In this document: positions 1 to 64,000 of the stretch, one piece after another
How the letters are laid out: every line of letters begins with the position of its first letter
How positions within the stretch are numbered: the stretch's first letter is position 1
Source: a virus
Strand: one strand, 5' to 3'
Length of the DNA stretch: 64,000 nucleotides
Virus record (IMG/VR): IMGVR_UViG_3300045988_171858
The notes under the pieces: model-generated
What the model saw: the letters and a program-made list of their open reading frames with translations, nothing else
Told to the model about the DNA's origin: nothing
Databases searched by the model: none
Made by a program: the position numbers and the translations under genes

Positions 1-1382
1 AGGCCATCGATATTTACAGACTTGCTATTAAGGGTAATCGCCGTATTGGCAGTTGCACGAAAATCAGCGTCCTCCAACAAACGCAACATAAATTGGCTTA
101 AATCGCCACCCATAATTGCATGTGCTACACCTACCATCTTAGATTTAAGCATAGGAGACACAATATCAACGCCCAGATAGTCGATCAATGCGTCAACATT
201 GGCAACGTTTGTTACCACACCTTTCAAGTGGTGGAAGCTAACCACGCGCATTTTGCCGTACTGCTGGATTAAGGTTTTACGGGCATAGCATGCACCACCA
301 CCCAGATTCATTGCCAAGGGGTGGGCTTTAGCTTGTTCCAGGGTCTTAACTTTGTTGCCTTCTTCGTCCGTTACAGACAACAGCACCGCAACCTTACGTA
401 CGCCAATAGATACCTTAGTGTCCAGATCGGGATTCAGGATGCCCCTAGCAATAGCCTTTTTAACATCATAAACGCTGATGTATTTACCAGTCAGCTCAGG
501 ATGATTAACCGCTACCATATTATTACCAGCTTTGCGGCTAATGAACATAGCCTCTCCAACAGGCATTCCAAGTTTCCAACTGGTATCAGGAGACGTATTA
601 AGCAGGTCGCCCTGTTTGACCACTACACCTTTAGGTGCAGGTTTATCGGCTTTAACAACTACGACACCTCCTGATTTACGCTTCAGGGCGTCTACCAATT
701 TTACACCTTCAGTATTGATTCCGACCATCCAGTCGAGCAGAACTTCGATAGATTCTGTGACTGACGCAATCCCATTCTTGTAAGACACAAAACCGTGACG
801 GACAACAGTTTCGCGGCCCAATGGAGAATTGATCAAAGAAGTTGCAATAGTCCCACGTTGTGCAACAACGCGAACAGAGCCCTTTTTAGGACGGCGGATG
901 TTAATATCCACTTTACCCACGATAGGCAGGCTTTCACCGGCTTTGATAGTGCAGATTTCACGAGCCCAGCTTTTGATAGTATCCAGCTCCTCTTGTGTTG
1001 GCTCTTTGCCGGCTTTAACTTGCTCAATGCGCTGCACGTGGCAAGGCACACCTTCTACTTCAAAACTGTAAGCCATTTCTTCCTCCTTGGCTGTATTTAA
1101 AACAAGGGCCTCTACTTCTGCATTAGCCCAAGATAATGCTTCTTTTCTAGAGCCCACCTCTTTAACAGAAATGACAGTCCCGTCTTTGACAACCGCTATT
1201 AATTCAGGACGCATAGCAGCGGCTTTGCTATTACTCAGAGCAACAACCTCAACACCAGCTACGGCACGAATGCCGGCTTTGATGTGAGCTTTATGCTCGT
1301 ATTGTTCTACAGCAGCTTCGTAAGCTTTAGCAGCAGCAGCATTAACAGAAGAAACAAAGGTTTTGAAAGTAATAGTTGACAT
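1..1382 (-). CDS. hypothetical protein, partial (3' end beyond window edge)
   Basis: My manual minus-strand translation from ATG (1382..1380) is open to position 1 (MSTITFKTFVSSVNAAAAKAYE...). It is absent from the ORF track, presumably because no stop lies in the window. An AAGGAA sits about 8 nt upstream of the ATG. All + strand ORFs listed here are short and overlapping. Confidence 0.75.
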   Translation of the reverse strand, partial: MSTITFKTFVSSVNAAAAKAYEAAVEQYEHKAHIKAGIRAVAGVEVVALSNSKAAAMRPELIAVVKDGTVISVKEVGSRKEALSWANAEVEALVLNTAKEEEMAYSFEVEGVPCHVQRIEQVKAGKEPTQEELDTIKSWAREICTIKAGESLPIVGKVDINIRRPKKGSVRVVAQRGTIATSLINSPLGRETVVRHGFVSYKNGIASVTESIEVLLDWMVGINTEGVKLVDALKRKSGGVVVVKADKPAPKGVVVKQGDLLNTSPDTSWKLGMPVGEAMFISRKAGNNMVAVNHPELTGKYISVYDVKKAIARGILNPDLDTKVSIGVRKVAVLLSVTDEEGNKVKTLEQAKAHPLAMNLGGGACYARKTLIQQYGKMRVVSFHHLKGVVTNVANVDALIDYLGVDIVSPMLKSKMVGVAHAIMGGDLSQFMLRLLEDADFRATANTAITLNSKSVNIDG

Positions 1383-1513
1383 AATAATTTCCTTTTTGTA
1401 AGTAAAATAAAAAATAAAAGATAAACTGTTTCGGATGTTTTCATCCATCATCAGCAGAGACACACATCTCTGGACAGTAAGCAGTTTATAGTCATGCTTA
1501 GGACATTAAGACA

Positions 1514-1669
1514 TTACTCTGGAGTGTATCCAGTTAATTCAGAGCACTCTTGAAGAGTATGATGGCTAGTTACCTTACAGTGCTGATAATCGCTTCTACG
1601 CATTGCATTACCAGCAGCGTTGAACAATACAACAGTAACGATGGCAATCAGGATGTAACGGATTTTCAT
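1514..1669 (-). CDS. small (51 aa) membrane/secreted peptide
   Basis: Manual translation gives MKIRYILIAIVTVVLFNAAGNAMRRSDYQHCKVTSHHTLQECSELTGYTPE*. It has a hydrophobic N-terminus and 2 Cys, with AAGAAAGG upstream of the ATG. It falls below the ORF-track length cutoff. Confidence 0.5.
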   Translation of the reverse strand: MKIRYILIAIVTVVLFNAAGNAMRRSDYQHCKVTSHHTLQECSELTGYTPE

Positions 1670-1763
1670 GATAATACCTTTCTTAGGTTAGGTTAAATAA
1701 AATAATGAGACAGAATTATCTCATTTATAATAACACTCTGTATTGAATGCCATTATAGATAAG

Positions 1764-1804
1764 ATAAAAAGAGGATGTGTAAGACTGGAGTTTCCTACAC
1801 ATCC
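1764..1804 (-). terminator. intrinsic terminator candidate for the 54-aa gene
   Basis: The 8-bp stem GGATGTGT (1773-1780) pairs with ACACATCC (1797-1804). On the minus strand it is followed by TCTTTTTAT (plus 1764-1772). It lies just downstream of the stop at 1836. Confidence 0.5.
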
Positions 1805-1835
1805 TAAAGTTATTCACAACAATAAGAGAGTAAAC

Positions 1836-2000
1836 TTAGAGGTCACACTCTCCTTTTTTGCTTTTGCAGTATTTGTCAACAGAGGTCATGTTGACCTTAT
1901 CAGTGACCTTTTCTGCTGCACCTTTAGCTCCAGAGAACATGAATGAATAGAAGCTAAAAGCAAAGAATGCTACAACAGCGGCGATGATGAATTTTTTCAT
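1836..2000 (-). CDS. small (54 aa) membrane/secreted peptide
   Basis: Manual translation gives MKKFIIAAVVAFFAFSFYSFMFSGAKGAAEKVTDKVNMTSVDKYCKSKKGECDL*. It has a signal/TM-like N-terminus, with AAAGGA about 7 nt upstream of the ATG. Confidence 0.5.
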   Translation of the reverse strand: MKKFIIAAVVAFFAFSFYSFMFSGAKGAAEKVTDKVNMTSVDKYCKSKKGECDL

Positions 2001-2123
2001 GGTAAGTCCTTTCGTGACTAATAAAGGTTAAAAAGAATTTATAAATGAAAGCTATCCAGTTCACCCCAGGGGGCAAATTCCGGATATATCCCCATGGACA
2101 GGGATATCATTAATAGACACCAG

Positions 2124-2350
2124 GTCCTCACACGCATTACATCAACAACTCCAACAACATATCCTGCCTGTTCTGGTGTTGAATGTCCTCACACACATTT
2201 TCATTCGATTCACTGAAACACCTTCATTTCATGAACTTTTCGGAAATACCGTCCTCACACGCATTACATTCACCTTTTCAAAAATACATCCATTTCATAA
2301 AACATTTTGCCCAAATATCCTCACACATATCACTCACACACCTCACACAC
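2124..2350. repeat. degenerate direct-repeat (iteron-like) array, core TCCTCACAC(G/A)CAT
   Basis: Copies start at 2124 (GTCCTCACACGCATTACAT), 2185, 2251 (identical 19-mer to 2124), 2317 and 2341, spaced 61, 66, 66 and 24 bp apart. CATTTCAT(G/A)AA sub-repeats occur at 2224 and 2291. Confidence 0.8.
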
Positions 2351-2579
2351 CTCAAGTTTCACGCCATACCATTAGCCCATTCTCACTTCACTTCCAACCA
2401 ACCCCCAATCAGTCTTTTTGCCTTCGGCAAAAATGATGGGTCCGCCGCGCCGGTCAATCTGATTTTGGGTCAATTATCACCCATCTGACCCCTGGGGGCT
2501 CAAATCAATGGGGTGTGGGTGTTTGGTTTTGGTCGGGCCGCCCATTTTAAAATTTTGTCATTTTTCACAGTCCCACGGG

Positions 2580-2608
2580 TTGACTTTTCTCATTGTTTCT
2601 GTTCTAAT
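2580..2608 (+). promoter_or_regulatory. sigma70-like promoter candidate for the rightward gene block
   Basis: TTGACT (2580-2585), a 17-nt spacer, then TCTAAT (2603-2608), about 80 nt upstream of the ATG at 2690. Confidence 0.35.
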
Positions 2609-2689
2609 TGTTTCTACAGGGAGGGTCGCTCCCTCTTCTGTCTATTGATTCAGATTTTTAAAAAGCTTTTTAGAAAGTGATTTTGTTTT

Positions 2690-3196
2690 ATGGCAAATTT
2701 GCGACAATCAATCTATGGCGGCATGTCTGAGTTTCTGCTTCGTTCGGAGAAACAGGCACAGTTCACCGCTGCTGCGGCTGTTGGCGCTGCCGCCTTCGGC
2801 GGATATGGTGTTGCTAAGGGTGCCGTCTCTGATAACACCACCATGTTTGGTGGTGGTGTTGGTGGTGCAACCTTTGGTGCCGCTGCCGGGGCCGGATTGG
2901 CTTATGCAGCTTCAGGTGCTCATGGGAAGGGTCTCAGGAATGTTCTGAGGAACCTGAACAACAAATTTTCGGGAGCAGATCTTGCTGCCGAAGACATGAT
3001 CCGCCGGACAAAAGAAATCGGCATGTCTCCCCAACAATGGGAGAGTGCTGCATTGGCGAGAAAACAATACCAGTTCGGCGATATGAACTATAACACAAAC
3101 GACCTTGTCCATTCTGTTAAAAAGAACCGTGGTTTCCAAGATGTTTCAACCACAGGAAAGAAAGAATGGGAAGCCTGGTTTGACGGAGGGAAATGA
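2690..3196 (+). CDS. hypothetical protein with Gly/Ala-rich (glycine-zipper-like) segment
   Basis: 168-aa ORF and the first gene of the + strand block. It contains AAAAVGAAAFGGYGVAKG...GGGVGGATFGAAAGAGLAYAASGA. Its stop overlaps the next start (ATGATG). Confidence 0.75.
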   Translation: MANLRQSIYGGMSEFLLRSEKQAQFTAAAAVGAAAFGGYGVAKGAVSDNTTMFGGGVGGATFGAAAGAGLAYAASGAHGKGLRNVLRNLNNKFSGADLAAEDMIRRTKEIGMSPQQWESAALARKQYQFGDMNYNTNDLVHSVKKNRGFQDVSTTGKKEWEAWFDGGK

Positions 3197-3795
3197 TGGG
3201 ACTGTTTAACACATTCAATCGTGAGAGGGCTGCTTATCGTTCTGCTGCCCGTGCAGCTGACAATTCCCTTCGTAACAAAAGGGCTGTTTCAAGTGCCGGT
3301 TTCACTCTTGCTTCTGATGTTAGGGGCAAGTTTGGTTCTGCTGCTTTGGCAACTGGTGCTACATTTGGTACCGTCGGGTATGCATATAACACGGCTACCG
3401 GCGGTGATGATTTTAGTGGGGCTACAAACGGCATGATGGCCGGTGCCCTTATCGGTGGTGCCCGTGCTGCCGCTTCACTCACTAAAGCCGGTAGAGACGG
3501 ACGTATCATCAAATCAATCAGTCAGTTTAACAATCGGGCTAGAAATCCTAGTGCCCCATTGGACACATCGACATTCACTGAAGCCCTCTTCGGGGGGATG
3601 GGATCTTCTCTTGGCAAATTTAACAATGCCAGCAGAAGTCCTGTGAATCGGACTGCGGCGGCAGCTAAAGCTGCTAATGCATCCGGAGCCGGAAGTCGTA
3701 ACACATATGCCGGCTACAACGCCAGGGTTGTTGGAGACAATTTGACTAACAACTATGGCAAGAATCCTGGTGCAGATGGATTCTTTAAACTTTAA
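3193..3795 (+). CDS. hypothetical protein, Gly/Ala-rich
   Basis: 200-aa ORF with a start coupled to the previous stop. It has similar small-residue-rich segments (GATFGTVGYAYNTATGG..., GMMAGALIGGARAAAS). Confidence 0.75.
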   Translation: MMGLFNTFNRERAAYRSAARAADNSLRNKRAVSSAGFTLASDVRGKFGSAALATGATFGTVGYAYNTATGGDDFSGATNGMMAGALIGGARAAASLTKAGRDGRIIKSISQFNNRARNPSAPLDTSTFTEALFGGMGSSLGKFNNASRSPVNRTAAAAKAANASGAGSRNTYAGYNARVVGDNLTNNYGKNPGADGFFKL

Positions 3796-3812
3796 ACTAG
3801 GGGAAAATAAAG

Positions 3813-4127
3813 ATGTCTGAACAAGACGAAAGTGCCGTTCTTGGTATTAAAATCCCGAAAAGCTTTAGCATCATCGGGTTGTTCTCTGCTCTTTGCTCTA
3901 TTGTATGGGGTTCATGGATTGGAGCGACTACAATGGCAAGAATGGAGTCTCAACAGGCAGCTATGGCAACTACCCTTGAACAGATTAAGTCCGATTTGGT
4001 CACTAAGAATGAGCTAGAATCTCGCGTTCAACTTATTAATGGCATGATTGACCGGAACAAGGAAGATCTTCGTCGTCACGAAGATAGAATTTCCAATCTG
4101 GAGGGCGAGCGCCGTAGAGGCCAATAA
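3813..4127 (+). CDS. single-pass membrane protein with coiled-coil tail, a lysis-cassette candidate (holin/antiholin or i-spanin-like)
   Basis: 104 aa with a TM-like segment (SFSIIGLFSALCSIVWGSWIGA) followed by a charged helical region. It lies two genes upstream of the lysozyme. Confidence 0.4.
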   Translation: MSEQDESAVLGIKIPKSFSIIGLFSALCSIVWGSWIGATTMARMESQQAAMATTLEQIKSDLVTKNELESRVQLINGMIDRNKEDLRRHEDRISNLEGERRRGQ

Positions 4128-4145
4128 GATATAAAAGGAAGCTAT

Positions 4146-4451
4146 ATGGGAACTGTAAAAGGAAACCTGATTGCTTTCATATCTAGAAAACTGTTCTTCT
4201 CACTGTTAATCTTTGGTGTCTGTGCCTGGCTTCTCTCTATTGGGAAGCTGGAATCAGGCTCCTTCGAGACTATCACTATTTCTATCATAGCCGTCTATCT
4301 AACTTCGAACATTGCAACCAGATATACGGTATCGAAAGGTAAGCTTATTGCAGAGGCTGGGCAGGGTCAGCTTGCCCCGCCGCCTTCTCATGCCGAACCG
4401 GCAGAGTATGAGGAATATGTAGAAGACATAGAAAATGAGCCAAAAGGTTGA
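4146..4451 (+). CDS. two-TM small membrane protein, holin candidate
   Basis: 101 aa with two hydrophobic helices (LFFSLLIFGVCAWLLSI and ITISIIAVYLTSNIA) and an acidic C-terminus. The call rests on topology and position only. Confidence 0.4.
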   Translation: MGTVKGNLIAFISRKLFFSLLIFGVCAWLLSIGKLESGSFETITISIIAVYLTSNIATRYTVSKGKLIAEAGQGQLAPPPSHAEPAEYEEYVEDIENEPKG

Positions 4452-4492
4452 TTTATAACACTTTTCTTTGAAACAGAGGAAACCAGATTAAA

Positions 4493-4981
4493 ATGTTGTT
4501 AGAACGATTGAAACAAAACTCAGCGATTCGCAGGCAATTTGGCGTCCATGGTCGAATCAGACTTCGATTTAAGGATGGGAAAGAGGCCTTTATCTACACG
4601 CTGGAGTCCCCGTGGGACTATAATCATGACGAGCCTAACGGCATTGTTGGTCTTAGCTGTATTAAAGATGGTGTTTATCAACTTTCTATTGAAGAATCTC
4701 CCGTTCATAAGATAAAATTACCGTTTCTCGTCAATCCTCAAAATGGGGTCCAGTTGCATCAGAAGAATGCGGCAACAGACCGGTGTGGGCATGCCTTTTG
4801 CCATATTGTCGACAGGGATATTTATAGTATTTACGGGAGATATATTCTAATTGGGGCTGATACTAGATATAATAGCCAGGGTTTCTATGAGCCAATAGAA
4901 GGGTATAAGGCGTATACCCTATTGATGAAATATTTAGAAGAAACCGGCGATAAGGAGGTAAAGATTACATGGGTGAATTGA
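4493..4981 (+). CDS. hypothetical protein
   Basis: 162-aa ORF with AGAGGAAACC upstream, overlapping the endolysin start by 13 nt. I could not verify any motif. Confidence 0.7.
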   Translation: MLLERLKQNSAIRRQFGVHGRIRLRFKDGKEAFIYTLESPWDYNHDEPNGIVGLSCIKDGVYQLSIEESPVHKIKLPFLVNPQNGVQLHQKNAATDRCGHAFCHIVDRDIYSIYGRYILIGADTRYNSQGFYEPIEGYKAYTLLMKYLEETGDKEVKITWVN

Positions 4982-5466
4982 TTAAGGATTTTAGCCCTAA
5001 CTGCGTCAAACTTACGGAACACTTCGAGGGTGTCGTTTTGCACAAGTATGATGACGGCGTTGGTAAAATCACCATTGGGATTGGGCACGCCATTAAACCT
5101 GGCGAAACCTTTCCTGAGAAGATTACCCCTGAGTTTGCAAGGGAATTGCTGATGAGGGATTTGCAGATTGCTAAAAATGCAATCCTGAAGAATGTGAAAG
5201 TTCCTCTGAACCAGTGTCAATTTGACGCTCTCGGTGTCTTCATTTTTAATGTTGGAGCATCTGCTTTTGCTAGCTCCACTCTATTGAAGAAACTCAATGC
5301 GGGCGACTATGATGGCGCCTCTAAAGAGTTTATTCGCTGGAACAAAGGGAGAGTTAAAGGTGTGCTTGTTGAAATGCCGGGTCTTACTAGACGTCGGTTT
5401 GCCGAGCAGAAGCTGTTTAACTCGAATCCAGCGTTTGGTAACCCTCTAAAATTCATTATCCAATAA
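4969..5466 (+). CDS. endolysin, GH24 (T4/lambda-type) lysozyme
   Basis: It has E-x8-D-x5-T catalytic spacing (LTEHFEGVVLHKYDDGVGKITIGIGH). It also carries the family motifs QCQFDALGVFIFNVG and GLTRRRFAEQKLF. Confidence 0.9.
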   Translation: MGELIKDFSPNCVKLTEHFEGVVLHKYDDGVGKITIGIGHAIKPGETFPEKITPEFARELLMRDLQIAKNAILKNVKVPLNQCQFDALGVFIFNVGASAFASSTLLKKLNAGDYDGASKEFIRWNKGRVKGVLVEMPGLTRRRFAEQKLFNSNPAFGNPLKFIIQ

Positions 5467-5470
5467 AATA

Positions 5471-5505
5471 AGCTCCAGGGTGTTTGCCCCGGAGCTTTTC
5501 TTTTT
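5471..5505. terminator. bidirectional intrinsic terminator between convergent genes
   Basis: AGCTCC(A)GGG (5471-5480) pairs with CCCCGGAGCT (5487-5496), followed by TTTCTTTTT on + and by TATTTTATT on the minus strand. Confidence 0.7.
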
Positions 5506-6370
5506 AGCTGATTGGATTAGAACGGAAGGAAGTTGAGAATGAGTACATCACCTCTCTGTAAACCAGAGGTAGATTTTTAACCATTCTTGCGTCGGTTGAA
5601 TCATCTACTTCTTTGATTCTCAGATTTGAGACGGAGAATTTATTTTCTAAGTCTCGGATAGAATCCTCGCCGTATTCCAATGCAAGGAAATCCATCAGTC
5701 CTGTTACTGTTTTGAATGGATTGTCTTCGCCGTCTTTTAGGCCGTCTTCAATTTCGGCGATTAGCGATTTTGGCATACAGAGATTGATTTTCATCTCTTT
5801 GTGTGGAACCCATTTCATCGCTCTATTGTAGTTGATTGCTGTATTGACCAGCATTGCAACCAATTCTTTCGGAGGAACCACATAGCCATCTAGGCTTTGT
5901 TCTACTACTGCTGTGTAGTTGGTTCTATATTCGCCTACTGCCAGTTTACGAAGCTCTGGGATCGGTTTATCTTTTAGAACTTCGTATGGCTGCTTGTATG
6001 TGTAACGGTAAACTGGATATTCAATAATTGCGGCGCTCAAGAAGTATTTATTTTTCAGCTCTTCAATTCCGCGCATTGAAGTTCGTTCTTCTCGGTTTAC
6101 CATATAGATCAATGGGTAAATATTAACTTCATCGCAGGCAAACAGAGGGTTGCGCATTTTTCTTTCGTAGAAGATTTTTCCGACCTCATTGTTTACAGTT
6201 TCATTTGAAGCCCATACATCACGAACACCAGTATTGTCATTATAAGCCACACGAGGAGTGAGACACATGGCACAGGTAGAGCCAAGGTTATAATAAGTAA
6301 TACGTTCTGGTTGTGATTGGAAAAATTGATCTTGCAGAAATTCGCTTTTGCTCATTTTGTATTCTTTCAT
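5504..6370 (-). CDS. hypothetical protein (lone reverse-oriented gene)
   Basis: The ORF track gives 5504..6415 from a GTG start. I prefer the in-frame ATG at 6370 (MKEYKMSKSEF...), and the ATG at 6355 is also possible. I recognised no motifs. Confidence 0.7.
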   Translation of the reverse strand: MKEYKMSKSEFLQDQFFQSQPERITYYNLGSTCAMCLTPRVAYNDNTGVRDVWASNETVNNEVGKIFYERKMRNPLFACDEVNIYPLIYMVNREERTSMRGIEELKNKYFLSAAIIEYPVYRYTYKQPYEVLKDKPIPELRKLAVGEYRTNYTAVVEQSLDGYVVPPKELVAMLVNTAINYNRAMKWVPHKEMKINLCMPKSLIAEIEDGLKDGEDNPFKTVTGLMDFLALEYGEDSIRDLENKFSVSNLRIKEVDDSTDARMVKNLPLVYREVMYSFSTSFRSNPIS

Positions 6371-6516
6371 TGTTGTTATTATTCTTGTTATAAGGTTGCT
6401 TCCGACATCCCTCACTACAGATATGTATTATACGGAAAATGAACATAAAAGTCAAGTTTTTTATGATTTTTCTTCTCTTTAAAATCAATGGCTTATAAAA
6501 TAGTCTAAAAATCTTC

Positions 6517-6546
6517 TTGACTTCAACCATATTTTTAGTGTACAAT
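6517..6546 (+). promoter_or_regulatory. sigma70-like promoter candidate (upstream of the consensus promoter)
   Basis: TTGACT (6517-6522), an 18-nt spacer, then TACAAT (6541-6546). Confidence 0.4.
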
Positions 6547-6589
6547 TGATCATTTTGTTGATAAGAAATGTAAAGATTACAAATAGTGC

Positions 6590-6618
6590 TTGACAAGCGG
6601 GTTAAAAATCCGTATAAT
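6590..6618 (+). promoter_or_regulatory. perfect-consensus sigma70 promoter
   Basis: TTGACA (6590-6595), exactly 17 nt of spacer, then TATAAT (6613-6618). No ORF follows with a plausible RBS. Confidence 0.75.
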
Positions 6619-6826
6619 AGCACCTATGATGTTGATGACGGAAGAACACCGTGTCGGGATAATCTACGGCGTCCGGTCTTCAAGAGACATCATCTTACTG
6701 TGAATTAGTCCTAGAGAAATCTAAATAACCTCGAGAGGCGAGGTCGGATGAGACAGTAATGAAACTCCTAGACGTGGGCGAGCCTAACCAAAGGAGTCAG
6801 TCGAAAACTCGTTGTTGAAGTAGCGT

Positions 6827-6880
6827 AAACTCCCTGATACAAACTCCCTGATTCAAAGTAATGTATCAAAGTAATACGAG
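6827..6880 (+). repeat. four consecutive 13-14 nt tandem units
   Basis: The units are AAACTCCCTGATAC (6827-6840), AAACTCCCTGATTC (6841-6854), AAAGTAATGTATC (6855-6867) and AAAGTAATACGAG (6868-6880). Confidence 0.8.
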
Positions 6881-7253
6881 AGGTGGCGAGTATAAATAAA
6901 TTTCCTGTTATGCAGTGGATTGTAACCGAAAATGATACAAGTAGGCCACATGGGAAGATGAAACATCTCTGGTCTTGTAGAGATAGCATATTGAGCTACA
7001 AGATGATACCGAAAGGTATGACTATAAATGGAAGTATAAACGGTCCATGGATTGAGTTCCTTGGAGGGTCAAGATGGGTGAAGAAAAAGCCTAGGGCATA
7101 GTTCTCTTACAATTAGGATTATGTCAGTAAGACATCTACGTTGTACAACAAGGTTAGACTGGGTTTAGTTAGATTAGATTCTAACTAGAAGACTGTATCA
7201 ATTTTTGTCTTCTAACCGTGCTTGGTTAGGCCTAACTGTATCTACAGAAAACG

Positions 7254-7622
7254 TAAACTTCCATAAGAAACGTATAATAGAGGCAAGTTTACTAAGATAA
7301 CTTCCGATTATAATAATAGATCGGCCGCGCAGGAGCGGCCCGGATAAAAGAAAAGAAACTTCCCAAAGCAAAAAGAAACTTACTGCAGATAGATAATATA
7401 ATCTATCGATACAAAGAATACTTATTACCCTATTGATGTAGATAATACATAGGCTGCTACCGCAGCCCTAAGTTACCAATAGGAAAATAAACATAGGCTT
7501 AGGATACTTACTTAAGCTTGTTGTAGTCTACAATTATATTTGATAATATTTGGAGGTAGCTTGATGCTACCTCCTATTTTATTTTGCAAGAGAAACTTAC
7601 TTAAGCAAATAATACTTACTGC
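7254..7622 (+). repeat. dispersed array of (A/T)ACTT(A/C)C motifs
   Basis: Copies on + are AAACTTCC at 7255, TAACTTCC at 7298, AAAAGAAACTTCCC at 7351, AAAAGAAACTTACT at 7371, ATACTTAT at 7418, GGATACTTACTTAAGC at 7502, AGAAACTTACTTAAGC at 7591 and AATACTTACTGC at 7611. One inverted copy (AAGTTTAC, 7285) forms an 8-bp inverted repeat with 7254-7261 around CGTATAATAG. Confidence 0.75.
7552..7585 (+). terminator. rho-independent terminator
   Basis: A 9-bp stem, GGAGGTAGC (7552-7560) with GCTACCTCC (7566-7574), has loop TTGAT and is followed by TATTTTATTTT. Confidence 0.8.
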
Positions 7623-7656
7623 TTCCTGTATTGGATGTATCCTATGGAAGCTTTTT
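7621..7656 (+). terminator. second rho-independent terminator candidate
   Basis: GCTTCC (7621-7626) pairs with GGAAGC (7646-7651), with an inner GGAT/ATCC pairing, followed by TTTTT (7652-7656). Confidence 0.55.
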
Positions 7657-7894
7657 AGAGATGTTCTGCTAAATCGTGGTTACACTGTCAGATTTAGTTC
7701 CTAGGTCATATATCCGGTTATTGCCTATGACCATGATTTAGCCTATACTAAATTATTCGATAGTAAAATAAGAATTCAGATTCTATTGCAAATTATACGG
7801 ATCTACTGTCTGCATCTATTTCCGTTTCCCTTGTTTTTAGTATTATGATGTAGTAAGAATAAGAATAATAATTTAACTCAGGATAATTAGTTCA

Positions 7895-9220
7895 ATGGCT
7901 ATTCCAAATAAAGAAATCCAAGAAATGTTCGACTTATCTGCAGGTATTATCTCTGCTCATGAAATGAGGGAAAAAGAGAAAACTAAGACCAAAACAGAAG
8001 TTGAAAAAACAGTATCTATGATACAAGAAAAAGAATCCAAATCTATTCCGATTCTATTTTCAGCTAGAGGCATCAAAGTTGCTGACAATAAGATTACAAG
8101 AGCTAGATACCTAGATGCTCTATCTCTAGATAACAAATTATACGAAAGTATTGTTCTTACTGAATCTGAAGCATTGGCATTCAGTACAAGTCTACGCCGT
8201 TCTACAGATGGTGGTATTTCCACTTACTCACCTATGATTTGCAGAGGTTCAAACTGCAAAGTAAAAGAGACATGCTTAACTGGTGATGCAATGGTCTCTA
8301 TGCACGACGGTAAACAAGTAAGAATCGACCGTATTAAAAGCGGCGATAAAATCATTTCATTCAATACGAGAACAAAACGTATTGAGCAAGACACTGTATA
8401 TGCAACGGCATATGTTGGCGAAGAGTTGGTGTATGAAATTACCACTACCGCCGGCCATTGCATTAAGGCAACATCAAACCATCCGTTCTTTGCAATAAAA
8501 GGACGAGGTTCAAAATTCAAGTTCTTATCAATCGATGATGGACTTACAGTAGGCAGCAAGCTAGTGTATGAAGACCTATTCAGCGAAGAAGAGAATTCAT
8601 ATGGAGACTGCCTAATTACCAAGATCGAATCCATAGAGACTGTTGGTGTTCTTCCAGTCTATGATATTCAGGTCTTTAAAAACTCTAATTTCTTTGCAGA
8701 AGGGCTACTTGTCCATAACTGCCAGTTGCATAAGATGAACAAGGCCCCGGTGGGAGCTCCGTGTATTTATGAACAGGATTACTTGCGCAGCCAGACGGAA
8801 AGGTACTTCGAAGAGTTTAATGTTCAACCAGACAGCCCGACGGAAATGCAGATGGTTGCAGAACTCGCAGAAATCGACCTCTATGAAAGGAGAGTTACCC
8901 AAATCCTCTCATTGACCCACCAAGACTTTAGCCAAGAAGACCTGATGGGTTTTGATGCCGGCGGTAATATGATTGCCCGTGATGATATTTCAAGGTATCT
9001 AAACATCAAAGAGAAACTGAAGAACAGAAGAAGCAAACTTCTAGAATCACTAATGGCGACGAGGAAAGAACGTGCTAAGATTGCTGTTCAGGCATCTGGC
9101 GCAGGTGTCGGAAACGGAAGTCAGTCACTCAAAGATAAACTTGATATGCTTACTGCTGCAACACGAGGACAGTATAGAGACCCATCAGTGATAAATGGTT
9201 CGAAAAATGACACAAACTAA
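7895..9220 (+). CDS. Cys-rich hypothetical protein interrupted by a mini-intein (small-terminase or DNA-binding role is only a positional guess)
   Basis: 441-aa ORF. The exteins (126 + 166 aa) join as ...ICRGSNCKVKET|CQLHKMNKAPVGAPCIYE..., a 4-Cys cluster. The C-terminal part is charged and helical. It is the first gene of the block that leads to terL. Confidence 0.85.
   Translation: MAIPNKEIQEMFDLSAGIISAHEMREKEKTKTKTEVEKTVSMIQEKESKSIPILFSARGIKVADNKITRARYLDALSLDNKLYESIVLTESEALAFSTSLRRSTDGGISTYSPMICRGSNCKVKETCLTGDAMVSMHDGKQVRIDRIKSGDKIISFNTRTKRIEQDTVYATAYVGEELVYEITTTAGHCIKATSNHPFFAIKGRGSKFKFLSIDDGLTVGSKLVYEDLFSEEENSYGDCLITKIESIETVGVLPVYDIQVFKNSNFFAEGLLVHNCQLHKMNKAPVGAPCIYEQDYLRSQTERYFEEFNVQPDSPTEMQMVAELAEIDLYERRVTQILSLTHQDFSQEDLMGFDAGGNMIARDDISRYLNIKEKLKNRRSKLLESLMATRKERAKIAVQASGAGVGNGSQSLKDKLDMLTAATRGQYRDPSVINGSKNDTN
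8273..8719 (+). mobile_element. class-1 mini-intein (149 aa, no homing-endonuclease domain)
   Basis: Block A is CLTGDAMV with Cys1 at 8273-8275. Block B is ATSNHPFF (TxxH). Block F is VYDIQVFKNSNFFAEG. Block G is LLVHN followed by the +1 Cys (8720-8722). The element is in frame with the host ORF. Confidence 0.9.
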
Positions 9221-9722
9221 AAAGGTCACCAATAAGGTCAAGCGTAGTAAAAAGAGAAGCTTGCCAAAGCCTAAGAATACAAAAGAAGAGCATATTAAAA
9301 AGAACGGCGCCTATTTTAATAAGGGCAAGAAGTACCGCTCTGGGAAATACTTCTCCATAAAGGCCGGTAGAGAGATTGAGTACCGCAGCCTATACGAATA
9401 CGCGTTCTATAAAGGCATGGATTCTGACAATAGTGTTATCAAATATATTGTAGAGCCAATGAAGATTCCATATACAGACAGCTCTGGACTAAGAAGAAAC
9501 TACATCCCCGACGTATTGGTCCTATATACAACAGGCGAAGTAGAGCTGTGTGAAATCAAACCATCATCGGCAAAGAAAGCAATAAACGTACAGCTAAAAG
9601 CAAGGGCGGCAGTTGCATTCTTGAAAGACAACAGAATCAATGCCAAATATAGATTCATTACAGAAAAAGAAATCTTCGAGAAAGATGGCGACTACCGTAA
9701 ACTGCTCAAGGAAGTAAAATGA
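9195..9722 (+). CDS. TnsA-N-like PD-(D/E)XK nuclease
   Basis: 175 aa with a basic N-terminus. The motifs SLYEYAF ... YIPDVLVLYTTGEVELCEIKP fit the E...PD...(E/Q)xK pattern of TnsA/restriction-fold nucleases. It overlaps the end of the intein host gene by 26 nt. Confidence 0.6.
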   Translation: MVRKMTQTKKVTNKVKRSKKRSLPKPKNTKEEHIKKNGAYFNKGKKYRSGKYFSIKAGREIEYRSLYEYAFYKGMDSDNSVIKYIVEPMKIPYTDSSGLRRNYIPDVLVLYTTGEVELCEIKPSSAKKAINVQLKARAAVAFLKDNRINAKYRFITEKEIFEKDGDYRKLLKEVK

Positions 9723-11407
9723 AACCATTTAGCAACGTTGTCTCACTTGACTTTGAAACAACCTCTACAAATCCGGAGGAAAGGATTAAAGACGTCAGAG
9801 ACGGCGTTGTTAAGTCCAGGCATAAAGCCAGGATATGGTCAGTAGGTTTAGCAACAAGAAGTGACGGCTCTGAGGCTATATTTAACCCATCACAAGAACA
9901 ACTGCAATCCGAGAAGATTGCATTGAATAGGAGAGGGTTCTACGCCCAAAACCAGGAGTGGCAAACATATGTATCAGGGCAAAAGAAACCTTCATCAGCA
10001 GAACTCCTGTTTGAAGCATCCGATAGGGCTATTTTAAAGCACCTGGATGACAGCTTGACGTTTGGCAACTCAGGAATGATCCTTGTACAAAACCTTGGAT
10101 TTGAACGTTCATTCTATGCAAGCCTTGAAGGCTCTTCATCGTCAAGATTGATGAATCAGATGTATGAGCGTTCTCCGGATGGCCAAACAAAACTGTATTC
10201 GCCGTCGGAGGTAGTAAAAGCAAGGGCCGCCGCCAAGGACGCTAAAACGCTCTCAGATTTAGATGCGGCTATGGACAAGGTAATGGCTGCCTACGAGAAA
10301 GTAGACGCATCTGTGATGAAATATGACGCAGAGAGAGCTACTAAGGGCGGACTGCCAATATTCTATGCGGCTGACCTTATGGATTTCACTAAAGCAACAT
10401 TCGTTAAGGCTGCTGCACAAGGCCATATTCCGGAAATGTACAAGGAAATGGGTCATAATGTAGATTTCCTTGCAAGCATGTTCTTGGGCGAAAAAGAGAC
10501 ACACGGCGCCTTATCAGATGCGAACCAACAGATTAGACTCTTTGATAAAATAATCGGCATAAGGCAAGAGCTAATTGCTGGCAATATTTCAGATGAAACA
10601 ACCGGTATCTTCAATAAGATGAAGACGGCATCTGGCATTGTTCGGGAAATACAGGCTGCAAAATCAATCATATCAAATATAGAAAAGTTCAAAGAGTCGG
10701 GCACTTGGGATTCTAAACAAAGAATAGATACAGTACAGGTTCCATTTGTAAACTCTTTAACAGGGAAAACCGGACACATAGAGACTCCAAGATTCTCCAG
10801 GGATGTTTCCAATGAGAGAGGATTGGCCAACTTCCTAACGATGTCAAAAGAGAGATATGGTAACACCCAGGCATATGCAGACCTGGAAAATATAATCAAG
10901 TCGGCACAAGGCAATCATGAAGTTGCACAGGAACTGTTGCGTAATCCCGACTCAACCGCAAAAATAGGTGCAGCCAATATTGATAACGGCGAGCTCCTTA
11001 GAAAGATTATTAGCGGCGAGGAATTATCAAACGAAGAGTTGCTAAAAATACGCAACACTAATATCTCTCACGGTTCAGAGCTTTCACTGTCTCAATTTAC
11101 AAAAGATTCATACAATAAAATACGTAATAGCCATGAAGCACTTAAATCAATCCTCCCTGAAAGTCACAGGGTTGGGATACCGGCAGTCGGGTTAGCAGCG
11201 GCGGGCAGCCTACTATACATGATGGCCGACTCTTTTGATGATGACATGAGAGTTAGGAAACTAAAAGACAGACAGGAAAGATTAGACTTCAACCAATATA
11301 ATGACCCTACTTTCAACAAATTCTCCGCATTGGATTATTCAATGGTAGCACCAGCAGGGTACATGGAAGCACAATATAGAGATTCAAGGAGGGCACATGA
11401 GTATTGA
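9719..11407 (+). CDS. DEDDh (DnaQ-like) 3'-5' exonuclease domain protein with long C-terminal extension and TM-like segment
   Basis: Exo I is VVSLDFETT, an Exo II-like motif is ILVQNLGFERSF, and Exo III is HGALSDANQQIRLFD (H-x4-D). The C-terminal hydrophobic segment is IPAVGLAAAGSLLYMM. Confidence 0.65.
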   Translation: MKPFSNVVSLDFETTSTNPEERIKDVRDGVVKSRHKARIWSVGLATRSDGSEAIFNPSQEQLQSEKIALNRRGFYAQNQEWQTYVSGQKKPSSAELLFEASDRAILKHLDDSLTFGNSGMILVQNLGFERSFYASLEGSSSSRLMNQMYERSPDGQTKLYSPSEVVKARAAAKDAKTLSDLDAAMDKVMAAYEKVDASVMKYDAERATKGGLPIFYAADLMDFTKATFVKAAAQGHIPEMYKEMGHNVDFLASMFLGEKETHGALSDANQQIRLFDKIIGIRQELIAGNISDETTGIFNKMKTASGIVREIQAAKSIISNIEKFKESGTWDSKQRIDTVQVPFVNSLTGKTGHIETPRFSRDVSNERGLANFLTMSKERYGNTQAYADLENIIKSAQGNHEVAQELLRNPDSTAKIGAANIDNGELLRKIISGEELSNEELLKIRNTNISHGSELSLSQFTKDSYNKIRNSHEALKSILPESHRVGIPAVGLAAAGSLLYMMADSFDDDMRVRKLKDRQERLDFNQYNDPTFNKFSALDYSMVAPAGYMEAQYRDSRRAHEY

Positions 11408-12521
11408 TAGAAGTCAACTTTGGGGTCAGGTAGCCCTAGAGTCAAAAGACGGCTTGCTGACAGGTGATAAGTCAAGATCAAAGCACGCCTCAAGGACGTC
11501 TAAACGCCTATTCGAAAACGGCCTGGGTAACGAGGACCATCCAGTAAAATGGGCATCAACCCTTTACGCTAAGAATGCAATCGAAGACTATACAGACGTT
11601 AGAAAGATGCTGGATAGTACAGATCCATTCTCAAAAGGCTCAATTGGTACAGCATTAAAAGCAGAGGCCATTACAAACTCTAGAAATAGGACGGCCGCAG
11701 AGCGAATATTTGGTGCGGCTCCAGGTTCAAGCAAATACAATTCGACACAGCCAATCAGGGGCGGCGGCATAAATAATATGTATGCCTTCAATAGCTACGA
11801 GTCATTTGTAACAGCAGGCGCAATGGACCATCTTGGTAGAGCCAGTAAATTCTTTAGAGGCTATGGCCTTCGAGATGACCTTATGAACTCTGTCGGGTTA
11901 ATGACTAAACACCAAAAGGCAATTATTTCCTCGTCTGCAACAAAAGCGACAGACAAACTGTTTACGGGTATGGCCCCAATACTTGGCGGTGTATTTGCAT
12001 TAACAGAGTCCGCAGATTATATTCTAGGGAATAAGGAATCGACGATTACAGACAACGCCGCAACTTCAGTGGCAGGCATGGCAATATCAGCTGCGGCCGG
12101 CACATACGGTTTTCGCGTTGGCAAAGAACTGACTCATGCCGGAACATCATTACTTAAGGGTGCACCGATAGTTGGTAAAATTGGCCGCGGAACAGCAGGA
12201 GAGGCCCTCGGTATGGCAGGAAGGGTTAGGGGTGCAGCCAAGCTTGCAACAGGTGCCGTAGGTGGTCTTGTGGTCGGCGGAGGGCTAATGATGGCTGCAG
12301 ACGCAGCAATAGGCCTGGCCAAAAGCATGGCAGATAGAGACAACAGGATTCTGCAACTGAGAAACTCACTATTCTCATCTACATCCGGTAATACCTCAGT
12401 TAATACATCCCAACTTGCCACAAGTAGACAAAGAGCATTCTCAAAATTGTCCAAATCCTCACTGAATGATAAGGGTTACATTCTTGGTAATGAGGCAGCT
12501 ATACTGAAAGGTATATACTAA
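11397..12521 (+). CDS. hypothetical protein with Gly/Ala-rich hydrophobic C-terminal half
   Basis: 374-aa ORF containing GAVGGLVVGGGLMMAADAAIGLA and SVAGMAISAAAGTYG. Its stop overlaps the terL start (TAATG). Confidence 0.75.
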   Translation: MSIDRSQLWGQVALESKDGLLTGDKSRSKHASRTSKRLFENGLGNEDHPVKWASTLYAKNAIEDYTDVRKMLDSTDPFSKGSIGTALKAEAITNSRNRTAAERIFGAAPGSSKYNSTQPIRGGGINNMYAFNSYESFVTAGAMDHLGRASKFFRGYGLRDDLMNSVGLMTKHQKAIISSSATKATDKLFTGMAPILGGVFALTESADYILGNKESTITDNAATSVAGMAISAAAGTYGFRVGKELTHAGTSLLKGAPIVGKIGRGTAGEALGMAGRVRGAAKLATGAVGGLVVGGGLMMAADAAIGLAKSMADRDNRILQLRNSLFSSTSGNTSVNTSQLATSRQRAFSKLSKSSLNDKGYILGNEAAILKGIY

Positions 12522-14482
12522 TGTCAGAAGAATTAGAACAAAACACTGACCATATCCGTAAGGATATAGAAGAGGACGACGATAGGAAGCCGACGTCGTC
12601 CCTTATTCAACTTTATGAAATGCCCTGGCGGGACTATCTAAAGCACAAAAATTATGATACAGATATCAATAATATGTGCAGGAACTGCCAAAGGGAACAA
12701 ATCAGAAAGTACGGAGAAATTACAATTAAATGCTCTGGGCCTAAAGATATCAGTGTCCTGGATCAAAATATTGTAGCCGATTTAAACAAAGAAGAGCTTG
12801 ACGAAATTAAGCAAGCGATGGATCCCGTATACTGGGCAGAGAAGAACATCGATGTAAACCAGCCGGACCCGACGAAACGTTTATATGTTAATAGATGGTA
12901 CCAATCTATGCAAATTAAATGTTCTGCGTCTAAAAAAGCTATCCGGTGCGGGCGGCGTTCAGGTAAATCTTACGGCCTTGGTATTGATATTTCCAACAGA
13001 CTTGTTCAAAACAGTAACTATCAGATCCTTGTAGTAACACCGTTCCTATCTCAAGCAAAAGAGCTTACAAACGTAGTCAAAAAGATTCTCCGCTCTCTTG
13101 GCGATACAATAGGTACATGGGATGACCTTGTTGAACGCTCAGTTACATCTCCGTACCAAGAGATCCAGATGAAGAATGGCTCAACATTCAAAGCGTTTAC
13201 AGCCGGTAATGACAATGCAAACGCCGTCCGCGGTCAAGGTGCACACCTTATCATCATCGACGAGGCGGACTTCCTAACCCAAGAGGCATTTGACTCCATT
13301 ACTGCCATCTTGATGGATAAACCAAATACCGAAATTATTTGTACATCCACACCGATGGGCGAGGGCCTATTGTACAAGTTCGCAAACTCAAAAGACTACA
13401 AAGAGTTCCACTTCCCATCCTTCTGTATCCCCCACTACAATGATGACATGGACAGAGAGTTCCGCAACTCATTGTCCATGATGGCATACATCCAAGAGAT
13501 CATGGCAGAATTCGGCCTTTCAGATAACTCCGTATTTGATACAGACCTCGTGAATAGAAGTACGACAATTGGAACCTCAGAATCTCTACATGATGTAATC
13601 GTCAATAGAGATAGGTATATAGTGTCTCTTGGTTGTGACTGGAACGCCGATAAGGTTGGTACACGTATTTGTGTTATTGCATACGACAAAATTGAGCGCA
13701 AGGTTATCATTGCAAATCTTTCAAATGTAAGACGAGAAGGATGGACACAGGTTGCAGCAGTAGATAAGATTGTCGAACTTAATAGACTCTATGTCCCCGA
13801 TTATATTTATGTCGACGAAGGGTTTGGTGAGGCAAACGTTCAGCAATTAAAACTTATTGCCGTAAATCTATTTGGTAAAGTACCGACGAATCATCCGGAT
13901 TTGAGATTGCGCAATGTAACGCCGGTTAACTTCTCATCGACACTTGAGCTTCGAGATGTAATGACCGGAGAAATCCGTAAAAAATACTTCAAAAACTTCA
14001 TCGTAGAAACCACCAAGCGTGCATTGGAAACTGATTTACTGGCCTTCAAGGATCCAATCTCAGCACCAATTGTAGAGCAGATGAAAAACTATATTGTTAA
14101 ATCTCGCGCTGCAAACGGAAGAGAAGTATACGAAGCTAAGAACCACGAGATTGGCGACCATGATTTAGATGCATTTATGATTGCATTGGCTGGATTGCAA
14201 TTAAATGAGGATTCAATCCTAGACACACGGCGCTATTCTAATGTTACAATATTGCCACTTGAAAAACGCGGCTCTGAAGCGTATAATAACTCGAATAAAA
14301 TAGAAAAACGCTCGTATGCAAACGAGGAAAAGTACCATCGAACAGTTCGTGTTGCCCCTGGCATTAGTCGACGTTCGTCCATAACAGGTGGACCGATGGG
14401 TGGCAGAGGTTCTTTGTCTAGAGAGACAGCCTCTACGTTTATGAATAGGTACAGAGCTACAATGAGGTCAAAACCTAGATAA
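12521..14482 (+). CDS. terL: terminase large subunit
   Basis: Walker A-like CGRRSGKSYG and Walker B-like HLIIIDEADF are present. The nuclease-domain acidic motifs are LGCDWNAD, IYVDEGFGE and HDLDAFMIAL. Length is 653 aa. Confidence 0.9.
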   Translation: MSEELEQNTDHIRKDIEEDDDRKPTSSLIQLYEMPWRDYLKHKNYDTDINNMCRNCQREQIRKYGEITIKCSGPKDISVLDQNIVADLNKEELDEIKQAMDPVYWAEKNIDVNQPDPTKRLYVNRWYQSMQIKCSASKKAIRCGRRSGKSYGLGIDISNRLVQNSNYQILVVTPFLSQAKELTNVVKKILRSLGDTIGTWDDLVERSVTSPYQEIQMKNGSTFKAFTAGNDNANAVRGQGAHLIIIDEADFLTQEAFDSITAILMDKPNTEIICTSTPMGEGLLYKFANSKDYKEFHFPSFCIPHYNDDMDREFRNSLSMMAYIQEIMAEFGLSDNSVFDTDLVNRSTTIGTSESLHDVIVNRDRYIVSLGCDWNADKVGTRICVIAYDKIERKVIIANLSNVRREGWTQVAAVDKIVELNRLYVPDYIYVDEGFGEANVQQLKLIAVNLFGKVPTNHPDLRLRNVTPVNFSSTLELRDVMTGEIRKKYFKNFIVETTKRALETDLLAFKDPISAPIVEQMKNYIVKSRAANGREVYEAKNHEIGDHDLDAFMIALAGLQLNEDSILDTRRYSNVTILPLEKRGSEAYNNSNKIEKRSYANEEKYHRTVRVAPGISRRSSITGGPMGGRGSLSRETASTFMNRYRATMRSKPR

Positions 14483-14498
14483 GAGGAATCTTCTAAAT

Positions 14499-14918
14499 AT
14501 GGATTACAATCTAATCAGGATTACTGATAGCACCGTTTTGTCGGATGCCGGTATTTGCTACTATGACCCGATAGAAGAGGTTATCAAAGAAATTGGTTCT
14601 GGATATATGATGGGGACAAATCCAACGTCCCCTGTAATCCATAAGCTGATGCTAGTAATTAAGAACGGTTCTATCAAAAAGGTCAACGTCAAAGTAGTTA
14701 AGAATAAAGAGCTAGAGGCTCTATTCGATATCAAAATTTTACCTGGGGTTTCCGCCCCAGGGCTTTCTTCCTTCGCAGAAGTCGACGCTTTTAATAGTCT
14801 TGAGATAACAGACGGGTTGCAGCCATATTCGCTAATCCCGTTTCATGTTTATATCAAAACAAAAGGTCCTATTAATGCTTTACTAAATGCACCATTGGAG
14901 CTTACCTATGAGTTCTAG
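14499..14918 (+). CDS. hypothetical protein
   Basis: 139-aa ORF with GAGGAA upstream. Confidence 0.7.
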   Translation: MDYNLIRITDSTVLSDAGICYYDPIEEVIKEIGSGYMMGTNPTSPVIHKLMLVIKNGSIKKVNVKVVKNKELEALFDIKILPGVSAPGLSSFAEVDAFNSLEITDGLQPYSLIPFHVYIKTKGPINALLNAPLELTYEF

Positions 14919-15174
14919 TTTTACGGTAAAAGAAGTAAGCTCAATCCTAGAGGAGCTGGTTGTAGCTAAATCAGAAATCCTCGGGAAGCTAAAGGACCTA
15001 AAGGTTACGGCAACGGACGATAGGGATCCTGACGTTATGACGGCAGTACGAAACCTTTATGGGGAAGATGCCATAAAAGACGGCAAGGCCTCTATTTCAT
15101 TTGAAATGGTTGCACAGTGTATTGATATCGTAAGACGTGCAGGCAAGGCAAAGGCTGCGGAGTTAATTAAATGA
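14908..15174 (+). CDS. hypothetical protein
   Basis: The ORF track starts it at 14887. I prefer the in-frame ATG at 14908 (MSSSFTVKEV...), which has GGAG 8 nt upstream. Confidence 0.65.
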   Translation: MSSSFTVKEVSSILEELVVAKSEILGKLKDLKVTATDDRDPDVMTAVRNLYGEDAIKDGKASISFEMVAQCIDIVRRAGKAKAAELIK

Positions 15175-15743
15175 TTGAGTTATGGGGCTCACAGAGTCAA
15201 AATACAATTGTTGACCAACAAAGGGCAGAGTTGTATATGAGGCTTTTCCAGTATGCCTCATCTGATTTCACAAACAATCAGGATATCAAAGTATTTGTAG
15301 AAGATGTTATAAGGTGGGCAAAATCTGTTGAAGACAGAATGAAGAAGCTTGAGCAAGACCTAAATGCTCATACTCATCAGATACCGGCACATACACATCA
15401 GGTTCCTCCTCATACTCATCAGATATTGCCTCATACTCATCCGACGGCTTGGGGTCCAAGTGGCCCTAATGTCCCCACCTCAACAGATACGGGAACATTA
15501 AAGACTACAGGTGTTAATGAGGTTTTTGATTCCATTAAGCCAACGCAAGAACTTAAATGGACCGAGGGGGAAATCCCAAAGATGTATCAAAATACGTCTG
15601 GCGCTACCACTAATCTTAACAATAAAGTAACAGCAGGCGCCGGGGTTATAGGTGATGTAGCCGTTCATCAGAGACGTTCTACGCCTCTTGCAAAAGCAGC
15701 GGCGCCGAATATCCCCCCGTATTTACTACCAACACCGCTATAG
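15171..15743 (+). CDS. fibre-like protein with four HTHQ (HxH) heptad repeats
   Basis: A coiled-coil-like segment (VEDRMKKLEQDLN) is followed by AHTHQIP AHTHQVP PHTHQIL PHTHPTA, four 21-nt units at 15366-15449. HxH repeats are known metal-binding motifs in trimeric phage fibres. Confidence 0.45.
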   Translation: MIELWGSQSQNTIVDQQRAELYMRLFQYASSDFTNNQDIKVFVEDVIRWAKSVEDRMKKLEQDLNAHTHQIPAHTHQVPPHTHQILPHTHPTAWGPSGPNVPTSTDTGTLKTTGVNEVFDSIKPTQELKWTEGEIPKMYQNTSGATTNLNNKVTAGAGVIGDVAVHQRRSTPLAKAAAPNIPPYLLPTPL

Positions 15744-15750
15744 GACACAG

Positions 15751-17661
15751 ATGGAATTAAGCAGAAAAGTTAGCCCAACGGCAAGTACAACATATGCAGT
15801 CGCCTATGCACAGCTTATTGTTGACCATTTCTCAAAAGCACTACAGGAAAACGGCTGCTTAATCCAAGTTCCTGTTGGGTTATATGTACAATTTGACGAC
15901 CAATATAACAGATTAGTAGATTATATAGAAAGCGCATTAAATGCTGGGAATATTGATAATGACCACAATGGGGATAAACTTGACTCTGTCGTTCATCCTA
16001 ACGGGGCTATTAACCCTAAGCACTTAGCTGCAATAAAGAGTGCAATCAGAAAGGCCAGTAACGACTGTTTTGCCTGTAATATTGAGAAGCCTAAGTTTGA
16101 TTTCAGTGGTATCTTCGGAAATCTGCTAAAAGATATTACGACATCGCTAGATCAATTCAGGAATATAGGTAAGTTCAATAAGGCATCGGTCTGCCAATAC
16201 GCATTCTTCCTATCGTATTTGTGCCTCCCTGATTTGCTTAAGTTGATAGCATTAATCCTGGCTGCAATCGTAAAGACGACGCAGAACATCCAATTACCAA
16301 GGCTAACGGTTGCAGTATTCATCAACGCTATTCTAGGCGCAATTATCGAGGCGCTAGTTAAAAATATTTCTGTATTGGCCAGATTTGCACTTACACCCGT
16401 GCTATGTATTCTGGATTCAATTGATTCTATTATTGACCAATTGCCAACTCCAGAGAATATCCGCAATACAAGTGCAGAGGAATTAAAGCAATTAGGCGTT
16501 AATAAGAAATTCCTTGATGGCGAATACGATACTAATCTCAAAAAGAAAACACAAGAGATTAGAAAACAATACACATCACGCGTAAACAAATATGCGGAAA
16601 CTGCCGAGCTGAATACAAGAAAACATGTAGAAGAGATTATGGGCCCTCTTCAAGAGACCATTAATCGCAGCGTTGAATCACTGAACAATTCAATTGCAGA
16701 GCTTACGGGCCTACTAAATCATTTTAGTTGTGAACCTGCTCGTTCAGGCTTGACTATTTCGCAATATCTGAGTAACCTATCAGAACTGATGGCAATGGCA
16801 AATCTTTTAAGGTACATTGTCAGAATGAAGTCTGGTAAAGCCGCAATTGAAAAAATTTGTAATGCTCCTGCCGGACAGCAAAACTTTGGCCAGGATAACG
16901 ACACAACCAATATAGACGGAAATTTATCAATCGGTAATATCGGCTCTGTAATAGCAGATACAATCGGTGCGGATATCGATCTAATTACAGATGAGAATGG
17001 AAACGCAATTGCTGTTGCAATCAAAGATAATGACGAGGGCAATAAAGACAACCTCTCATTCTATTCTTGTAATCTTGACGATTTTGCGAGGTCTGTGACT
17101 GTTCCAGGCCTAATTGAGGAGATCTCAAAGTACGATTTCCCAAGTATTAAAGTTGACGAATGGAATCCTTCTCCATGGAAGGTTACGGTTATTCCTGATT
17201 CTAAATACGACTACGGCCGCCCCAATACCTCTATTGTTCCATTGGTTATTAATACAGACGACCCAAATTGGAGTATTCCAAAACACATTCAAAATGTAAT
17301 AGGGTTTATAGATAAGTATAACGGAGCAACAGACCCTGCCAGAACATCTAATGATATTACATTCATTGATGAAGATCTAAATAGAATCATCAAAGACAGA
17401 CAAATCAAAACCGAAGACGACAACATCGTCGACGGTCTAACAGATTCCTCTGTAAGAATTGTTAATGAAGATGGCAGCGTTAAGATTATCGACTCTACTG
17501 GGCGTATACAGACAAACAACAGTGCACCAACACCGACTGCAGTCGAAAGCGTGGAAAGACTAATTGCAAACTTTAGCAATTCAAAAGCAAAAAATTCACC
17601 ACTTGGACAGCTAGACTGTATTACAGATATAGAAAACGTCCTTAATAAGCTCGGAGACTAA
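15751..17661 (+). CDS. hypothetical protein with central hydrophobic region
   Basis: The ORF track starts it at 15688, overlapping the previous gene by 56 nt. The in-frame ATG at 15751 (MELSRKV...) follows AGGA and avoids the overlap. Confidence 0.75.
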   Translation: MELSRKVSPTASTTYAVAYAQLIVDHFSKALQENGCLIQVPVGLYVQFDDQYNRLVDYIESALNAGNIDNDHNGDKLDSVVHPNGAINPKHLAAIKSAIRKASNDCFACNIEKPKFDFSGIFGNLLKDITTSLDQFRNIGKFNKASVCQYAFFLSYLCLPDLLKLIALILAAIVKTTQNIQLPRLTVAVFINAILGAIIEALVKNISVLARFALTPVLCILDSIDSIIDQLPTPENIRNTSAEELKQLGVNKKFLDGEYDTNLKKKTQEIRKQYTSRVNKYAETAELNTRKHVEEIMGPLQETINRSVESLNNSIAELTGLLNHFSCEPARSGLTISQYLSNLSELMAMANLLRYIVRMKSGKAAIEKICNAPAGQQNFGQDNDTTNIDGNLSIGNIGSVIADTIGADIDLITDENGNAIAVAIKDNDEGNKDNLSFYSCNLDDFARSVTVPGLIEEISKYDFPSIKVDEWNPSPWKVTVIPDSKYDYGRPNTSIVPLVINTDDPNWSIPKHIQNVIGFIDKYNGATDPARTSNDITFIDEDLNRIIKDRQIKTEDDNIVDGLTDSSVRIVNEDGSVKIIDSTGRIQTNNSAPTPTAVESVERLIANFSNSKAKNSPLGQLDCITDIENVLNKLGD

Positions 17662-17663
17662 CA

Positions 17664-19412
17664 ATGAAAAATGAAGATATGGGAATTCTTCTGAATACCA
17701 ATTATTCTTCAAATCCAAAGGTAATTAAGGATGCTCTAAGCAGTAAAGCTCTAGGTATCAGAAGACAGTCCCTATCAAATCCGGGGCTGTCTTATTTTGG
17801 CAAAAGAACCGGCGGATTTAATGATGTAATCTACAGTGGCTTCAAAAATCATGAGTATGATCTTTTTGAATACTCAAGAATTATTGATACAGAAGCTATT
17901 GTAGCCAAAGCATTCGAACGCCAGCGGGCCTTAATTTTTAAAAACGGCTTCTACTTCGAATCCAATAACCCGAAAAACGTTGAATATATCAAATCTCGAA
18001 TTAGAGAGATTGAGTATGTTACAGGCCTAACATTCCGTAACTTTATCGAAGAAATGGCATATAACCTTGTGATGTTTCACAACGCCTATATCCTTATGGT
18101 TAGAAATGAGGATAAGTCTACCGGAGAAACGGTAAATGTAGGCAATAAAGAGTTGCAGCCAATAGCAGGATGGTTTAATCTTCCAACTGAAACGATTCAA
18201 CGTAAACTGAAAGAAAACGGCGATGTCGAGATGTATAAGCAATATCTTGACCCGGCCACATTTAGATTATTTTCCCCAGAGAAAGTAAGGCATCTAAAAT
18301 ACAATGCCCGTTCAGGCTTCACTATGGGTACACCTCCATTAGAAGCAGTAAAAGACGACATCCTTGCATTGAGACGAATCGAAGAGTCAGTAGAGACATT
18401 GATCTACAAGGGTATCTTCCCTATGATTCATGTCAAGGTCGGTACAGAATCAAATCCGGCCAAAATCCTTATTGACGGAAGGGACGAAGTCGAAACGATG
18501 GGCTATGTAATGCAAGAGCTGGATGAGTACGGCGGCATTACTACAAGTGAGCGCGTAGAAGTAAAAGCAATCGGCTCAGAGTCACTAGCACTACGGGTAG
18601 AAAGCTATTTAGAATACTTCAAAGACCGCGTAATGTTAGGCCTTGGTGTTTCAGACATCGACATGGGTATCGGTGATTCCTCTGGTAAGGCTACCGGCCA
18701 AATCATCTCCCAAACTCTGAAAGAAGCAGTAATCAATAAACAAGATGCAATATCAGAGTTTATTACTCATGTTTTGTTTAAACCGCTTCTAGTGGAATCC
18801 GGAATGTATGAAGCAGAATACATGATCCCGGAAGAGGACCTGGTTAAGTTTAAATTTAATCATGTTGACCAGGACGCCCGTATTAAGATAGAATCACATA
18901 TCCTTAATATGTTCAACAGCGGCCTATTGTCCATCAATGAAGCCAGACTCGAAATTGGCTACAAAGAAATCGGCGATAAGGAAATTTCCAGAATCGGTAA
19001 AGACAAGGAAATGATCCTTCCGACATACCAGGTAGAAACAGCCAAGGTAGCAGCGGCAGCTGCTGCACAATCCAAAAAAGAGAATAGTTCTGGCAATAAG
19101 ACAAAAGCCGACGGCGCGAAGAAAGCTTCCGCATCTAAGACGAATCCAAAGAATCAGTTCAGTGATTCGCTATTTCCAATAGAAGAAATTAAGGCTGCAC
19201 TACCGAACAAAACGTTACTATCTGAATACATTGAGAATCATATAAAATCAGTAGTTGACATATCTGATTCACAAATGGATAATAACGTAAAAGATATTGT
19301 TTCTGTCTTCTCTGACGCTCTATATTTAGCTGGTCAGTCCGAAGATATCTCAGATTCAGATATCGAAGATTCACTTATTGAAATGTATGAGTTAGTTGGA
19401 GGAGAGTCATGA
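17664..19412 (+). CDS. portal protein candidate
   Basis: 582 aa, lying between terL and the prohead protease, with its stop overlapping the protease start. The call rests on size and synteny only. Confidence 0.55.
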   Translation: MKNEDMGILLNTNYSSNPKVIKDALSSKALGIRRQSLSNPGLSYFGKRTGGFNDVIYSGFKNHEYDLFEYSRIIDTEAIVAKAFERQRALIFKNGFYFESNNPKNVEYIKSRIREIEYVTGLTFRNFIEEMAYNLVMFHNAYILMVRNEDKSTGETVNVGNKELQPIAGWFNLPTETIQRKLKENGDVEMYKQYLDPATFRLFSPEKVRHLKYNARSGFTMGTPPLEAVKDDILALRRIEESVETLIYKGIFPMIHVKVGTESNPAKILIDGRDEVETMGYVMQELDEYGGITTSERVEVKAIGSESLALRVESYLEYFKDRVMLGLGVSDIDMGIGDSSGKATGQIISQTLKEAVINKQDAISEFITHVLFKPLLVESGMYEAEYMIPEEDLVKFKFNHVDQDARIKIESHILNMFNSGLLSINEARLEIGYKEIGDKEISRIGKDKEMILPTYQVETAKVAAAAAAQSKKENSSGNKTKADGAKKASASKTNPKNQFSDSLFPIEEIKAALPNKTLLSEYIENHIKSVVDISDSQMDNNVKDIVSVFSDALYLAGQSEDISDSDIEDSLIEMYELVGGES

Positions 19413-21076
19413 GGCCTTTTAATGACCGCTTCGAGACAACTGCAAGAGTAAGTGTAGGAGAAGAGATTCAACAACGAATCTCTGATTCCTTATCTAATGG
19501 TTCAAAAGTAAAAAGCATCACTGTAAAAATGGAGGCTACGCACTCCGGTCGTCCAAATGGAAACAACTGGATTTACACTCCGCGCGGCATGGCTGATGGA
19601 TACGGTTCATTCGTATCCCCAGTATTCAAGCCTGTAACGGAAGAGCATAGACCAGATTCCAGAACACTGGGCCGCGTCATTTCATCTAAGTACGTTAAGT
19701 ACGAGGGTTTTAGTGATTCATTTAATAACCTATCTCCTGTAGAATATCTCAATAAAGTAAAAGAGCTAGGTCTAGATAAGAAATATCGAGAACGGGGCTA
19801 CAAAGGGCTTGGTCATATCGAGCTGGTTGCCAAGATTACAGATAAAGAGGCAATCGATAAAATTCTCGATGGAGAGTTTGGGTTCGTATCCGTGGATGGT
19901 AGAGTCCAGGATGCGTATTGTTCCATTTGCTCAACAAAGGTAAATTCACCCAATCGCTGCGAACACAGACGCGGCGTTAAATATGGGAATGAAAAATGCT
20001 ATTACGTCGGAGGCAAAATGCACTTCGACCACATATCATATGTTGCCACACCAGCAGATAGTAATGCTGTTGCGACATTAATTCGGGATAGTAAAAATAG
20101 TCAATCCCATCTACAGATATTAGATTTTGAAATAGAAGAAGGTAAACAGATGACAGTAAAAATCGAAGACATTAATAAGTCTAGCGAGCCACTTGTCGAA
20201 TATGCCAAAACTCTGGGGATTAAAGACTATCAGCTTCCCTCTGAGGAAGGCCTAACTGTTCTGGATTATGTTTTTGGCGAACAAAAAACTTTCCCGATTG
20301 CCGACAAATTGTCAGCAGCTCTGGCTAAGTCTTACTTCAGCACAAAAATCAGCGATTCAGCAGACAAAGAACCAATCCTTACGCTGATCGAAGACAAACT
20401 TCAAGAGCTTGGCGTTGAAGATCCAGATACAGTTATTGCTGATGCAGTTAAAGCCAGCGAAACTCCGGAAGAGCCAGAACAAAAGGTTTCTGACAATGTT
20501 GAGCCAGGTGCGGCTACCGCTACGTTCGATGCTGATGCCGTCGCAGAGAAACTTGCAGTCGCAATCGCTGACAAGCTCCAAGACATTATTGCCGGCAATG
20601 CAAACAACTATCTGAGCTCACAAAACAAAGTTCTGCGCCAAGAACTGGCCAATAAAACGATCGAACTTGTAAAAGTTCAGGACGCGTTGAAAGAGTCTGT
20701 GGTTACTCAGATTTCAGCTCTTGAAAAGATTTCAGACTCTGCTAAAATTGAAGAACTGAAATCACGAAGCCTTGATTCTCTTTCTGACAAACTGAAAGAC
20801 CTTCAAGCTGCAAACGCTGAAGTCCCTGCCGAAAAGGTTTCCGATTCAGCAGAAACTGAAACTAAAGAACCTCTAGAGCCTGGTTCCGTTAAAATCGAGG
20901 ACAGCGCAGGCGAAACTATTACTGAAGAAGGCGCAACCGAAGTTAAAATTGAAGACGGTTTAGTTTTCGCAAGTAAAGAAGAAGCTCGAAAAGAGTTCCT
21001 GAGCGTTCTAAATAAAAAAGGTGCTGCCGCAGCTAAAGCGTTTGCAGCAAAAGTAAAAATCAAAGGCGAAAGCTAA
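19409..21076 (+). CDS. prohead protease (HK97/S78-like) fused to an acidic scaffold-like C-terminal region
   Basis: The N-terminal ~230 aa ends in HISYVATPADSNA, which resembles the ..S.V..PA.. motif closing HK97-family proteases. A CxxC...CEH zinc-ribbon-like insert is present. The C-terminal ~320 aa is rich in A/E/K/D and coiled-coil-like. It sits directly upstream of the capsid genes. Confidence 0.55.
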   Translation: MRPFNDRFETTARVSVGEEIQQRISDSLSNGSKVKSITVKMEATHSGRPNGNNWIYTPRGMADGYGSFVSPVFKPVTEEHRPDSRTLGRVISSKYVKYEGFSDSFNNLSPVEYLNKVKELGLDKKYRERGYKGLGHIELVAKITDKEAIDKILDGEFGFVSVDGRVQDAYCSICSTKVNSPNRCEHRRGVKYGNEKCYYVGGKMHFDHISYVATPADSNAVATLIRDSKNSQSHLQILDFEIEEGKQMTVKIEDINKSSEPLVEYAKTLGIKDYQLPSEEGLTVLDYVFGEQKTFPIADKLSAALAKSYFSTKISDSADKEPILTLIEDKLQELGVEDPDTVIADAVKASETPEEPEQKVSDNVEPGAATATFDADAVAEKLAVAIADKLQDIIAGNANNYLSSQNKVLRQELANKTIELVKVQDALKESVVTQISALEKISDSAKIEELKSRSLDSLSDKLKDLQAANAEVPAEKVSDSAETETKEPLEPGSVKIEDSAGETITEEGATEVKIEDGLVFASKEEARKEFLSVLNKKGAAAAKAFAAKVKIKGES

Positions 21077-21098
21077 AATCTCCGGAGAATAATCCACA

Positions 21099-21977
21099 AT
21101 GTTCCAATATCAAAACGTAGCTGCTAACGCTCCTAAAACCAAACACTATAGCCGTGAGAACTGGGCAACTCCTAACGTCATGTTCTCAGAAGGTATGCAC
21201 CCAGCTGGTCAATTTATGCCAGCTCCTTACCTGCCGCTGATTCGTGTTCCTTCAAAAGATATTAAAACTCACGTCGTAATTTCAACTGGTAAAGTTGTTG
21301 CATTCGACAGCAATGGTTATCTGGTTCCTGCCGGTTTGGCCGAATCTGATGCAGTTTACACCGAACTGGACGTTCAAGAAGGCATCATCGGTCCTGATGG
21401 TCAACCAGTTACCGCCGGTCAAAAAGTCAAAGATAAACTGACCGCCGCTAACCTGACTATTTCTGCTCCTGTTGGTGTTGCATTGTATGACTTCTGGCGT
21501 CATCCAGGTGGCGACGGTATCAACCCTGCTCACTTCAACTACCAAAACCTGAACTACCAACACCGCGTTCAATTCGTATGCGACTACATGATCGAATTGC
21601 CATTGGTTGAATCTGACGCTGAGTACGAAAAAGCTCCTCTGAAAGGTATCTCTGCATTTATTGCTGCTAAAGGCGCAAATGCTGGCACCGGCACTCTGGC
21701 CGACTTCACTTCAGTTAAACCTGGTGACTTCGTTACCTTCGACAAAAACTCCAATATGGTTGTTGCTCAAGCTACGACCGCTAAAGAAAAAATCCTCGGT
21801 CAAGTTCTGCAAGTTGTTAAACCTCAAGAAGACAGCCTGTTGAAACTGGTTCGCACTAGCTCTGCTGGTGGCCATGACCTGGACAAAATGCCTGGTACTG
21901 CCACTAAAGGTGCAGAACATAAAGTTGCTTACTCTAACGGTTACGGCCTGGTTCGTGTTAACCTGATTAACCGCTAA
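21099..21977 (+). CDS. abundant head protein (decoration or auxiliary capsid protein candidate)
   Basis: 292 aa, with strongly biased codon choice (CTG, CGT, GGT, AAC, TTC) like the neighbouring capsid gene. It lies between the protease/scaffold and the major capsid protein. Confidence 0.45.
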   Translation: MFQYQNVAANAPKTKHYSRENWATPNVMFSEGMHPAGQFMPAPYLPLIRVPSKDIKTHVVISTGKVVAFDSNGYLVPAGLAESDAVYTELDVQEGIIGPDGQPVTAGQKVKDKLTAANLTISAPVGVALYDFWRHPGGDGINPAHFNYQNLNYQHRVQFVCDYMIELPLVESDAEYEKAPLKGISAFIAAKGANAGTGTLADFTSVKPGDFVTFDKNSNMVVAQATTAKEKILGQVLQVVKPQEDSLLKLVRTSSAGGHDLDKMPGTATKGAEHKVAYSNGYGLVRVNLINR

Positions 21978-22006
21978 TCCAACAATCATAGGAATAAATA
22001 AATAAT

Positions 22007-23263
22007 ATGTCTAAAAAATTCGACAAAACTTACGCAGACGAAGCACAAAGCATTCAATTTATTCGTGGTCTGTTTGACAACGGCGGCAAAACTGTAGACG
22101 GTGAGCAAATCTCTATCAGCGACGCCATGACCGGCAATATCGAAAGCCTGAAAGTTTCAGATGCTTTTGCAACTCCTAACTTCCCAATTGCGTTCAAACG
22201 CGTTATCGAAGAGTTCGTAATCGACGCAATCGAGCCGAACCTGATTGGTCACAAACTGTTGCAAACCATTCACATTGACCCGAACATCACTCAGGTAAAT
22301 ATCAGCACTTACGGTGCTATCGAAGTTGGTGACAACTCTGTTGCTGAAGGTGGCGAATACCCAGAAGTTAGCACCACTAACGGTGGTGGTCAACTCTACG
22401 CTGGAGTTGGCAAATACGGTAACCGTATGCGTATCACTGAAGAAATGCTGCGCAACTCCCAATGGGACGTTATTGCATTCCACCTGACTCGCTTGGGTCG
22501 TGCAATGGCTCGCGCTAAAGAGCAAAACATCTTCCGTATGATCAACTCTGCCGGTGTGGTTGTATTCGACAACGACAATCCTACTCAATCTATCCTGGGT
22601 CGTACTACCGGTCGTGATATCTCTGGTGCTGGTAACGGTTCCTTCACCGCTGACGATATGTACGATATGTATGCAAACATGCTGGAGCGTGGTTACAAAC
22701 CTAACGTTATCCTGTGTCACCCATTGGCTTGGGCTACCTTCACTAAAGACCCGGTTCTGCGCGAATACGCTCTGAAAAATGGCTCTTTGGACAAATGGTT
22801 TACCAGCATGCCTACCCAAAAAATCGGTGGTGATGTTCCAGAAGCATACCGTCGTTTCAGCCGTATGTCTGGTCGTCCAGCTACTCCGCTGGCTCCTGAA
22901 GAGCGCGTTGGTACTCAAGATACTCCGTTCGAGTTTCCTTCTTACTTCCCTGGTACTGCCGGTCTGACTATCATGACCTCTCATTATGTACCGTTCGATG
23001 CTGAGAAGAAAACCACTTCTATCATCATGTTGGACACCAACGAGTTGGGCGCAATCTTCGTTCAAGAAGAACCTACCGTTGACCAATGGGATGACCCAGC
23101 ACGTGACATCCAAAACATCAAAATCCGTGAACGTTACGGTCTGGCTCTGTTCAACGACGGCCAAGCAGTTTCTATCGCTAAGAATGTCAGCATTGAACCT
23201 AACGAAGTTGTTCTGCCTCCTCAAGCAGTCGTTAGCGATTTGCCACGTATTCAACGCAAGTAA
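22007..23263 (+). CDS. major capsid protein (HK97-fold type)
   Basis: 418 aa, downstream of the protease/scaffold, with high-expression codon usage that leaves the antisense strand open. It is followed by a strong terminator. The general sequence pattern is typical of HK97-like capsid proteins. Confidence 0.75.
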   Translation: MSKKFDKTYADEAQSIQFIRGLFDNGGKTVDGEQISISDAMTGNIESLKVSDAFATPNFPIAFKRVIEEFVIDAIEPNLIGHKLLQTIHIDPNITQVNISTYGAIEVGDNSVAEGGEYPEVSTTNGGGQLYAGVGKYGNRMRITEEMLRNSQWDVIAFHLTRLGRAMARAKEQNIFRMINSAGVVVFDNDNPTQSILGRTTGRDISGAGNGSFTADDMYDMYANMLERGYKPNVILCHPLAWATFTKDPVLREYALKNGSLDKWFTSMPTQKIGGDVPEAYRRFSRMSGRPATPLAPEERVGTQDTPFEFPSYFPGTAGLTIMTSHYVPFDAEKKTTSIIMLDTNELGAIFVQEEPTVDQWDDPARDIQNIKIRERYGLALFNDGQAVSIAKNVSIEPNEVVLPPQAVVSDLPRIQRK

Positions 23264-23311
23264 TTTTTCAAAACTAGGTATATAATATACTCATAGTTGA
23301 TTAAACAACAT

Positions 23312-23349
23312 GGGGGTAGGGCTAGAACTCCCTGCCCCCATTTTTATTT
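23312..23349 (+). terminator. rho-independent terminator after the capsid gene
   Basis: GGGGGTAGGG (23312-23321) pairs with CCCTGCCCCC (23330-23339), followed by ATTTTTATTT. Confidence 0.8.
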
Positions 23350-23358
23350 GGTGATTTA

Positions 23359-23931
23359 ATGAAAGCATTACAAGCAAAAGTAAAACTGCTGACGCAGACA
23401 TTCCTGTTTGGCGAAAAGATTCATCTGCGCCGCAACCAAGAGGTTGTGTATGATTTGTCCAAGCTGACTATCGGCGATTTGGAAATCCTTGCACACCATA
23501 TTCGTCGTGGCGAAATCGAGTCTACTATCCCTTCAGAAAAGTTCGTTGAACGCGCCGGTGCTCTTCGTAAAGAAGTCCAACAGGGCAAATACGACAACTT
23601 GCTGAAGATTGAAGATACCGAAGAAGTCCGTGTACTTGATGCAGAAATCGAACTCGAAGATGGCACTAAAACCACCATCGCTGCATTGGAAGAAGCACAA
23701 AAAGAAGATCCACGAGTTAAGTTTATCCAAGATAAAATCCTGGACGCTTCAACTTCTTTGGCAATGATTGCAGCTAAAAATATTCCCAATGTAGACTTGG
23801 AAATTATCGAGTTTGCAAAAACATCCGAAACTAACGGCAAAAACCGTAAAGGCGTATTGTCATCTCTGGAAGCAGAAGTTAAACGTTTAAGCGCAGAAGC
23901 TGAAAACCAAGCTGAAGAAAAATCAGAATAA
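23359..23931 (+). CDS. hypothetical acidic protein
   Basis: 190-aa ORF, the first gene after the capsid terminator. Confidence 0.7.
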   Translation: MKALQAKVKLLTQTFLFGEKIHLRRNQEVVYDLSKLTIGDLEILAHHIRRGEIESTIPSEKFVERAGALRKEVQQGKYDNLLKIEDTEEVRVLDAEIELEDGTKTTIAALEEAQKEDPRVKFIQDKILDASTSLAMIAAKNIPNVDLEIIEFAKTSETNGKNRKGVLSSLEAEVKRLSAEAENQAEEKSE

Positions 23932-23953
23932 TCTTATTCATGGATAGCAGATA

Positions 23954-25054
23954 ATGTCAGAAAAACTAACAGTAGAAAAGGCTCTAAACACACAAGAGCA
24001 ACTTGAATTCATGCCTCTTAAAGGGTCTTTGAAACTTAAGTTATCTGAACCGGTGAGCCTAGAGACTTTAAGGCCTCATGTTGCTATCCTTAGAGTCGGG
24101 AAAGCATCCGGACTAAAAGAGCTAAGAAAGTCTTATAGTGATGCCTATAAGACTGACCGCTCCGCCTACGTTGACTTTGACATTTCAATTAACGGCACAG
24201 AAGTAACAATAACTCCAATCAATCCATTCGAAGAGTTATCTGATTATGCCCTTTATCTAACAAGGGACATTAAATCCGTCTCTATGGAAATCCTTATAGA
24301 TGGAGAACCTGCTGAAGGAAAGGTTGAAGTAAATCCTCCAGTCGAGCAGGTTACAGAAATTGCTCCTGTTGGTAAGCCATTTACAAGGGGCGGAAAGAAA
24401 TACGTTCTAGCTGATATCTATATCGCCGGCAAGAAAGTAAAAGAAAAAAGTATCCTCAACCTAGAGGACGGATTTACAGTAGAAGAATCCACAATAACAA
24501 TTACCGACCCTTCTTCTATTGGAATTATCAAGATAACTCCGACAGTAAGGTCTGAATCTGAACACGACTATATTCTCAAATTTAAGACTGGTCAAAAACA
24601 TCCAATCGAAGATATCACGCCAGAGGGCACTTCGTCTAGAGTAACAGCAGAACAGCTATATGAATTCTACCAGAATCCATACGACATGATTCTGCATACT
24701 AAGTCTGGAAAAACAGACGTGCCATCCATTGGGTCAGCGTCCGCAAAGAAGGAGCCCGACGAAATTGAACCGGAAGTAGAAATCAGGCTCCCGAATAAAA
24801 TAATCTTCAACTTCGATAAGGAGCTGGCAGAGGTTCCTGTTGACCTGGCGGAATTTGAATTCGACATTACTGAGGCATTTGGCAATCAGCATCTTGGCCC
24901 TATGGGCTTATTCAAAGAAGATGCATCATATATCCTAGAGTTCTCTACAATTAGAAGAAACAAAGCACTGCAAATCGAAGTAATCGAAAACACCGACGAA
25001 GAGCCGCACGACCAATATGAACTGAGGTGGAAACATGAGCCTGATTCACAGTAA
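23954..25054 (+). CDS. hypothetical structural-module protein
   Basis: 366-aa ORF in the co-oriented packed array. Confidence 0.75.
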
Positions 25055-26519
25055 CACCTTAGCCGGTAAAAACTGGAAAGAACCAGACCCTAATACGGGG
25101 ATTCCATCTAGTAGGGTTTACAATACGGTTGGAACATTTGCAATTCCGTCTGTTCATGCATCATTTGATGGCTTTGAAGGCCCAAAGAAAAACAAGATTC
25201 TTATCTACGATGAGAAGCCGGGTCGCAAGAAAAGAGTGATTAAAACGGAGCTTACGTTTAGAGAGCCGTTTCACTCCTTCAAATATTTCGAGGCTCTTGG
25301 TTCTACATACGGTATGCACGAAGTCATCAACGAAAGGGAGACTATGGGTGAAGACCCATCCCCGATCGTTGAAAGATGGAAGGCCGAACCAGTATATATC
25401 GAGCGTTATTCTTCAATGCGTCCTTCTATTACCCTGAGCTATAACAATAGTGATGAAGATATTTGCGGCTTTATGGAGGAGATTACAAAGTCCAACGAAG
25501 CAACAGATAATGGCTTCAAGATTTCCTTTGAAGAGTTGGCCAAAGAAATTGACGGTAGAAAGTATATTGAGTTTCATATCGGCGAATTCCATCTTTTGCC
25601 CAACACCCCTCTAGCAATTCATCGCTGCAATCTTTCGGCGGATATCCTTACATTTAAAAAGGGATTCAAGGCGTTCAAAGATAGCGACTCCTTAAAATCT
25701 GACGTTATTCCGGTTCAAAGGATTTCTCCGACAGCTAACCACTTCCTGGAGTTCTACGTTGGTATCGTAAGAATGAAGGACAGCTCAGTTAGACCAAGAG
25801 AGTTTAACGATAAAGAAATCGACATTCGTCATCCAAACAATATGGAAGGCGGCGCCCAAATAAGATGGAAATCTCTAGCAGATTCGTGTATGGAATGGGT
25901 AAGAGTTTACGACGGCACAGACCTAAAAAGACTGTTGAGTAAAGACATCTACAGTTCCGGTCATTATGTATTAAACACCCGTTGCCGCATTGATTTAGAA
26001 AAACTCAAAGCACATCTAGCAACACTAGAACTTACAGAAGAATCTCAACTGATCATACATCCTCCATCATTCAATATCTTAGCGTTCGACACACTAAACC
26101 TGCTAACAGAGCCAAGACACTCCAGACTTATTACAAGGCTGGATAAAGTTGAATTTGAAGTCCAGCGCAACTACAAAAGTAACGGCGGGTTTCATTACAG
26201 GATTATGGTTCATAACGAGGATAAGACAACCTTACTATTCTCGGATTCGACAGACTCTGCAGTCGGCGTTACAATCCTTAAAGATTCTGGTGTGGCTGGC
26301 AATAAGGGCACATGGAGATGGTCTAGTCTTCAAGGTAGAGACATCGGTGGGCTTCCAATTCCGTTTAGCAACTCCTACGTTAATAACGCTGGCATAAACA
26401 CGGAACTATACGGTAAAATAATATACACATTTAATGAATCGGTCTCGGAGTGGTTAAGCCGTTACCGCAAGATATACATAACACTAGAAACAAACGACGG
26501 GACTGTATTAAATGGCTAA
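25035..26519 (+). CDS. hypothetical structural-module protein
   Basis: 494-aa ORF that overlaps its neighbours by a few codons. Confidence 0.75.
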
Positions 26520-27039
26520 TATCGAAGTCAGACTATCAACTGGTAGCACCACGTCAACAAACTTGTCAGAGCCAAACAAATCTCTTGGCGGCAAGATGGC
26601 ACAAAGTGCAAACGAAAATGTTTCCTTCATCCTCGGTCAAAACAGCATGGTTCTTAATAACCTCTGGGATGACATCACACAAATGGATAGCGAAAACAGA
26701 GCATCGGATTACCGATGTGTCTACATTTACAATAATCCTACCGGCTCCCGTAAAGGGCCGGCAATGGGTATGAAGTTTATTCTATCTTCAAACTCATATG
26801 CAAAATTCCAGGCTGGCAAGGCGCCGCTACCAAATACTGACGCAAATATCATCACGGATGAACTTCAAGCTCCAACAGGTATTTCATTCGAAGACCATAC
26901 AAAAGACAGCCCTCTCCTATTGGGCACACTAAACCCAGGTGAGTACCAGGCAGTATGGCTAAAACGAACACCAACAAATGTATCAGGAGCAGGTGAAGTT
27001 CGAGAGTTTATGGACTTTACTCTTACCGCAAGTACGTAA
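26512..27039 (+). CDS. hypothetical virion-module protein
   Basis: 175-aa ORF. Its N-terminal LSTGSTTSTNLSEPNKSLGG and the YRCVYIYN motif look familiar from other phage structural proteins, but I cannot name the family. Confidence 0.7.
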   Translation: MANIEVRLSTGSTTSTNLSEPNKSLGGKMAQSANENVSFILGQNSMVLNNLWDDITQMDSENRASDYRCVYIYNNPTGSRKGPAMGMKFILSSNSYAKFQAGKAPLPNTDANIITDELQAPTGISFEDHTKDSPLLLGTLNPGEYQAVWLKRTPTNVSGAGEVREFMDFTLTAST

Positions 27040-27056
27040 TACAAAGAGGGCTGGCA

Positions 27057-28874
27057 ATGGCACAAACACTAGAATACTCACCAGACAGTACAGAAATTAA
27101 TGGTATACTCCAGCGTTATTTTGACATATATTTGCCGGCCAATCTTGATGACCAGATGGAAGAGAAGGGGGATAACCCCTTCTTATCTGTTAATGGCATG
27201 ATGGAAATGGTAGACCAGAATGACATCAATAATGCCAGAGAGGTTGTACAACTGACTGAAGGGTATTTCAAAGATATCCTTAACTCCAAGTATTACGAAT
27301 ATTTTATCGCCGATGCGGTTGGGGCGAAGAAATATATCTTCCAAAAGAGTGGTTCTATTATCGGAACTAAGGTTATTGCCAGCTCAGGCAATCCCGGCGC
27401 TGTTGAGCAAAAATATTCTTTTGAGGGCGATAATCCTATTATGTCCCTGTCAGACTTAATTAGCGATAAAGGACCAAGTTATGCGCAAGCTCAAGGCATC
27501 GATTACGACAGACAGGCCACATATTCCGCAAGACTCCTTACAAGACAGACATTTGACTCTAGCGAGGATTCACATACAGACTCTTCGCGCAATATTAAGA
27601 TATCCGGAGATGAGGCGAGCAAGTATTATATAGAATTCCCGATCCTAATAATGCGCAATGCAACACCGATGCATGAAGCGGACCTGCAAAGACTAAAGGC
27701 ATACAGTCAAAAGGTAGCCGGCGGGAAGTTGGAAATTGAGGTCTCAGTTAGCCCTTATACCGTATTGTACGTAGACGAGGTTCCAGGGTCAGAACAAACA
27801 ATTTCTTATACAGCCGGAATGAATAATACAGAGGATGCAGTAGCATCAGAGGGCGGGCTATATAATTCGAGGATGGACTTCTACATCAGAGCCGCTGACG
27901 GGCTTGTAGCGGATATCCTGTCGTATAAAAATAACGACGATGTTAGGTCTTCTGACCTGCTAGAAGCAGTAAGGGACATTTTTCCTATCGGCGAAGACGT
28001 TAGACTATTCGGTTCTAGCAATTCATATGAGGCTGCCGGCGCCATTGAGAAAATCTTTCTTGATGGAAGTGATGTAAAGATAAGGGTAAAATCAACAAGC
28101 TCTTCAAATGGGTTTAGGCTTGAGCCGGTATCTGGCGTATCATCTAAAATCCTTGGAATTACATCATCGAGTGTCAGGGTCGGAATCACGCAACCCGGTG
28201 CCGGAGGTAAAAAGGGCAGAGATTCAAAATCCTCTCGAAATTCCAAAGGCTCTGCAATTAAGACGATCAATATCTATTCCGCAACAGAAAACCGTTCGGA
28301 CGCTTTGAATCCTTTTCCTAGACAATTCCTTGGTCCAAAGCTTGATGACGTTGCAAAACTTGTAAACGAAGAAAAAGTCAAGAAAGAAGCAGAGCGAAAA
28401 GCCGCGGCGGAAAGAAATAGACGAGCCTACAAGTATAGCAGCAGCCAATACTATGCTCCTCCTATTGACTACCAAGACATTCTTATCGAAGGGTTTAATA
28501 GTCTGACAAATGCGTTTACTGGTGAAGAAAACGCGGGGATAAATAGGCGATTTAATGCGCTTGTAGAACCCCAGTTAAAATCAGACAGGGATAGATTCTT
28601 TGAAATTACATCATCAAAGATTTCCCCAAAGGAAGACATAAACGACTCACTTAGAAATTTGTATACATTTGATACGTCAAGAATTAGATTCTTCAAGGCG
28701 TATGATATGGTGGCGATCAAAATCAATATCTTTTATAATCCATTTAATTCATTATTTGATCGAAGCTCAAGAATAGGAAGAGGTAAGCTAAGACCTGATT
28801 TTAGAAGCGGGAATGGGCGTCTAAGTTGTTTTGACCTGTCGGGAGTCAAGATTGGTCTAAAAGTATCAAAATAG
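27057..28874 (+). CDS. hypothetical structural-module protein
   Basis: 605-aa ORF. Confidence 0.75.
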   Translation: MAQTLEYSPDSTEINGILQRYFDIYLPANLDDQMEEKGDNPFLSVNGMMEMVDQNDINNAREVVQLTEGYFKDILNSKYYEYFIADAVGAKKYIFQKSGSIIGTKVIASSGNPGAVEQKYSFEGDNPIMSLSDLISDKGPSYAQAQGIDYDRQATYSARLLTRQTFDSSEDSHTDSSRNIKISGDEASKYYIEFPILIMRNATPMHEADLQRLKAYSQKVAGGKLEIEVSVSPYTVLYVDEVPGSEQTISYTAGMNNTEDAVASEGGLYNSRMDFYIRAADGLVADILSYKNNDDVRSSDLLEAVRDIFPIGEDVRLFGSSNSYEAAGAIEKIFLDGSDVKIRVKSTSSSNGFRLEPVSGVSSKILGITSSSVRVGITQPGAGGKKGRDSKSSRNSKGSAIKTINIYSATENRSDALNPFPRQFLGPKLDDVAKLVNEEKVKKEAERKAAAERNRRAYKYSSSQYYAPPIDYQDILIEGFNSLTNAFTGEENAGINRRFNALVEPQLKSDRDRFFEITSSKISPKEDINDSLRNLYTFDTSRIRFFKAYDMVAIKINIFYNPFNSLFDRSSRIGRGKLRPDFRSGNGRLSCFDLSGVKIGLKVSK

Positions 28875-28883
28875 GGCTATAGT

Positions 28884-29867
28884 ATGATAACCATTTTTAA
28901 CGGAAGTCTGAGTTCTGAACACTTAGCCCTAGCTAGACATCAAAACGATGCAATTAAAATCCCTCTAACTATCTATTATTCGGACGTAGAGGAATATAAA
29001 TTCTCGGCTGGCTTTACTGTTGACACTGGTGAAGAGCTAATCCAAAGATATAGGGACTACTTCTGGATTAATAAACCAGAGCCACCAATGCAATACTTCT
29101 GCGGATATAAAGCAGGTGTCAGACCGGGCGCAATCGAACAAAGATATTCAGCGGGCTATAAGGTAAGATTTGCGGAGAGGATTGAGCTACGGTTCAGAAG
29201 TCTGTTTAGAAGACACTTTCTGCTCGGCGAAAAACTTAGGTACAACTACAAGGCGGGCTTCAAATTTAAACTTGGTGCTACAAGGCTAAGATTAAATTAC
29301 CGTACAGCGTTTAAGGTTGTTAACAGAAAAGAAGACCCGCTCGTACTAAGTTACAAGTGTCCATATAAATACAGTCGAAGAAGTGAGTCCGAGTACAGAT
29401 ACACAGATGCATTTAATGTTACGCTAATCAATAGGGTTGAGCTAAATTACCATACCGGGTATAGGCATAGCGTATCTAAATTTGTATTCCCACGGAAGTA
29501 CAATACGAACGCGGCGGGTGTTAACACTACTGTTGCAGAGCTGCCAATTCCATGGAAAGCAATTAAGCAAAAAGACGGCTCAAGCGGCATTAGGATTGCA
29601 TTGGACAAATCCAAGTTGGACCTAGGTTCAGACGGCCTAAGAATTTATATAAACTTCCCTCCAAAATACATTAACTATTGTGCAGTAATGAGGGGCAAGT
29701 TTGATAAGTTACCAGATGTACCTGTTGCACCCAAGCCGGCCGTGCCAATTACCAATAGACCTGGAGAAATAACTGAAACGACTCCTCCACCTATATCTGC
29801 AACGCCTAGCCATATTATAGAGGAACTTCCGTCTCCAGGCGGCTCTGAAACTGAAGAGGAGACTTAG
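28884..29867 (+). CDS. hypothetical protein with about 8 short Y-(K/R)-x-G-(F/Y) repeats and a Pro-rich tail
   Basis: 327-aa ORF. Repeat instances are YKFSAGFTV, GYKAGVRP, YSAGYKVR, NYKAGFKF, NYRTAFKV, SYKCPYKY, YRYTDAFNV and NYHTGYRH. Confidence 0.75.
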   Translation: MITIFNGSLSSEHLALARHQNDAIKIPLTIYYSDVEEYKFSAGFTVDTGEELIQRYRDYFWINKPEPPMQYFCGYKAGVRPGAIEQRYSAGYKVRFAERIELRFRSLFRRHFLLGEKLRYNYKAGFKFKLGATRLRLNYRTAFKVVNRKEDPLVLSYKCPYKYSRRSESEYRYTDAFNVTLINRVELNYHTGYRHSVSKFVFPRKYNTNAAGVNTTVAELPIPWKAIKQKDGSSGIRIALDKSKLDLGSDGLRIYINFPPKYINYCAVMRGKFDKLPDVPVAPKPAVPITNRPGEITETTPPPISATPSHIIEELPSPGGSETEEET

Positions 29868-29884
29868 TATATGGGTTACAAGCT

Positions 29885-30844
29885 ATGACCGACACTACAA
29901 ATATATCAGGTGAATCTGGTGACACTCGTAGACAAGGTTCGACAGCGGTAGTAGAAAATAAGAAGGCGATTTCCGAGTATGTAGGGTATGGCGAAGTCCC
30001 CTTTATAGCAGAGGATAACGACGGGTTGTTTCTATACATTCCGTCTGTTATTCCGGCAGAAGAAGCCACAGAAGAACAGGTGGCTTCCTACCTTAAAACG
30101 CTTGCACCAATCTCCATTTCGATTTATCGTTATAATAACAATCCAGTTGACACTACTCAAATTATTCGTGGCGAAAAATGGGTTGATTCAAAAGTATATG
30201 ACCCGGGCGTCCTATATAATTTGGAGGCCAAGAAAATCGACATCAAAGAGGAAAGTATAGTTCTGGGCGCTAAATCTGCACGAGGTCTTGAATCTGATAC
30301 ATTCGAAGTTAAGTTCTCTGAGCCTAATAATTGCTGCCTGGATAAATCTGTATTGAACAAAGATTCAGCAAACGGTTGTACAATCATTAAGACGGATATA
30401 GAGTACAAAGTAACCGGCGGTAATTTCGACCCAACTGTTATTTGTTCTAGAATTGAGGCCGAAGACCTGATAGACAGTCTGAACTCTATCGGTGCAATCA
30501 TCGGTATTCAAGACGGCTTTAACGCCGGCGGTATTGAATGGTGGTTAATTGACGCAGGTAAGGTTACAGACAACGAGGGTAATGTTATTCGTTATCCTGA
30601 CCAGTTTGCAAGAACGGAGTCTTACAACTTTGACCCGGGCGACTCGTTCAAGAAAGACGACCGTAAATCCGAAGTTAAGGTTGAGGTTCCTCCTCCGACT
30701 GTTAGTCATGAATTTAATCCGACCGTTCCTTCTAAGCCAACTCCGGTTAAACCGACTCCGCTATCAACGGACTCTAATGATGCTAGACGATTCACAAATC
30801 TGGACTTCGTAAGAGACCCATACTTACCAGGATTTAGACAATGA
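29885..30844 (+). CDS. hypothetical protein with Pro-rich C-terminal tail
   Basis: 319-aa ORF with the tail VPPPTVSHEFNPTVPSKPTPVKPTPLS. Confidence 0.75.
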   Translation: MTDTTNISGESGDTRRQGSTAVVENKKAISEYVGYGEVPFIAEDNDGLFLYIPSVIPAEEATEEQVASYLKTLAPISISIYRYNNNPVDTTQIIRGEKWVDSKVYDPGVLYNLEAKKIDIKEESIVLGAKSARGLESDTFEVKFSEPNNCCLDKSVLNKDSANGCTIIKTDIEYKVTGGNFDPTVICSRIEAEDLIDSLNSIGAIIGIQDGFNAGGIEWWLIDAGKVTDNEGNVIRYPDQFARTESYNFDPGDSFKKDDRKSEVKVEVPPPTVSHEFNPTVPSKPTPVKPTPLSTDSNDARRFTNLDFVRDPYLPGFRQ

Positions 30845-31524
30845 GTAGAGAACTAGAACTTAAACCGTGGCTTTTGAGAAGCGGTAAAATTTCAAATACT
30901 GACGGATGGGTTCTAGAGGCCTTTGCTGCTGTAAATCCAAGACTTGAAAAAGAGCTCAAGGATAACAACGTAGACATCAAAGATGTCTGCGCAGTAACAA
31001 AGGTCTATACAAACCCTTCTCAAACAAACTCCTTCAAGTATAATACGATTGCAGAAATTGAAACTGATGGCTGTCATATCGTAAACAAGGAGGGCGGGCC
31101 GCTTTCCATTTTATTCTCATATGGAAGAGTAGATCTTGCCCTATTGGAATTCTCTCAAACAGAAACAGTCGGCGTACCAGACGTACCATTCATTGTAAGA
31201 GAAAATACAGAGGCTGGTATCAAGGCAGCCTACTACAATCTAGTTGATAATGTAGAATTCTTAGAGGATGTAGCTGGTCAAGAAGGCGTTAAGAAATGGA
31301 AGGTGACAATCCGTCCAGATAACCGCGCCGCAATCTTTACTAGATGGGAAAAGAAAGTCAGAAGATACTACAACGAGTTTATAGTATACGCCAGACAATA
31401 CAAGGAAACGGATAACTTCAACAGTTCCGAACATCTTGGAGATCAAAACACAGGGGCTCAGGCTCAACCAGCTCCAGCAAGTCCTGCACCGCAGACAGAT
31501 CCTGCAGCAACTCCATCTCCATAA
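30841..31524 (+). CDS. hypothetical protein with Pro/Ala-rich C-terminal tail
   Basis: 227-aa ORF with the tail GAQAQPAPASPAPQTDPAATPSP. Confidence 0.75.
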   Translation: MSRELELKPWLLRSGKISNTDGWVLEAFAAVNPRLEKELKDNNVDIKDVCAVTKVYTNPSQTNSFKYNTIAEIETDGCHIVNKEGGPLSILFSYGRVDLALLEFSQTETVGVPDVPFIVRENTEAGIKAAYYNLVDNVEFLEDVAGQEGVKKWKVTIRPDNRAAIFTRWEKKVRRYYNEFIVYARQYKETDNFNSSEHLGDQNTGAQAQPAPASPAPQTDPAATPSP

Positions 31525-31551
31525 TAATCTCCGCCAGAAAGGTACATATCA

Positions 31552-32766
31552 ATGTCAGAAAGAAAATTAAGGCCAATAGACTGGAAGAAAACAGACGTAG
31601 AAAACTTCTCAGAGCTTATGGCCCAAGGGTTCGCTGATAGGAATATGGAATATCTTCCTGGCGGCCTTGTTTTAAAAAGACCAAAGTTTGTAGAAGACAA
31701 ATACGGCTCAAGTGAAATCCAGGTTATCGGCATTCCATTTAAAAATGTATTTGGTCAAACAAAATTCCGTTACCATCGTGTAACACTATCAGGGTTCGAA
31801 GCAGTATACAGACAACTGCTAGGAGATGAAACATCTCCAATCAGAATCGAAATGCAGGACAATAATGATGATAAAGTCCTAGAGGATACTAAGAAAGTTT
31901 TAGCTAAACGACTAGCAATCCTGCCGCAGCGTTTCGTATTGGAGCTAGTAGAAAAGAAAATGAAAGGTCCAGACAAGCCTCAATACAAATACAAATTCTA
32001 CTTTTCAATTCCAGAAACCGATTTTACAGACAAAGTTAACGGTCTTTCTATCATCAACGACAAAGATGTATTTATCTACGTCGAAAAGCCAAACATCAAA
32101 ATCGAAGCAGGTCAGGGCATCATACCAATAGAAGACACATTGGTTACGCTCCAAGAGCCATCTTCTTCTGTATTTATCAGAGACCCATATAGTTCCTATT
32201 CTGACATTCTTCCTGTAGAATATAAGCTGATTGATACAACAATAGGTGAGGACTTCGGCGATAATCCAGTAAACCAAATTTTATACAAATCGCCTGGCGG
32301 TAAATTTAGAGGCCGCATTAGTCCAGACCTAAAAGCAGACCTATTAGAAATATCAGCAACAGGAAATTCAACATACAAAGACGAAGTTATTGAATCAAGA
32401 TTCAAGGCTTCCGAATCTCCTATCTTAAAAATCAAAACAGTCTTCGGCGGCGAATATCGTTCACCGCTAGCAGACCAAATTCCAGAATACAGAGGACCAA
32501 ATGCGATTGACTCATTAAAGACATTAAGTCAATACACAGCCTCTGCAATCAATATCGATATAGTGTCATTAGAGCCTAAACAAATGGCGCGGCAATATGT
32601 GGATGAACTGACAACACTAGGTCTAATATCATCATCCTCTATTGATACAAACATAGTCTCCAAAGAATTCAAACAATCAATCCAAGAATTCCAAGAAACT
32701 CTAACAACACTATCCCTACAAACATCATCATCAGTAAATATAACAATCACATCTAGCGGACAATAA
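31552..32766 (+). CDS. hypothetical structural-module protein
   Basis: 404-aa ORF. Confidence 0.75.
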   Translation: MSERKLRPIDWKKTDVENFSELMAQGFADRNMEYLPGGLVLKRPKFVEDKYGSSEIQVIGIPFKNVFGQTKFRYHRVTLSGFEAVYRQLLGDETSPIRIEMQDNNDDKVLEDTKKVLAKRLAILPQRFVLELVEKKMKGPDKPQYKYKFYFSIPETDFTDKVNGLSIINDKDVFIYVEKPNIKIEAGQGIIPIEDTLVTLQEPSSSVFIRDPYSSYSDILPVEYKLIDTTIGEDFGDNPVNQILYKSPGGKFRGRISPDLKADLLEISATGNSTYKDEVIESRFKASESPILKIKTVFGGEYRSPLADQIPEYRGPNAIDSLKTLSQYTASAINIDIVSLEPKQMARQYVDELTTLGLISSSSIDTNIVSKEFKQSIQEFQETLTTLSLQTSSSVNITITSSGQ

Positions 32767-32767
32767 A

Positions 32768-35700
32768 ATGGCATTATACGGTTACCCAACAATCACGCTA
32801 AAAGACAAAGACACCGGCAAGATTAAAAAAGAAATCTCCTGCAAAAATATCCAAACCATTCCCTCCAAAATGATGATGACAAATGTTGGATATCCTGACG
32901 GTTACTATAGAATAGGTGTTAGAAGTATCGGAAGTAGTTCTAATCCAGAGACCTACATCTATACAACGCCATATAGAATGCCTAAGAACCCGTTTACATA
33001 TATCAACAATATGGAGCAAGAATCTTCCGGCACTATTTATCAGTCTACATATGCAGACGGGCAAAAAGCAAAGGCTATTACCGACATAACCGGAATTGAG
33101 AATGTGAGATGGGAGCAAGATGCAAATGGACGAGCGATTCTTGTTGTTAAGGGGGTCTTATATGCACCAGAGTCTGGTGTTAGGCAAATCGGCACAATAT
33201 ATGTAGGGTTTTCATGGCGCTCAGACTTTTTTACACCATTAGATGAAATAATCATACAAGATGCATCAACTGTTGTCGATATTACATACAAGATAATAGT
33301 ATCTGGGAATAATGAGAGGGAATATGTAGCGAATCTCTCTGGACTTATAGGATATGGAAGTAGCTCATACAGTAATCCGAACGGTACGATTTCCTTCCCA
33401 ACTGGATATGCAGACTCTGTCACGGGGCTCGGCACAGACAATATGTATGAATATGATGGCAAATATGATATATATGGTCCAATTTACGCAGATATGAATA
33501 GTAGCCAATACAATTCAATTGGATCTAAATATTCTAGCTTTGGAAGTAGAAAACCGACAATTAGTAGCGTATTCGGTAGATGGGGTATGAGTCCCTCTTA
33601 CAAATACAGTCTTAGTTTCCCAGAAATGAAGAAAAGTGGGAATATAGTAGGGTACATTGGAAGGGGAGGTGTATCCGTTCATCCAGATGCTGTTAAAAAA
33701 ATAAGTAATGGTAAAGGGGTTAGCACCACATTTTCGAAAAGAAGAACTAGCAAAGATTCAATAATTAAACCATTTTTTGAGGCCTCTTCTATAAAAAGGG
33801 GGTCAGGAATGATAAAAGCCGTATCTGCAACGGAGAAAAAGGGGTTCCCAGAAAGATGGGAGATTGACGTATTAAAAGGCGGAAATCTTCAAGAGGCTGA
33901 ATTTAGAGTGCGGAAGGCGATAGTTTCAGAATATTTGGCTAATTCAAATGTGCAAATTTATTCGAGAGTCCCGCATTTAGCATACTCCGGCAATACTAAT
34001 GGTATGTTGTATAAGAAATACAATCATCCTGATGGATTGATATACGAATCCTCTCCGTCTGTGTGGCCTCTATACGGGCAAAATATTGCGATCGTTATTC
34101 GGAAAGGTGTTCTTCTGACCTCTGTTGGCAATGCGAGATATTTCATTTTAGATGAGACAAATCTTCCACATGAGAATCGCGGCATTCAAATTACAGGTAT
34201 CGCTTGGGATGATAGCCAAAAAGGACTCTTAATAGGGTGTGGGGAAAGCGGGTTGTACCGTGTGGATTTTGACAATGACACAGACAGTGAACCGATTGTG
34301 AAAAGAGTAACAAAAGACGGCATCGAACATGTCTACGCTATTTCTGGGAATGGTAAGGGTGACGTTGCTATTGTTACAGATACTGGGATTATGTATTCAG
34401 ACAATCTTGGCGAAACATGGAACACCAAATCATTTGATGTTATCAAAAAACAGTTAAAAGGCTTAGATGATAGCATAGAAGATTCTTTTGATGTCAAAGA
34501 GAACCTAAAACATTCATGTTTGGTGTTCGTAATGACAAACGATGGGGAGAGTGTTGGCATCTGTCTATTTCCTTATAGTGACACCTACTATATTCCATTT
34601 ATCAAGCTAAAAGCAGAAGATAAGTGGTTTAGACTTGGCAGTTACGGTTCATCGGGATACTATGGATATAGTTCTATATCTTATGAACCAAATTCTAGTT
34701 ACCTAAAAATTTATCCTATTTGCATAGGTCCTGCAAGAGCAGAAGCAGAGAAAACTACGATTAGAGATATGGTAAACTCCAGGAAATATGCGCTGCAGCC
34801 AGGTGCTGCATGGGGAATCGGTCCATTAGGAAAATTGTCAATGACCTGGGCAAGAACTATTAATATAGCCAATGGAGGGATTATTGGCGGCGATAGTAGT
34901 TACAATATGAGCAGTCTAGCCGGTAATGAACATTACAGTAGTTTTGACGTAACGTTAGATAAAGGCAACAACCCAACAGTGACCCCGGTTAGTTATGGTT
35001 ATGACAATGTAATTGACAATGGACGATGGTCCATTGAGTTGGTAAAAGATTCCAAGTCTAATAAGTTTACAGTACTTGTTGCTGGCTCAAATATCGGTGC
35101 TATAAAGGACAATCCAGATGCATTCCTTTATTATTCAAGCGATAGCAGTTCTTTCTCTAAATCAAAAGATTCAGTATTTAAAGCTCCATCGCAGCAATTT
35201 GAAATTGATGGCGTTAAATTTGAGGCAACAGGAGAGAGATTTGAAGAGGGCGATTGCTTCGTATTTCACAGAACTATGGCCTATGTTAATGACAACGTTT
35301 CAACTGCGCACTTCGTTACTGAGAATTCGTGTCTACCTGCATCAGAATGGTTAGAGCAATCCGGGACCATTTCCGAGGAAAATAACAAGCCGGCATATAG
35401 GCAACCAATCAATTATTATAATAATATGTATAAAACTCAGGACGGAAGGCTAAAAACGAAGGATAGAACTTATACTAGGCTATATGATTTAGATAAATCT
35501 GTTCCTCAGTATATACTACCTGGGTCTTCCAAAATGAAGTTTGACCTGACGGCAATGAAAGGGTCGTTCGTTATACAGATTCAGACAAATGCAGGCTCTT
35601 ATAGTAGCAATAAGAATATCTTTCTCTCCAGGGTAGACACCGGGATATCCTACTATTGCGATAAGTATGACAGAAGCCGTAGTAGTGGGTTCCTATTCTC

Positions 35701-36334
35701 AGAGGCTGACATATTAAAAACACCGAGCAATTTTTCAATATCTATTGATGCAGAGAAGAGAGGTGTAATAGTTAATGACGGAGCAACTGTGATATGGACA
35801 TCTGGCTCGGATTCTTCTGGGTATAGGCAAATAAGTTCGGTAAAAATAGTTCCTGTTACAACATCTAAAGTATCCGGAACGAACAAAATTGGCTTTATCG
35901 GATATTTTGGCGGAGATCTAGGTGGCGAAGACAATGGTGAATCCGAGATTTTTCTTCCTACATTTGAATATGCATATCGTGGCACCCTATGCACAAGGCT
36001 TGGGGATGAGAATTCTTTGTCGGGCTCATTTGATCCCGTGTTTTACGGATTGCCTTCAATAGGCTCAGATTCTATGTTTCGGGTAGAAATAGATGGCAAA
36101 CCGGCAGAAGTCGTGCATCTTACGAATGGCTCATACTCTCCGGATTTCCTCATAAAAGAAGAAAAGCCAAATCGTGGAGGTGTTTCTGCTAATATCTCTG
36201 CAGGACAGGTAAAAATTGAGCCATACACAGGCCTAGTGCTCTTCTCCGATGAAGACATTGGTAAGCCATATAAGATTAGGTACAAATACTACAAAGGCGA
36301 TAGCCTTGGAATAGGTGAGGCAATCCTTGAATAA
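32768..36334 (+). CDS. large hypothetical structural protein (1188 aa)
   Basis: A long uninterrupted ORF in which I could verify no domain. Confidence 0.8.
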   Translation: MALYGYPTITLKDKDTGKIKKEISCKNIQTIPSKMMMTNVGYPDGYYRIGVRSIGSSSNPETYIYTTPYRMPKNPFTYINNMEQESSGTIYQSTYADGQKAKAITDITGIENVRWEQDANGRAILVVKGVLYAPESGVRQIGTIYVGFSWRSDFFTPLDEIIIQDASTVVDITYKIIVSGNNEREYVANLSGLIGYGSSSYSNPNGTISFPTGYADSVTGLGTDNMYEYDGKYDIYGPIYADMNSSQYNSIGSKYSSFGSRKPTISSVFGRWGMSPSYKYSLSFPEMKKSGNIVGYIGRGGVSVHPDAVKKISNGKGVSTTFSKRRTSKDSIIKPFFEASSIKRGSGMIKAVSATEKKGFPERWEIDVLKGGNLQEAEFRVRKAIVSEYLANSNVQIYSRVPHLAYSGNTNGMLYKKYNHPDGLIYESSPSVWPLYGQNIAIVIRKGVLLTSVGNARYFILDETNLPHENRGIQITGIAWDDSQKGLLIGCGESGLYRVDFDNDTDSEPIVKRVTKDGIEHVYAISGNGKGDVAIVTDTGIMYSDNLGETWNTKSFDVIKKQLKGLDDSIEDSFDVKENLKHSCLVFVMTNDGESVGICLFPYSDTYYIPFIKLKAEDKWFRLGSYGSSGYYGYSSISYEPNSSYLKIYPICIGPARAEAEKTTIRDMVNSRKYALQPGAAWGIGPLGKLSMTWARTINIANGGIIGGDSSYNMSSLAGNEHYSSFDVTLDKGNNPTVTPVSYGYDNVIDNGRWSIELVKDSKSNKFTVLVAGSNIGAIKDNPDAFLYYSSDSSSFSKSKDSVFKAPSQQFEIDGVKFEATGERFEEGDCFVFHRTMAYVNDNVSTAHFVTENSCLPASEWLEQSGTISEENNKPAYRQPINYYNNMYKTQDGRLKTKDRTYTRLYDLDKSVPQYILPGSSKMKFDLTAMKGSFVIQIQTNAGSYSSNKNIFLSRVDTGISYYCDKYDRSRSSGFLFSEADILKTPSNFSISIDAEKRGVIVNDGATVIWTSGSDSSGYRQISSVKIVPVTTSKVSGTNKIGFIGYFGGDLGGEDNGESEIFLPTFEYAYRGTLCTRLGDENSLSGSFDPVFYGLPSIGSDSMFRVEIDGKPAEVVHLTNGSYSPDFLIKEEKPNRGGVSANISAGQVKIEPYTGLVLFSDEDIGKPYKIRYKYYKGDSLGIGEAILE

Positions 36335-36998
36335 CCGTATCAAAATATACGGATTTAAAGTTGACTTCAAAGATGGCAGCTCTGCCAATGTGACAGAGTC
36401 TGCCTCTGAGATTTCTCTTTCTCCGTTTTACGCATCAATACGAGACATCGAGTTAAATGTCCCAGCCGAAAATGTTTCTTTTACAGAGCAATTCTCAAAA
36501 GACGTTTCAGAAATTATCTTCAATAAGTCTATTTGGATTGATAATCATATCCGCCGTAAAAAGATTAACCTTTCGGATGAAGAACTATATATGATAAAGC
36601 GAGACTTTGTTATATGTTCAGTTCTTGCCGGTGTAGCTAATAAGTTATATGGAACACTTCTTAAAGGTCAATCTGTCAAAAAGGTCCTTGGCGATTTTGA
36701 GGTTCAAAGAGATTCGACATTCGATGTAAGTTCTGCTCTTAAATTTGCAAACGAATCTAAGGGGTGTGCTGATGATGTCCTCGCCGCAATTGATGAAGCC
36801 TCAACTCTTCTTGCTGTTGGTTTTGTTAAGGGCAAATGGAATTGTTCAAACCGCGTACCTAATCGTGAATGGCATCATCCAAATTATAGAAGCATTATGC
36901 CGATTGCGGCAGACAAATTGCTAGAGGCGGACGGAAAATTCTACAAGACAGGATACGGTCATGGCAACCAATATCTCCCCCTTTATCGCAGAGGTTGA
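36315..36998 (+). CDS. hypothetical protein (neck/connector position)
   Basis: 227-aa ORF from a GTG start that overlaps the previous stop. The exact start is uncertain. Confidence 0.6.
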   Translation: MRQSLNNRIKIYGFKVDFKDGSSANVTESASEISLSPFYASIRDIELNVPAENVSFTEQFSKDVSEIIFNKSIWIDNHIRRKKINLSDEELYMIKRDFVICSVLAGVANKLYGTLLKGQSVKKVLGDFEVQRDSTFDVSSALKFANESKGCADDVLAAIDEASTLLAVGFVKGKWNCSNRVPNREWHHPNYRSIMPIAADKLLEADGKFYKTGYGHGNQYLPLYRRG

Positions 36999-37485
36999 TC
37001 TACGACAAGAGATGGTCGATTTGTTCACGGGTGATGAGTTTGTAAATAAACTTCGGCCATTCATTTGCCGTAAGTCAAGGCATAACGAGGATGGAACCAA
37101 GATCAAGTGCCACTGCTATAACGAGATAAGTAAAGAAGGCATGACAGACTGTCCAGACTGTCTCGGCGCAGGCTATTTATGGGACGAGGAAATTATCCCA
37201 GGGCATATGTGGCTAACACGCTCAATCATGCCAACAACCGGTTCCTCTTACAATAACGGCACATCCCGCATTGGACGTTCAGTAGATTCAGCATGGGTAC
37301 TAATCATACCTTACAAACTAGAAGCCTTTGAAAAAGACATAGTCTACCTACCAGTAATGAATGATGAAGGTTCTATCAGATTCCCAATCAAACCAGAAAA
37401 GTCATACTACATTACAGAAGTCCTAAGGGTCGGATTTGACATGGGAAGAAAAGACTTCACAGCAATAGGACTACAGACACGATGA
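36961..37485 (+). CDS. hypothetical protein with zinc-ribbon (CHC...CPDCLGAG) motif (neck/connector position)
   Basis: 174-aa ORF with AGGA 7 nt upstream of the ATG. The CxC-x14-CxxCxGxG pattern resembles a DnaJ-type zinc knuckle. Confidence 0.65.
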   Translation: MATNISPFIAEVDLRQEMVDLFTGDEFVNKLRPFICRKSRHNEDGTKIKCHCYNEISKEGMTDCPDCLGAGYLWDEEIIPGHMWLTRSIMPTTGSSYNNGTSRIGRSVDSAWVLIIPYKLEAFEKDIVYLPVMNDEGSIRFPIKPEKSYYITEVLRVGFDMGRKDFTAIGLQTR

Positions 37486-38237
37486 TAGAGCAACCGGATT
37501 TAAGAGACCCATATGAACTTGCACTAAAAGAACTTATTCAGCTTTCCAATAGAAAGGCAATCGAATCAAAGCCTTTGGAGCAAGTATTTGAAGAGCGTGC
37601 AGGATTAACGATTGACAATTTTATGGAATCGCTATATCCTCTATTCAAATCAGAAGGGCTTCTCATCGAAAATGAATCAGACTTTGGTCCATACGACCCG
37701 AACAAGTTTTACTTCACTGAAATTTTCCCTGACCAGCCAGATGACACGCCGGTTCAAAATGTTGTAACGTGGGAAATCTCACGAAGAGAACCGGCCCTCT
37801 TTGATTCAAAAGTAGTACAAGGTGGGACTAAGCAATATAGGCCAGTGCTACTTGGTCAAGTAAAGACCAATCAAAACCGACTAGCTGTTGTCTATGAAGC
37901 AATGTACGATAACTTAGTTAGTTTTACAGCCTGGTCTACAAGTGCTAGGGATGCAAGAAGGTTAGCTTCAACTCTGGAGAATTTGTTTCTAAAATTTAAT
38001 CCCCAATTTAAACGGGCGGTTAGATATATGGTCTACAAAGGCAGGTCGTCTACCATTAACACCGACCATTATAAGAACCGGAGACTATTTGGAGTTACAC
38101 TTTCCTATCTCATAGGAACAGCAGAACCTGGGTTCATCAAACAGGACGAGATTGTAGCAATTAAAACCTATAGTCAAGTCGTTGACTCCCTAAAAAATAG
38201 GGAAGTAGAAAAAATAACACAATTGATAGATAAATGA
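37482..38237 (+). CDS. hypothetical protein immediately upstream of the sheath (tail terminator/completion position)
   Basis: 251-aa ORF. The call rests on position only. Confidence 0.65.
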   Translation: MIEQPDLRDPYELALKELIQLSNRKAIESKPLEQVFEERAGLTIDNFMESLYPLFKSEGLLIENESDFGPYDPNKFYFTEIFPDQPDDTPVQNVVTWEISRREPALFDSKVVQGGTKQYRPVLLGQVKTNQNRLAVVYEAMYDNLVSFTAWSTSARDARRLASTLENLFLKFNPQFKRAVRYMVYKGRSSTINTDHYKNRRLFGVTLSYLIGTAEPGFIKQDEIVAIKTYSQVVDSLKNREVEKITQLIDK

Positions 38238-38249
38238 TAAGGTAAATAA

Positions 38250-40505
38250 ATGGCCACATATCAACACTTGCCAGGTGTAAACCTAGAGCTTCTGGATGGT
38301 AACCTTCGCATCGACCAAACCGATAGCTCTCCTCGCGTACTTATTATCGGTCGCGCAGAAAAAGGTCTGACCAACGCCCTGTATCCAGTAACTGACACTA
38401 ACCGTGCAGCCGCTGTCTTCGGTCAAGACTCTCCGCTAATCCGCAAGATGTCAGAAGCTCTTATCGGCGGCGCCCGTCGTGTTTCCCTATACCGTATTGG
38501 CGGTAAACAAGCCAAACTGAAAAACATCTTCGGTAAAGACAGCTATCTGGCTGCAGTAGAAGCATCAGTATCTGCCGTTGACAATCTTAAAGTCTACGTC
38601 GGTCCGCGCCCTAGCAATGATGGCAAGGCCTGCTTGATCGTTTTCAAAGGTAGCGAAATCGTCTACTCTAACGTTCCAGGTTCTGAAATCAACCGCAACC
38701 AAGTTGAAGTTTTCGGTTTTGACCCTGACACCAAGGTTAAAATCGGTACTCCTACCGAACCAGTTCCATTCTCCGAAGTAATTCTTAAAGAGTACACCCG
38801 TACTGCTAAGTTCGTCGGCAATGGTACTACAACCAAATTCTCTCTGCCCGGCGTTACTAAAACTGACAACGTAACAGTTAAAACTCTGACTGTTGACGGC
38901 GAAACTAAAAACTCCGGCTCAGACTTCTCTGTCAAAATCGACAAAACAAACTCTTCTCAATACGTTGAGTTCAACACTGCCCCTGAAGCAACTAAAGAAA
39001 TCCAAGTTCTTTATGCTTTCAAATCTAGCGGTAAAGTTGCCGGTTCTGCAGTATTCGTAGGTAACGGTTCTAAAACTGAATTTATCCTGCCTGGCACTAA
39101 GAAAGAGTATGAAGTTACTCTGGATGTTGTTAAAGTTGCTGGTCAAGACAAATCTGGCGAAGCTTCTGTTCAAGACGACAGCGCCGGTTCTGACACCAAA
39201 GTTCTGGAACTGACCGAAGCTCCTACCGATCAAAGCTCAGTTATCGTTGAGTACACCATCGATGCTAAACGCGAAGCCGTTACAGGTGAATACGAAGAAG
39301 GTGAAGATAACATCAACACCACCTGGAAAAACTACTATGAGTTGCTCCACACTGCTCTGGCAGAGTTGGAATCTGTTAATGCAATCTCTGTTGTTACCGA
39401 CTACGCTGTAATCGATGCTCCAAATATTGCCGATGGCTCTAACGACCTCGACCGTTTGGATTACGTTTACGTTTCAGAAGACAATGGCGAATTGAAATAC
39501 GAATGGTCAACCGAGAAAGTTCTGTACCGTAAAAACCGTGGCACTGCTACTACTGCCAATCCGGCTGAGGCAGACATTAACGGTAACGGCCAACCAATCG
39601 TTCATCGTCGCTACCACGAAGCAAACTTCGCTCACTTGCTGGCTAACTTTGCCAACACCATTTCTGAGAACGAGCAATTCTGTCTGGTAACTATCGGTGC
39701 GACAATGCCTCGTTCATTGTCTCAATACGAAGTTAACCGCTGGATTGGTTCTCCTGCCACTTACGATGCCTTGGGCAATATCGTTTCTAACGGTACAGGC
39801 CTGCTGGGCTTGCGCAATATGGTTGAGCGTGCTGACACCCGCCGCGGCTTCTATAAAACTATTTCTGGTTTCGTAGATGGCGCTATTGTAACCGACTCTA
39901 ATGGTGCACCAATCAACATTGGTAAATTCCTGTCTGTTGTTCCGCAAGTAATCGTAACTCCTTCATACTCTTCTGCCGGTTCTAACACTATCGTTACCAA
40001 CGGTGCAGCAGTTTATGCTGGTCTGATTACTACAATCGACGCCAGCGTATCTACCACTAATATGTTGATTCCTCGCATCTCGCTGCCAGGCGAAATCAAG
40101 AAACTGAAACTGGACCAATTGACTGGTGCTGGTTATGTCTTCTTCAAGACTACCAACAACAACGTCCGCGTGGTTTCTGGCGAGCTGGCTACAACTGCCG
40201 ATTCAGACTACCGTCTGCTTTCAACTACTATGGCCGTTGCCGAGGCTTCCAACGCCGTCCGTGACGTCGTTCAACCGTTCATCGGTCGAGGCCTGACAGA
40301 GGCTACTCTTGCTGCTGTTGACGTAGCAATCGAGGGCGCTCTGCAACGTCTGGTTGAGCAAGGACACATTGTGAAATATCTGCATGTAGTAAATCAACGT
40401 CCTATCGTTAACGGACGTGCAAGTCTGGACGTAGCTCTGACTATCGTTCCTGCATTTGAACTGCGTGAGATTAACGTAGCCGTTAAACTGGCTCTAGAAA
40501 TCTAA
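38250..40505 (+). CDS. contractile tail sheath protein
   Basis: The N-terminus (YQHLPGVNLELLDG...PRVLIIGRAEKG...AAVFG...GGARRVSLYRIGG) fits the usual sheath N-terminal pattern. Codon usage indicates high expression and the gene is followed by tube genes. An internal tandem ~81-aa insertion-domain pair spans aa 188-345. Confidence 0.75.
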   Translation: MATYQHLPGVNLELLDGNLRIDQTDSSPRVLIIGRAEKGLTNALYPVTDTNRAAAVFGQDSPLIRKMSEALIGGARRVSLYRIGGKQAKLKNIFGKDSYLAAVEASVSAVDNLKVYVGPRPSNDGKACLIVFKGSEIVYSNVPGSEINRNQVEVFGFDPDTKVKIGTPTEPVPFSEVILKEYTRTAKFVGNGTTTKFSLPGVTKTDNVTVKTLTVDGETKNSGSDFSVKIDKTNSSQYVEFNTAPEATKEIQVLYAFKSSGKVAGSAVFVGNGSKTEFILPGTKKEYEVTLDVVKVAGQDKSGEASVQDDSAGSDTKVLELTEAPTDQSSVIVEYTIDAKREAVTGEYEEGEDNINTTWKNYYELLHTALAELESVNAISVVTDYAVIDAPNIADGSNDLDRLDYVYVSEDNGELKYEWSTEKVLYRKNRGTATTANPAEADINGNGQPIVHRRYHEANFAHLLANFANTISENEQFCLVTIGATMPRSLSQYEVNRWIGSPATYDALGNIVSNGTGLLGLRNMVERADTRRGFYKTISGFVDGAIVTDSNGAPINIGKFLSVVPQVIVTPSYSSAGSNTIVTNGAAVYAGLITTIDASVSTTNMLIPRISLPGEIKKLKLDQLTGAGYVFFKTTNNNVRVVSGELATTADSDYRLLSTTMAVAEASNAVRDVVQPFIGRGLTEATLAAVDVAIEGALQRLVEQGHIVKYLHVVNQRPIVNGRASLDVALTIVPAFELREINVAVKLALEI

Positions 40506-40511
40506 GATAAA

Positions 40512-40531
40512 GGAGGGGCACTAGCCCCTCC
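40512..40531 (+). terminator. GC-rich hairpin after the sheath gene (partial terminator or attenuator)
   Basis: GGAGGGGC (40512-40519), loop ACTA, then GCCCCTCC (40524-40531). The downstream T-tract is weak (AATTT). Confidence 0.35.
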
Positions 40532-40550
40532 AATTTAAACCAGGAATATT

Positions 40551-41255
40551 ATGTCAGATTTTGTTACATATAATGCCACCACCTCTGGTGTCGATATTAC
40601 ACCTGTACTAGCCGGTAAACCAATCGGCACTATGCAGATGATTTCATATCGTCTTGACCGTGAGAAACTTCCTATTCACACTATGGGGTCTCCAGATGCT
40701 CGTGCAATTGCTCGTGGTAAACGTACTTGTATGGGTTCTTGCGTATTCACAGTATTTGACCGTGAAGCTCTGTTTGACATCATGGATGAGATGGGTCGTT
40801 CAGACGTGTGGTTGGGTAAACATGAAACCGCTAACTATCGCCGCGGTGGTGCTTATAAACACCTGAACAATGGTCAATATCAAGACGCTATCCCAGAAGC
40901 TGCTCGTAACGCCATTTATGGTTCAACCGATCCTAAAGCTAACAACGGCATTCGCGGTGGCGGCACCTTGAATCCAGAATACGGTAAACTGGACTTGAAC
41001 ACCTCTCAAGGTATTCGTTCAGGCCTGCGTGACCTAACCAAGGCCCGCCTGGCAGACCAAATTCTCCCATTCGATATCGTATTGGCTTCCACTAACGAAT
41101 TTGGTAGCTCTACTAAAATGACCATCTACGGCGTAGAGTTCGTATCCGAATCCGGTGGTATTTCTATCGACGACTTGACCACTGAGAAACAATATTCATT
41201 TATTGCCCGCTCAGTATCTCCATGGGAACCGATGGATACCTTTAACTCTCGTTAA
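40551..41255 (+). CDS. tail tube protein
   Basis: 234 aa directly after the sheath, with biased codons. Segments such as GTMQMISYRLDREKLPIHTMGSPDARAIARGKRTCMGSCVF and PFDIVLASTNEFGSSTKMTIYGVEFVSE are shared with the next two genes. Confidence 0.65.
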   Translation: MSDFVTYNATTSGVDITPVLAGKPIGTMQMISYRLDREKLPIHTMGSPDARAIARGKRTCMGSCVFTVFDREALFDIMDEMGRSDVWLGKHETANYRRGGAYKHLNNGQYQDAIPEAARNAIYGSTDPKANNGIRGGGTLNPEYGKLDLNTSQGIRSGLRDLTKARLADQILPFDIVLASTNEFGSSTKMTIYGVEFVSESGGISIDDLTTEKQYSFIARSVSPWEPMDTFNSR

Positions 41256-41285
41256 TACTTAAATCTATTCTCCTACAGGTGTAAT

Positions 41286-42674
41286 ATGCAAGATTATAAA
41301 AATCAGCCATTACACAAGGAAGAATATCATTCTGTGGGTGGCGATGCCACCCACATTATTTTTAACTTCCCTGGATACGGCTATCTTTACATGGGCAGTC
41401 TTCTTTCACTGTCTTATCAAATATTCAGAGACAAAGTCCCAGTCTATAATTTGGGCAACACAAATATCGACGGCTTTGCTATTGGTAAACGATACGTAGC
41501 AGGGTCGATTGTCAAAACATCATTCCTACACGACGACCTGCGCCAATTCATGCAAGATATTGCAGACGGCATTGGTATTAAAGAACCGGTCGACTCTATC
41601 TATCAATTAAAACTCGAAAAGCAAAAGGCTTATCATCACCTAATGGCAGATGACATCCTTCCTTTCGATATCATTATTCTTCTAAGTTCAGAGTATGGCG
41701 CCTTCTCCGTATCAGAAGTTATATACGGCGCAACGTTAATCAATTCTGGGCAAGTCCACTCAATTCACGACATCATTACCGAAAATACACTTTCCTTTGT
41801 TGCTAGGGATGCCAGACAAACGCGCAATAAAATTGGCAGTGCTGTTTATGGTGAAGCCAAACATAACGGCGTAAAGGCTTCACAGCTATCAGGAGAGAAT
41901 GTAAACTATAATAACGGTGACTCATCATATTATTACGACAGATGGAATCAATCCGTTAATGATGCAGTCAAAAAAGGCACATGGTCACAAGACGAAATTA
42001 ATCGTATTAACGCTTATTCTCAGCTTGCAGGTAATGGCACACAGGCCAACGTCCCTCAAAGCTATCTGGATGCAGCCAGAGAGGAATATCGCAAACAAGG
42101 CGCAACAGATGCTCCGGACAGTGCATCGGGTTCTAAGCCATCGGGTTACGATGGTGCATACCTAGATAAAAATAGTTTCAAGTCCAGTAAAAATGGGTTT
42201 GAAGTAGAGGACGGCGATACCGTCAAAGTTAATGCAAGGAAAAGTGACGGCACAGAATACCGCTCTAAAAATGAGGATGGCAGAACTTCTCTTCGTTTTA
42301 TGGGTATTGACACACCAGAGACTGACCACCAAAAGAATAAGGGTCAACCATACGGACAAGAGGCCGCAGATTTCCTTAAAAAATATGTCCAAGATGGCAA
42401 GTGGGACAAAGATATTGAAGACGGCGTAACCAAGGTTGTTGGAACAGATACTTATGGGCGTAAGTTATTCTACAATCCTAGGTATATAGAATCAGCAGTA
42501 GAGTCAGGAATGGCATGGTTTAGACCTGAAAGTGCCAGACAGGCTGGTATGTCCACCGAAGATATTAACCGTATCAAGCAGAAATACCACAAAGCAAAGG
42601 CCGGCAAAGTCGGACTATGGGGCGGAGACAAGATCGTTGATCCTGCAATACACAGAAAGACATGGGATAAATAA
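41286..42674 (+). CDS. tube-protein paralogue fused to a staphylococcal-nuclease (SNase/thermonuclease) domain
   Basis: The N-terminal half parallels the tube protein: PFDIIILLSSEYGAFSVSEVIYGATLINSGQVHSIHDIITENTLSFVARDA against PFDIVLASTNEFGSSTKMTIYGVEFVSESGGISIDDLTTEKQYSFIARSV. The C-terminus (about 42198-42671) carries DGDTVKV, LRFMGIDTPE, YGQEAADFLKKYV, DTYGRKL and KVGLWGG, matching the conserved SNase motifs. Confidence 0.8.
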   Translation: MQDYKNQPLHKEEYHSVGGDATHIIFNFPGYGYLYMGSLLSLSYQIFRDKVPVYNLGNTNIDGFAIGKRYVAGSIVKTSFLHDDLRQFMQDIADGIGIKEPVDSIYQLKLEKQKAYHHLMADDILPFDIIILLSSEYGAFSVSEVIYGATLINSGQVHSIHDIITENTLSFVARDARQTRNKIGSAVYGEAKHNGVKASQLSGENVNYNNGDSSYYYDRWNQSVNDAVKKGTWSQDEINRINAYSQLAGNGTQANVPQSYLDAAREEYRKQGATDAPDSASGSKPSGYDGAYLDKNSFKSSKNGFEVEDGDTVKVNARKSDGTEYRSKNEDGRTSLRFMGIDTPETDHQKNKGQPYGQEAADFLKKYVQDGKWDKDIEDGVTKVVGTDTYGRKLFYNPRYIESAVESGMAWFRPESARQAGMSTEDINRIKQKYHKAKAGKVGLWGGDKIVDPAIHRKTWDK

Positions 42675-43612
42675 TGGCTAAGTCAAAATATAATATCTCA
42701 AACACCAGCGATGGCGTTCAAGTATCTGTTGATGGGAACCGAGCCGAAGAACATTCTCGGGAATATAATATTGGTCTTGAATATGCTCTCGCTAAAAATC
42801 TCGCTCCTGGTAAAACTGTATCAGTTGATAAAACTATAATCGAGAAGATGTACCCAAAGGTACAGGATACAAGAAAAGGTCCTACCACATTTAAGCCAAA
42901 GGGCGTTCCGAAGGCTACTGGTAAAACCGATCCAATAGACAATATGTCAGCCATCTCTGCAAAGGGAAGAGGCAAACAGGTTAATCTTAACCCCGGAGAA
43001 ACGGACAGGGAAAGAGCCTTGGCGCATAGTAAAGTTCAGACTGCATCATACGATGGGTTGTACACCAAATACTATTCGTCTAGTGATTTTAATCTGTATA
43101 TTGGAGATATTTTAATTGACCGGGCGGCCGGTGTTGCTGTTGGAGAATCACTAACAAGCATACCTATTTACACTATTGGCAATAGTAGATACGACTTCCT
43201 AGCCAGAGGCAATGTAATCGTCAACGGTATTATTAGAATCAATAAAGCGGAGAAAGATTACCTTGCAAGGGTAATTGCACACTACCGCGGCCGGACAAAC
43301 GAATTTAAGATTCTTAGCTCATATGAACAGCTCCAGCTTACATCCGAAGAGCTTGCAAAATACCGCAAGCAGTTAAAGGAATACCAAAACGAACAGGTAT
43401 CGGCCAAATCTGTATTAGACTGGGCAGACCTAGGAAGCTTTACTATTCATATGGTCTATAATAACTCTGACGCTGTTACAGAGGGTGTTCAACAACGCAT
43501 ATCTATTGTAGAATGTAGAATAGTTGGATATGAACATTCAGTAGATATCGGCTCAGACGGCCAATTAATTGATGGATACAAATTCATCGCTAAAGAGGTA
43601 ATTCCAGAATGA
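42674..43612 (+). CDS. third tube-family paralogue
   Basis: 312 aa. FNLYIGDILIDRAAGVAVGESLTSIPIYTIGNSRYDFLARG and the C-terminal ISIVECRIVGYEHSVDIGSDGQLIDGYKFIAKEV parallel the tube protein. Confidence 0.5.
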   Translation: MAKSKYNISNTSDGVQVSVDGNRAEEHSREYNIGLEYALAKNLAPGKTVSVDKTIIEKMYPKVQDTRKGPTTFKPKGVPKATGKTDPIDNMSAISAKGRGKQVNLNPGETDRERALAHSKVQTASYDGLYTKYYSSSDFNLYIGDILIDRAAGVAVGESLTSIPIYTIGNSRYDFLARGNVIVNGIIRINKAEKDYLARVIAHYRGRTNEFKILSSYEQLQLTSEELAKYRKQLKEYQNEQVSAKSVLDWADLGSFTIHMVYNNSDAVTEGVQQRISIVECRIVGYEHSVDIGSDGQLIDGYKFIAKEVIPE

Positions 43613-44094
43613 GAGTTGAAAGAATTGAAGGGTTGGAGTCGCTACATCCAGACGAACTCTCCCCTGATGAACACGAGCAGTTAGCTCAGGCTAAAGAAAA
43701 TGCCGAGGAAGAGCGAAAGGAACAGACGGATATCGACATCCTCCTTGATGCTCTTTCCGACAAAGAAGATGCCCCAAAGATTTATGACATTGAAGCATGG
43801 CTTGAAAAATATGGTACAATTCATGTATCGTCAGTTTTGGGCGGCAAGGATATTTTTATCTGGCGTGTATTAAGACGACAAGAATATTCCAATATGATTA
43901 AACAGGGAATGATGGACAATGAAATTCGCGCAGAAGACTCAGTAGTTCGCCGTTGCCTATTGTACCCAGAAGCCAAACAAGAGTTTCTAACAACCGCTCC
44001 TGCAGGTTTTATTTCAACATTGAAAGAACAAATCATGTATCGCTCAGGATTTGTTCCACTGCAGCAAGCCTATTCGCAAATTAAGATCCTGTAA
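43609..44094 (+). CDS. hypothetical protein (tail assembly chaperone position)
   Basis: 161 aa with an acidic N-terminus. The call rests on position between the tube genes and the giant proteins only. Confidence 0.6.
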   Translation: MRVERIEGLESLHPDELSPDEHEQLAQAKENAEEERKEQTDIDILLDALSDKEDAPKIYDIEAWLEKYGTIHVSSVLGGKDIFIWRVLRRQEYSNMIKQGMMDNEIRAEDSVVRRCLLYPEAKQEFLTTAPAGFISTLKEQIMYRSGFVPLQQAYSQIKIL

Positions 44095-44624
44095 TGAGTG
44101 CATTAGATTTGAAGACGGGGACAGTTGTTATCCCCTTTAATAACACCCCTATTCAAATCGAGGGGCAAATGTTTAAAAACCTATCTGTTCTAGCTAGACT
44201 AATGTCTATGACCGAATTAGATAGGGCCATGAGAATCAACATTGAAGATGCTGCAACAGAAGATGAGCTGTATGAAGAAATCTTCAAGTCCTGCGTTATT
44301 GATGTCCCAGGTATTCCAAAGGGCGTTGATTACAATAATTCCTCAGCCGGATTTGTATCAACAGTTGGCAAAATAATCTTTATAAAATCAAAGGAATACG
44401 TAGAAGACCCGTTCAAAGCATACGATAGAGCAGTGGAATCTGTCCCTATGGTAGAGGCAATGGCGGCAGTAATATCAAGGTTTCTTGGCATCAAATACAC
44501 AGAAGCAAAAAGTCTCCCCATTAACGACCTCTTCGAGATGTATGCGGCTTGCCATGTTGCATTTCCCAATGAGGTTGCCCCAATTGTCAAACAAGAGGAA
44601 GAAAGGGTTGGTCCTCCAGCATGA
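44094..44624 (+). CDS. hypothetical protein (tail assembly chaperone position)
   Basis: 176 aa, with a TAATG stop/start overlap to the previous gene. Confidence 0.6.
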   Translation: MSALDLKTGTVVIPFNNTPIQIEGQMFKNLSVLARLMSMTELDRAMRINIEDAATEDELYEEIFKSCVIDVPGIPKGVDYNNSSAGFVSTVGKIIFIKSKEYVEDPFKAYDRAVESVPMVEAMAAVISRFLGIKYTEAKSLPINDLFEMYAACHVAFPNEVAPIVKQEEERVGPPA

Positions 44625-47600
44625 TAACATCTAATATTGGGTGGTCGGCCCTTAACGATTACAGAGACCGCAGAGAGGAAAGAATTGCTCACCGCAGAGT
44701 CTTGATGGATGCTCAAACAGTTGAGGAAAATAAATCCGAGCAAGAGGCCAGGGACATTGTAGGCTCTGTCGTAAAATACGGATTAACTCTGGAAGGCCTC
44801 GTATTGGCTAACAGAGCACTTAAAAATAAAGAAGTACAACGGAAGGTTGAGCGTTATGTAAACCTAAGCTACCTATCTGATTCTATCAGAGGTACGAAAC
44901 AGGACGCTCTAAATGTCTTCGGTGGCGGGAAAGTTACCTTAGCAAACTTGTCTATGAACGTGGCAAGGGCGTTCGAGGAACTTTCCCCTTTTTCTATTTT
45001 AAGAACCTTTAATACTTCCCATATTATCACTCCATTCTCTACCGTAGAATCTGAATTTGAATTCTCCTCCGATTTGCTAAAGGGGCAGAAAAGATACTTA
45101 AAATTCTTAGCATCAAAATACGGAGAGCGAGAATTAACAGACGCCGACTTTGATGTTGGGCTCAAATATTCGAAGGGTAAACTACTAGACGCATCGGACA
45201 ATGTAGTAATCGAAAATGCAAGACTTACTTTAACAGAGTTTGCAGGCACGGAACCGGGGCACTCAGCAACATCTAACTATAATAAAGTCCTGCGTAGACA
45301 TATAGCCGTTGGGGAAGGAGCATCGTTCCTATCCAGAAGAGAGATTGGCGACCTAGCGAGGAACGTCCCTACGCATACTCCATTTACAATTATTGCAGCA
45401 GATAAAAATGCAAATATTGGAAAAGAGTGGATGAAGTCTGTTGTTGGGCAGGCAATAGCTCAGGGTTTTAACATGGTCAATGAACCACTTGGGTTCATAG
45501 AAGAAACCGGCGGCACCTTGATTAATAGGAACTCAACACTCTTTAAACTGATTCGCAAATATGGCAGAATTAATCCAAATGCAACATCCGAATCAACAAT
45601 TAAGGAATTAGCAACCGGATATGCCAGACATGGCACAATGAAACTCGCAGGATTGGCAGCCGGGTTCTATGCATTGGACAATGCCTCCAGATTGATAGGT
45701 ACAGACGACTCAGGATTCGGTCATGGCATCCTCGAAGGACTATCAACAACATTCCTCGGCGCGAAACTCCTATATGCAGAGACTGTATCAGACAGGTTTG
45801 AAGAATACAGACAAGAGCAAGAGTATGTAGCACCAGGTTCAACTTCTCTGTTAAAACTAGCAGGCTTCCCTCTGGCTGGAGCAATGTTTGGTGGTACAAT
45901 CGCTTACGGCAGACGTGCAATCCCAACAGCGTTGGCAAATAATGGGTATATCAGCTCAACAATAGAGGCTGCAAGAGAAAGCTTTATATTCGGTCGCGGC
46001 GTAGCGACACTCGCAGCTAATACGCCAATACAAGATGCAGTAGCAGTAGGCACAAGGGCTAAACGATTTGCAACAAGAGGCGCGGCAATCGGTGCATTAT
46101 TTGCACTACCATTTCTCCCTGGTGCATTGATAGGCGAAAGTAGTGATGAAGTAAGGGCCGAATATCTGGAAGGCAAAGATGTAGCTATCCGTAAAAACAG
46201 AGGATGGTTCTCATCGTCAACACCAATAGAAGGTGAGGGTGTAAAATATTTCACCAAGAATTGGTATCAAAGATTGATGGCTGATAATAAAGACAAGATT
46301 CTTTATGGGGATAAAGACACAGAAGAAGATCTGAATCCATTCCTAAGTCCATTCGACTATCTAAGAAATCCATACCGCTTCGAACAAATGCACGAAGGAG
46401 ATATGCCATATCCTGTATGGGGCATGGACGTATCTATGGGCGGCTGGATTGGTCGCGGGTTTCAAATGGCCTTTGGCGACGCTATCAAGCCTGACCTGAT
46501 CAATCCAAGGATGGAAGCTCTCACACAAGAGATGCAGGACTCTGGTGAGCCTGACATTATTCCAACACTATCAATAACCCAAAATGTTTCAAATAAACGA
46601 CTATCGCTTATTGGTGATGGCAAAGCAACATATGGCGAGTTGGCTAAGTATGACCCTAATACAGAGTCAGCAAACTATATTGTATCTTCTGGTCTAGACT
46701 TCGTAGGTCTTAAAGGCTGGGCAGTATCAGGTGTGCTAAAAGACTTCGGTATAGGTATGCCGGACTTAAAAACACAATATGCACGCTCGGGAGAAGCCAC
46801 AAATATCGCCAGAGAGTTTGAAGCACAGAACCTCGGTGGTATGTTAGGTTCGGCGGACGTTATACGACGTATCATTCCAATGTCAGCAGACGTCACAGGA
46901 GAGCGTTTCAATCCGTTAAAAAATACTGCTGCTCCAGACTGGCTACCAAAAGGAGATTACTTCAACGACTTCTCAAGGGGCGCATTCTGGGATAAGGTAG
47001 AAAACGGATACGACAGGCTTCCTGGTAAGGGATACGAAACATGGAATCCAGAGCTATCTGACATTGACCCCAACGACTATCCAGACATCGACAAATTCAA
47101 AATCCTATCAGACGTAGCATTCGGCAGTAACGAATACTATAAAATGTATGAGAAGATGGAGGATTTGTATCGCAGGAAAGTCGCCGGAGAAGAAACCGAG
47201 CTTTCAGACGAAGACGCTGCAAGATTCGAAGAGATTTATATTCAATCCCAGGAACGCTCCAGGAAGAAGCGCTTCTTCGAATACAAGACAGACGAAGAGC
47301 TTGAAGGTATTTCAATGTGGGGCAGAATGCTGGGCTCCATATGGGAAAGTACAACCCATAATGCAGAGCTTTCAACAGAACGTCTGACATTCTTCCGGCC
47401 GGCGGGCAAGCTATTGCACCAAAGAACAGCAATAGAAGATTACGTCAAAACTCAACTATCCGAAGGCGACACTGCACTCTGGAACAAGCCATACGAACAC
47501 TTCATTAGGCCATTCGTAGAAGACTCATACAAGTACATAGACTCAGAGCATGTACCGGAATATATCCAAGAGCGAAGAAACGTAGACAACTACTTCGATG

Positions 47601-48391
47601 CCTTAGAGTTCTACAAACAGATGCAGATTTACCGCAAGTCTGCCGGCACTAATAGTTATGAGGCTAATATTGCAAAACAAAAAGCCGGCAAAACTGTTTA
47701 CGGCGCAGTGGCTTCAGGACTAGACACAAGACAAGATGTAGAATCCGCATATGGTGCACTTTCAGATAATGAACGTGCCTACTTCTCCTCTTTTATAAAT
47801 GCAAAAGAATCAGACAGAAATAAAATCTCAAGAATCGTAGACGACAATAACACATCCGATATGTACCGTATGCTATGGGCAAGGAAGGATGCTATCGAAA
47901 ACGGCGATGATGTTTCTGCATTAATTCAACAAGAAGAACAAGACCTAATTGACGAAAACCGTTCAGCATACCAGGCCTATAAGAATAGTGGGGATGCAGA
48001 CATAGGAATCTCATTCAGGGAGTATGTTCAAGAGCTAAGGGCAGCGTCGCTAATAGAAGAGGCAACGGGAATACCTACATCAGACTTCGCAGGATGGGAC
48101 CCAAGGATTGAAATCAAAGATGTCAAACTGAGGGCGTTGCAGCTATCTAAAGAAGATGTCAGGGAATATGGATTCTGGAAATCTGATGAAGAAGATTTGG
48201 CCAGGCAATCATACATCCTAAATGAAGACCAAGTAACAACACAGTTAAGCTCAATCAAAGAAACAAGAGCAAGACGAGAGTTCCAAGAATCGCTATTAAT
48301 AAAAGACCAGTTGATGAAGCGCGGTATATTTGCAAAAGATATCCGTTTTTCAAACACAGGGTTTAGCGACCAAAATATAAACATAGGTTAA
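44621..48391 (+). CDS. giant tail/ejection protein, tape-measure candidate (1256 aa)
   Basis: It lies after the chaperone-position genes. It has Gly/Ala-rich hydrophobic segments (LAGLAAGFYAL, LAGFPLAGAMFGGTIAYG, AAIGALFALPFLPGALIG) typical of tape-measure or ejection proteins. Confidence 0.4.
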   Translation: MITSNIGWSALNDYRDRREERIAHRRVLMDAQTVEENKSEQEARDIVGSVVKYGLTLEGLVLANRALKNKEVQRKVERYVNLSYLSDSIRGTKQDALNVFGGGKVTLANLSMNVARAFEELSPFSILRTFNTSHIITPFSTVESEFEFSSDLLKGQKRYLKFLASKYGERELTDADFDVGLKYSKGKLLDASDNVVIENARLTLTEFAGTEPGHSATSNYNKVLRRHIAVGEGASFLSRREIGDLARNVPTHTPFTIIAADKNANIGKEWMKSVVGQAIAQGFNMVNEPLGFIEETGGTLINRNSTLFKLIRKYGRINPNATSESTIKELATGYARHGTMKLAGLAAGFYALDNASRLIGTDDSGFGHGILEGLSTTFLGAKLLYAETVSDRFEEYRQEQEYVAPGSTSLLKLAGFPLAGAMFGGTIAYGRRAIPTALANNGYISSTIEAARESFIFGRGVATLAANTPIQDAVAVGTRAKRFATRGAAIGALFALPFLPGALIGESSDEVRAEYLEGKDVAIRKNRGWFSSSTPIEGEGVKYFTKNWYQRLMADNKDKILYGDKDTEEDLNPFLSPFDYLRNPYRFEQMHEGDMPYPVWGMDVSMGGWIGRGFQMAFGDAIKPDLINPRMEALTQEMQDSGEPDIIPTLSITQNVSNKRLSLIGDGKATYGELAKYDPNTESANYIVSSGLDFVGLKGWAVSGVLKDFGIGMPDLKTQYARSGEATNIAREFEAQNLGGMLGSADVIRRIIPMSADVTGERFNPLKNTAAPDWLPKGDYFNDFSRGAFWDKVENGYDRLPGKGYETWNPELSDIDPNDYPDIDKFKILSDVAFGSNEYYKMYEKMEDLYRRKVAGEETELSDEDAARFEEIYIQSQERSRKKRFFEYKTDEELEGISMWGRMLGSIWESTTHNAELSTERLTFFRPAGKLLHQRTAIEDYVKTQLSEGDTALWNKPYEHFIRPFVEDSYKYIDSEHVPEYIQERRNVDNYFDALEFYKQMQIYRKSAGTNSYEANIAKQKAGKTVYGAVASGLDTRQDVESAYGALSDNERAYFSSFINAKESDRNKISRIVDDNNTSDMYRMLWARKDAIENGDDVSALIQQEEQDLIDENRSAYQAYKNSGDADIGISFREYVQELRAASLIEEATGIPTSDFAGWDPRIEIKDVKLRALQLSKEDVREYGFWKSDEEDLARQSYILNEDQVTTQLSSIKETRARREFQESLLIKDQLMKRGIFAKDIRFSNTGFSDQNINIG

Positions 48392-48394
48392 TAT

Positions 48395-51300
48395 ATGGCA
48401 ATCAACAATCTAGTGCTCGGCGGTGCTGCCGCGGGCTTTATGGCAGGTGACCCAATTGACAGTCCGATTTCATCGATCGCTGGCATTGGATTGGGAGCTT
48501 TGATCGGTTCTTCAATCGAGGTTGTTAAATCAAATCGGAAAGAGCGAACTCCTCGCGGTTCCGCTGATATCAGAGTTGACCATACTAAATTAAACAGTAA
48601 GGCGAATAGGACATTCACAGAGGACAATTACGCCGCAGAGATGCAGCGTCAGGCTAAACGTCACAGTGCAATGACAAGATATTCAGGGCGGAGAAGTATC
48701 CGTGAAGTAACAGCAGAAGCCCAAAAGAATAGAGGTATTATTACAGACTCTATGAGGACTGCTGCAGTTGAACGTGCAAACAGTTCTGTCTCTAAATGGG
48801 AAAGTGCCGTTTTGCACAACTTCAACTCTTTGTCCAATATGGACTTGTCGGAAACCTTAGGTCAAAGCGGGGCAATGAAATTTATCCGTGGAGAATATAC
48901 CGCAGATGAATTGTCAAACCTTGTTGTTAGCGGCAAACTTACAGATGAGCATTTCAAAATACTGAGACGCGCATCTTCAAACGAATTGATTTCATCAGAA
49001 GTAAAAGCCGGCGAAATCAACTACTCTTCAAAATTAAGAACAGTAGATATGAGCTGGGTCAAAAACAAAGAAGTGCCAAATATAGGCTCTCTTTCTATTG
49101 ACAGAACAGCCAGCAAAGAAGAGAAGATAAACGCACTTAAAGGCTATCTATCAGGCACACTGGGCCATGACGATGCATTCGCAGAAAGATTTGCACATAA
49201 TATCAGCAACTTCTATCCTGGCGCCGCAATTGATATTTCTAACTCTGACATTTCTATCAAGATGCCAAACGGGGAAACAATCAAAGACCTTATCCCAGAG
49301 AAAAGGAATGGGGTCCTGCAATACTCAAAGAATGGCAATATATACGAAGCAAAATTATATCAACCGTTCGCTGACTCTATTGGTGCTACATTGGGCGGCA
49401 TTGAAATGGCATCCCTATCATCAGACGGGAAAAGCGTTATTATTAGCTCCTCAATTGCCGATAGTACTGTCATTGATGGGTTCACTAATCTTGAAGTTGC
49501 AGGATTTAGAGGTCATGTAGAAGGAACTCCATATGGCAAGGCCCTAGAGCAAATGCAAAGCCTTGGCGCTTATGTCGGTCCTGATGACGGTGAGAATGTC
49601 GTAAGGGCGCCGTCACTTGATACAAAACTTCAGTTCAATCCTTCGGACACCGGTAAGATTGTAAGAATGAAAGATGCAAGTTCTCTTGAGGGCCAAAGAA
49701 GAACCTACAATGTAATCAATCAGGCAATGATTGGCCAAACAGGACTATCAGCAATTCCATCTAATCTCCGCTCAAGAACTTATTCTGTATCAAGTGCCTA
49801 TCAGGCCGAGCAGGCAGTAGCTGGTATAGCCCCTCACCCAGAGCGTTCAACAGGCACAGTGTCAAGAGGAACCGTAATTGACCTTGCAAATACTACACAT
49901 GAAGATACAAGACGCATTGCGCAAGCATCTAAGTTGCTAGTAGAACAAGGACTAGGTCACAACTTTAGCGGCGCAATCTTAGCATCAATCGTCGGACATA
50001 ATAGCAGCTTCAATAACACTATTGGTAGTGCAGTAATGGGCATGGTACTGGAGGACGGCAAAACAGAGCAGATGCTTAAGGGTATCCATTTGAATGCTCC
50101 GGGAACTGTTCGTCTCGGACAAGGTGCCTTTACAGGAACAGAAGAGCAAATCGCTAAGATGGCCCAAATCCAAAATGGCAATAATGTTTCCTACAAAGGC
50201 GGCGAAAGTATAGGTTTCTTCGGAGGGAAAGAATATACGATTCCGAAGACGGTGGATTCCTTTACGGTTTCAAGAATTGAGAACACCAGAGACGGGTACA
50301 AATTTGTAGGCAATAATAATGTTGTTACAGATACAGATTCTAACTCGGGCATCAAAATCTTTAACGATGTTAAGTCTACATCTACCCATAGAACAGAACG
50401 TGATTTTGCATTAAAAGAAATCATAGATAGGTTCGAAAGGGAAGGCTCCATTTCAATGGAGAACGGCTCTATTGTGGTGTCGTCAAGAGATACTAGAAAT
50501 CTCGAAAGACATAACCAACTTCAGAAAGTTTTACCTGAGGGCCGCAGCAGATTCTCCCCAAAAGAGTTTAGAGGCGCTATCGAGAAGTTTGTAGAGCAAA
50601 ACGGCGCAGAGCTAGATGTTGCATTGGCTAAGGTTAGAAATACCTACAAAGATATCAATGTCCGTTCAGAGGATTTTAAAACAGGTTATACGCTCCAAGG
50701 TCTAGAGGTTAGCAACTTCAGAGATAAAGATCAAATCAATAGAGCAAAAAATGTAATCGTGGAGGTTATAACCAATAGCGGATTAGATGTCTCAGGCGAA
50801 CTGCCAGAAGATGCTCCACAGGCATTAAAGGATTTGCAGCATTCGTTCAATAAGCTATCAGAAGCCGGGCTGGATTCAAACGAGGCCGGCAATGAAGTTA
50901 AACGGGCAAGGGCAAGTTTATTCGCAGCTAAAGCTATCGAAGATCCTAAGTTCTCAAATATCGCATTGGGAACTATGCTTGGCAATCTATCTCAGGCGCA
51001 TGACAAAGCCCTTAAACGCGGCAATTCAGTAACTCTTAATTTTGCATTGGGAGATGGCACATCAGTTCCTATCCATGTTGGTAAGGGTAACGATATATCT
51101 TCTGCAATGGCGGAATTAATCAAAGCCTCAAGTAAGCGCCAGAATATGTATGCTGCAGGGAAAATTAGCTATGACCAATTATACGGTGCAATCAAGGGCG
51201 ACTATACGGGCCTAGAATCGTTAGGCTCAAAAATGAGTCTGTATAATCTAGCAGGTCTACGTCCTGGCACGGCGGCGCTTACAGGCGAATCGAGCCGAGG

Positions 51301-53398
51301 TCAAAAAATGTCCTGGATGGCTATGGATAGATTCGACCATCTTACAAACTCACACGAGCTAAAAGATGCCCTTACAACTCTAAATATGGATGCCATATAC
51401 GAAGCTAAAGCCAGAGGCATGGAGCTTGAGAGCGGACATGAGTTCTCTCAAGTGTTTGATGCAGATGAAAGAGAGCGGGCCATTCAAATTGAAGACCTAT
51501 TCAACAAGGATGAAACAAAACGACTTAAGGCCTTCGAAAACGGCGGCTCTTTGAGCCATGTAAAACCTCAGGATGGCATCTTAAATATCAACCTGCCAGT
51601 TCCAAAAGGAATGAGCAAAGAGTTCAAGGGGCAAAAATCCCTATCTATTCCAATCCTAGATAGCAACATAAGCGGATACGCAGAGCTTCCAAATGGCAAA
51701 GATGCCACAAAAGAAGCTACAAAGATGAGAAGAAATCTTCTACTCTCTTTATCCGATTACATGAACGCTAAGGGTGTTGGTGGCGTAGCAGAAGAGTTTG
51801 CCGCAACAGCCTATATGAACGCCTTTAAAGAATATAGGGATTTCCAGAAGCAAACAGGTTCTTCTCTTAAAAAAGCAGCCGCAGGTCGGAATTATAGGAA
51901 TGCCTCATACTCAACCGTTCAGCCTCTAAATAGTGCGCAGCAAGCAGTCTTTGACGACGGTATGAATAAGGATAAACTTAGAGTCTTTGTAACCGAAGAA
52001 GCCGCAGCAGAATACGGGCTTGATAAGAAGAGGTTCGAATATCAAGAAATCGGCGATAGCGGTATGTTCAGAGTTATAGACAAAGAAACTAAACATCCTG
52101 TACAAGGCTTGTTTACTCGCGAACCTGCAACTGGTCCGAACTCTGTTCTTAGCACAGAGCTTGTCGTAGACAGAAATATGGGCAAAGGTATGGCAGTCGG
52201 GATGGATGCTCAGATGATGAAATTAAACTCTGGCGACTTTGACGACGATAAAGCTATTATCTCCGTATTGGATCCTAAGTCCAAGGACTTCTCTAAAAAC
52301 AATAAAGGGATGGTCAACATCATGAAGCGCCAAGCAGAAATGGTAAAAAGCCACAAAGATGCTATCACTAAGCTTACACCCAAGCTGAATGAAAGCAATA
52401 AAAAATTTACCAATATCTCCGGCGTTGGTGATGCTACAAAAAAACTTATCGACAACATCATGTCCGGTAAGGAACGTGACATCGAGGCTCCAAGAGTAAC
52501 TGCATTCCATCAATTGGTAGAAGGTTCTCTCAAACGCGCCAAAGACGAAGAGATGAAAACTCTTGCTATGGCAGACATGGATGATGCTGCAAGAAAAGCC
52601 GCAATGTCAGAAGTAAGAGCCAGATATTACATCGCTGAACAGACAGCCTACCTTATGCAGGAGAATACGCTTAAGTCGGTTCGTCTTGCAAATAAGGGTG
52701 GTCTATCCACAAGTCTTATGGAACAGATTGACGAGTTTATGGCAGAGAACCGTGGCAAACACGCGAACTATAATAAACTCGGAGATGTTATCGGTAGTTT
52801 CATGGAGTCGCTATATCAGCATAGTGACGATGATGTAGGTAGGTCTATTCAGGATGCAATCAATACTGTCAGGAAATCTGTTGGAAAATACGGCAAAGTG
52901 ATAGCAGACAGCCCAATAGAAATGGTTGGCGGTAAAGGATTTAATGCAAATTCCAATGCAGCAGCAATAGCCGCAGCAGCTAGAAATAGCAGCGCAGCAG
53001 AGGCCGCAGCATTGCCTTTTGAGGCGAATCCTAGTACCATTAATAGAATAGAAGACGGTGCTTATAGTGTTTTAGAAACGCTAAAGCATAACAAAAACAA
53101 ACTTATCCTTGGCGCGGCGGGGATGGCTGGACTTGCTATGATTAGCAGGTCAGAAGCTCCAAACCCAAGCTCACCTATGTATAACTCCCCTGTTGCCAGA
53201 ACCAATCCCGTATTGGAAGGTAGAACATCAGAAACCAGCTATGTAAAAGACTGGGGTAACGATCCTAACTCTGTTACCATTAACGGTCATGTTATTAACG
53301 GATTCTCAGATACAAGGATTAAACAGGGTCTAAGAGGCCTGATACAAGGTGATACAAACCAAAGGTCAACAGTAACATTTGACAATAGAAATTACTAA
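48395..53398 (+). CDS. giant protein (1667 aa) with beta-like and beta-prime-like RNA polymerase catalytic motifs: candidate single-chain two-barrel RNA polymerase
   Basis: Motif 1 is GDGTSVPIHVGKG (aa 886-898), compared with beta GDKMAGRHGNKG. Motif 2 is MSLYNL...SRGQKMSWMAMDRF (aa 947-980), compared with beta MYMLKL...GGQRFGEMEVWAL. Motif 3 is REPATGPNSVLSTELVVDRNMGKGMAVGMDAQMMKLNSGDFDDD (aa 1242-1285), compared with beta-prime [41 protein letters not shown]. TM-like segments lie at both termini. Confidence 0.5.
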   Translation: MAINNLVLGGAAAGFMAGDPIDSPISSIAGIGLGALIGSSIEVVKSNRKERTPRGSADIRVDHTKLNSKANRTFTEDNYAAEMQRQAKRHSAMTRYSGRRSIREVTAEAQKNRGIITDSMRTAAVERANSSVSKWESAVLHNFNSLSNMDLSETLGQSGAMKFIRGEYTADELSNLVVSGKLTDEHFKILRRASSNELISSEVKAGEINYSSKLRTVDMSWVKNKEVPNIGSLSIDRTASKEEKINALKGYLSGTLGHDDAFAERFAHNISNFYPGAAIDISNSDISIKMPNGETIKDLIPEKRNGVLQYSKNGNIYEAKLYQPFADSIGATLGGIEMASLSSDGKSVIISSSIADSTVIDGFTNLEVAGFRGHVEGTPYGKALEQMQSLGAYVGPDDGENVVRAPSLDTKLQFNPSDTGKIVRMKDASSLEGQRRTYNVINQAMIGQTGLSAIPSNLRSRTYSVSSAYQAEQAVAGIAPHPERSTGTVSRGTVIDLANTTHEDTRRIAQASKLLVEQGLGHNFSGAILASIVGHNSSFNNTIGSAVMGMVLEDGKTEQMLKGIHLNAPGTVRLGQGAFTGTEEQIAKMAQIQNGNNVSYKGGESIGFFGGKEYTIPKTVDSFTVSRIENTRDGYKFVGNNNVVTDTDSNSGIKIFNDVKSTSTHRTERDFALKEIIDRFEREGSISMENGSIVVSSRDTRNLERHNQLQKVLPEGRSRFSPKEFRGAIEKFVEQNGAELDVALAKVRNTYKDINVRSEDFKTGYTLQGLEVSNFRDKDQINRAKNVIVEVITNSGLDVSGELPEDAPQALKDLQHSFNKLSEAGLDSNEAGNEVKRARASLFAAKAIEDPKFSNIALGTMLGNLSQAHDKALKRGNSVTLNFALGDGTSVPIHVGKGNDISSAMAELIKASSKRQNMYAAGKISYDQLYGAIKGDYTGLESLGSKMSLYNLAGLRPGTAALTGESSRGQKMSWMAMDRFDHLTNSHELKDALTTLNMDAIYEAKARGMELESGHEFSQVFDADERERAIQIEDLFNKDETKRLKAFENGGSLSHVKPQDGILNINLPVPKGMSKEFKGQKSLSIPILDSNISGYAELPNGKDATKEATKMRRNLLLSLSDYMNAKGVGGVAEEFAATAYMNAFKEYRDFQKQTGSSLKKAAAGRNYRNASYSTVQPLNSAQQAVFDDGMNKDKLRVFVTEEAAAEYGLDKKRFEYQEIGDSGMFRVIDKETKHPVQGLFTREPATGPNSVLSTELVVDRNMGKGMAVGMDAQMMKLNSGDFDDDKAIISVLDPKSKDFSKNNKGMVNIMKRQAEMVKSHKDAITKLTPKLNESNKKFTNISGVGDATKKLIDNIMSGKERDIEAPRVTAFHQLVEGSLKRAKDEEMKTLAMADMDDAARKAAMSEVRARYYIAEQTAYLMQENTLKSVRLANKGGLSTSLMEQIDEFMAENRGKHANYNKLGDVIGSFMESLYQHSDDDVGRSIQDAINTVRKSVGKYGKVIADSPIEMVGGKGFNANSNAAAIAAAARNSSAAEAAALPFEANPSTINRIEDGAYSVLETLKHNKNKLILGAAGMAGLAMISRSEAPNPSSPMYNSPVARTNPVLEGRTSETSYVKDWGNDPNSVTINGHVINGFSDTRIKQGLRGLIQGDTNQRSTVTFDNRNY

Positions 53399-53407
53399 GA
53401 GAAGAAT

Positions 53408-56400
53408 ATGGCAAGATTTACTTTTTCTATCAACGGAATGCTAGATTTAGAACCAATCTCATTCGACAAGGTTGATAAGTTTTATACAACCCAGCACGAA
53501 TTCCTACGAGATACTTCGGTTCTAACTTCTAAATCCAGATATAGCGAGATGCTTCATCTTGCCACATTCGCATTTGATGCCTCGGATGCTAAAGACATTG
53601 AAAGGCTTCAAACGCTAATTGCTATCTGCAACTCATTTCCATATGTATTCATTCGTTCAGATGCGATTGTTGAAAATCATTTGATGCCCTTGAATCTAGC
53701 AATAGGTTCTGGGTATTACATGTATGCACTGCATGAGTTTCAGGCAGAAATGTCTTCAACTGATGCAGACCAGGGTGTAGTTACAGTTTCCCTAAGACTG
53801 CAAATGGTAAACTGGAAACCTCTCGCCAAGAGTATTAAATTCATCTCAATCGAAGAGGGCTCAGAAGTTAAGACTAAATCTGGCAAAGTCAGAAATATTT
53901 CCGAATATAATGGCGAAGATGGAGACCAGGTTGTTTCTACCGGCAGCTATGTGAAATACGTTGATAACCCAGAAGAGTCCAATCTTCTTAACTACATGGT
54001 TGAGAAAAATACGAGTGAAGATATTGAGGCTCTTCTTAACTCAGGTCTAAGTCGCTCGTTTGAATTTAATCTTGGATGGCCTCTTGTTATGACGGACATC
54101 CAATTTGAGGGTAGGCCAAAATCAGATTTCTGCTGGAATCTTGTTCGACAGTTCAGAACATTAAAGACGGTAGACCTAGAAGGCTCTTTGCAGACAAAAG
54201 AAGGCAAGAAAACGTCTCAAGCAAATATCTCAGAAGTAACAGACGACAATGCCGAACGTTACGATGAGACTGGTAGAATTTGGGTCGGATATGTAAGAGA
54301 AAGGCTTGCAGGCACCAATGTCAAAGACGGCGGCGTGGCATTACAATCAATTACCGTCAGACGCAGAAATAGATTTGCCAATCAAACAGTTCAAGGTTTC
54401 GTATACCCATATGCACAATATCTTGGACGTTCTCCTTCTGAAGTTCTAATTACAACTGCCGTTAATCATACTAAAGGCATGGCATCTACAACCGCCATGC
54501 AAGCAATCAAAAAAGCCGACGAGATGACAAACTATGTAAGGGTGTCAACGCCGGCATTAAAAGGGCTAGATGTACTTGCAATCGAAAATCCCCTAGTAAA
54601 TGGTCTAGGCATTAAATATGCAATCCTAGACTCATCTCATGCAACCACATCTGGTTCACTAAATAATCTCCTAATCAACAACTTCACCTTTATTGAATCT
54701 GATTCTTACGGCGCAATAGAATCCAGTAGATACGTACTAGCATCTTCTGTTAACGGATGGAATGACTCTGCCAATAAAGCACAAAGACTAATTGATGTGA
54801 TCGGACAGTATCGCGCCCTTAAAAAAGACGGCTCAAGTACATCCGAATACAACAATATGATTTCCATGATAAACAGTCGCTTGGCTGACGCATTGGATAA
54901 ATCGGCTAAGGCAGAGCTATCAGAAGCTAAATCACTTCAAGAGTCCGATGTCTACAAAAAGGCAGACGACACTCAGAAATCTGTATATATCACTCAATTA
55001 TATTTACAGCTCGTATCAGCCAATACTGCCTCAGGTTCGGAAGAGCGTATAACACTGGAGCGTATAAGACTTCTAGATTCAGAAATGGAATCGTTGTATT
55101 TCGAGGTTATCACTAACCTTAATCCAATTACAATTAAGGGTTTAAAAGAAGACCTTAAAAAAGAAAAGGATTGGATTGACAAACTTGAAGGCAATTATAC
55201 GTCGTTCAATGGAGAGGGCATTCCGGATTTAAGAATTAAAGAAATCTTTGAGAACCTAACTCCAACAAAAGAGTACAAAAGCTGGAAAGACCTGTCGTCA
55301 TTCCCATTTATCTATGACCAAGGCATTCTATCTCCGGATAAAGTAGTAGCATACTGGGATGAAAAACTTCCAGAAATCAACAAGTTGCTGGAAGCAACAG
55401 GCGCGTTAATCAAAACAGACCTAAATATTTACACAACTGCTCCAGCTATGAATGATGCCGGAGGTAACTCAACTACCGGTGCATCGGTTATGGTTCAAAA
55501 CCCGGACGGCGGAACTTCTCCAAAACGTAAAGCAAACGTAGAATTGGTCTACACCAGAGACCAGTATGAACGTGACTACAAGGTAAGCACAGGTTCAAAT
55601 AAACGTTTACTCCCATTGGAAAGCATCGTAGCTTATACAAGGCTTGGTAGGGACTTGCAGAACTTTGGTGGACGGCATATGGGGTTAGATATGCCAGTAC
55701 CAGTAGGATCGCCTGTACGTGTTGCCGATGATGGTGTTGTAGCCGTAGCTAAGTTCCAGATGAATAAAAATGGTAAGCGCGGATACGGTAACGTAATCTA
55801 TGTTAAGCATGCAAACGGAATCGAAACTAGATATGCCCACTTAAGCCGCATTCTCGTAAGAGAGGGTTCTCGTGTTGGTAGAGGTCAGGTAATTGGACTA
55901 TCAGGTAACACTGGTGGTTCTACAGGCCCGCACCTTCACTATGAAATCAGAATTAATGACAAGGTGATTAGTCCCAAGGCTTACTACGGCAAATCTACAA
56001 ACGGCCCATCCTCTATTGCGACATCATCAAAAACAAACTCTTCTTATTCCGCAGCAGCATACGCAAGAGGCGGCTCAAGAGCAAGGTCAAGCATTATGAC
56101 CTTAAAAGAGTTTATCTCTGCTGGTGAAAGTGGAGGCAGTTATGATATTGCCAACTGGTATATAGGCAAAAGGTTAAGCTCAGGTAATAGAGGCATCTCT
56201 AATAAGACAGTGGCCCAAGTAATGGCTATGCAGAGCGCAGGGCAGCTTTACGCGGTTGGGAAATACCAAACCATACCTGTAACTCTTAGAGCTGCTGTAC
56301 AAGGCCTACGGCTGCCTGGAAGCACACCTATGTCTCCATCCGTTCAAGAAAAGATCGGAACATGGTTAATCTTCAATAAACGTCCTGCACTAGGTGCTTA

Positions 56401-59293
56401 TATTAGAGGCGAAAGTAATGACCTTGATAAGGCACACAGAGAGTTTGCATTAGAATGGCGCTCTATTCCAATGCCCAATGGCCGTTCAGCAAGTGCAAGC
56501 GGCGATAAAGTTCACGCCGGTTACACTCCAGAAAGAGTAAGACAGGCACTACTTGCAGCAAGAGCAGCGTATGTTAAATCGCTGTCTAGCGGCAAGAATA
56601 AGGAGCAGGCACAGGAAGAGGCTGTTGCGTCAACCGCGCTTGCAAGGGTTTCTGCCGGTGAAGATGTGTCAAAGGTTGCTGAAGGTTACATTAACGAACT
56701 TTATGCTGGCCGTGAAAAAGACCCAATCGAAGCAATTGTAGACCCAGTTCCATGGACAGAGGAAATTCAAGCTAAGTCTAGGCTTGAAAACTTTGTCAAA
56801 GACCTGAATCGAGGAATCCAAAAATTGATTCCGACATACAAGGTTTATATGGTTCACGGTAATGACGAAAACAGTTTGATTAACCTAATCAACTATCGTC
56901 AACATGCATCATACTACGAAGTTCCTGCAGTTAGAAACATTCGCGTAGAAATGGCAAATCAGGATAACCCTGTTGCTGTCGCTACATTTGAAGTTCTTAA
57001 TGCTTTAAATACAGCTTCTGATCCTAAAGAAATCAGAGCCTTAAAGCCTGAGAATGTGGATATACGCTCCTTAAACTCTGACGCGGCCCGTATTATTTCA
57101 ATGGACCAAATCAGACTCAAAGCTGGCAATAAAATCCAGATTAGAATGGGATACGGGAACGATCCTAATAAGCTGTCTGTTGTATTTAATGGAATCGTAA
57201 CAGAGTCTGACGGCGGAGAAGTTCTGACAATTGTAGCAGAAGGCTTCGGTAGAGAGCTTCAAAACGAGCAATTGTTTATCGGCGATGTAGTGCCAACATT
57301 CTCTTTCCTTTCCGATATTGACAACCTCTATGTATCAGCAGCGGTGGCTAAAGTTCTTAAGTCGGCTAATCTAGATAGCTTTGGTAGAAACCCAAGATGG
57401 TTTGCAGACAATGCAGACTTTAGAGATGTAAGAGGTATGAGCAACGAAACTGCCGCTTCAACCCTCGTTGGTGATAGCGGCATAGGGTTCAGTAATTCTC
57501 TATGGAATTCACAGCTAGACGAATACTTCTTCTATTCTGCAAAAGGCGCAACGGAGAGCCTGGAAAACTTCTGGCTTATGAATGTTGATATGGCAGACCG
57601 ATTCTTTGTTACAAGCCTAAAAGACCTGTTCCCATTCTCGCTGAATGATTTCTTCTCAAACTTCAATGTTGTTAATAAGACTGTTTGGGATGTATTAACA
57701 ACCGGCCGCCGCATGTTCCCATCATCTGTCCTATTGGTTAAAAACATCGAAGGACGCTCTACAACATTCGCAGGGATTAAAGAGCAGATGATGATAGGTA
57801 AAGAAAAGCCAACATCATTAGCAGCAGAACTGCTATCCAAGATTCAGAAGAAAGCAGACTTCAAGAAAGAGGCAGACTCAGCCCTAGCTGGAGACACCAC
57901 AGGTATCGGCCAATTCGTAGCAGAAAACGAACTAAAAGAGAAGACAAAGATCATTGGAGAGCAAACATTAAAAAACAATGGCTCCGATATTATTGACTTA
58001 CTGGATGCGGCAAACGCAGACAAATACGTCGACATCTCCTCTTATGTTCCTGCTACAAACTTCCATATGATTAACAGTTCTTACAATCTAATTTCAAATC
58101 AACTAAGACTAGACCAGAACTGTATCACTGGCGCTAAAGTAGAATACAATAGCGACCCAGAGGATTTTGGATACGGAGAGAATATCTTTGATATGAAAGC
58201 AAACGGCGGCCTTAAAGGTTCGCTTGCCAAGTTCGGATATATCAACGATAACTCCATTAGCTCTGTTGGTATGGCTATCAAAACTGCTCAAGGTTATTTA
58301 CTAGAAGAACTGGAAAAGATGTATGATGGTGCGGTTATCATTACCGGTAATCCGGACGTTCAGCCTGGCGACTATGCATTCATTCAAGATGACCTGAGAA
58401 ATATGTCGGGTGTGATTAAATGCCGCGAAGTTCAGCATGTATTTACAGACTTCGACGGGTATGTAACAATCATTACCCCAGGTATGTTTGTAGAGCCGTC
58501 AACTCATATGTATTCAAATTTGTATATGAAACTTGGCATCTTTATGAACTTTGTTTCAACAGCAGCATCTGAGTACGCTCAGGTGTCAAGCGCAGAAACA
58601 ATTCCAGGTCTAATCTATGAGCAAACAGCATTCCAACCAACTGACCTTGGTGCTTCCGTATACCTTCTTGGCGTAGGAAACGTTGCAGTAGGTGGACTAT
58701 CAGCAGCTTTGACGTATGGTGCGGCAAGTCGTATACTTGGTGGCCCTGCCATAAGTAGGGGCCTATCATTGGCAGCACGGGCAGGTAAGGCCGTTGCAGG
58801 TGCAGGTTGGGTTCGCTCATTAGCACACACGGCAATGTCATTTGGTTCTTCTGTTGGTTCAAAAGCACTACAAGTTCTACCAAGAGCAGCTAAGGTTATA
58901 TCGGCAGTCCGGAGCGTAATTGCAGGCGGAAGATCATTAGCATTAGCAGCAGCTGGTGCTGCGGCAGGAGGATTCATTGCCACGGCAGCAGTATCGGCCC
59001 TTGTAGTGGTTCTTGTATATGGTGCACTGGCCATGGTACAAAACCTAATTGAATCATATGCACTTAAACTCGAAATGAGACACCGTGCATTGATGAAATT
59101 CCCAGTCAAGGTTTATGGCCAAGAATACACAGCAGGCTTAACAGGATGGAATGATACAGAGACTCCATTAGAATTACAAATAGAGACAGTAAAAGAAAGC
59201 ATTAGGGCTTTAGGCGACATCAGCGAGGCTTCAACTCGGGCCGGTTACGATGGTTCTAAATATGCCTTATATTTTAAACTAGCTACGGATTAA
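53408..59293 (+). CDS. giant multidomain tail hub/lysin protein (1961 aa): M23 peptidase, lysozyme/transglycosylase-like, gpD-like hub region and hydrophobic Gly/Ala tail
   Basis: The M23 region is GRHMGLDMPVPVGSPV...GYGNVIYVKHANGIETRYAHL...GNTGGSTGPHLHYEIR (about 55640-55980). The transglycosylase-like region is ISAGESGGSYDIANW...AVGKYQTIP (about 56100-56500). The gpD/late-control-D-like region is LKAGNKIQIRMGYGNDPNKLSVVFNGIVTESDGGEVLTIVAEGFG. The C-terminal hydrophobic stretch spans about 58600-59060. Confidence 0.7.
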   Translation: MARFTFSINGMLDLEPISFDKVDKFYTTQHEFLRDTSVLTSKSRYSEMLHLATFAFDASDAKDIERLQTLIAICNSFPYVFIRSDAIVENHLMPLNLAIGSGYYMYALHEFQAEMSSTDADQGVVTVSLRLQMVNWKPLAKSIKFISIEEGSEVKTKSGKVRNISEYNGEDGDQVVSTGSYVKYVDNPEESNLLNYMVEKNTSEDIEALLNSGLSRSFEFNLGWPLVMTDIQFEGRPKSDFCWNLVRQFRTLKTVDLEGSLQTKEGKKTSQANISEVTDDNAERYDETGRIWVGYVRERLAGTNVKDGGVALQSITVRRRNRFANQTVQGFVYPYAQYLGRSPSEVLITTAVNHTKGMASTTAMQAIKKADEMTNYVRVSTPALKGLDVLAIENPLVNGLGIKYAILDSSHATTSGSLNNLLINNFTFIESDSYGAIESSRYVLASSVNGWNDSANKAQRLIDVIGQYRALKKDGSSTSEYNNMISMINSRLADALDKSAKAELSEAKSLQESDVYKKADDTQKSVYITQLYLQLVSANTASGSEERITLERIRLLDSEMESLYFEVITNLNPITIKGLKEDLKKEKDWIDKLEGNYTSFNGEGIPDLRIKEIFENLTPTKEYKSWKDLSSFPFIYDQGILSPDKVVAYWDEKLPEINKLLEATGALIKTDLNIYTTAPAMNDAGGNSTTGASVMVQNPDGGTSPKRKANVELVYTRDQYERDYKVSTGSNKRLLPLESIVAYTRLGRDLQNFGGRHMGLDMPVPVGSPVRVADDGVVAVAKFQMNKNGKRGYGNVIYVKHANGIETRYAHLSRILVREGSRVGRGQVIGLSGNTGGSTGPHLHYEIRINDKVISPKAYYGKSTNGPSSIATSSKTNSSYSAAAYARGGSRARSSIMTLKEFISAGESGGSYDIANWYIGKRLSSGNRGISNKTVAQVMAMQSAGQLYAVGKYQTIPVTLRAAVQGLRLPGSTPMSPSVQEKIGTWLIFNKRPALGAYIRGESNDLDKAHREFALEWRSIPMPNGRSASASGDKVHAGYTPERVRQALLAARAAYVKSLSSGKNKEQAQEEAVASTALARVSAGEDVSKVAEGYINELYAGREKDPIEAIVDPVPWTEEIQAKSRLENFVKDLNRGIQKLIPTYKVYMVHGNDENSLINLINYRQHASYYEVPAVRNIRVEMANQDNPVAVATFEVLNALNTASDPKEIRALKPENVDIRSLNSDAARIISMDQIRLKAGNKIQIRMGYGNDPNKLSVVFNGIVTESDGGEVLTIVAEGFGRELQNEQLFIGDVVPTFSFLSDIDNLYVSAAVAKVLKSANLDSFGRNPRWFADNADFRDVRGMSNETAASTLVGDSGIGFSNSLWNSQLDEYFFYSAKGATESLENFWLMNVDMADRFFVTSLKDLFPFSLNDFFSNFNVVNKTVWDVLTTGRRMFPSSVLLVKNIEGRSTTFAGIKEQMMIGKEKPTSLAAELLSKIQKKADFKKEADSALAGDTTGIGQFVAENELKEKTKIIGEQTLKNNGSDIIDLLDAANADKYVDISSYVPATNFHMINSSYNLISNQLRLDQNCITGAKVEYNSDPEDFGYGENIFDMKANGGLKGSLAKFGYINDNSISSVGMAIKTAQGYLLEELEKMYDGAVIITGNPDVQPGDYAFIQDDLRNMSGVIKCREVQHVFTDFDGYVTIITPGMFVEPSTHMYSNLYMKLGIFMNFVSTAASEYAQVSSAETIPGLIYEQTAFQPTDLGASVYLLGVGNVAVGGLSAALTYGAASRILGGPAISRGLSLAARAGKAVAGAGWVRSLAHTAMSFGSSVGSKALQVLPRAAKVISAVRSVIAGGRSLALAAAGAAAGGFIATAAVSALVVVLVYGALAMVQNLIESYALKLEMRHRALMKFPVKVYGQEYTAGLTGWNDTETPLELQIETVKESIRALGDISEASTRAGYDGSKYALYFKLATD

Positions 59294-59294
59294 T

Positions 59295-59978
59295 ATGTCA
59301 ACAGTCCTAGTAAATAAATCTGGGGCTGACTTTACAAGAGTCGGCTCCATACAATCTGTTTCAATTCAGGGAACTCAACTATTTGCCGTAATCAGACTTG
59401 AGGGTGAGCCCATGCGGGATATGATGGGAAACACTGTCAGCTGCGGTCGGCATCTAGTCGGGCTTCCAAGATATGCCCCAGAAAGCACAGCAACAATGGC
59501 AGAGCTATTGATACCAATCAACATTAATAGCTCTGTTCAGGCTATAGACCCAAAGACACTTATCGACTGTCGCGTAATGGTATTTTTCACATCAACAGGA
59601 TTTCCTGAAGGTGCAACCATTATTAATAATTCAGATGCACGAGTTATGACTAGGCGGGAGTTATTTGATTTGCGGTCTAGGAATAAGGATGGTATAATAG
59701 ACCAACTGACAAAGAAAGAAGTCCAGGCAGTAAGCAATGAGGCCTCCAAAAATCTGGAGGTTATTCAAAGCGAGGTCTATGACCCCAGATTCCATAAGGG
59801 CGCAGTAGGTGTATATGGCAGCGAACAAAGCATGTTTGTAGCAGCTCCATCACACCAGTCTCAATATGTAGATTTCTCAACCCGTATTGACAAGAAGTAC
59901 ACAATACTGGACGTACAAAAAGAAACAAGAACAAAAGACTGCTATATGCCCGCAACAGTTTTCACAGGACGTAGTTAA
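59295..59978 (+). CDS. hypothetical baseplate-module protein
   Basis: 227-aa ORF between the hub-like giant and the gp25-like gene. Confidence 0.7.
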   Translation: MSTVLVNKSGADFTRVGSIQSVSIQGTQLFAVIRLEGEPMRDMMGNTVSCGRHLVGLPRYAPESTATMAELLIPININSSVQAIDPKTLIDCRVMVFFTSTGFPEGATIINNSDARVMTRRELFDLRSRNKDGIIDQLTKKEVQAVSNEASKNLEVIQSEVYDPRFHKGAVGVYGSEQSMFVAAPSHQSQYVDFSTRIDKKYTILDVQKETRTKDCYMPATVFTGRS

Positions 59979-60304
59979 TGTCTCTCATTCTAAGACCATC
60001 TCCAACGAGCTCAACGGTCATCGATGTAAGAGAAGATGTAACTGCTGTATCAGCAGGCTCAATGTCTGTTTCAGTTCATAAGGATTACGGGACGTTTGTT
60101 AACGGCCCGTTTTCTGTATCTGCATCTCCAACATCAATGACATTCGGCGGATTCTACAAATTCAATCCGGTAGCCTTATCTGGTATGCCGTCTACAATCA
60201 TTACTCCAGTTCCAACATTTGAAGTTACAGTTCCAACAAAAAATATCGGGACACAACAAATATTAAACTCCATCGTGGTAAGCACCATTACGGGGATCTT
60301 TTAA
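59978..60304 (+). CDS. hypothetical baseplate-module protein
   Basis: 108-aa ORF with a TAATG overlap at each end. Confidence 0.65.
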   Translation: MSLILRPSPTSSTVIDVREDVTAVSAGSMSVSVHKDYGTFVNGPFSVSASPTSMTFGGFYKFNPVALSGMPSTIITPVPTFEVTVPTKNIGTQQILNSIVVSTITGIF

Positions 60305-60723
60305 TGTACTCTAAGAATATACAAAGAGACCTTCGTATGGATAAATACGGGGACATCTCATTCAGCGGATACGACATTAAAACCACAAGAAACGAAAATG
60401 ATATTGTCGTTCAGAATTCCGCTCATAGAATCATGACCAGTCATAGAGATTTATTTTTGCATAGACTATATGGTGCTAATCTCCAATCCTTTATTGGTAG
60501 AAAGATTAACCAAGCTCTTGCAACAGAAATCCAACGGTCTATTGTAGATTCGTTAACATCAGACAATTTTTTAAACGCATCTCAGCTCTCAGTTATTCCA
60601 ATTCTTGATAGAGATAAAATCTTCTTCAAAATATCAGTTGGAACAACAGGAGATTTCCTTACAAATAGGGAAAACGAGTTGAATATAGTCTTCAGTCCTT
60701 CTGGAGGAATTAGATATGTTTAG
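60304..60723 (+). CDS. baseplate wedge protein, gp25/GpW-like
   Basis: 139 aa. IVVQNSAHRIMTSHRDLFLHRLYGANLQSFIG...EIQRSIVDSL fits the gp25-like pattern, and the gene sits directly upstream of the J-like gene. Confidence 0.5.
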   Translation: MYSKNIQRDLRMDKYGDISFSGYDIKTTRNENDIVVQNSAHRIMTSHRDLFLHRLYGANLQSFIGRKINQALATEIQRSIVDSLTSDNFLNASQLSVIPILDRDKIFFKISVGTTGDFLTNRENELNIVFSPSGGIRYV

Positions 60724-61858
60724 TGAAGTCACTAATCCCACATTAACAAAAAGACGCATCCTTCAGAAGATGGCAGAAGTTACAGGCGTGAATAATGACA
60801 GTCGGTCATCTATTATGTCTGGTATTGCCGAGTCTGTTGGTGGTGTTGTTTCCGATTCTGTTAAATACTCTAATGGTCTTGTTAATAGCACCTACACAGA
60901 GTTCGCGGTTGGGGAAACCCTAACAAACAATGCCCTTGAATTCGGAGTGGTAAGGGACATCTATTCCGACATTTATATAGACGAACAGGATGCAGCCATA
61001 GTATTAGAGCCGGAAAACGGTATCTCATTCCCAAGATTCTCTGACGGCAAATTGGCAATTAAAGCCGGCAAGCAATTCAAAATTGGCGCATCTACAATCG
61101 AAGTTCTCAAAGATGTCCATATCTCCGCAAACGAAGTGTCAATCCCTATCGCCGCCAGAGTTATTTCAAACTCCCAGTCGGACATTAAAACAAACGCCTA
61201 TATTGACATCTTTAGCAAGGACAACATTCATACTACCGGCGCAATCCTTCGCTTTAAGAAGCCAATCCATAACCGCCTGTACGAAGAAACAGACCTTCAG
61301 CTTCGAAGCAGAGTATTCCTAGCTAAGAATAAAACACATGGCTCTAGCAATGCCGCATTGGCAGGAATCGTATCTTCAATCCCTCTTATCAAATATTACG
61401 ACATCGAAGAGGACAAGTCCCTAGGTGTAACAAGAGTTTATGTTGCTACAGCTAAGACTATTCTTGATGAGGCGGAACAAAACTTTGAGGCTATCACCTC
61501 AGCCATTCGTGCAAGAGCTGATTATAAACTATCTGCAGAACAAAGAATCGAAGTTTATGAAGCAGAAGTAATCAGACTATCTCCATTGTATACATACAAA
61601 AATGTAACCGAAGATATGGCTATGGCGGCTATGGCGGATGCATTTAACAGTATCTATACTCCATTCTCAAAGACCGTTAATATCGACGAGCTTAATAAGC
61701 GAATCGTTGAATCAGGCATCGGAGTTACAGTTGATAGATTTGTAACCTCACATAAAAAGTTGGGGATTATAGGCTCACAATCTAGCGGCACCCTTGCTAT
61801 TGATGGCCCGTATATCGTTGTATTCTCAGATGCAGAGGCACAAGGGGCACCAGAGTGA
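60716..61858 (+). CDS. baseplate J-like (gp6/GpJ-like) protein
   Basis: 380 aa following the gp25-like gene. The LRSRVFLAKNKTHGSSNAALAGIVSSIPLIKYYD...GVTRVYVAT segment resembles the Baseplate_J core pattern. Confidence 0.45.
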   Translation: MFSEVTNPTLTKRRILQKMAEVTGVNNDSRSSIMSGIAESVGGVVSDSVKYSNGLVNSTYTEFAVGETLTNNALEFGVVRDIYSDIYIDEQDAAIVLEPENGISFPRFSDGKLAIKAGKQFKIGASTIEVLKDVHISANEVSIPIAARVISNSQSDIKTNAYIDIFSKDNIHTTGAILRFKKPIHNRLYEETDLQLRSRVFLAKNKTHGSSNAALAGIVSSIPLIKYYDIEEDKSLGVTRVYVATAKTILDEAEQNFEAITSAIRARADYKLSAEQRIEVYEAEVIRLSPLYTYKNVTEDMAMAAMADAFNSIYTPFSKTVNIDELNKRIVESGIGVTVDRFVTSHKKLGIIGSQSSGTLAIDGPYIVVFSDAEAQGAPE

Positions 61859-63282
61859 AGCAAAACTTATCGCTCAATCTTCTGACAAAATATTTCGCCA
61901 AATGGTCAACTCCCTATTTGTCACCATATTCAAATGTAGGTAGAGTTCTCTCTCCTATATCTGACATCATCAATTCAAACATTGAATACGCATCCAATCT
62001 AATAAACACCAGATACAGACAGTCTGGTCTAGATACATACTCAAAGCTCTATACAATTCCGTCATATGGGGAATATAAAAAGGTAGAGTCCGAATCTACA
62101 AGGATTATCTCTGCAAATGGAAATGTCGAATATATCGGCACTTCTGTTTTAGAGAATATCGGACAATACGGTGAAGAGTTTTTTGGGTTGTATCCTGCAA
62201 CCGGTGTAGAGCTTTTAGAAGACCCTTCCAACTGGCTTGAGGATTCTTTCTCAGTCAGTTTGGAGCCGGGCGAGACTCACCTTAATTTAAGGTTTGTTTC
62301 TCCTAATAGGGCCTATATCACATCAGCAGGAGGTGCAGAAAATATCCCGGTCATCATAAGCGGATACACCAAAGACTACAAATATGTAGCTGAGTCCATT
62401 ACGATCACCCATAAGGGATGCTTTGAATCATTCAATGAGTTCTCAGAAATCTGTTCAGTTCAAACTCCAATCAAAATTGATATTTCTAATTATGTAGATT
62501 GCCAAGACGAGCATTCTATCGTAACCAAAGAGACATTACCTAGCAGGGTAACAGACTTGGACGGTTCATTCCTGGACGCCGGCCTAACCTTTGATGAAGA
62601 AACAGTATTTATCGTAGACAAGGCCAGAGAATTAGAATCTCCTATTGGCCAATACGATATGGAAATCCCTGCAAGATTTGGATTCCTATCTTCTATCATG
62701 GACGTTTATACTATTGATGAAGCCGGATGGTTAGGTGTAGCCAAACCGACATTTAACCTATCTTCAGATACAATAGCAGACGGCTCTGCAAACAATAACG
62801 AATACGTCTACCTAGAGGACTACGAACATAGAGTTGGGTCAGTTATTAGAGCAAGAGTAAAGGCTCATCAAATAGCAGCACGGTCAAGCAGTAACAATAT
62901 CAGAATCTCGGTTAAGAACGGAGAAACTCTGTATTATGTGGACCGCTTTGGTAATCTTATGGTCGATGAGAACACATGGATTGATGCACGAATGACGGCA
63001 GATATTATTAACATCGCCATCATGTGTGACAACAAAGATCCATACTTGTTTAAAGTGGAAGACGAGGACGGGAATACCTACTCGACAATGCTTGCACAAA
63101 TGGTGTCGCAATACACTGACATTATCGATGGATGCACGGCGATGTATCTTTACAACAAAGAATTATACGTTGTAAGAAAGGGTTCTCTATATAAGGTTCG
63201 GCCATTAAGACACATTTACTCCAGATACAATAGCTCTAGGATTGCACTAGATTCGGATTACGGAAAGATTAAAGTATCATGA
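61855..63282 (+). CDS. hypothetical baseplate/fibre-module protein
   Basis: 475-aa ORF with a GTG or ATG start overlapping the previous stop. Confidence 0.7.
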   Translation: MKQNLSLNLLTKYFAKWSTPYLSPYSNVGRVLSPISDIINSNIEYASNLINTRYRQSGLDTYSKLYTIPSYGEYKKVESESTRIISANGNVEYIGTSVLENIGQYGEEFFGLYPATGVELLEDPSNWLEDSFSVSLEPGETHLNLRFVSPNRAYITSAGGAENIPVIISGYTKDYKYVAESITITHKGCFESFNEFSEICSVQTPIKIDISNYVDCQDEHSIVTKETLPSRVTDLDGSFLDAGLTFDEETVFIVDKARELESPIGQYDMEIPARFGFLSSIMDVYTIDEAGWLGVAKPTFNLSSDTIADGSANNNEYVYLEDYEHRVGSVIRARVKAHQIAARSSSNNIRISVKNGETLYYVDRFGNLMVDENTWIDARMTADIINIAIMCDNKDPYLFKVEDEDGNTYSTMLAQMVSQYTDIIDGCTAMYLYNKELYVVRKGSLYKVRPLRHIYSRYNSSRIALDSDYGKIKVS

Positions 63283-63908
63283 TTAAAGTAGAAACAATCG
63301 ACATTAATCCGTTCAAAAGGGCGGAGCTTTCTCCGTCCTATGCTAAGACTATCGGAGAGACATATCCTGCTATTGCAATCTATAACACAGATAAAGTTAT
63401 TTCTGTGTATGATGGGATCATGAAAGTAGACAATGAGTCGATTGACCTTAAAGATTTAACCATCGGCGGGCTATTTAAACTTTTGAAAACAAAAGGTATT
63501 TCGACAAAAGTCTTTAAGGGCATGGAAAAACTTCCAGCCCTTTCTATTGCAAACTACTCAAATGTAGACCTGGTTGTTACAGAAGCAAGACGTTCTCCAA
63601 TCTACATTGCATCTCTTGTATCTGAATATATTGCTAAGGGCCTGATTGGAAGTTATAATGAGAATGTTGAGATAAGAATCCTTAGCGACAACACCATCGC
63701 GGGGAATAGAAAATACTTCTCAGAAAGCTCAGAACTGCCGGTTGAAATCGAGAGTCTGCATAGAGCCAAAACATTCGTCCTATTGGCAGCAGATGCAAAC
63801 GTAATTAGAGGTACGAAGAGAATCAAAGACATTAAGCAAGTCAATGATGCAATAGTTGACTTTAATCTTAAAACATATGGGAGAGATAATGCCTACATTA
63901 ACCTATGA
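63279..63908 (+). CDS. hypothetical baseplate/fibre-module protein
   Basis: 209-aa ORF. Confidence 0.7.
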   Translation: MIKVETIDINPFKRAELSPSYAKTIGETYPAIAIYNTDKVISVYDGIMKVDNESIDLKDLTIGGLFKLLKTKGISTKVFKGMEKLPALSIANYSNVDLVVTEARRSPIYIASLVSEYIAKGLIGSYNENVEIRILSDNTIAGNRKYFSESSELPVEIESLHRAKTFVLLAADANVIRGTKRIKDIKQVNDAIVDFNLKTYGRDNAYINL

Positions 63909-64000
63909 CGTAAGAGTCGGGGCTAGAGCTGGAGTATCTCCCGAATACCGGAGCCCACCTCTTAGACTGTCAGAAATAGACCCTAATAGAAACCATCTAT
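63889..64000 (+). CDS. hypothetical protein, partial (continues beyond window)
   Basis: An ATG at 63889 is preceded by GGGAGAG. The frame (MPTLTYDVRVGARAGVSPEYRSPPLRLSEIDPNRNHL...) is open to the window edge. Confidence 0.55.
   Translation, partial: MPTLTYDVRVGARAGVSPEYRSPPLRLSEIDPNRNHL

Follow-up and report, generated by a model that had tools for sequence, protein, structure and literature searches.

A phage HOLDH RNA gene whose conserved core appears to extend past the Rfam boundary

The locus and its assignment to the HOLDH family

The window analysed here is the whole 64,000-nucleotide stretch of virus record IMGVR_UViG_3300045988_171858. Upstream of the gene at 7895, it contains the following features:

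6517-6546, + strand: weak promoter-like site TTGACT-18-TACAAT, 10/12 matches, probably non-functional
6590-6618, + strand: sigma-70-type promoter TTGACA-17-TATAAT, predicted to drive the RNA
6626-7019, + strand: HOLDH RNA as delimited by Rfam, the 5' two-thirds of the conserved core
7020-7250, + strand: conserved 3' domain, uncovered by the Rfam model, ending in block AGGCCUAACUGUAUCUA
7251-7545, + strand: variable hairpin-rich tail, with a GGCCGC hairpin at 7323-7340 and one module at 7422-7490
7552-7585, + strand: intrinsic terminator, 9-bp stem and 5-nt loop, then UAUUUUAUUUU
7621-7656, + strand: weak terminator-like hairpin GCUUCC...GGAAGC plus U5, doubtful
7721-7749, + strand: promoter-like site TTGCCT-17-TATACT, found by promoter scan as a consensus match only, for the downstream operon

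The part flagged in the earlier note is the gene of HOLDH RNA, a large phage non-coding RNA that has already been catalogued. The covariance-model scan proposed in the earlier note matched positions 6626-7019 of the plus strand (394 nt) to Rfam HOLDH RNA (RF02997) with E = 1.6e-107 and 397 bits, the gathering score being 319.4. The match spans model positions 1-391 of 391, is untruncated, and begins 8 nt past the -10 box of the 6590-6618 promoter. HOLDH was the sole Rfam family detected by covariance models at gathering thresholds in the whole 64-kb window, and no other credible family appeared within 6400-7950, even at E up to 5. The earlier note could not assign the RNA to a known class, and this is superseded by the full-length, above-threshold match of the first 394 nt. 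What stands of its proposal is a non-coding plus-strand RNA gene that is driven by a strong promoter of its own and closed by a genuine terminator.

The HOLDH motif was among 224 candidate structured RNAs described by Weinberg et al. in 2017 (PMC5737381), and a K-turn was predicted within it by CaCoFold-R3D (PMC12510878). This orphan RNA is large and complex, has many nucleotides that do not vary, and is classed in Rfam as an sRNA gene, and in the searchable literature we found nothing on it beyond one table entry. In the window, the GAAA hairpin at 7006-7019 is present as the last helix of the Rfam model. The tandem 13-14 nt units that had been claimed for 6827-6880 were confirmed as 14-nt units at 6827-6857 (2.2 copies), within a HOLDH hairpin. 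Both had been listed as separate features, but are simply helices of the family.

Homologous loci (n = 50, of which 43 reach the core end, with 31 distinct core sequences) fell into five clades, A to E, of uncultured phage contigs of ~170-187 kb; the HOLDH copies found here all belong to one lineage. In all clades, every locus occupies one fixed position, 5' of the same intein-bearing gene. The conserved RNA is ~625 nt long in the window; among the clades its length ranges over 561-710 nt. As the earlier note had anticipated, the region is conserved in related phages and its helices covary. In 17 sequences analysed with RNAalifold, 20 pairs were changed on both sides, those of P1 and of the terminal GAAA hairpin included, and the five-clade alignment likewise showed compensatory changes; in P1 (alignment columns 1-8 with 63-70) three pairs were changed on both sides. 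The hairpins that the note had pointed out are selected for and are not due to chance.

Neither blastn searches with 6400-7900 (near and distant) nor a tblastn search with the neighbouring 562-aa protein gave a match among 50,697 GenBank phage records, and no relative in culture is available. Two stricter conserved-motif patterns gave 0 and 5 matches in 185,579 species-representative genomes, none of them HOLDH; five is the number estimated from chance, and no RNA family was found at these sites. The loose motif CGGGATAANCTACGNCNTC occurred at no fewer than 120 loci (at least that many) in genome contigs, none of which was a credible HOLDH by nhmmer, the single match being weak and partial (E = 4e-4). 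Orthologues of the neighbouring protein at 49% and 34% identity (loci L200 and L216) had neither a HOLDH RNA nor a large upstream gap. Only five HOLDH clades exist in the data searched.

The promoter at 6590-6618 is, as had been noted, a perfect TTGACA-17-TATAAT; neither strand of the 64-kb window has another, and the number expected from shuffles is 0.07. In each of the five clades a TATAAT -10 box lies 7-8 nt 5' of the first HOLDH nucleotide, and the -35 box varies among them (TTGACA, TTGCAT, or an extended -10, TGATATAAT). The second candidate proposed in the earlier note, at 6517-6546, exists with 10/12 matches, but clade-A relatives such as L003 do not share it, and it is probably non-functional.

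The 3' domain and its long-range pairings

Apart from the extension described here, the locus is just one more ordinary member of a family already in the catalogue. Conservation runs past the 3' boundary of the Rfam model to about 7250 in clades A, B and C. Over 7020-7165 the identity is 88% between clades A and B and 64% between A and C, compared with 84-86% over the Rfam part. The 3' domain of clades D and E is poorly aligned, and the terminal block AGGCCUAACUGUAUCUA is found in all five clades, in every locus that reaches far enough. The core, 6626-7255, was predicted to fold modestly better than its shuffles (z = -2.4). The elements of the domain and the arms of three long-range pairings, designated PK-1 to PK-3, are as follows:

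6782-6788, + strand: PK-1 5' arm GCCUAAC, inside the Rfam hairpin UGGG-CGAG-CCUA
7225-7231, + strand: PK-1 3' arm GUUAGGC
6919-6925, + strand: PK-2 5' arm AUUGUAA, candidate tertiary pairing, in an internal loop of the Rfam structure
7107-7113, + strand: PK-2 3' arm UUACAAU, in the loop of the 7095-7125 hairpin
6933-6939 (RNA positions 308-314), + strand: PK-3 5' arm UGAUACA, candidate kissing interaction, in the loop of a variable HOLDH hairpin
7194-7200 (RNA positions 569-575), + strand: PK-3 3' arm UGUAUCA, in the loop of the 7186-7214 hairpin
7095-7125, + strand: hairpin of the 3' domain, 11-bp stem and 9-nt loop (CUUACAAUU); the loop holds the PK-2 3' arm
7166-7187 and 7186-7214, + strand: two adjoining hairpins, both in the predicted fold

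In the 7095-7125 stem, 98.7% of alignment cells were paired and 3/11 pairs were changed on both sides. Its mismatches are G.U in the plus sense only, with no A.C, as expected of a plus-strand RNA. The adjoining hairpins at 7166-7187 and 7186-7214 had been drawn by eye in the earlier note and both appeared in the predicted fold. The stem of the latter is AGAAGAC/GUCUUCU in clade A and either GAGAC/GUCUC or GGAAC/GUUCC within clade C, which are compensatory changes. Both hairpins are missing from clade B.

PK-1 was formed by 7/7 Watson-Crick pairs in 31/31 distinct sequences (100% of cells paired), with three covarying arm types, AAC:GUU, AGC:GCU and GGC:GCC; the arms read GCUAGGC with GCCUAGC in clade D and GCCAGGC with GCCUGGC in clade E. 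Its score was reached by 1/500 shuffles, slid registers paired in 0-57% of cells, and RNAalifold predicted the pairing independently. PK-1 competes with the 4-bp Rfam hairpin UGGG/CCUA, which is formable in every sequence, and PK-1 is the better supported of the two. A local palindrome, GUUAGGCCUAAC (7225-7236), was considered as the cause of conservation and rejected, as it is lost in clades D and E, where the pairing with HOLDH is kept.

The support for PK-2 and PK-3 is weaker than that for PK-1. The candidate PK-2 is paired 7/7 in clades A and B and reads AUUGCAA:UUGCAAU in clade C, with both sides changed; its equivalents in clades D (6 bp) and E (5 bp) are in a register picked by eye. The candidate PK-3 is replaced in clade C by ACGAUAUU:GAUAUCGU, and non-cognate combinations of the arms lose 2-3 pairs. 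In clade B, where the partner hairpins are lost, the HOLDH loop is shortened as well. With five clades only, the changes that arose independently are few: there are two in PK-1, and between one and three in PK-2 and PK-3. Three further sets of candidate pairings were discarded: 7144-7156 with 7513-7525 was not kept in clade-A relatives, 7028-7038 with 7254-7264 was missing in clade C, and GUGGAU with AUCUAC and GUAGCGUA with UACGUUGU were in other registers or missing in other clades.

The long-range pairings are presumably intramolecular. In all clades, part of the 3' domain also resembles the 3' strand of Rfam helix P2, and this, together with the competition between PK-1 and the hairpin, makes alternative or intermolecular pairings possible.

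Thus, compared with the Rfam model, conserved and covarying RNA is found for ~230 nt past the 3' end, and the UGGG/CCUA hairpin of the model is rivalled by the long-range PK-1. What appears to be new is the complementarity of the 3' domain to three elements within the part defined by Rfam, together with the covariation of these pairings. As HOLDH is modelled at ~400 nt and the core found here is ~625 nt, it is the boundary of the family that is questioned and not the membership of this RNA. The comparison suggests that the real HOLDH RNA is about 630-950 nt long, not the 391 nt of the catalogue.

The tail, the terminator and the downstream operon

The tail (7256-7590) folded far better than its shuffles (z = -7.3), and is poorly conserved between clades. 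The GGCCGC/GCGGCC hairpin at 7323-7340, which the earlier note had listed, is present. The AGGCTGC/GCAGCCT hairpin listed for 7451-7468 is also there, but with a 6-bp GGCUGC/GCAGCC stem on the plus strand instead of 7 bp. The latter belongs to the module at 7422-7490, which consists of CCCUAUUG, a GGCUGC-UACC-GCAGCC hairpin and CAAUAGGAAAA, and which is present in one copy in clades A and B, in four in C and E, and in none in D, whose sole CAAUAGGAAAA coincides in part with the ribosome-binding site belonging to the next gene downstream. The tail motif is not spread over the 64-kb window. As a genome-wide promoter or ribosome-binding signal, CAATAGGAAAA was rejected: the window holds no second exact copy of it, and matches with one mismatch are scattered. 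Two internal promoters were likewise rejected: a TATAAT at 7273-7278 is lost in clade-A relatives, and TTTACT-15-TATAAT at 7288-7314 has poor spacing.

The terminator that the earlier note had placed at 7552-7574 (GGAGGTAGC / GCTACCTCC, then TATTTTATTTT) was called by our terminator scan, which made no other plus-strand call between 6626 and 7552. Clades A, B and C all retain the terminator at 7552-7585, and clade E has AGGAGUAGC/GCUACUCCU plus U6, a stem changed on both sides. The second terminator proposed, at 7621-7656, is doubtful: it has a 6-bp stem, an 18-nt loop and T5, was not called by the scan, and is lost in clade-A relatives. In clade D the core is present, but tail modules are missing and no terminator was called on the strand of the RNA, so that tail and terminator are not universal. 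The single functional transcript of ~930 nt spanning 6626-7585 is thus putative. The comparative data support a conserved core that folds together as far as about 7250, and are compatible with read-through to the terminator.

Clades A, B and C share the conserved sequence block at 7721-7749, and in clade E the corresponding position is occupied by TTGCGA-17-TATACT. The large terminase gene lies at 12521-14482, about 5 kb from the RNA. The spliced extein of the gene directly downstream of the RNA matched no PHROGs family; the gene could not be identified as a small terminase, and the idea of a pac site found no anchor.

Interpretation and significance

We consider it probable that the locus encodes an independently transcribed, structured non-coding RNA of the HOLDH family, with a core of ~625 nt and a predicted primary transcript of ~955 nt. 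Host RNA polymerase would start at about 6625-6626 from the consensus sigma-70-type promoter, the first 394 nt would fold as the catalogued HOLDH motif, and the next ~230 nt (to about 7250) would form the 3' domain, pairing back onto three 5' elements, which would make the functional core one compact fold of ~625 nt, not 391 nt. Transcription most probably runs through the lineage-variable tail to the terminator at 7552-7585, both transcript ends being predicted, and the transcript would be kept apart from the operon for packaging and structure, for which there is a putative promoter of its own. The RNA may be abundant and act in trans in a structural or scaffold-like role, of the kind suggested for ROOL and GOLLD, and not as an mRNA or riboswitch.

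Two other explanations deserve consideration, both of which we regard as rather improbable, and to the same degree. According to the first, the RNA comprises only the 394-nt Rfam HOLDH, and the downstream sequence is a second small RNA or a set of DNA-level sites, such as a packaging-initiation site or regulator-binding repeats. The tail is indeed rich in short repeats (ACTTACT four times, and CCCTATTG / CAATAGG inverted repeats), a CTATTGG-like motif recurs 3' of the terminator, TATAAT-like boxes occur within the tail at 7273-7278 and 7309-7314, and the region heads the structural and packaging module. However, PK-1, PK-2 and PK-3 tie 7095-7231 to HOLDH by strand-specific compensatory changes that DNA-binding sites would not give rise to. 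The G.U-only stem mismatches, the lack of any terminator call between 7019 and 7552, and the loss of the 7273 box in clade-A relatives also argue against it. This explanation is viable for the tail (7251-7545) only.

According to the second, the RNA acts in cis as a leader to the late structural operon, where it or a factor bound to it lets the polymerase read through the terminator. Such a leader would act, like put or EAR elements, by processive antitermination into more than 56 kb of same-strand genes. The RNA lies directly upstream of the long plus-strand gene array (7895 to the window end) in the same orientation, its synteny with the first gene does not vary among the clades, a strong terminator separates it from the operon, and the missing terminator call in clade D would permit co-transcription with the gene. 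Nevertheless, clades A, B, C and E have a conserved, candidate sigma-70-like promoter (TTGCCT/TTGCGA-17-TATACT) between terminator and gene, so that the operon would need no read-through, and the more distant orthologues of the first gene lack such an RNA. The antitermination RNAs known are 70-120 nt long, not 625 nt.

That the interval codes for one or more small proteins, with incidental hairpins, is hardly tenable: mechanical ORFs of 54-73 aa can be found (for example 6883-7101 and 7540-7704, both +), but none within 6626-7894 exceeds 73 aa or is conserved in length or frame across the homologous loci, bearing out the earlier note, which saw no credible ORF in the ~1.2 kb before 7895; moreover, the longest lie within HOLDH helices, indels between clades are not multiples of three, substitutions track base-pairing and not codon positions, and the SD-like CAAUAGGAAAA motifs of the tail are not followed by start codons.

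The independently transcribed HOLDH RNA can be compared with several known systems. ROOL and GOLLD are large ornate phage or prophage RNAs that form RNA-only nanocages (PMC12286853). Like them, HOLDH is phage-encoded, measures ~600 nt or more, has many helices and pseudoknot-type long-range pairings, and combines a conserved core with a less conserved region, as GOLLD combines a universally conserved and a variable part. Unlike them, it has a narrow distribution. Covariance models of ROOL, GOLLD, OLE and other large Rfam RNAs gave no match in the 64-kb window, or in 6400-7950 at E up to 5, and the tRNA adjacency typical of ROOL and GOLLD was not seen, as ARAGORN found no tRNA or tmRNA in the 64 kb.

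Like phi29 pRNA, HOLDH is a phage-encoded structured RNA, and its locus heads a packaging and structural module. The loop-loop complementarities of pRNA covary, as they hold its RNA ring together (PMC12286853, reference 35). Unlike pRNA (~174 nt), the HOLDH locus had no Rfam pRNA match and shows no link to portal or terminase in the evidence here. A further likeness is to the late leaders of lambda, with put and EAR: these too combine a strong constitutive promoter and a terminated non-coding RNA with a long same-strand late operon downstream. In lambda, PR' makes the 6S RNA, which ends at tR'. In contrast to these, HOLDH RNA is 5-10 times larger and a separate conserved promoter-like site follows its terminator, and in one clade (D) no terminator was called on the strand of the RNA. 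Finally, the tail modules, each with a GC-rich hairpin and a GGA-containing CAAUAGGAAAA, in up to four copies (C, E), recall CsrB/RsmZ-type sponges; this is a resemblance only. There is a single copy in this window, and the motif lies beside hairpins, not in loops.

PK-1 to PK-3, the duplicate of the P2 partner and the internal repeats could instead represent intermolecular or switchable contacts, with the ~625-nt core as a homo-oligomer (a cage like those of ROOL and GOLLD, or a ring like that of pRNA). We hold this to be unlikely. If it were true, the tail would be an appendage, either disordered or binding protein, the assembly would have its role in building virions or in host takeover, and HOLDH would be a further natural RNA-only quaternary structure, which the 391-nt model would be too short to show.

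Large intricate RNAs of bacteria and phages are rare, and those that are understood are ribozymes, ribonucleoprotein scaffolds or RNA-only cages (PMC5737381, PMC12286853). HOLDH is among the few remaining orphan RNAs of its size class. If its unit is ~625 nt long, structural and biochemical work on a 391-nt construct would probably fail or mislead, and the Rfam model, with its hairpin at 6775-6785, would need revision. HOLDH would then join ROOL and GOLLD in length and complexity, and would be a natural target for cryo-EM.

Identity and relatives of the RNA

Rfam 15 was searched with the complete window and gave a single match, HOLDH RNA (RF02997) at 6626-7019 (+), covering model positions 1-391 of 391 at 397 bits (gathering score 319.4; E = 1.6e-107). 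No further Rfam family was matched in 6400-7950, even at E up to 5, and no tRNAs were found in the window. The feature flagged in the earlier note, a candidate long phage ncRNA at 6517-7656, is real, but it belongs to a family already catalogued; the statement that it fits no known RNA class is unsupported in view of this full-length match above the gathering score, and the covariance-model scan proposed there assigned the RNA to HOLDH. The hairpins listed in that note all exist, the one at 7451-7468 with 6 bp on the + strand instead of 7. The GAAA hairpin at 7006-7019 is the final helix of the HOLDH model, and the 14-nt tandem units at 6827-6880 are real, being both strands of one HOLDH hairpin. 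HOLDH originates in a survey of 224 motifs (Weinberg et al. 2017, PMC5737381). Beyond that survey, the searchable literature on HOLDH held only a table entry (10 sequences, ~401 nt, 6/95 pairs covarying, a predicted K-turn; PMC12510878), and no function for the RNA was found in that literature.

Relatives were sought with two conserved HOLDH motifs as exact patterns, which matched 34 and 26 IMG/VR loci and 22 metagenome loci; HOLDH was confirmed by Rfam or an nhmmer profile in 50 loci, many of them on contigs of ~170-187 kb. The 43/50 loci that reach the end of the core (the Rfam part plus the 3' domain described below) collapse to 31 distinct sequences, which fall into five clades (A to E); the window belongs to clade A. 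Blastn against GenBank phage records (50,697) found no HOLDH relative, and in 185,579 species-representative genomes the motifs were absent or occurred only at the estimated chance number. An orthologue of the gene at 7895-9220 follows the RNA in all five clades, in the same orientation and after an ORF-free spacer; its ATG lies ~930 nt (clade D) or ~1,830 nt (clade E) from the RNA start. More distant orthologues of this gene, on contigs L200 (49% identity) and L216 (34% identity), have neither HOLDH nor such an upstream gap. As HOLDH is absent from both contigs, the RNA seems to have been acquired later, by one lineage.

Promoters and terminators

The candidate promoters and terminators of the predicted transcript are:

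6590-6618 (+), perfect promoter TTGACA-17-TATAAT, from the promoter scan
6517-6546 (+), TTGACT-18-TACAAT, 10/12 consensus match
7552-7574 (+), stem of an intrinsic terminator, 9 bp with 6 GC, followed by TATTTTATTT, called by the scan
7621-7656 (+), claimed second terminator, 6-bp stem, 18-nt loop, T5

The perfect promoter is present as claimed earlier and is the sole one on either strand of the 64-kb window, where 0.07 would be expected from shuffles. The second candidate, at 6517-6546, is also present in the window, but clade-A relatives such as L003 do not have it. The -10 box TATAAT is located 7-8 nt 5' of HOLDH nucleotide 1 in five of the five clades (8 nt before the RNA start in the window). 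At -35, clades A and B have TTGACA and clade C has TTGCAT; the box is poor in clade D, and an extended -10 (TGATATAAT) takes its place in clade E. A near-consensus promoter facing the opposite way, TTGACT-17-TATAAT (11/12) at 6427-6455 (-), points toward a 303-aa gene (5504-6415) that matched no Pfam or PHROG family; thus, the intergenic region has divergent promoters.

The scan confirmed the terminator at 7552-7574 and called none on the + strand from the promoter to 7552, so that a primary transcript of ~955 nt is the default expectation. This terminator (GGAGGUAGC / GCUACCUCC and a U-tract) is retained in clades A, B and C, and its clade E form (AGGAGUAGC / GCUACUCCU and U6) preserves all nine pairs with both strands changed; on the RNA strand of clade D the scan makes no call. 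As to the second terminator, the hairpin and T5 exist, but the scan did not call it and clade-A relatives lack the stem.

The 3' domain and its proposed long-range pairings

Nucleotide conservation runs past 7019. Identity over 7020-7165 is 88% for clade A against B and 64% for A against C, and that of the Rfam part is 84-86%. All five clades share a terminal block, which reads AGGCC(U/C)AA(C/U)UGUAUCU at 7227-7244 in the window and AGGCCCUUAGUGUAGCU in clade E; no sufficiently long locus lacks it, and its distance from the RNA start is 533-681 nt. Three predicted long-range pairings (PK-1 and the candidates PK-2 and PK-3) would connect the HOLDH part with this domain:

6782-6788 GCCUAAC : 7225-7231 GUUAGGC (+), PK-1, heptamer complementarity of the HOLDH interior with the 5' edge of the terminal block
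6919-6925 AUUGUAA : 7107-7113 UUACAAU (+), PK-2, Rfam internal loop with a hairpin loop
7095-7125 (+), hairpin hosting PK-2, 11 bp
6933-6939 UGAUACA : 7194-7200 UGUAUCA (+), PK-3, HOLDH hairpin loop with the loop of hairpin 7186-7214

The arms of PK-1 are GCCUAAC:GUUAGGC in clades A, B and C, GCCUAGC:GCUAGGC in D and GCCUGGC:GCCAGGC in E, with 7/7 Watson-Crick pairs in 31/31 sequences, and strict pairs are lost in non-cognate combinations. In an anchor-defined mini-alignment, 100% of PK-1 cells were paired, two pairs were changed on both sides, the covariation score was matched by 1/500 shuffles, and slid registers paired 0-57% of cells. RNAalifold predicted PK-1 unprompted, both on clades A+B+C and on E alone. 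PK-1 is mutually competitive with a 4-bp Rfam hairpin (UGGG/CCUA), which can form in every sequence and shows one-sided change only. PK-2 reads AUUGCAA:UUGCAAU in clade C, and its equivalents in D and E have 6 bp and 5 bp in a hand-picked register; three pairs of the 7095-7125 stem changed on both sides, its mismatches being solely G.U in the + sense. PK-3 is ACGAUAUU:GAUAUCGU in clade C, within which the stem of hairpin 7186-7214 is either GAGAC/GUCUC or GGAAC/GUUCC. Clade B is without the hairpins at 7166-7214, and its HOLDH loop is shortened too.

The homologue comparison suggested in the earlier note found conservation up to ~7250 and covarying pairings, with few independent covariation events, as there are only five clades, and with a 3' domain that aligns poorly in clades D and E. 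We conclude from these comparisons that 6626 to ~7250 appears to be a single co-evolving RNA unit of ~625 nt (561-710 nt across clades). The 3' strand of Rfam helix P2 has a covarying duplicate in the 3' domain, which repeats other HOLDH elements as well, so alternative or intermolecular pairings are possible. Elements of the HOLDH part repeated there include CAGUAA (RNA positions 129 and 500), UGGG...GCCUA (151-161 and 450-468) and the arm pairs GAUAC/GUAUC (211/238 and 309/570); CUCCCUGAU and AAAGUAAU are doubled within the HOLDH part itself. Such recurrence within 6626-7250 suggests partial internal duplication or interchangeable pairing partners.

Tail, downstream genes and possible function

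The best-supported reading is that host polymerase would transcribe the locus as an independent unit, whose product would be a compact pseudoknotted ncRNA acting in trans. In size, complexity and phage origin HOLDH RNA resembles ROOL and GOLLD, both of which assemble into RNA-only cages (PMC12286853). Alternatively, the RNA could act in cis on the 56-kb same-strand operon, as a leader or an antitermination element, which is suggested by its orientation, its synteny and the missing terminator call in clade D. However, its size weakens this reading, as does a conserved promoter-like site between terminator and gene:

7721-7749, promoter-like TTGCCT-17-TATACT; clade E equivalent TTGCGA-17-TATACT

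The spacer of this site contains the 3' arm of a 13-nt inverted repeat (GCTAAATCGTGGT / ACCATGATTTAGC, 7668-7680 and 7730-7742), kept in clades A, B and C, which may serve the structural operon as an operator or as a 5'-UTR structure.

For the tail only, packaging or regulatory DNA sites are possible. The stretch 7251-7545 is hairpin-rich and little conserved between clades, and 7256-7590 folds far better than shuffles (z = -7.3); its GGCCGC hairpin retains the stem with a variable loop. A module of CCCUAUUG, a GC-rich hairpin and CAAUAGGAAAA is single-copy in clades A and B and present in four copies in C and E. It is missing from clade D, where the sole CAAUAGGAAAA and the downstream gene's ribosome-binding site overlap. 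The tail motif is not a general genome signal; a related CTATTGG motif is found also 3' of the terminator. The tail may work at the RNA level, as an appendage for stability or protein binding, or in part at the DNA level, as sites. That the interval codes for protein is excluded for practical purposes, as no ORF >73 aa lies between 6626 and the ATG at 7895, in line with the earlier claim.

The gene at 7895-9220 (+), the first downstream of the RNA, contains a mini-intein (Pfam Intein_splicing, residues 134-275) without endonuclease domain, at the identical site in orthologues of all five clades and also spanned by alignments to orthologues of 34-49% identity. The intein splits a Cys-rich motif (CRGSNCKVKET / CQLHK...APC), and the spliced 292-aa extein matched no PHROG family. 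In L200 and L216, phage contigs, other genes lie close upstream of its orthologue. The end of the gene at 7895-9220 is overlapped by 9195-9722 (+), whose 175-aa product has a TnsA-like endonuclease N-terminal domain (PF08722) and belongs to a family named 'head closure' in PHROGs. Elsewhere, GC skew is strongly negative (-0.44) at 2001-2400, which includes short CTCACACAC-type repeats (2315-2354) and belongs to a stretch (1-2690) with small ORFs only.

Beyond the catalogue entry, these results provide evidence that the HOLDH functional unit may be ~60% longer than its model, with the additional part folding back on it. The interest of this RNA would be higher if its extended form proves to form a defined higher-order assembly.

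Follow-up and report, generated by a model that had tools for sequence, protein, structure and literature searches.

An invariant four-cysteine site in a probable phage packaging-module protein, split by a predicted cis-splicing mini-intein next to a gp4-type nuclease gene

The window, by which we mean the whole 64,000-nucleotide stretch of viral DNA analyzed here (IMG/VR record IMGVR_UViG_3300045988_171858), encodes a member of a large unnamed phage protein family that is interrupted at an invariant four-cysteine site by what profile matches and residue conservation identify as a genuine class-1 mini-intein, predicted to splice in cis. Our preferred reading, which we consider probable when taken as a whole, is that the intein is old and fixed, that its host is a protein of the DNA-packaging module and most likely resembles a small terminase (TerS), and that the nuclease encoded by the next gene is independent of the intein. 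A sequence-only reading had noted the intein, the cysteine cluster and the nuclease, and had speculated that the nuclease mobilizes the intein in trans; that last suggestion is not supported. The two open reading frames (ORFs) it described, of 441 and 175 amino acids (aa), are present exactly as claimed and overlap by 26 nt. Features are collected in Table 1.

Table 1. Positions in the window of the intein-bearing gene, its parts and the surrounding packaging and head genes
Feature	Position	Strand	Remarks
Precursor gene, Cys4 packaging-module protein with mini-intein	7895..9220	+	441 aa; ORF list, splice arithmetic, family search
N-extein, aa 1-126	7895..8272	+	Cys116 and Cys121 invariant in alignment
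Cys116	8240-8242		First invariant cysteine, N-extein
Cys121	8255-8257		Second invariant cysteine, N-extein
Class-1 mini-intein (splicing predicted), aa 127-275	8273..8719	+	149 aa; profile matches, 1mi8 alignment
Intein Cys1	8273-8275		Block A, CLTGD from aa 127
Intein block B, Thr193 and His196	8471-8482		T193-S-N-H196
Intein block F, Asp257; block G, His274-Asn275	8714-8719 (His274-Asn275)		Block F reads VYDIQV
C-extein, aa 276-441, and stop codon	8720..9220	+	Alignment invariants, AlphaFold2 models
Cys+1	8720-8722		Third invariant cysteine, C-extein
Cys290 (precursor numbering)	8762-8764		Fourth invariant cysteine; Glu293 likewise invariant
T4 gp4-type head-completion nuclease (DNase role predicted)	9195..9722	+	175 aa; PF08722, PHROG 218, tblastn, motif alignment
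Module partner	9719..11407	+	562 aa; weak RNase_T match; N-terminal DEDDh-type exonuclease motifs LDFETT and HGALSD
Conserved module gene	11397..12521	+	374 aa; C-terminal half Gly/Ala-rich; same position filled in loci L006, L017 and L018
Terminase large subunit (terL)	12521..14482	+	PHROG 2, E 2.5e-33; Pfam Terminase_6N; 39% identity to ME3 TerL
Portal	17664..19412
Major capsid protein	22007..23263

The claim of a canonical mini-intein is borne out by profiles and residues alike. The Pfam model Intein_splicing, a comparison that the sequence-only reading had proposed as a check, scores 63.7 bits (cut-off 35.8), and the NCBIfam models intein_Nterm (TIGR01445) and intein_Cterm (TIGR01443) score 35.1 bits (cut-off 24.5) and 30.4 bits (cut-off 15.6). 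Blocks A, B, F and G are all found with every splicing residue intact, and Cys1, Thr193, His196, Asp257, His274, Asn275 and Cys+1 are invariant in all homologues covering them, down to 38% identity (each position is covered by 15-17 of the 18 alignment rows). The Ssp DnaB mini-intein 1mi8 (154 aa) aligns end to end with the 149-aa segment (E 4.6e-12), which leaves no space for an endonuclease domain, and a Pfam scan gives no LAGLIDADG or HNH match in the intein, as expected from the earlier description of it as endonuclease-less.

Homologues without the segment show that it is an insertion and not an integral domain. At least 104 intein-less homologues, of 230-310 aa, occur among the listed representatives, and all 87 of those aligned are contiguous across the junction, with the pattern C-x4-C-x5-C-x13-C-x2-E. 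Excision from the precursor would give a product of 292 aa by splice arithmetic, its junction joining ICRGSNCKVKET to CQLHKMNKAPVGAPC just as had been read from the DNA; the 26-residue span from first to last cysteine of that junction is uninterrupted in the intein-less homologues. In the window's own clade the intein is present in 19/19 close relatives, over a range of 38-97% identity, and therefore no empty site available for homing was found among close relatives. Intein identity tracks extein identity among homologues, and dN/dS is 0.05-0.06 for the intein vs 0.02-0.06 for the exteins; the intein is under purifying selection as strong as that on the exteins. For both GC and GC3 the intein is intermediate between the two exteins, giving no compositional sign of recent acquisition.

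The position of the insertion is what makes the host protein conspicuous. In spliced numbering, C116, C121, C127, C141 and E144 are the sole invariant columns in the 87 aligned sequences. The intein does split a four-cysteine cluster, as had been claimed, and since the cluster is invariant across the family, the proposal that it occupies a functionally critical site also stands. We predict a Cys4 metal site, for which zinc is one possibility and an Fe-S cluster another; CP motifs, common in the family, are compatible also with an Fe-S cluster, and no curated zinc-finger family match was found for the extein or its family. Cys+1 is the third of the four invariant cysteines, so the metal site, whichever it is, should form properly only after splicing. 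AlphaFold2 models built from intact intein-less homologues (pLDDT 80, and 93 for a trimmed version) place a helix hairpin after the Cys/Glu site in the C-extein, then a beta hairpin, then a long helix.

By established intein chemistry, translation of the 441-aa precursor would be followed by formation of a thioester at Cys1, attack on it by Cys+1, and cyclization of Asn275 with the assistance of His274, to yield the 292-aa protein, with its Cys4 site then able to assemble, and a free 17-kDa intein. The intein would be a vertically inherited resident that lost its homing endonuclease or never had one, and we propose that what keeps it in place is the host gene's need for precise splicing.

The extein family is large, with 642 clusters at 50% identity, and includes Bacillus phage 0305phi8-36 gp112 and Acinetobacter phage ME3 gp009. 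The latter, misannotated in GenBank as "RNA methyltransferase," carries an intein at the same site as the window's. A blastn search of window positions 7000-13000 against the phage collection gave no DNA match, and neither the spliced extein nor ten intein-less members hit anything significant in Pfam, PHROGs, NCBIfam or PDB sequences. Over the family as a whole, different inteins precede each of the four cysteines, with up to three inteins within 26 residues; certain alleles have two inteins with zero extein residues between them, and some of the tandem inteins share one cysteine. A literature search found no paper reporting a small terminase, or a member of the Cys4 family, with an intein.

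Synteny points to DNA packaging. Searching for related loci with a 9-sequence family alignment as query, we find a TerL homologue 1.2-5.7 kb downstream of the family gene and on the same strand in 25/29 loci whose flank extends 6 kb or more, and TerL lies downstream in ME3 and 0305phi8-36 as well. Locus L003, whose gene coordinates gave no clean translation, was left out of one of the scans. The family searches and this synteny agree with the earlier view of an uncharacterized protein heading the terL block. In 0305phi8-36, mass spectrometry detected gp113, gp114 and gp116 in the virion, whereas gp112 is not annotated as a virion protein. The host protein would accordingly be placed as a non-virion part of the packaging module in large phages of the 0305phi8-36/ME3 type, and it is a candidate for TerL's small terminase-like partner in DNA recognition, on the basis of synteny and of weak fold matches. 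With family members excluded, those matches in BFVD are mostly to annotated small terminases (E 2e-3 to 0.1), the best superposed at about 3.0-3.8 A over about 95 aa. Foldseek searches of PDB with the full model and with the trimmed one (pLDDT 93) reach no E value under 0.05, HK97 TerS appearing there at E 1.0-1.6 only, and in hhalign the family scores 0.3% probability against an HK97 TerS alignment. No Pfam, PHROG or NCBIfam TerS profile matches, except in one of the 87 members (Terminase_4, E 0.023). The family gene also lies 3-5 genes from terL, not adjacent to it, which is unusual for TerS.

The extein, encoded at the operon's head, could instead have a different late function, perhaps as a metal-dependent late transcription factor or as a DNA-end processing factor acting with two downstream nucleases, and we treat this as a tentative alternative. 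It would fit the failure to tie the protein to any TerS by sequence or by solved structure, the position of the gene as the first after a 1.5-kb regulatory gap, and the arrangement in one subclade, where the gp4-like nuclease and the DEDDh exonuclease-like protein always follow (a homologue of the 562-aa partner comes after the gp4-like gene in every subclade locus with enough downstream sequence). But the linkage to terL persists in loci without the nuclease genes, the annotated proteins among the viral fold matches are small terminases, and no other TerS candidate appears among the scanned ORFs of window positions 2690..26519.

A second alternative accepts the intein and gives it a task. It may have been domesticated as a switch, with splicing restrained by zinc, by redox state or by a partner protein through six junction cysteines, which would time assembly of the metal site, and with it packaging, to late infection. 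Cys-11, Cys-6, Cys1, Cys+1 and Cys+15 are near one another, and the fixation of the intein over the 38-97% identity clade, under selection as strong as on the exteins, would suit such a role. Zinc-reversible splicing has been documented for a DnaB intein (PMC7360933), which lends the idea a precedent. However, an intein that is nothing but selfish, residing in an essential gene, would be expected to show the same purifying selection on its splicing residues, and most family members function with no intein at all; we regard a switch as unlikely. The fullest version would make the Cys4 protein a small terminase-like packaging-initiation factor of 0305phi8-36/ME3-like phages whose site forms only after splicing, with each ligand cysteine serving as a +1 nucleophile and the fixed mini-intein acting as a metal- or redox-sensitive packaging timer. 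This too is improbable in our judgment.

Our preferred reading further takes ORF 9195..9722 as an independent morphogenesis gene that would play no part in intein mobility. The description of its product as a TnsA-like PD-(D/E)xK nuclease overlapping the host gene was correct: Pfam Tn7_TnsA-like_N (PF08722) matches at 42 bits (cut-off 26.5), and the E / PD / ExK catalytic motifs are kept, behind a Lys-rich N-terminal tail. It also matches PHROG 218 (E 1.7e-15) and, by tblastn, 422 phage records whose annotation reads gp4, head completion or head closure. These matches identify it as a homologue of the T4 gp4 head-completion nuclease, with a predicted DNase role. PMC1189080 and PMC7824862 (citing Benler 2020) describe T4 gp4 as a TnsA-like, non-specific DNase needed for head morphogenesis. 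As a separate matter, 0305phi8-36 gp113 was considered as a gp4 homologue and rejected, at 14% identity and with no motifs.

PD-(D/E)xK enzymes can serve as homing endonucleases, the nuclease gene abuts and overlaps the intein's host gene, and it is present at all 7 loci of the gp4 subclade that bear an intein. These points invite the suggestion that the free-standing nuclease cuts intein-less alleles and so mobilizes an endonuclease-less intein in trans, by collaborative homing. The 7/7 association, though, arises because the nuclease is a trait of that subclade. Counted over loci, the nuclease is present with 15 intein-less and 7 intein-bearing alleles and absent from 15 intein-less and 2 intein-bearing ones (Fisher p = 0.25); its presence does not depend on the intein. 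Trans-homing is thus already largely refuted by synteny and is very improbable: the same gene follows 15 intein-less alleles at the same position, the intein-bearing loci P0092 and P0141 have no nuclease gene within 7 kb, the homologous gp4 belongs to T4-like phages that themselves lack this host gene, and every one of the 19 close relatives carries the intein.

With these results a large terL-linked phage family gains a name and a testable role, the GenBank annotation of ME3 gp009 is corrected, and a tempting but wrong mobility story is removed, the neighboring nuclease being a known gp4-type head-completion enzyme. Intein biology gains a natural system where each of the four predicted ligands of a single metal site is a landing site for inteins, which could serve studies of how sites are chosen, of the order of splicing, and of splicing conditional on metal or redox state. 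Since phage ME3 can be cultivated, genetic tests of these ideas are possible.

Each component resembles a known system and departs from it. Like HK97/P27-family small terminases, the host protein is small, helix-rich, presumably non-virion and encoded upstream of terL, and predicted viral TerS structures are the only annotated ones among its weak BFVD fold neighbors; its gene, however, is not adjacent to terL, it shares neither profile similarity nor a significant structural match with HK97 TerS, and its invariant Cys4 site has no counterpart there. ORF 9195..9722 shares YRSxxE, PD, ExK and ITE with gp4 of IME08, 44RR2.8t and S-TIM4 but has an extra basic N-terminal tail of ~45 aa, and the gene after it is DEDDh exonuclease-like; in T4-like phages that place is taken by gene 2 (DNA end protector).

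The intein itself has the ~150-aa length, Cys1, block B TxxH, HN end and Cys+1, without endonuclease, of 1mi8 and other class-1 mini-inteins. It differs from 1mi8 in being natural and not engineered, in residing in an uncharacterized phage Cys4 protein and not a helicase, and in having a +1 nucleophile that is also a predicted metal-site ligand. Terminase-large-subunit inteins of mycobacteriophages and Rak2-like phages (PMC5050341, PMC5259590) likewise occupy invariant functional residues in the DNA-packaging module, but they lie in the TerL ATPase or nuclease, whereas the window's interrupts a small protein distinct from TerL and encoded upstream of it. The haloarchaeal MCM helicase is a multi-site intein hot spot (PMC10643990), with several independent sites in a short conserved stretch of one protein, as in the Cys4 family; in the latter, by contrast, the sites are four predicted metal-ligand cysteines within 26 residues, and certain alleles carry two inteins back to back.

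The open reading frames at 7895..9220 and 9195..9722, both of which a sequence-only reading had placed correctly, overlap by 26 nt, and the first carries a mini-intein inside an extein family that has no earlier description. The intein call made in that reading is sound. In a profile search the ORF passes the Pfam Intein_splicing cut-off of 35.8 bits with a score of 63.7, NCBIfam intein_Nterm and intein_Cterm each exceed their curated cut-offs, and the Ssp DnaB mini-intein 1mi8 (154 residues) aligns with the segment end to end (E 4.6e-12). Because of that end-to-end alignment, 149 residues cannot also accommodate a homing-endonuclease domain, and this intein shows no sign of one.

Features of the packaging region of the window
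Feature	Position (nt)	Strand	Description
Non-coding gap	6416..7894		contains the HOLDH RNA
Promoter	6590..6618		perfect TTGACA-17-TATAAT
HOLDH RNA (Rfam RF02997)	6626..7019	+	full-length; 397 bits, gathering score 319.4, E 1e-108
Hairpin	7552..7574		terminator-like
Host ORF	7895..9220		441 aa
Intein	8273..8719	+	aa 127-275, 149 aa; CLTGDAMV to LLVHN, then Cys+1
gp4-like nuclease ORF	9195..9722		175 aa
DEDDh-motif ORF	9719..11407	+	562 aa; LDFETT near N-terminus, HGALSD around aa 262; weak RNase_T match

A segment shared by close relatives could instead be a conserved integral domain. With the spliced extein as query, a word-indexed search finds 19 close relatives, on contigs of up to 188 kb (one from a human oral metagenome); all the full-length ones (440-461 aa) have the intein at the same site, and four fragments are consistent with it. 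HMMER, run exhaustively over 1.84 billion representatives, brings the family to 642 members (E<=1e-3), and 104 of the 148 newly listed are proteins of 230-310 aa whose match continues unbroken through the splice junction. Homologues uninterrupted at the junction decide in favor of an intein. Aligned, the intein-less proteins share the pattern C-x-G-x2-C-P-F-x3-C-P-[YFL]-x5-K-A-P-x-G-x2-C-x2-E, and the sole invariant columns among 87 sequences are C116, C121, C127 (the +1 residue of the window intein), C141 and E144. Invariance of the cysteines supports a predicted four-cysteine metal site; the zinc proposed earlier is plausible, and Fe-S would also fit.

Cys1, Thr193, His196, Asp257, His274, Asn275 and Cys+1 are invariant in all homologues that cover them, down to 38% identity. 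Intein identity tracks extein identity, both in closer homologues (97, 95, 89, 83, 71 and 41-52%) and in distant hosts with an intein at the same site (29-48% for the intein, 29-49% for the C-extein). Where synonymous sites are unsaturated, dN/dS is 0.05-0.06 for the intein and 0.02-0.06 for the exteins, and the intein has GC and GC3 values intermediate between the N- and C-extein values. Most simply, the mini-intein is old, fixed and passed on vertically, and it stays functional because its host gene depends on precise splicing. Against the related locus L006, the intein has a lower dS (0.45) than the exteins on either side (1.3-1.5), and against L017 the pattern is reversed; this has the look of local mosaicism from recombination, as is typical of phages, rather than of homing.

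When the long homologues are mapped onto an HMM built from intein-less members, inteins appear before each of the four invariant cysteines (HMM positions 81, 86, 92 and 106): before the first in family representative P0155 (LAGLIDADG type), before the second in P0120, before the third in the window protein and about 20 other representatives, before the fourth in P0030, P0051, P0081 and P0141 (the last of LAGLIDADG type), and before both third and fourth in P0074, P0109 and P0144. Of the 150 best representatives, roughly a fifth have at least one intein, and up to three occur in a 26-residue stretch (P0109, 1037 aa). P0024 (aa 133-590) and P0044 have two back-to-back inteins at the third cysteine (...VHN|CQP...N|CPYY) with zero extein residues between, so the +1 Cys of the first, a mini-intein, is Cys1 of the second; P0077 probably has the same arrangement. 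No account of this pattern in the family turned up in the searched literature. The inteins of P0120, P0092, P0030 and P0081, and the second inteins of P0024, P0044 and P0109, are about 290-330 aa long, start with CQPPG(T) or CHPPG, and conserve an internal domain, VYLMxKxxxFRVGxT ... EKAD..WIL, with no Pfam match. It may be an undescribed type of homing endonuclease; any likeness to GIY-YIG is no more than an impression. Elsewhere, the TerL of a distant phage whose Cys4 protein is intein-less (L013, 11230..13380) has a LAGLIDADG-type intein of its own (Pfam Intein_splicing, weak LAGLIDADG_3, PHROG 2 terminase), and the contig with the P0141 allele (L049) carries an IS605 OrfB/TnpB (Cas12f-like) gene at 13347..14477 within the late gene block.

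Neither the extein nor intein-less members match Pfam, PHROG, NCBIfam or PDB sequences, and no source looked up names the family. Two members come from cultured phages: gp112 of Bacillus phage 0305phi8-36 (242 aa, no intein), and gp009 of Acinetobacter phage vB_AbaM_ME3 (431 aa; YP_009595841.1; L008, 4078..5373), whose intein is homologous to that of the window and sits at the same cysteine (...CAFKQT|CLTGD...IVHN|CPYW...). The record leaves that intein unannotated and labels the protein "RNA (guanine-N1-)-methyltransferase". That label is mistaken and probably stems from a spurious weak match; the protein belongs to the present family and contains an intein.

The strongest clue to function is synteny. 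In 25 of the 29 loci with at least 6 kb of flank, the same strand carries a TerL (large terminase) homologue 1.2-5.7 kb downstream, and TerL is likewise downstream in ME3 (39% identical to the window TerL) and 0305phi8-36. Mass spectrometry of the 0305phi8-36 virion saw gp113, gp114 and gp116; gp112 is not annotated as a virion protein. AlphaFold2 models the spliced protein (mean pLDDT 80, >84 for residues 80-250) with a compact Cys loop, after which come a helix hairpin, a beta hairpin and a long helix. Its top four BFVD matches are family members, and the annotated matches below them are mostly small terminase subunits (E 2e-3 to 0.1), the best superposing at about 3.0-3.8 A over about 95 aa. 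Against this, a PDB structure search gave no significant match, and a model trimmed to the C-extein (pLDDT 93) did not change that (HK97 TerS, E 1.0-1.6), and hhalign of the family against the HK97 TerS family gave 0.3% probability. Weighing synteny and BFVD matches against these negatives, we place the host protein in the packaging module and regard it as a candidate small terminase, the latter assignment not established and at roughly even odds.

The neighboring nuclease had been suggested to mobilize the intein in trans. It exceeds the PF08722 threshold, matches PHROG 218 ("head closure", E 1.7e-15), and by tblastn hits 422 phage records; in most of those listed, the gene that matches carries a gp4, head completion or head closure annotation, and matches include gene 4 of IME08, 44RR2.8t and S-TIM4. 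YRSxxE, PD, ExK and ITE motifs are common to it and the gp4 proteins of those three phages. Prediction placed T4 gp4 among TnsA-like or T7 EndoI-like PD-(D/E)xK nucleases (PMC1189080), and a later report (Benler 2020, as cited in PMC7824862) has it as a non-specific DNase that morphogenesis requires. Trans-homing fails on synteny: the gp4-like gene follows, in an unchanged position, 15 intein-less as well as 7 intein-bearing alleles and is absent within 7 kb of intein-bearing P0092 and P0141 (other subclades), with no significant association (Fisher p = 0.25, over loci that are not phylogenetically independent). A role as intein mobilizer is thus not supported.

Upstream of the operon, the HOLDH stretch is conserved better between relatives than any other DNA of the region (95-99% identical to L017, where flanking genes reach about 80%), which together with the RF02997 match indicates a large structured RNA just before the packaging genes. 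Downstream, a homologue of the DEDDh-motif ORF follows the gp4-like nuclease in all subclade loci with enough downstream sequence; judged by motifs, the packaging module would then include two accessory nucleases. T4-like phages have gene 2, encoding the DNA end protector, after gene 4, whereas in the window the DEDDh-motif ORF comes after the gp4-like gene.

What the first reader, a model, noticed from the sequence alone, without database searches (positions are those of the whole stretch)
48395..53398. Giant tail-module protein with beta-like and beta-prime-like motifs: candidate ejected single-chain two-barrel RNA polymerase in a contractile-tailed phage
The 1667-aa ORF carries three signature-like motifs in the order expected for a fused catalytic core.
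- **Motif 1:** aa 886-898 GDGTSVPIHVGKG (nt 51050-51088), compared with the beta-subunit lysine motif GDKMAGRHGNKG.
- **Motif 2:** aa 947-980 MSLYNLAGLRPGTAALTGESSRGQKMSWMAMDRF (nt 51233-51334), compared with beta MYMLKLNHL...GGQRFGEMEVWAL.
- **Motif 3:** aa 1242-1285 REPATGPNSVLSTELVVDRNMGKGMAVGMDAQMMKLNSGDFDDD (nt 52118-52249), compared with beta-prime [41 protein letters not shown]. This covers the R-x-P strand and the Mg-binding Asp triad of the second double-psi beta-barrel.

Single-chain two-barrel RNA polymerases are known from SPbeta YonO, from the virion RNA polymerase of crAss-like phages, and from eukaryotic QDE-1-type RdRPs.

Here the gene sits between a tape-measure candidate and a gpD-like hub/lysin, in a phage with sheath, tube, gp25-like and J-like genes. 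That is the slot other myophages use for proteins injected with the DNA. Hydrophobic segments at both termini fit an ejected protein. The motif comparison is from my memory of the universal motifs, not from a search.
Basis: partly seen in the sequence, partly recalled or inferred. Interest (0 to 1): 0.9.

Follow-up and report, generated by a model that had tools for sequence, protein, structure and literature searches.

The report
RNA polymerase hidden in phage tail
A giant, unannotated gene in the tail-gene block of an uncultured ~180-kb contractile-tailed phage very probably encodes a single-chain RNA polymerase of the cellular "two-barrel" type, which the phage probably carries in its particle and injects to start its own transcription.

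Summary

The central idea holds, but on partly different evidence. No Pfam, PHROG, PDB-sequence or phage-database match exists. An exhaustive HMMER search found six distant relatives. With them, AlphaFold2 gave a usable model of aa 470-1560 (pLDDT 77). Its 50 best PDB matches are all RNA polymerase beta-prime chains or QDE-1. Viral matches include crAss-like virion RNAPs and poxvirus, giant-virus and baculovirus catalytic subunits.

R1242, P1244 and D1281/D1283/D1285 are 5 of only 27 residues invariant across 18 homologues down to 17% identity. The R-x-P-to-Asp spacing is identical to crAss phi14:2 gp66.

The best viral match is gp036 of the cultured Acinetobacter jumbo myophage ME3 (hhalign E 4e-19), in the same syntenic slot: sheath, tube, chaperones, ~1260-aa giant, this gene, M23-peptidase hub, baseplate.

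Packaging and ejection are inferred from position, tight gene spacing and conserved hydrophobic termini. They are not shown.

Verdict: a new, unannotated family of two-barrel RNAP in myoviruses, and a new variant of the crAss/P23-45 virion-RNAP theme.

The parts
48395..53398 (+). Whole gene: 1667-aa candidate virion RNA polymerase. It starts 4 nt after the stop of the upstream giant gene and ends 10 nt before the next giant gene.
   Evidence: 14 close homologues, 6 distant ones, the ME3 branch.
48410..48526 (+). N-terminal glycine-zipper-like hydrophobic segment (aa 6-44). P24, A35 and G38 are invariant.
   Evidence: Kyte-Doolittle segment 25-44. Pfam PF05433 Gly-zipper 2TM in 4 of 11 family members, best E 9e-5. 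Conservation.
49802..53074 (+). Region modelled by AlphaFold2 (aa 470-1560): the polymerase core.
   Evidence: Mean pLDDT 77, pTM 0.57. Foldseek against PDB and BFVD.
49973..50479 (+). Beta-rich N-terminal domain of the core (aa 527-695). It holds invariant D554, G555, G611 and K660, and the motif K-[IL]-[FY]-G-D-x-K-[ST] (aa 654-661; K654 is lost in the ME3 branch).
   Evidence: Secondary structure. Conservation. Its role (N-terminal sheet domain versus an alternative site of the beta-like basic residues) is not resolved.
50876..51019 (+). Two long helices (aa 828-875) just before the candidate second barrel. Invariant K852 lies in D-x-K-x-S. Candidate duplex-binding helix.
   Evidence: helices. 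(K852 invariant in 18 of 18). [quoted passage not shown]
51026..51664 (+). Candidate beta-like barrel (DPBB-B, aa 878-1090). Predicted order: strand 878-884, strand 890-896, helical hairpin 901-943, strand 950-957, helical insert, strands 1062-1066 and 1082-1086. W974, Y1002 and G1094 are invariant. K1005, R1043 and K1081 are K/R in 12 of 13.
   Evidence: pLDDT 70-92 here except one loop.. Not confirmed by a fold match to a beta subunit.
51704..51883 (+). Helical hairpin connector (aa 1104-1163) between the two barrels. K1160 is invariant.
   Evidence: gp66 and QDE-1 have a ~140-residue connector in this place (bioRxiv 10.1101/2020.03.07.982082).
51887..52267 (+). Beta-prime-like catalytic barrel (DPBB-A, aa 1165-1291).
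   Evidence: pLDDT 70-91. The element order is strand 1237-41, R-x-P, strand 1251-59, strand 1267-70, helix 1272-77, DFDDD, strand 1286-91. hhalign aligns this stretch residue for residue with E. coli beta-prime 423-468.
52118..52144 (+). R-E-P-A-T-G-P-N-S (aa 1242-1250). R1242 and P1244 are invariant.
   Evidence: Same R-x-P-x-x-G-x-x-S as phi14:2 gp66 (R-I-P-N-Q-G-Q-S-S), with an identical 39-residue spacing to the first Asp.
52226..52252 (+). N-S-G-D-F-D-D-D-K (aa 1278-1286): candidate Mg-binding Asp triad D1281/D1283/D1285.
   Evidence: Invariant in 18 of 18. Relatives read SGDLDGDK, NADFDGDM (the canonical beta-prime string), QADADGDK and GGDHDQDQ.
52472..52501 (+). E-R-D-I-E-A-P-R-V-T (aa 1360-1369) inside a 46-residue helix. 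R1361 and T1369 are invariant.
   Evidence: Function not assigned.
52583..52678 (+). 32-residue helix (aa 1397-1428) ending in Q-E-N-T-L-K-S-V-R. E1423 and K1427 are invariant. A low-confidence loop follows (aa 1429-1438). Candidate bridge helix and trigger loop.
   Evidence: E. coli bridge helix reads A-D-T-A-L-K-T-A-N. The resemblance is a lead, not a statistical match.
53099..53146 (+). C-terminal hydrophobic segment K-L-I-L-G-A-A-G-M-A-G-L-A-M-I-S (aa 1569-1584).
   Evidence: Conserved in all branches including ME3. Below my 19-residue hydropathy threshold.
53147..53395 (+). Conserved C-terminal tail domain (aa 1585-1667, ...SSPMYNSPVARTNPVL...QGDTNQRSTVTF.NR.Y). Candidate docking module for the tail or hub.
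   Evidence: Many invariant columns. It is the only stretch that BLASTP aligns with ME3 gp036.
38250..44624 (+). Upstream tail genes: sheath (38250-40505), tube (40551-41255), tube paralogue with nuclease domain (41286-42674), 312-aa protein, and two chaperone-like genes (43609-44094, 44094-44624).
   Evidence: PHROG hits. BLASTP to ME3 gp030-034 and 0305phi8-36 gp140-144.
44621..48391 (+). Upstream giant (1256 aa), in the canonical tape-measure position right after the chaperone-like genes.
   Evidence: No Pfam or PHROG hit. 32% identical over 1211 aa to ME3 gp035 and partly to 0305phi8-36 gp145, which is a virion protein by mass spectrometry according to the record.
53408..59293 (+). Downstream giant (1961 aa) with an M23 peptidase (aa 756-856) and C-terminal hydrophobic segments. 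Hub or cell-wall-degrading protein.
   Evidence: Pfam PF01551 E 3e-29. Homologous to ME3 gp037 and 0305phi8-36 gp147 'baseplate hub protein'.
59295..63908 (+). Baseplate genes, including gp25-like 60304-60723.
   Evidence: PHROG baseplate wedge hits. BLASTP to ME3 gp039, gp040 and gp042.

Best explanation
The gene encodes a very divergent single-chain RNA polymerase of the two-barrel (double-psi beta-barrel) class.

Proposed mechanism:
1. It is made late, together with the tail proteins.
2. It is built into the virion, most likely in or at the base of the tail lumen next to the tape-measure-like and hub giants. The conserved C-terminal module docks it there.
3. On sheath contraction it is expelled with those proteins.
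4. The glycine-zipper N-terminus and the C-terminal hydrophobic segment engage the membrane.
5. The refolded core (aa ~470-1560) transcribes the first phage genes from the entering DNA, without the host polymerase.

Shown here:
- The fold-level match to RNAP catalytic subunits.
- An invariant R-x-P plus Asp triad.
- Conserved synteny in the tail operon.
- Conserved hydrophobic termini.

Inferred:
- Catalytic activity.
- The location of the second barrel and its basic residues.
- Virion packaging, ejection and the early-gene role.
For: 1) Structure.
- With six distant homologues in the alignment, AlphaFold2 gives pLDDT 77 and pTM 0.57 for aa 470-1560.
- The top 50 of 750 PDB matches are all RNAP beta-prime chains (M. 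tuberculosis, Thermus, E. coli), the phage AR9 beta-prime fragment (prob 1.00) or QDE-1.
- BFVD matches include crAss-like virion-RNAP proteins (cr50_1, cr118_1), poxvirus RPO147, giant-virus RNAP subunits, ASFV RPB1 and baculovirus LEF-9.

2) Active site.
- R1242, P1244, D1281, D1283 and D1285 are 5 of only 27 invariant residues in 18 sequences down to 17% identity.
- One relative reads NADFDGD.
- The R-to-Asp spacing (39 residues) and the flanks R-x-P-x-x-G-x-x-S ... DFDxDK equal phi14:2 gp66. This signature occurred in 0 of 20,000 shuffles.
- hhalign places the motif in the correct register against a crAss vRNAP profile (E 0.02) and E. coli beta-prime (E 0.06-0.14).

3) Downstream elements. 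A 32-residue helix with invariant E1423/K1427 (ENTLKS versus E. coli DTALKT) is followed by a low-confidence loop.

4) Context.
- The gene lies between tail genes with 3-nt and 9-nt gaps. Promoter-like and terminator-like sites in 40-60 kb are not above the shuffle expectation.
- The order sheath, tube, chaperones, ~1260-aa giant, this gene, M23 giant, baseplate is kept in relatives at 23-28% identity.
- It is also kept in the cultured myophage ME3, whose gp036 matches the family at hhalign prob 99.1, E 4e-19.

5) Termini. Hydrophobic N- and C-terminal segments and a C-terminal domain are conserved in every branch. A soluble cytoplasmic polymerase would not need them.

6) Flanking genes. In 0305phi8-36 the homologue of the upstream gene (gp145) and the protein in the target's slot (gp146) are marked as virion proteins by mass spectrometry. 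The homologue of the downstream gene (gp147) is annotated as baseplate hub.

7) Precedent. crAss phi14:2 gp66 and P23-45 gp96 are virion-delivered two-barrel RNAPs encoded among tail genes (bioRxiv 10.1101/2020.03.07.982082; PMC10770324).
Against: - There is no significant sequence match to any RNAP family: Pfam, PHROG, PDB by phmmer and by profile, and BLASTP against gp66. The hhalign motif alignments are marginal.
- Foldseek E-values against solved structures are weak (7e-4 and above) and global TM-scores are low (0.11-0.15).
- The model coordinates could not be inspected. The second barrel and its contact with the Asp triad are therefore unverified, and no beta-subunit chain appears among the listed matches.
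- There are no proteomic data for this family.
- The 0305phi8-36 protein in the same slot (gp146) has no DxDxD and no detectable similarity. The slot itself therefore does not imply a polymerase.
- A folded 185-kDa enzyme cannot pass a myovirus tube without unfolding.
Confidence: 0.6

Rival explanations
1. It is a genuine two-barrel RNA polymerase but is not packaged. It is made in the infected cell and transcribes middle or late genes, as YonO does for SPbeta. Its place among tail genes would then be historical.
For: - The fold and motif evidence is the same as for the main explanation.
- YonO-type non-virion enzymes exist in related large phages (PMC7824862).
- Nothing here tests virion content.
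Against: - The gene sits inside a tightly packed tail operon whose products are needed late. An enzyme made only then cannot start the programme in the same cell.
- Glycine-zipper and hydrophobic termini and a C-terminal module are conserved in all branches and fit a particle or membrane protein.
- The slot is kept for the whole depth of the family.
Confidence: 0.13
2. It is primarily a structural tail-lumen protein (a tape-measure or ejection-channel protein) that descends from a polymerase. The barrel core is kept as a scaffold and RNA synthesis is lost or irrelevant.
For: - It is the positional counterpart of 0305phi8-36 gp146, annotated 'hypothetical tape measure protein'.
- Both have a hydrophobic segment near the C-terminus.
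- Only 27 residues are invariant.
Against: - The residues that stay invariant are exactly the catalytic ones (R-x-P, three Asp, bridge-helix E/K), which is the signature of selection on chemistry.
- The model is a compact mixed alpha/beta enzyme core, not a long helical ruler.
- A separate 1256-aa protein already occupies the canonical tape-measure position after the chaperone-like genes.
Confidence: 0.1
3. It uses the two-barrel active site for another nucleotidyl-transfer job: priming DNA replication, RNA-templated synthesis as in QDE-1, or DNA synthesis as in archaeal PolD.
For: - QDE-1 is among the structural matches.
- gp66 and QDE-1 are reported to use single-stranded templates (bioRxiv 10.1101/2020.03.07.982082).
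- PolD shares both barrels (PMC10770324).
Against: - The closest solved matches are DNA-dependent RNAP beta-prime chains.
- Every phage member of this class characterised in the papers read here is reported as a DNA-dependent transcriptase.
- ME3 encodes its own DNA polymerase and primase-helicase.
Confidence: 0.08
4. It is not a polymerase. The Asp-rich loop and R-x-P are a coincidence and the predicted fold and its matches are artefacts.
For: - No sequence-level family hit.
- DxDxD alone occurs in 28% of shuffles.
- Foldseek E-values against PDB are near 1e-3 with poor global superposition.
Against: - All 50 best PDB matches belong to one enzyme class, and the independent viral library gives the same class.
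- The motif is invariant over two deep branches, with exact gp66 spacing.
- The secondary-structure order around it reproduces the beta-prime barrel element by element.
Confidence: 0.07

Closest known systems
Virion RNA polymerase gp66 of crAss-like phage phi14:2 (PDB 6VR4) and its Crassvirales orthologues
   Same: - Giant single chain encoded among tail and structural genes next to other giant proteins.
- R-x-P-x-x-G-x-x-S, then 30 residues, then DFDxDK, with identical spacing.
- A non-glycine at the fourth motif position in this phage (DFDDD versus DFDID).
- crAss vRNAP proteins appear among the structural matches.
- Presumed delivery with the DNA.
   Different: - No significant sequence similarity: BLASTP gives nothing, and hhalign against a 10-sequence crAss profile gives E 0.02 over 54-59 columns.
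- The host phage has a contractile tail and a 170-190-kb genome, not a Crassvirales backbone.
- The target has hydrophobic N- and C-termini.
- The bridge-helix sequence resembles the cellular type rather than gp66.
- 6VR4 was not among the 50 best PDB matches.
P23-45 gp96, the tape-measure-fused virion RNA polymerase of a Thermus siphovirus (PMC10770324)
   Same: - A two-barrel RNAP encoded in the tape-measure region of the tail operon and delivered through the tail.
- The target occupies the slot that holds the annotated tape measure in the related phage 0305phi8-36.
   Different: - gp96 is 5002 aa, with the polymerase at the N-terminus of a real tape measure.
- The target is 1667 aa, nearly all polymerase core plus short terminal modules.
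- A separate tape-measure-like giant lies upstream.
- The tail is contractile.
- ME3 shows no second two-barrel polymerase in the 215 of 235 kb scanned, whereas P23-45 has gp64.
gp036 of Acinetobacter jumbo myophage vB_AbaM_ME3 (YP_009595868.1, 'hypothetical protein')
   Same: - True homologue: hhalign prob 99.1, E 4e-19 over 1230 columns.
- Best structural match: Foldseek E 6.5e-17, TM 0.56.
- Identical slot and flanking genes.
- REPAQG ... GGDHDQD retains R, P and all three Asp.
   Different: - Only about 17% identity.
- K654 and several other family residues are not kept.
- It has never been described as a polymerase in the papers I could search.
Cellular RNAP beta-prime subunit, and QDE-1-type RNA-silencing polymerases
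   Same: - The catalytic barrel has the same order of strands, R-x-P, helix and DxDxD loop.
- A long helix with an [DE]-x-x-L-K-[ST] motif follows.
- These are the best solved-structure matches.
   Different: - Both barrels are presumed to lie in one chain.
- No clamp, zinc or sigma-binding elements were recognisable by sequence.
- The beta-type GDKxxxRHGxKG lysine motif is absent.
YonO of SPbeta (non-virion single-chain two-barrel RNAP)
   Same: Single-chain phage enzyme of the same superfamily (from the literature: PMC7824862).
   Different: - I recall YonO as about half the size. It is not encoded in a tail operon and is not a virion protein.
- Direct comparison was not run here.

Membership tests
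Two-barrel (double-psi beta-barrel) RNA polymerase superfamily | Catalytic barrel (DPBB-A) carrying a metal-binding DxDxD loop | tested here: met
   D1281/D1283/D1285 are invariant in 18 of 18 sequences. They lie in a loop between a helix and a strand of a confidently modelled beta domain. Fold matches are to beta-prime, QDE-1, LEF-9 and RPO147.
Two-barrel (double-psi beta-barrel) RNA polymerase superfamily | R-x-P strand-end motif about 35-40 residues before the Asp triad (NRAPTLH in bacteria) | tested here: met
   R1242 and P1244 are invariant. hhalign aligns them with E. coli R425/P427 and with gp66 R-I-P.
Two-barrel (double-psi beta-barrel) RNA polymerase superfamily | Second barrel (DPBB-B) supplying basic residues to the active site | tested here: inconclusive
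   - aa 878-1090 has a compatible strand and helix order and high pLDDT.
- No beta-subunit fold match was listed and the coordinates could not be inspected.
- Candidates: K1005, R1043 and K1081 (K/R in 12 of 13), or invariant K660, K852 and K1160.
Two-barrel (double-psi beta-barrel) RNA polymerase superfamily | Bridge helix and trigger loop after the catalytic barrel | tested here: inconclusive
   Helix 1397-1428 has invariant E1423/K1427, and a low-confidence loop follows at 1429-1438. ENTLKS resembles E. coli DTALKT, but hhalign did not extend the alignment that far.
Two-barrel (double-psi beta-barrel) RNA polymerase superfamily | Template-dependent, Mg-dependent RNA synthesis | not testable with these tools
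   Needs purified protein and Asp-to-Ala mutants.
crAss-like virion RNAP (gp66 family) | Recognisable sequence homology to gp66 orthologues | tested here: not met
   BLASTP gives no significant hit. hhalign against single gp66 gives E 0.5-0.7. Against a 10-member crAss profile it gives E 0.02, prob 2.5%, 54-59 columns only.
crAss-like virion RNAP (gp66 family) | DFDxD motif with a non-glycine fourth residue, preceded by Y-R-[IV]-P-x-x-G/D-x-x-S at fixed spacing | tested here: inconclusive
   The window protein has DFDDD and the same 39-residue spacing. Relatives have G, D or Q at position four.
crAss-like virion RNAP (gp66 family) | Encoded by a Crassvirales genome | tested here: not met
   The phage has sheath and tube genes. 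Its nearest cultured relative is the myovirus ME3, with 39% sheath identity.
Virion-packaged, ejected phage RNA polymerases (functional class: N4 vRNAP, crAss gp66, P23-45 gp96, phiKZ vRNAP) | Protein present in purified particles | not testable with these tools
   No proteome is available for this family. The only indirect support is that, in the 0305phi8-36 record, the homologue of the upstream gene (gp145) and the protein in the target's slot (gp146) are virion proteins by mass spectrometry.
Virion-packaged, ejected phage RNA polymerases (functional class: N4 vRNAP, crAss gp66, P23-45 gp96, phiKZ vRNAP) | Gene expressed with late or structural genes | tested here: met
   By position only. 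The gene is co-directional with 3-nt and 9-nt gaps to the flanking tail genes. Promoter-like and terminator-like sites are not above the shuffle expectation in 40-60 kb. Synteny is conserved.
Tape measure proteins | First long gene after the tail chaperone pair; extended, mostly helical ruler | tested here: not met
   It is the second giant after the chaperone-like genes. aa 470-1560 is modelled as a compact alpha/beta multidomain core. Only Pfam noise-level hits were found.
P23-45-type RNAP-tape-measure fusion | Polymerase domain fused to thousands of residues of tape measure | tested here: not met
   Only about 470 residues precede and about 110 follow the modelled core.

The most novel reading that the evidence does not exclude
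Contractile-tailed phages of the ME3 lineage and its uncultured human-associated relatives carry a dedicated single-chain two-barrel RNA polymerase in the tail, between the tape-measure-like protein and the hub. They shoot it through the tube ahead of, or along with, the DNA. The enzyme anchors at the membrane by its glycine-zipper end, starts phage transcription independently of the host polymerase and may help draw the genome in. This would be the first tail-delivered polymerase in a myovirus and a third, independent sequence family of injected two-barrel RNAPs. A structural relative in the Ma-LMM01 group of cyanophages (MaMV-DC ORF65L) hints that such enzymes are widespread and overlooked.
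Probability: 0.5. Interest if true: 0.8.

Novelty: new variant of a known kind. Interest (0 to 1): 0.72.

Why it matters
- Injected RNA polymerases let a phage start its programme without the host enzyme and make early infection resistant to host-directed inhibitors and to some defences.
- Two-barrel versions are known from crAss-like phages and one Thermus siphovirus. Jumbo myoviruses of the phiKZ type use multisubunit enzymes carried in the head.
- A single-chain two-barrel enzyme encoded in the tail operon of myoviruses would extend the strategy to the third tail type.
- It raises a mechanical question: how does a 185-kDa enzyme leave through a contractile tail?
- It adds a deep branch to the evolutionary tree that links phage polymerases, cellular RNAP and eukaryotic silencing polymerases.
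- It is directly testable, because a homologue sits in a cultured Acinetobacter baumannii phage (ME3) that is of therapeutic interest.
- It also gives a function to a gene conserved in a group of 170-190-kb phages found in human metagenomes.

Tried and rejected
- Pfam and PHROG scans of the protein found no relevant family. A Pfam scan of 11 family members found only an N-terminal glycine zipper and noise.
- phmmer and a family profile against PDB sequences found only noise.
- tblastn against 50,697 phage records found no match.
- BLASTP and hhalign against single gp66 gave nothing significant.
- The word-indexed protein search found only close relatives. Repeating it with the family alignment returned nothing new, a wasted search.
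- The first AlphaFold2 run on aa 760-1560 with the shallow alignment gave pLDDT 50 and was discarded.
- hhalign of the family against 0305phi8-36 gp146 (the positional counterpart) showed no similarity, and gp146 has no DxDxD. The idea that the whole slot is homologous across that supergroup is therefore not supported.
- hhalign of aa 500-1150 against E. coli beta gave nothing. The beta-like barrel could not be supported by sequence.
- Reference bacterial and archaeal genomes hold no relatives, so there are no prophage copies and no host clue.
- I tried to locate the YonO-like gene of 0305phi8-36 by accession arithmetic. This failed and was dropped.
- I scanned ME3 (20-235 kb) for a second R-x-P...DxDxD protein and found none. 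gp187 (1183 aa) lacks the motif. The first 20 kb were not scanned.

Full report
**1. What is in the sequence**

The ORF at 48395-53398 (+) runs from ATG to TAA and encodes 1667 aa. I fetched E. coli rpoB and rpoC.

The gene is the middle one of three co-directional giants: 1256 aa at 44621-48391, the target, and 1961 aa at 53408-59293. The gaps between them are 3 nt and 9 nt. The window is the structural module of a tailed phage:
- terminase at 12521
- portal at 17664
- major capsid protein at 22007
- sheath at 38250-40505
- tube at 40551-41255
- a tube paralogue with a nuclease domain at 41286-42674
- two chaperone-like genes
- the three giants
- a gp25-like baseplate gene at 60304-60723

**2. 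Ordinary annotation tools are blind to it**

Pfam, PHROGs, phmmer against all PDB sequences and tblastn against 50,697 phage genomes give nothing for this protein. The word-indexed protein search finds only 14 near-identical proteins (64-100% identity, all about 1667 aa) on metagenomic contigs of up to 188 kb. That says little at such high identity.

**3. Reaching distant relatives**

An exhaustive phmmer scan of 1.84 billion cluster representatives with aa 760-1560 found six more proteins (P0015-P0020). They are 1625-2037 aa long, 25-30% identical, with E-values from 1e-67 to 8e-12. IMG/VR holds 24 loci of the family on contigs of 65-188 kb, many of them 170-188 kb. The exact protein occurs in a human metagenome assembly. 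No relative exists in 185,579 reference bacterial and archaeal genomes.

**4. Structure**

- With the shallow alignment, AlphaFold2 failed (pLDDT 50).
- With the six distant homologues added, aa 470-1560 folded with mean pLDDT 77 and pTM 0.57.
- Foldseek against the PDB gave 750 matches at E <= 10. The best 50 are without exception RNA polymerase beta-prime chains (M. tuberculosis, M. smegmatis, Thermus, E. coli, C. difficile, P. gingivalis, Streptomyces), the beta-prime fragment of phage AR9 non-virion RNAP (prob 1.00) or QDE-1.
- The E-values are modest (7e-4 to 6e-3) and global TM-scores are low, as expected for a multidomain protein compared with much larger chains. The uniformity of the hit list is the informative point.
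- Against predicted viral structures the same class appears: crAss-like phage virion-RNAP proteins (mis-named 'DNA helicase' in cr50_1 and cr118_1), poxvirus RPO147, giant-virus RNAP subunits, ASFV RPB1 and baculovirus and nudivirus LEF-9.

**5. The catalytic motif**

I aligned 18 sequences from two deep branches, with identity to the window protein down to 17%. Only 27 of 1667 positions are invariant. Five of them are R1242, P1244, D1281, D1283 and D1285.

Relatives read SGDLDGDK, QADADGDK, GGDHDQDQ and, in P0020, NADFDGDM, which is the canonical beta-prime string.

The model places these residues as the beta-prime barrel does: strand 1237-41, R-x-P, strand 1251-59, strand 1267-70, helix 1272-77, DFDDD loop, strand 1286-91. 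hhalign aligns this stretch with E. coli beta-prime 423-468 in the same register.

The closest sequence-level likeness is to crAss phi14:2 gp66. Both read R-x-P-x-x-G-x-x-S, then 30 residues, then DFDxDK, with an identical 39-residue distance from R to the first Asp.

Chance estimates from shuffles of the protein:

| Pattern | Shuffles containing it |
|---|---|
| DxDxD alone | 28% |
| RxP-x(30-45)-DxDxD | 0.8% |
| gp66-type signature | 0 of 20,000 |

Profile-profile comparison finds the right register but is only marginal. E is 0.02 against a ten-member crAss vRNAP profile that I built, and 0.06-0.14 against E. coli beta-prime. This agrees with the published remark that two-barrel families share no significant similarity beyond the DxDxD region (PMC10770324).

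**6. Other elements of the core**

- *After the barrel.* A 46-residue helix carries invariant R1361 and T1369. A 32-residue helix (1397-1428) follows and ends in QENTLKSVR, with invariant E1423 and K1427. A low-confidence loop comes next. The E. coli bridge helix reads ADTALKTAN. I treat this as a candidate bridge helix and trigger loop, not as proven.
- *Before the barrel.* A helical hairpin (1104-1163, invariant K1160) sits in the place of the connector described for gp66 and QDE-1 (bioRxiv 10.1101/2020.03.07.982082).
- *aa 878-1090.* The predicted order is strand, strand, long helical hairpin, strand, helical insert, strand, strand. This is compatible with a second barrel carrying the 'extended helix' reported for gp66 and QDE-1 (PMC10770324). 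Two long helices with invariant K852 precede it.

**7.

K897 and K971 vary in the distant homologues, and motif 1 is largely deleted in some of them.

What is conserved there:
- W974, Y1002 and G1094 (invariant)
- S1082 (17 of 18 sequences)
- K1005, R1043 and K1081 (K/R in 12 of 13 sequences)

An alternative pair of conserved lysines, K654/K660 in K-I-F-G-D-x-K-S, lies in a beta-rich domain further upstream. K660 is invariant, while K654 is lost in the ME3 branch.

No beta-subunit chain is among the listed fold matches, hhalign against E. coli beta found nothing, and I could not inspect coordinates. The second barrel is therefore plausible but unverified.

**8. A cultured relative and conserved synteny**

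The best viral structural match (E 6.5e-17, TM 0.56) is an uncharacterised protein of Acinetobacter jumbo myophage vB_AbaM_ME3. ME3 also has the nearest sheath protein of any sequenced phage, at 39% identity.

Its tail module is collinear with the window gene for gene:

| Window gene | ME3 gene | Note |
|---|---|---|
| tube | gp030 | |
| tube paralogue | gp031 | |
| 312-aa protein | gp032 | |
| chaperone-like pair | gp033/gp034 | |
| 1256-aa giant | gp035 | 32% identity over 1211 aa |
| target | gp036 | 1603 aa, 'hypothetical protein' |
| M23 peptidase giant | gp037 | |
| baseplate genes | gp039-gp042 | |

The family profile matches gp036 with hhalign probability 99.1 and E 4e-19 over 1230 columns. 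gp036 keeps REPAQG...GGDHDQD. The same gene order holds on contigs of P0020 and P0018.

In the more distant Bacillus phage 0305phi8-36 the flanking genes are homologous: gp145, a virion protein by mass spectrometry, and gp147, the baseplate hub. The gene in the slot is gp146, annotated 'hypothetical tape measure protein' and also a virion protein. It has no DxDxD and no detectable similarity to the target.

**9. Is it known?**

Full-text searches found no paper that calls ME3 gp036 or any relative a polymerase. The ME3 genome note and two comparative studies do not mention one. None of the proteins carries a name in the source databases.

**10. How it probably works**

*Shown:* a two-barrel-type fold with an intact, invariant catalytic loop; a fixed place inside the tail operon; and conserved hydrophobic termini. 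The N-terminus is glycine-zipper-like (Pfam PF05433 in 4 of 11 members). A hydrophobic stretch near the C-terminus is followed by a highly conserved 80-residue module.

*Inferred:* the enzyme is made late and incorporated into the tail, with the C-terminal module as docking element. It is expelled on contraction together with the neighbouring giants, and it transcribes early genes from the incoming DNA.

The logic is the one that holds for N4, crAss and P23-45. A polymerase made only with the tail proteins can serve the next cell, not the present one. A soluble intracellular enzyme has no use for membrane-type termini.

In ME3 no other ORF of 300 aa or more in 215 of 235 kb carries R-x-P...DxDxD, and no RNAP is annotated. 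Later transcription would then presumably fall to the host enzyme, as reported for phi14:2.

My estimates:
- about 0.9 that this is a two-barrel RNAP homologue
- about 0.75 that it is catalytically active
- about 0.6 that it is virion-borne and ejected

**11. Rivals**

| Rival | Weight | Main point |
|---|---|---|
| Non-packaged polymerase | 0.13 | Fits the fold but not the termini or the operon logic. |
| Polymerase-derived structural or tape-measure protein | 0.10 | Fits the slot, but not the selective retention of the catalytic residues or the compact model. |
| Different nucleotidyl-transfer role | 0.08 | Cannot be excluded without biochemistry. |
| Chance or artefact | 0.07 | Hard to reconcile with two independent libraries giving the same enzyme class and with motif invariance across two deep branches. 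|

**12. Classification**

It works like the crAss gp66 and P23-45 gp96 class of injected two-barrel polymerases. It is not a member of either sequence family. The homology test to gp66 fails, and there is no tape-measure fusion. It belongs to the two-barrel superfamily on the features I could test.

I rate it a new variant of a known kind. The sequence family is new, the tail type (contractile) is new for this strategy, and the terminal modules are new. Interest is high for phage transcription and RNAP evolution, and a cultured member makes it directly testable. It is tempered by the fact that activity and packaging are still predictions.

Noticed in passing
window 41286-42674 (+): The second tube-like gene (462 aa) is a tube paralogue fused to a C-terminal nuclease-like domain. 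It hits PHROG 452 (endonuclease) at aa 306-394. The orthologue on the P0020 contig carries Pfam SNase. A stretch also matches ME3 gp037. A nuclease attached to a tail-tube paralogue, just upstream of a candidate injected polymerase, is unusual.
   Followed up: partly
L041 (Microcystis phage MaMV-DC, KF356199) record 49224-54257, minus strand (ORF65L): This 1677-aa 'hypothetical protein' is presumed, from its size, to be the BFVD entry that matches the target model (Foldseek E 1.4e-5). It carries QRTPMG...(36 aa)...EGDADGDQ, that is R-x-P plus DxDGD. It lies about 33 kb from the sheath gene, not in the tail module. It is a further unannotated two-barrel RNAP candidate, in the Ma-LMM01 group of cyanophages. 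ORF82L (3560 aa) contains GDFDGD at aa 2537 and was not examined.
   Followed up: partly
L006 (Bacillus phage 0305phi8-36) 14624-22237, gp146: This is the positional counterpart of the target and is annotated as tape measure. It has no DxDxD and no detectable similarity, yet it shares a hydrophobic segment near its C-terminus. Either the slot was taken over by a different gene, or divergence is beyond detection. Which giant measures the tail in these phages is open.
   Followed up: partly
window 53408-59293 (+): The 1961-aa hub-like giant has an M23 peptidase at aa 756-856 and two strongly hydrophobic stretches near its C-terminus (aa 1747-1769 and 1843-1884). All three giants may be membrane-active ejection proteins.
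   Followed up: partly
window 32768-36334 (+): A 1188-aa ORF upstream of the sheath has no PHROG hit. It contains a DFDND string at aa 500-504 without an R-x-P partner, so this is probably chance.
   Followed up: no
L047 (ME3) record 187426-187638, gp218; record 200618-204169, gp187: ME3 annotates a 70-aa 'baculo_LEF5_C superfamily protein'. From memory, LEF-5 is a TFIIS-like factor of the baculovirus two-barrel RNAP. Its sequence has a CxxC...CxxC-like pattern. ME3 also has an 1183-aa hypothetical protein among small early-type genes, with no DxDxD. Either could relate to phage transcription.
   Followed up: no
loci L007-L030 (IMG/VR) and L043: The phage family forms at least three sub-branches (64-100%, about 28% and about 25% identity to the window protein). 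Many of the contigs are 170-188 kb. Several sample numbers are of the 7000000xxx type, which I recall as Human Microbiome Project assemblies, and the exact protein is in a human metagenome sample. No prophage copies exist in reference genomes. The host is unknown.
   Followed up: partly
window 41333-41355 (+): This is the only strong terminator-like hairpin on the coding strand in 40-60 kb (10-bp stem, 7 GC pairs, T-run). It sits just after the major tube gene, inside the first codons of the tube paralogue. It may act as an attenuator that lowers expression of everything downstream, including the three giants.
   Followed up: no
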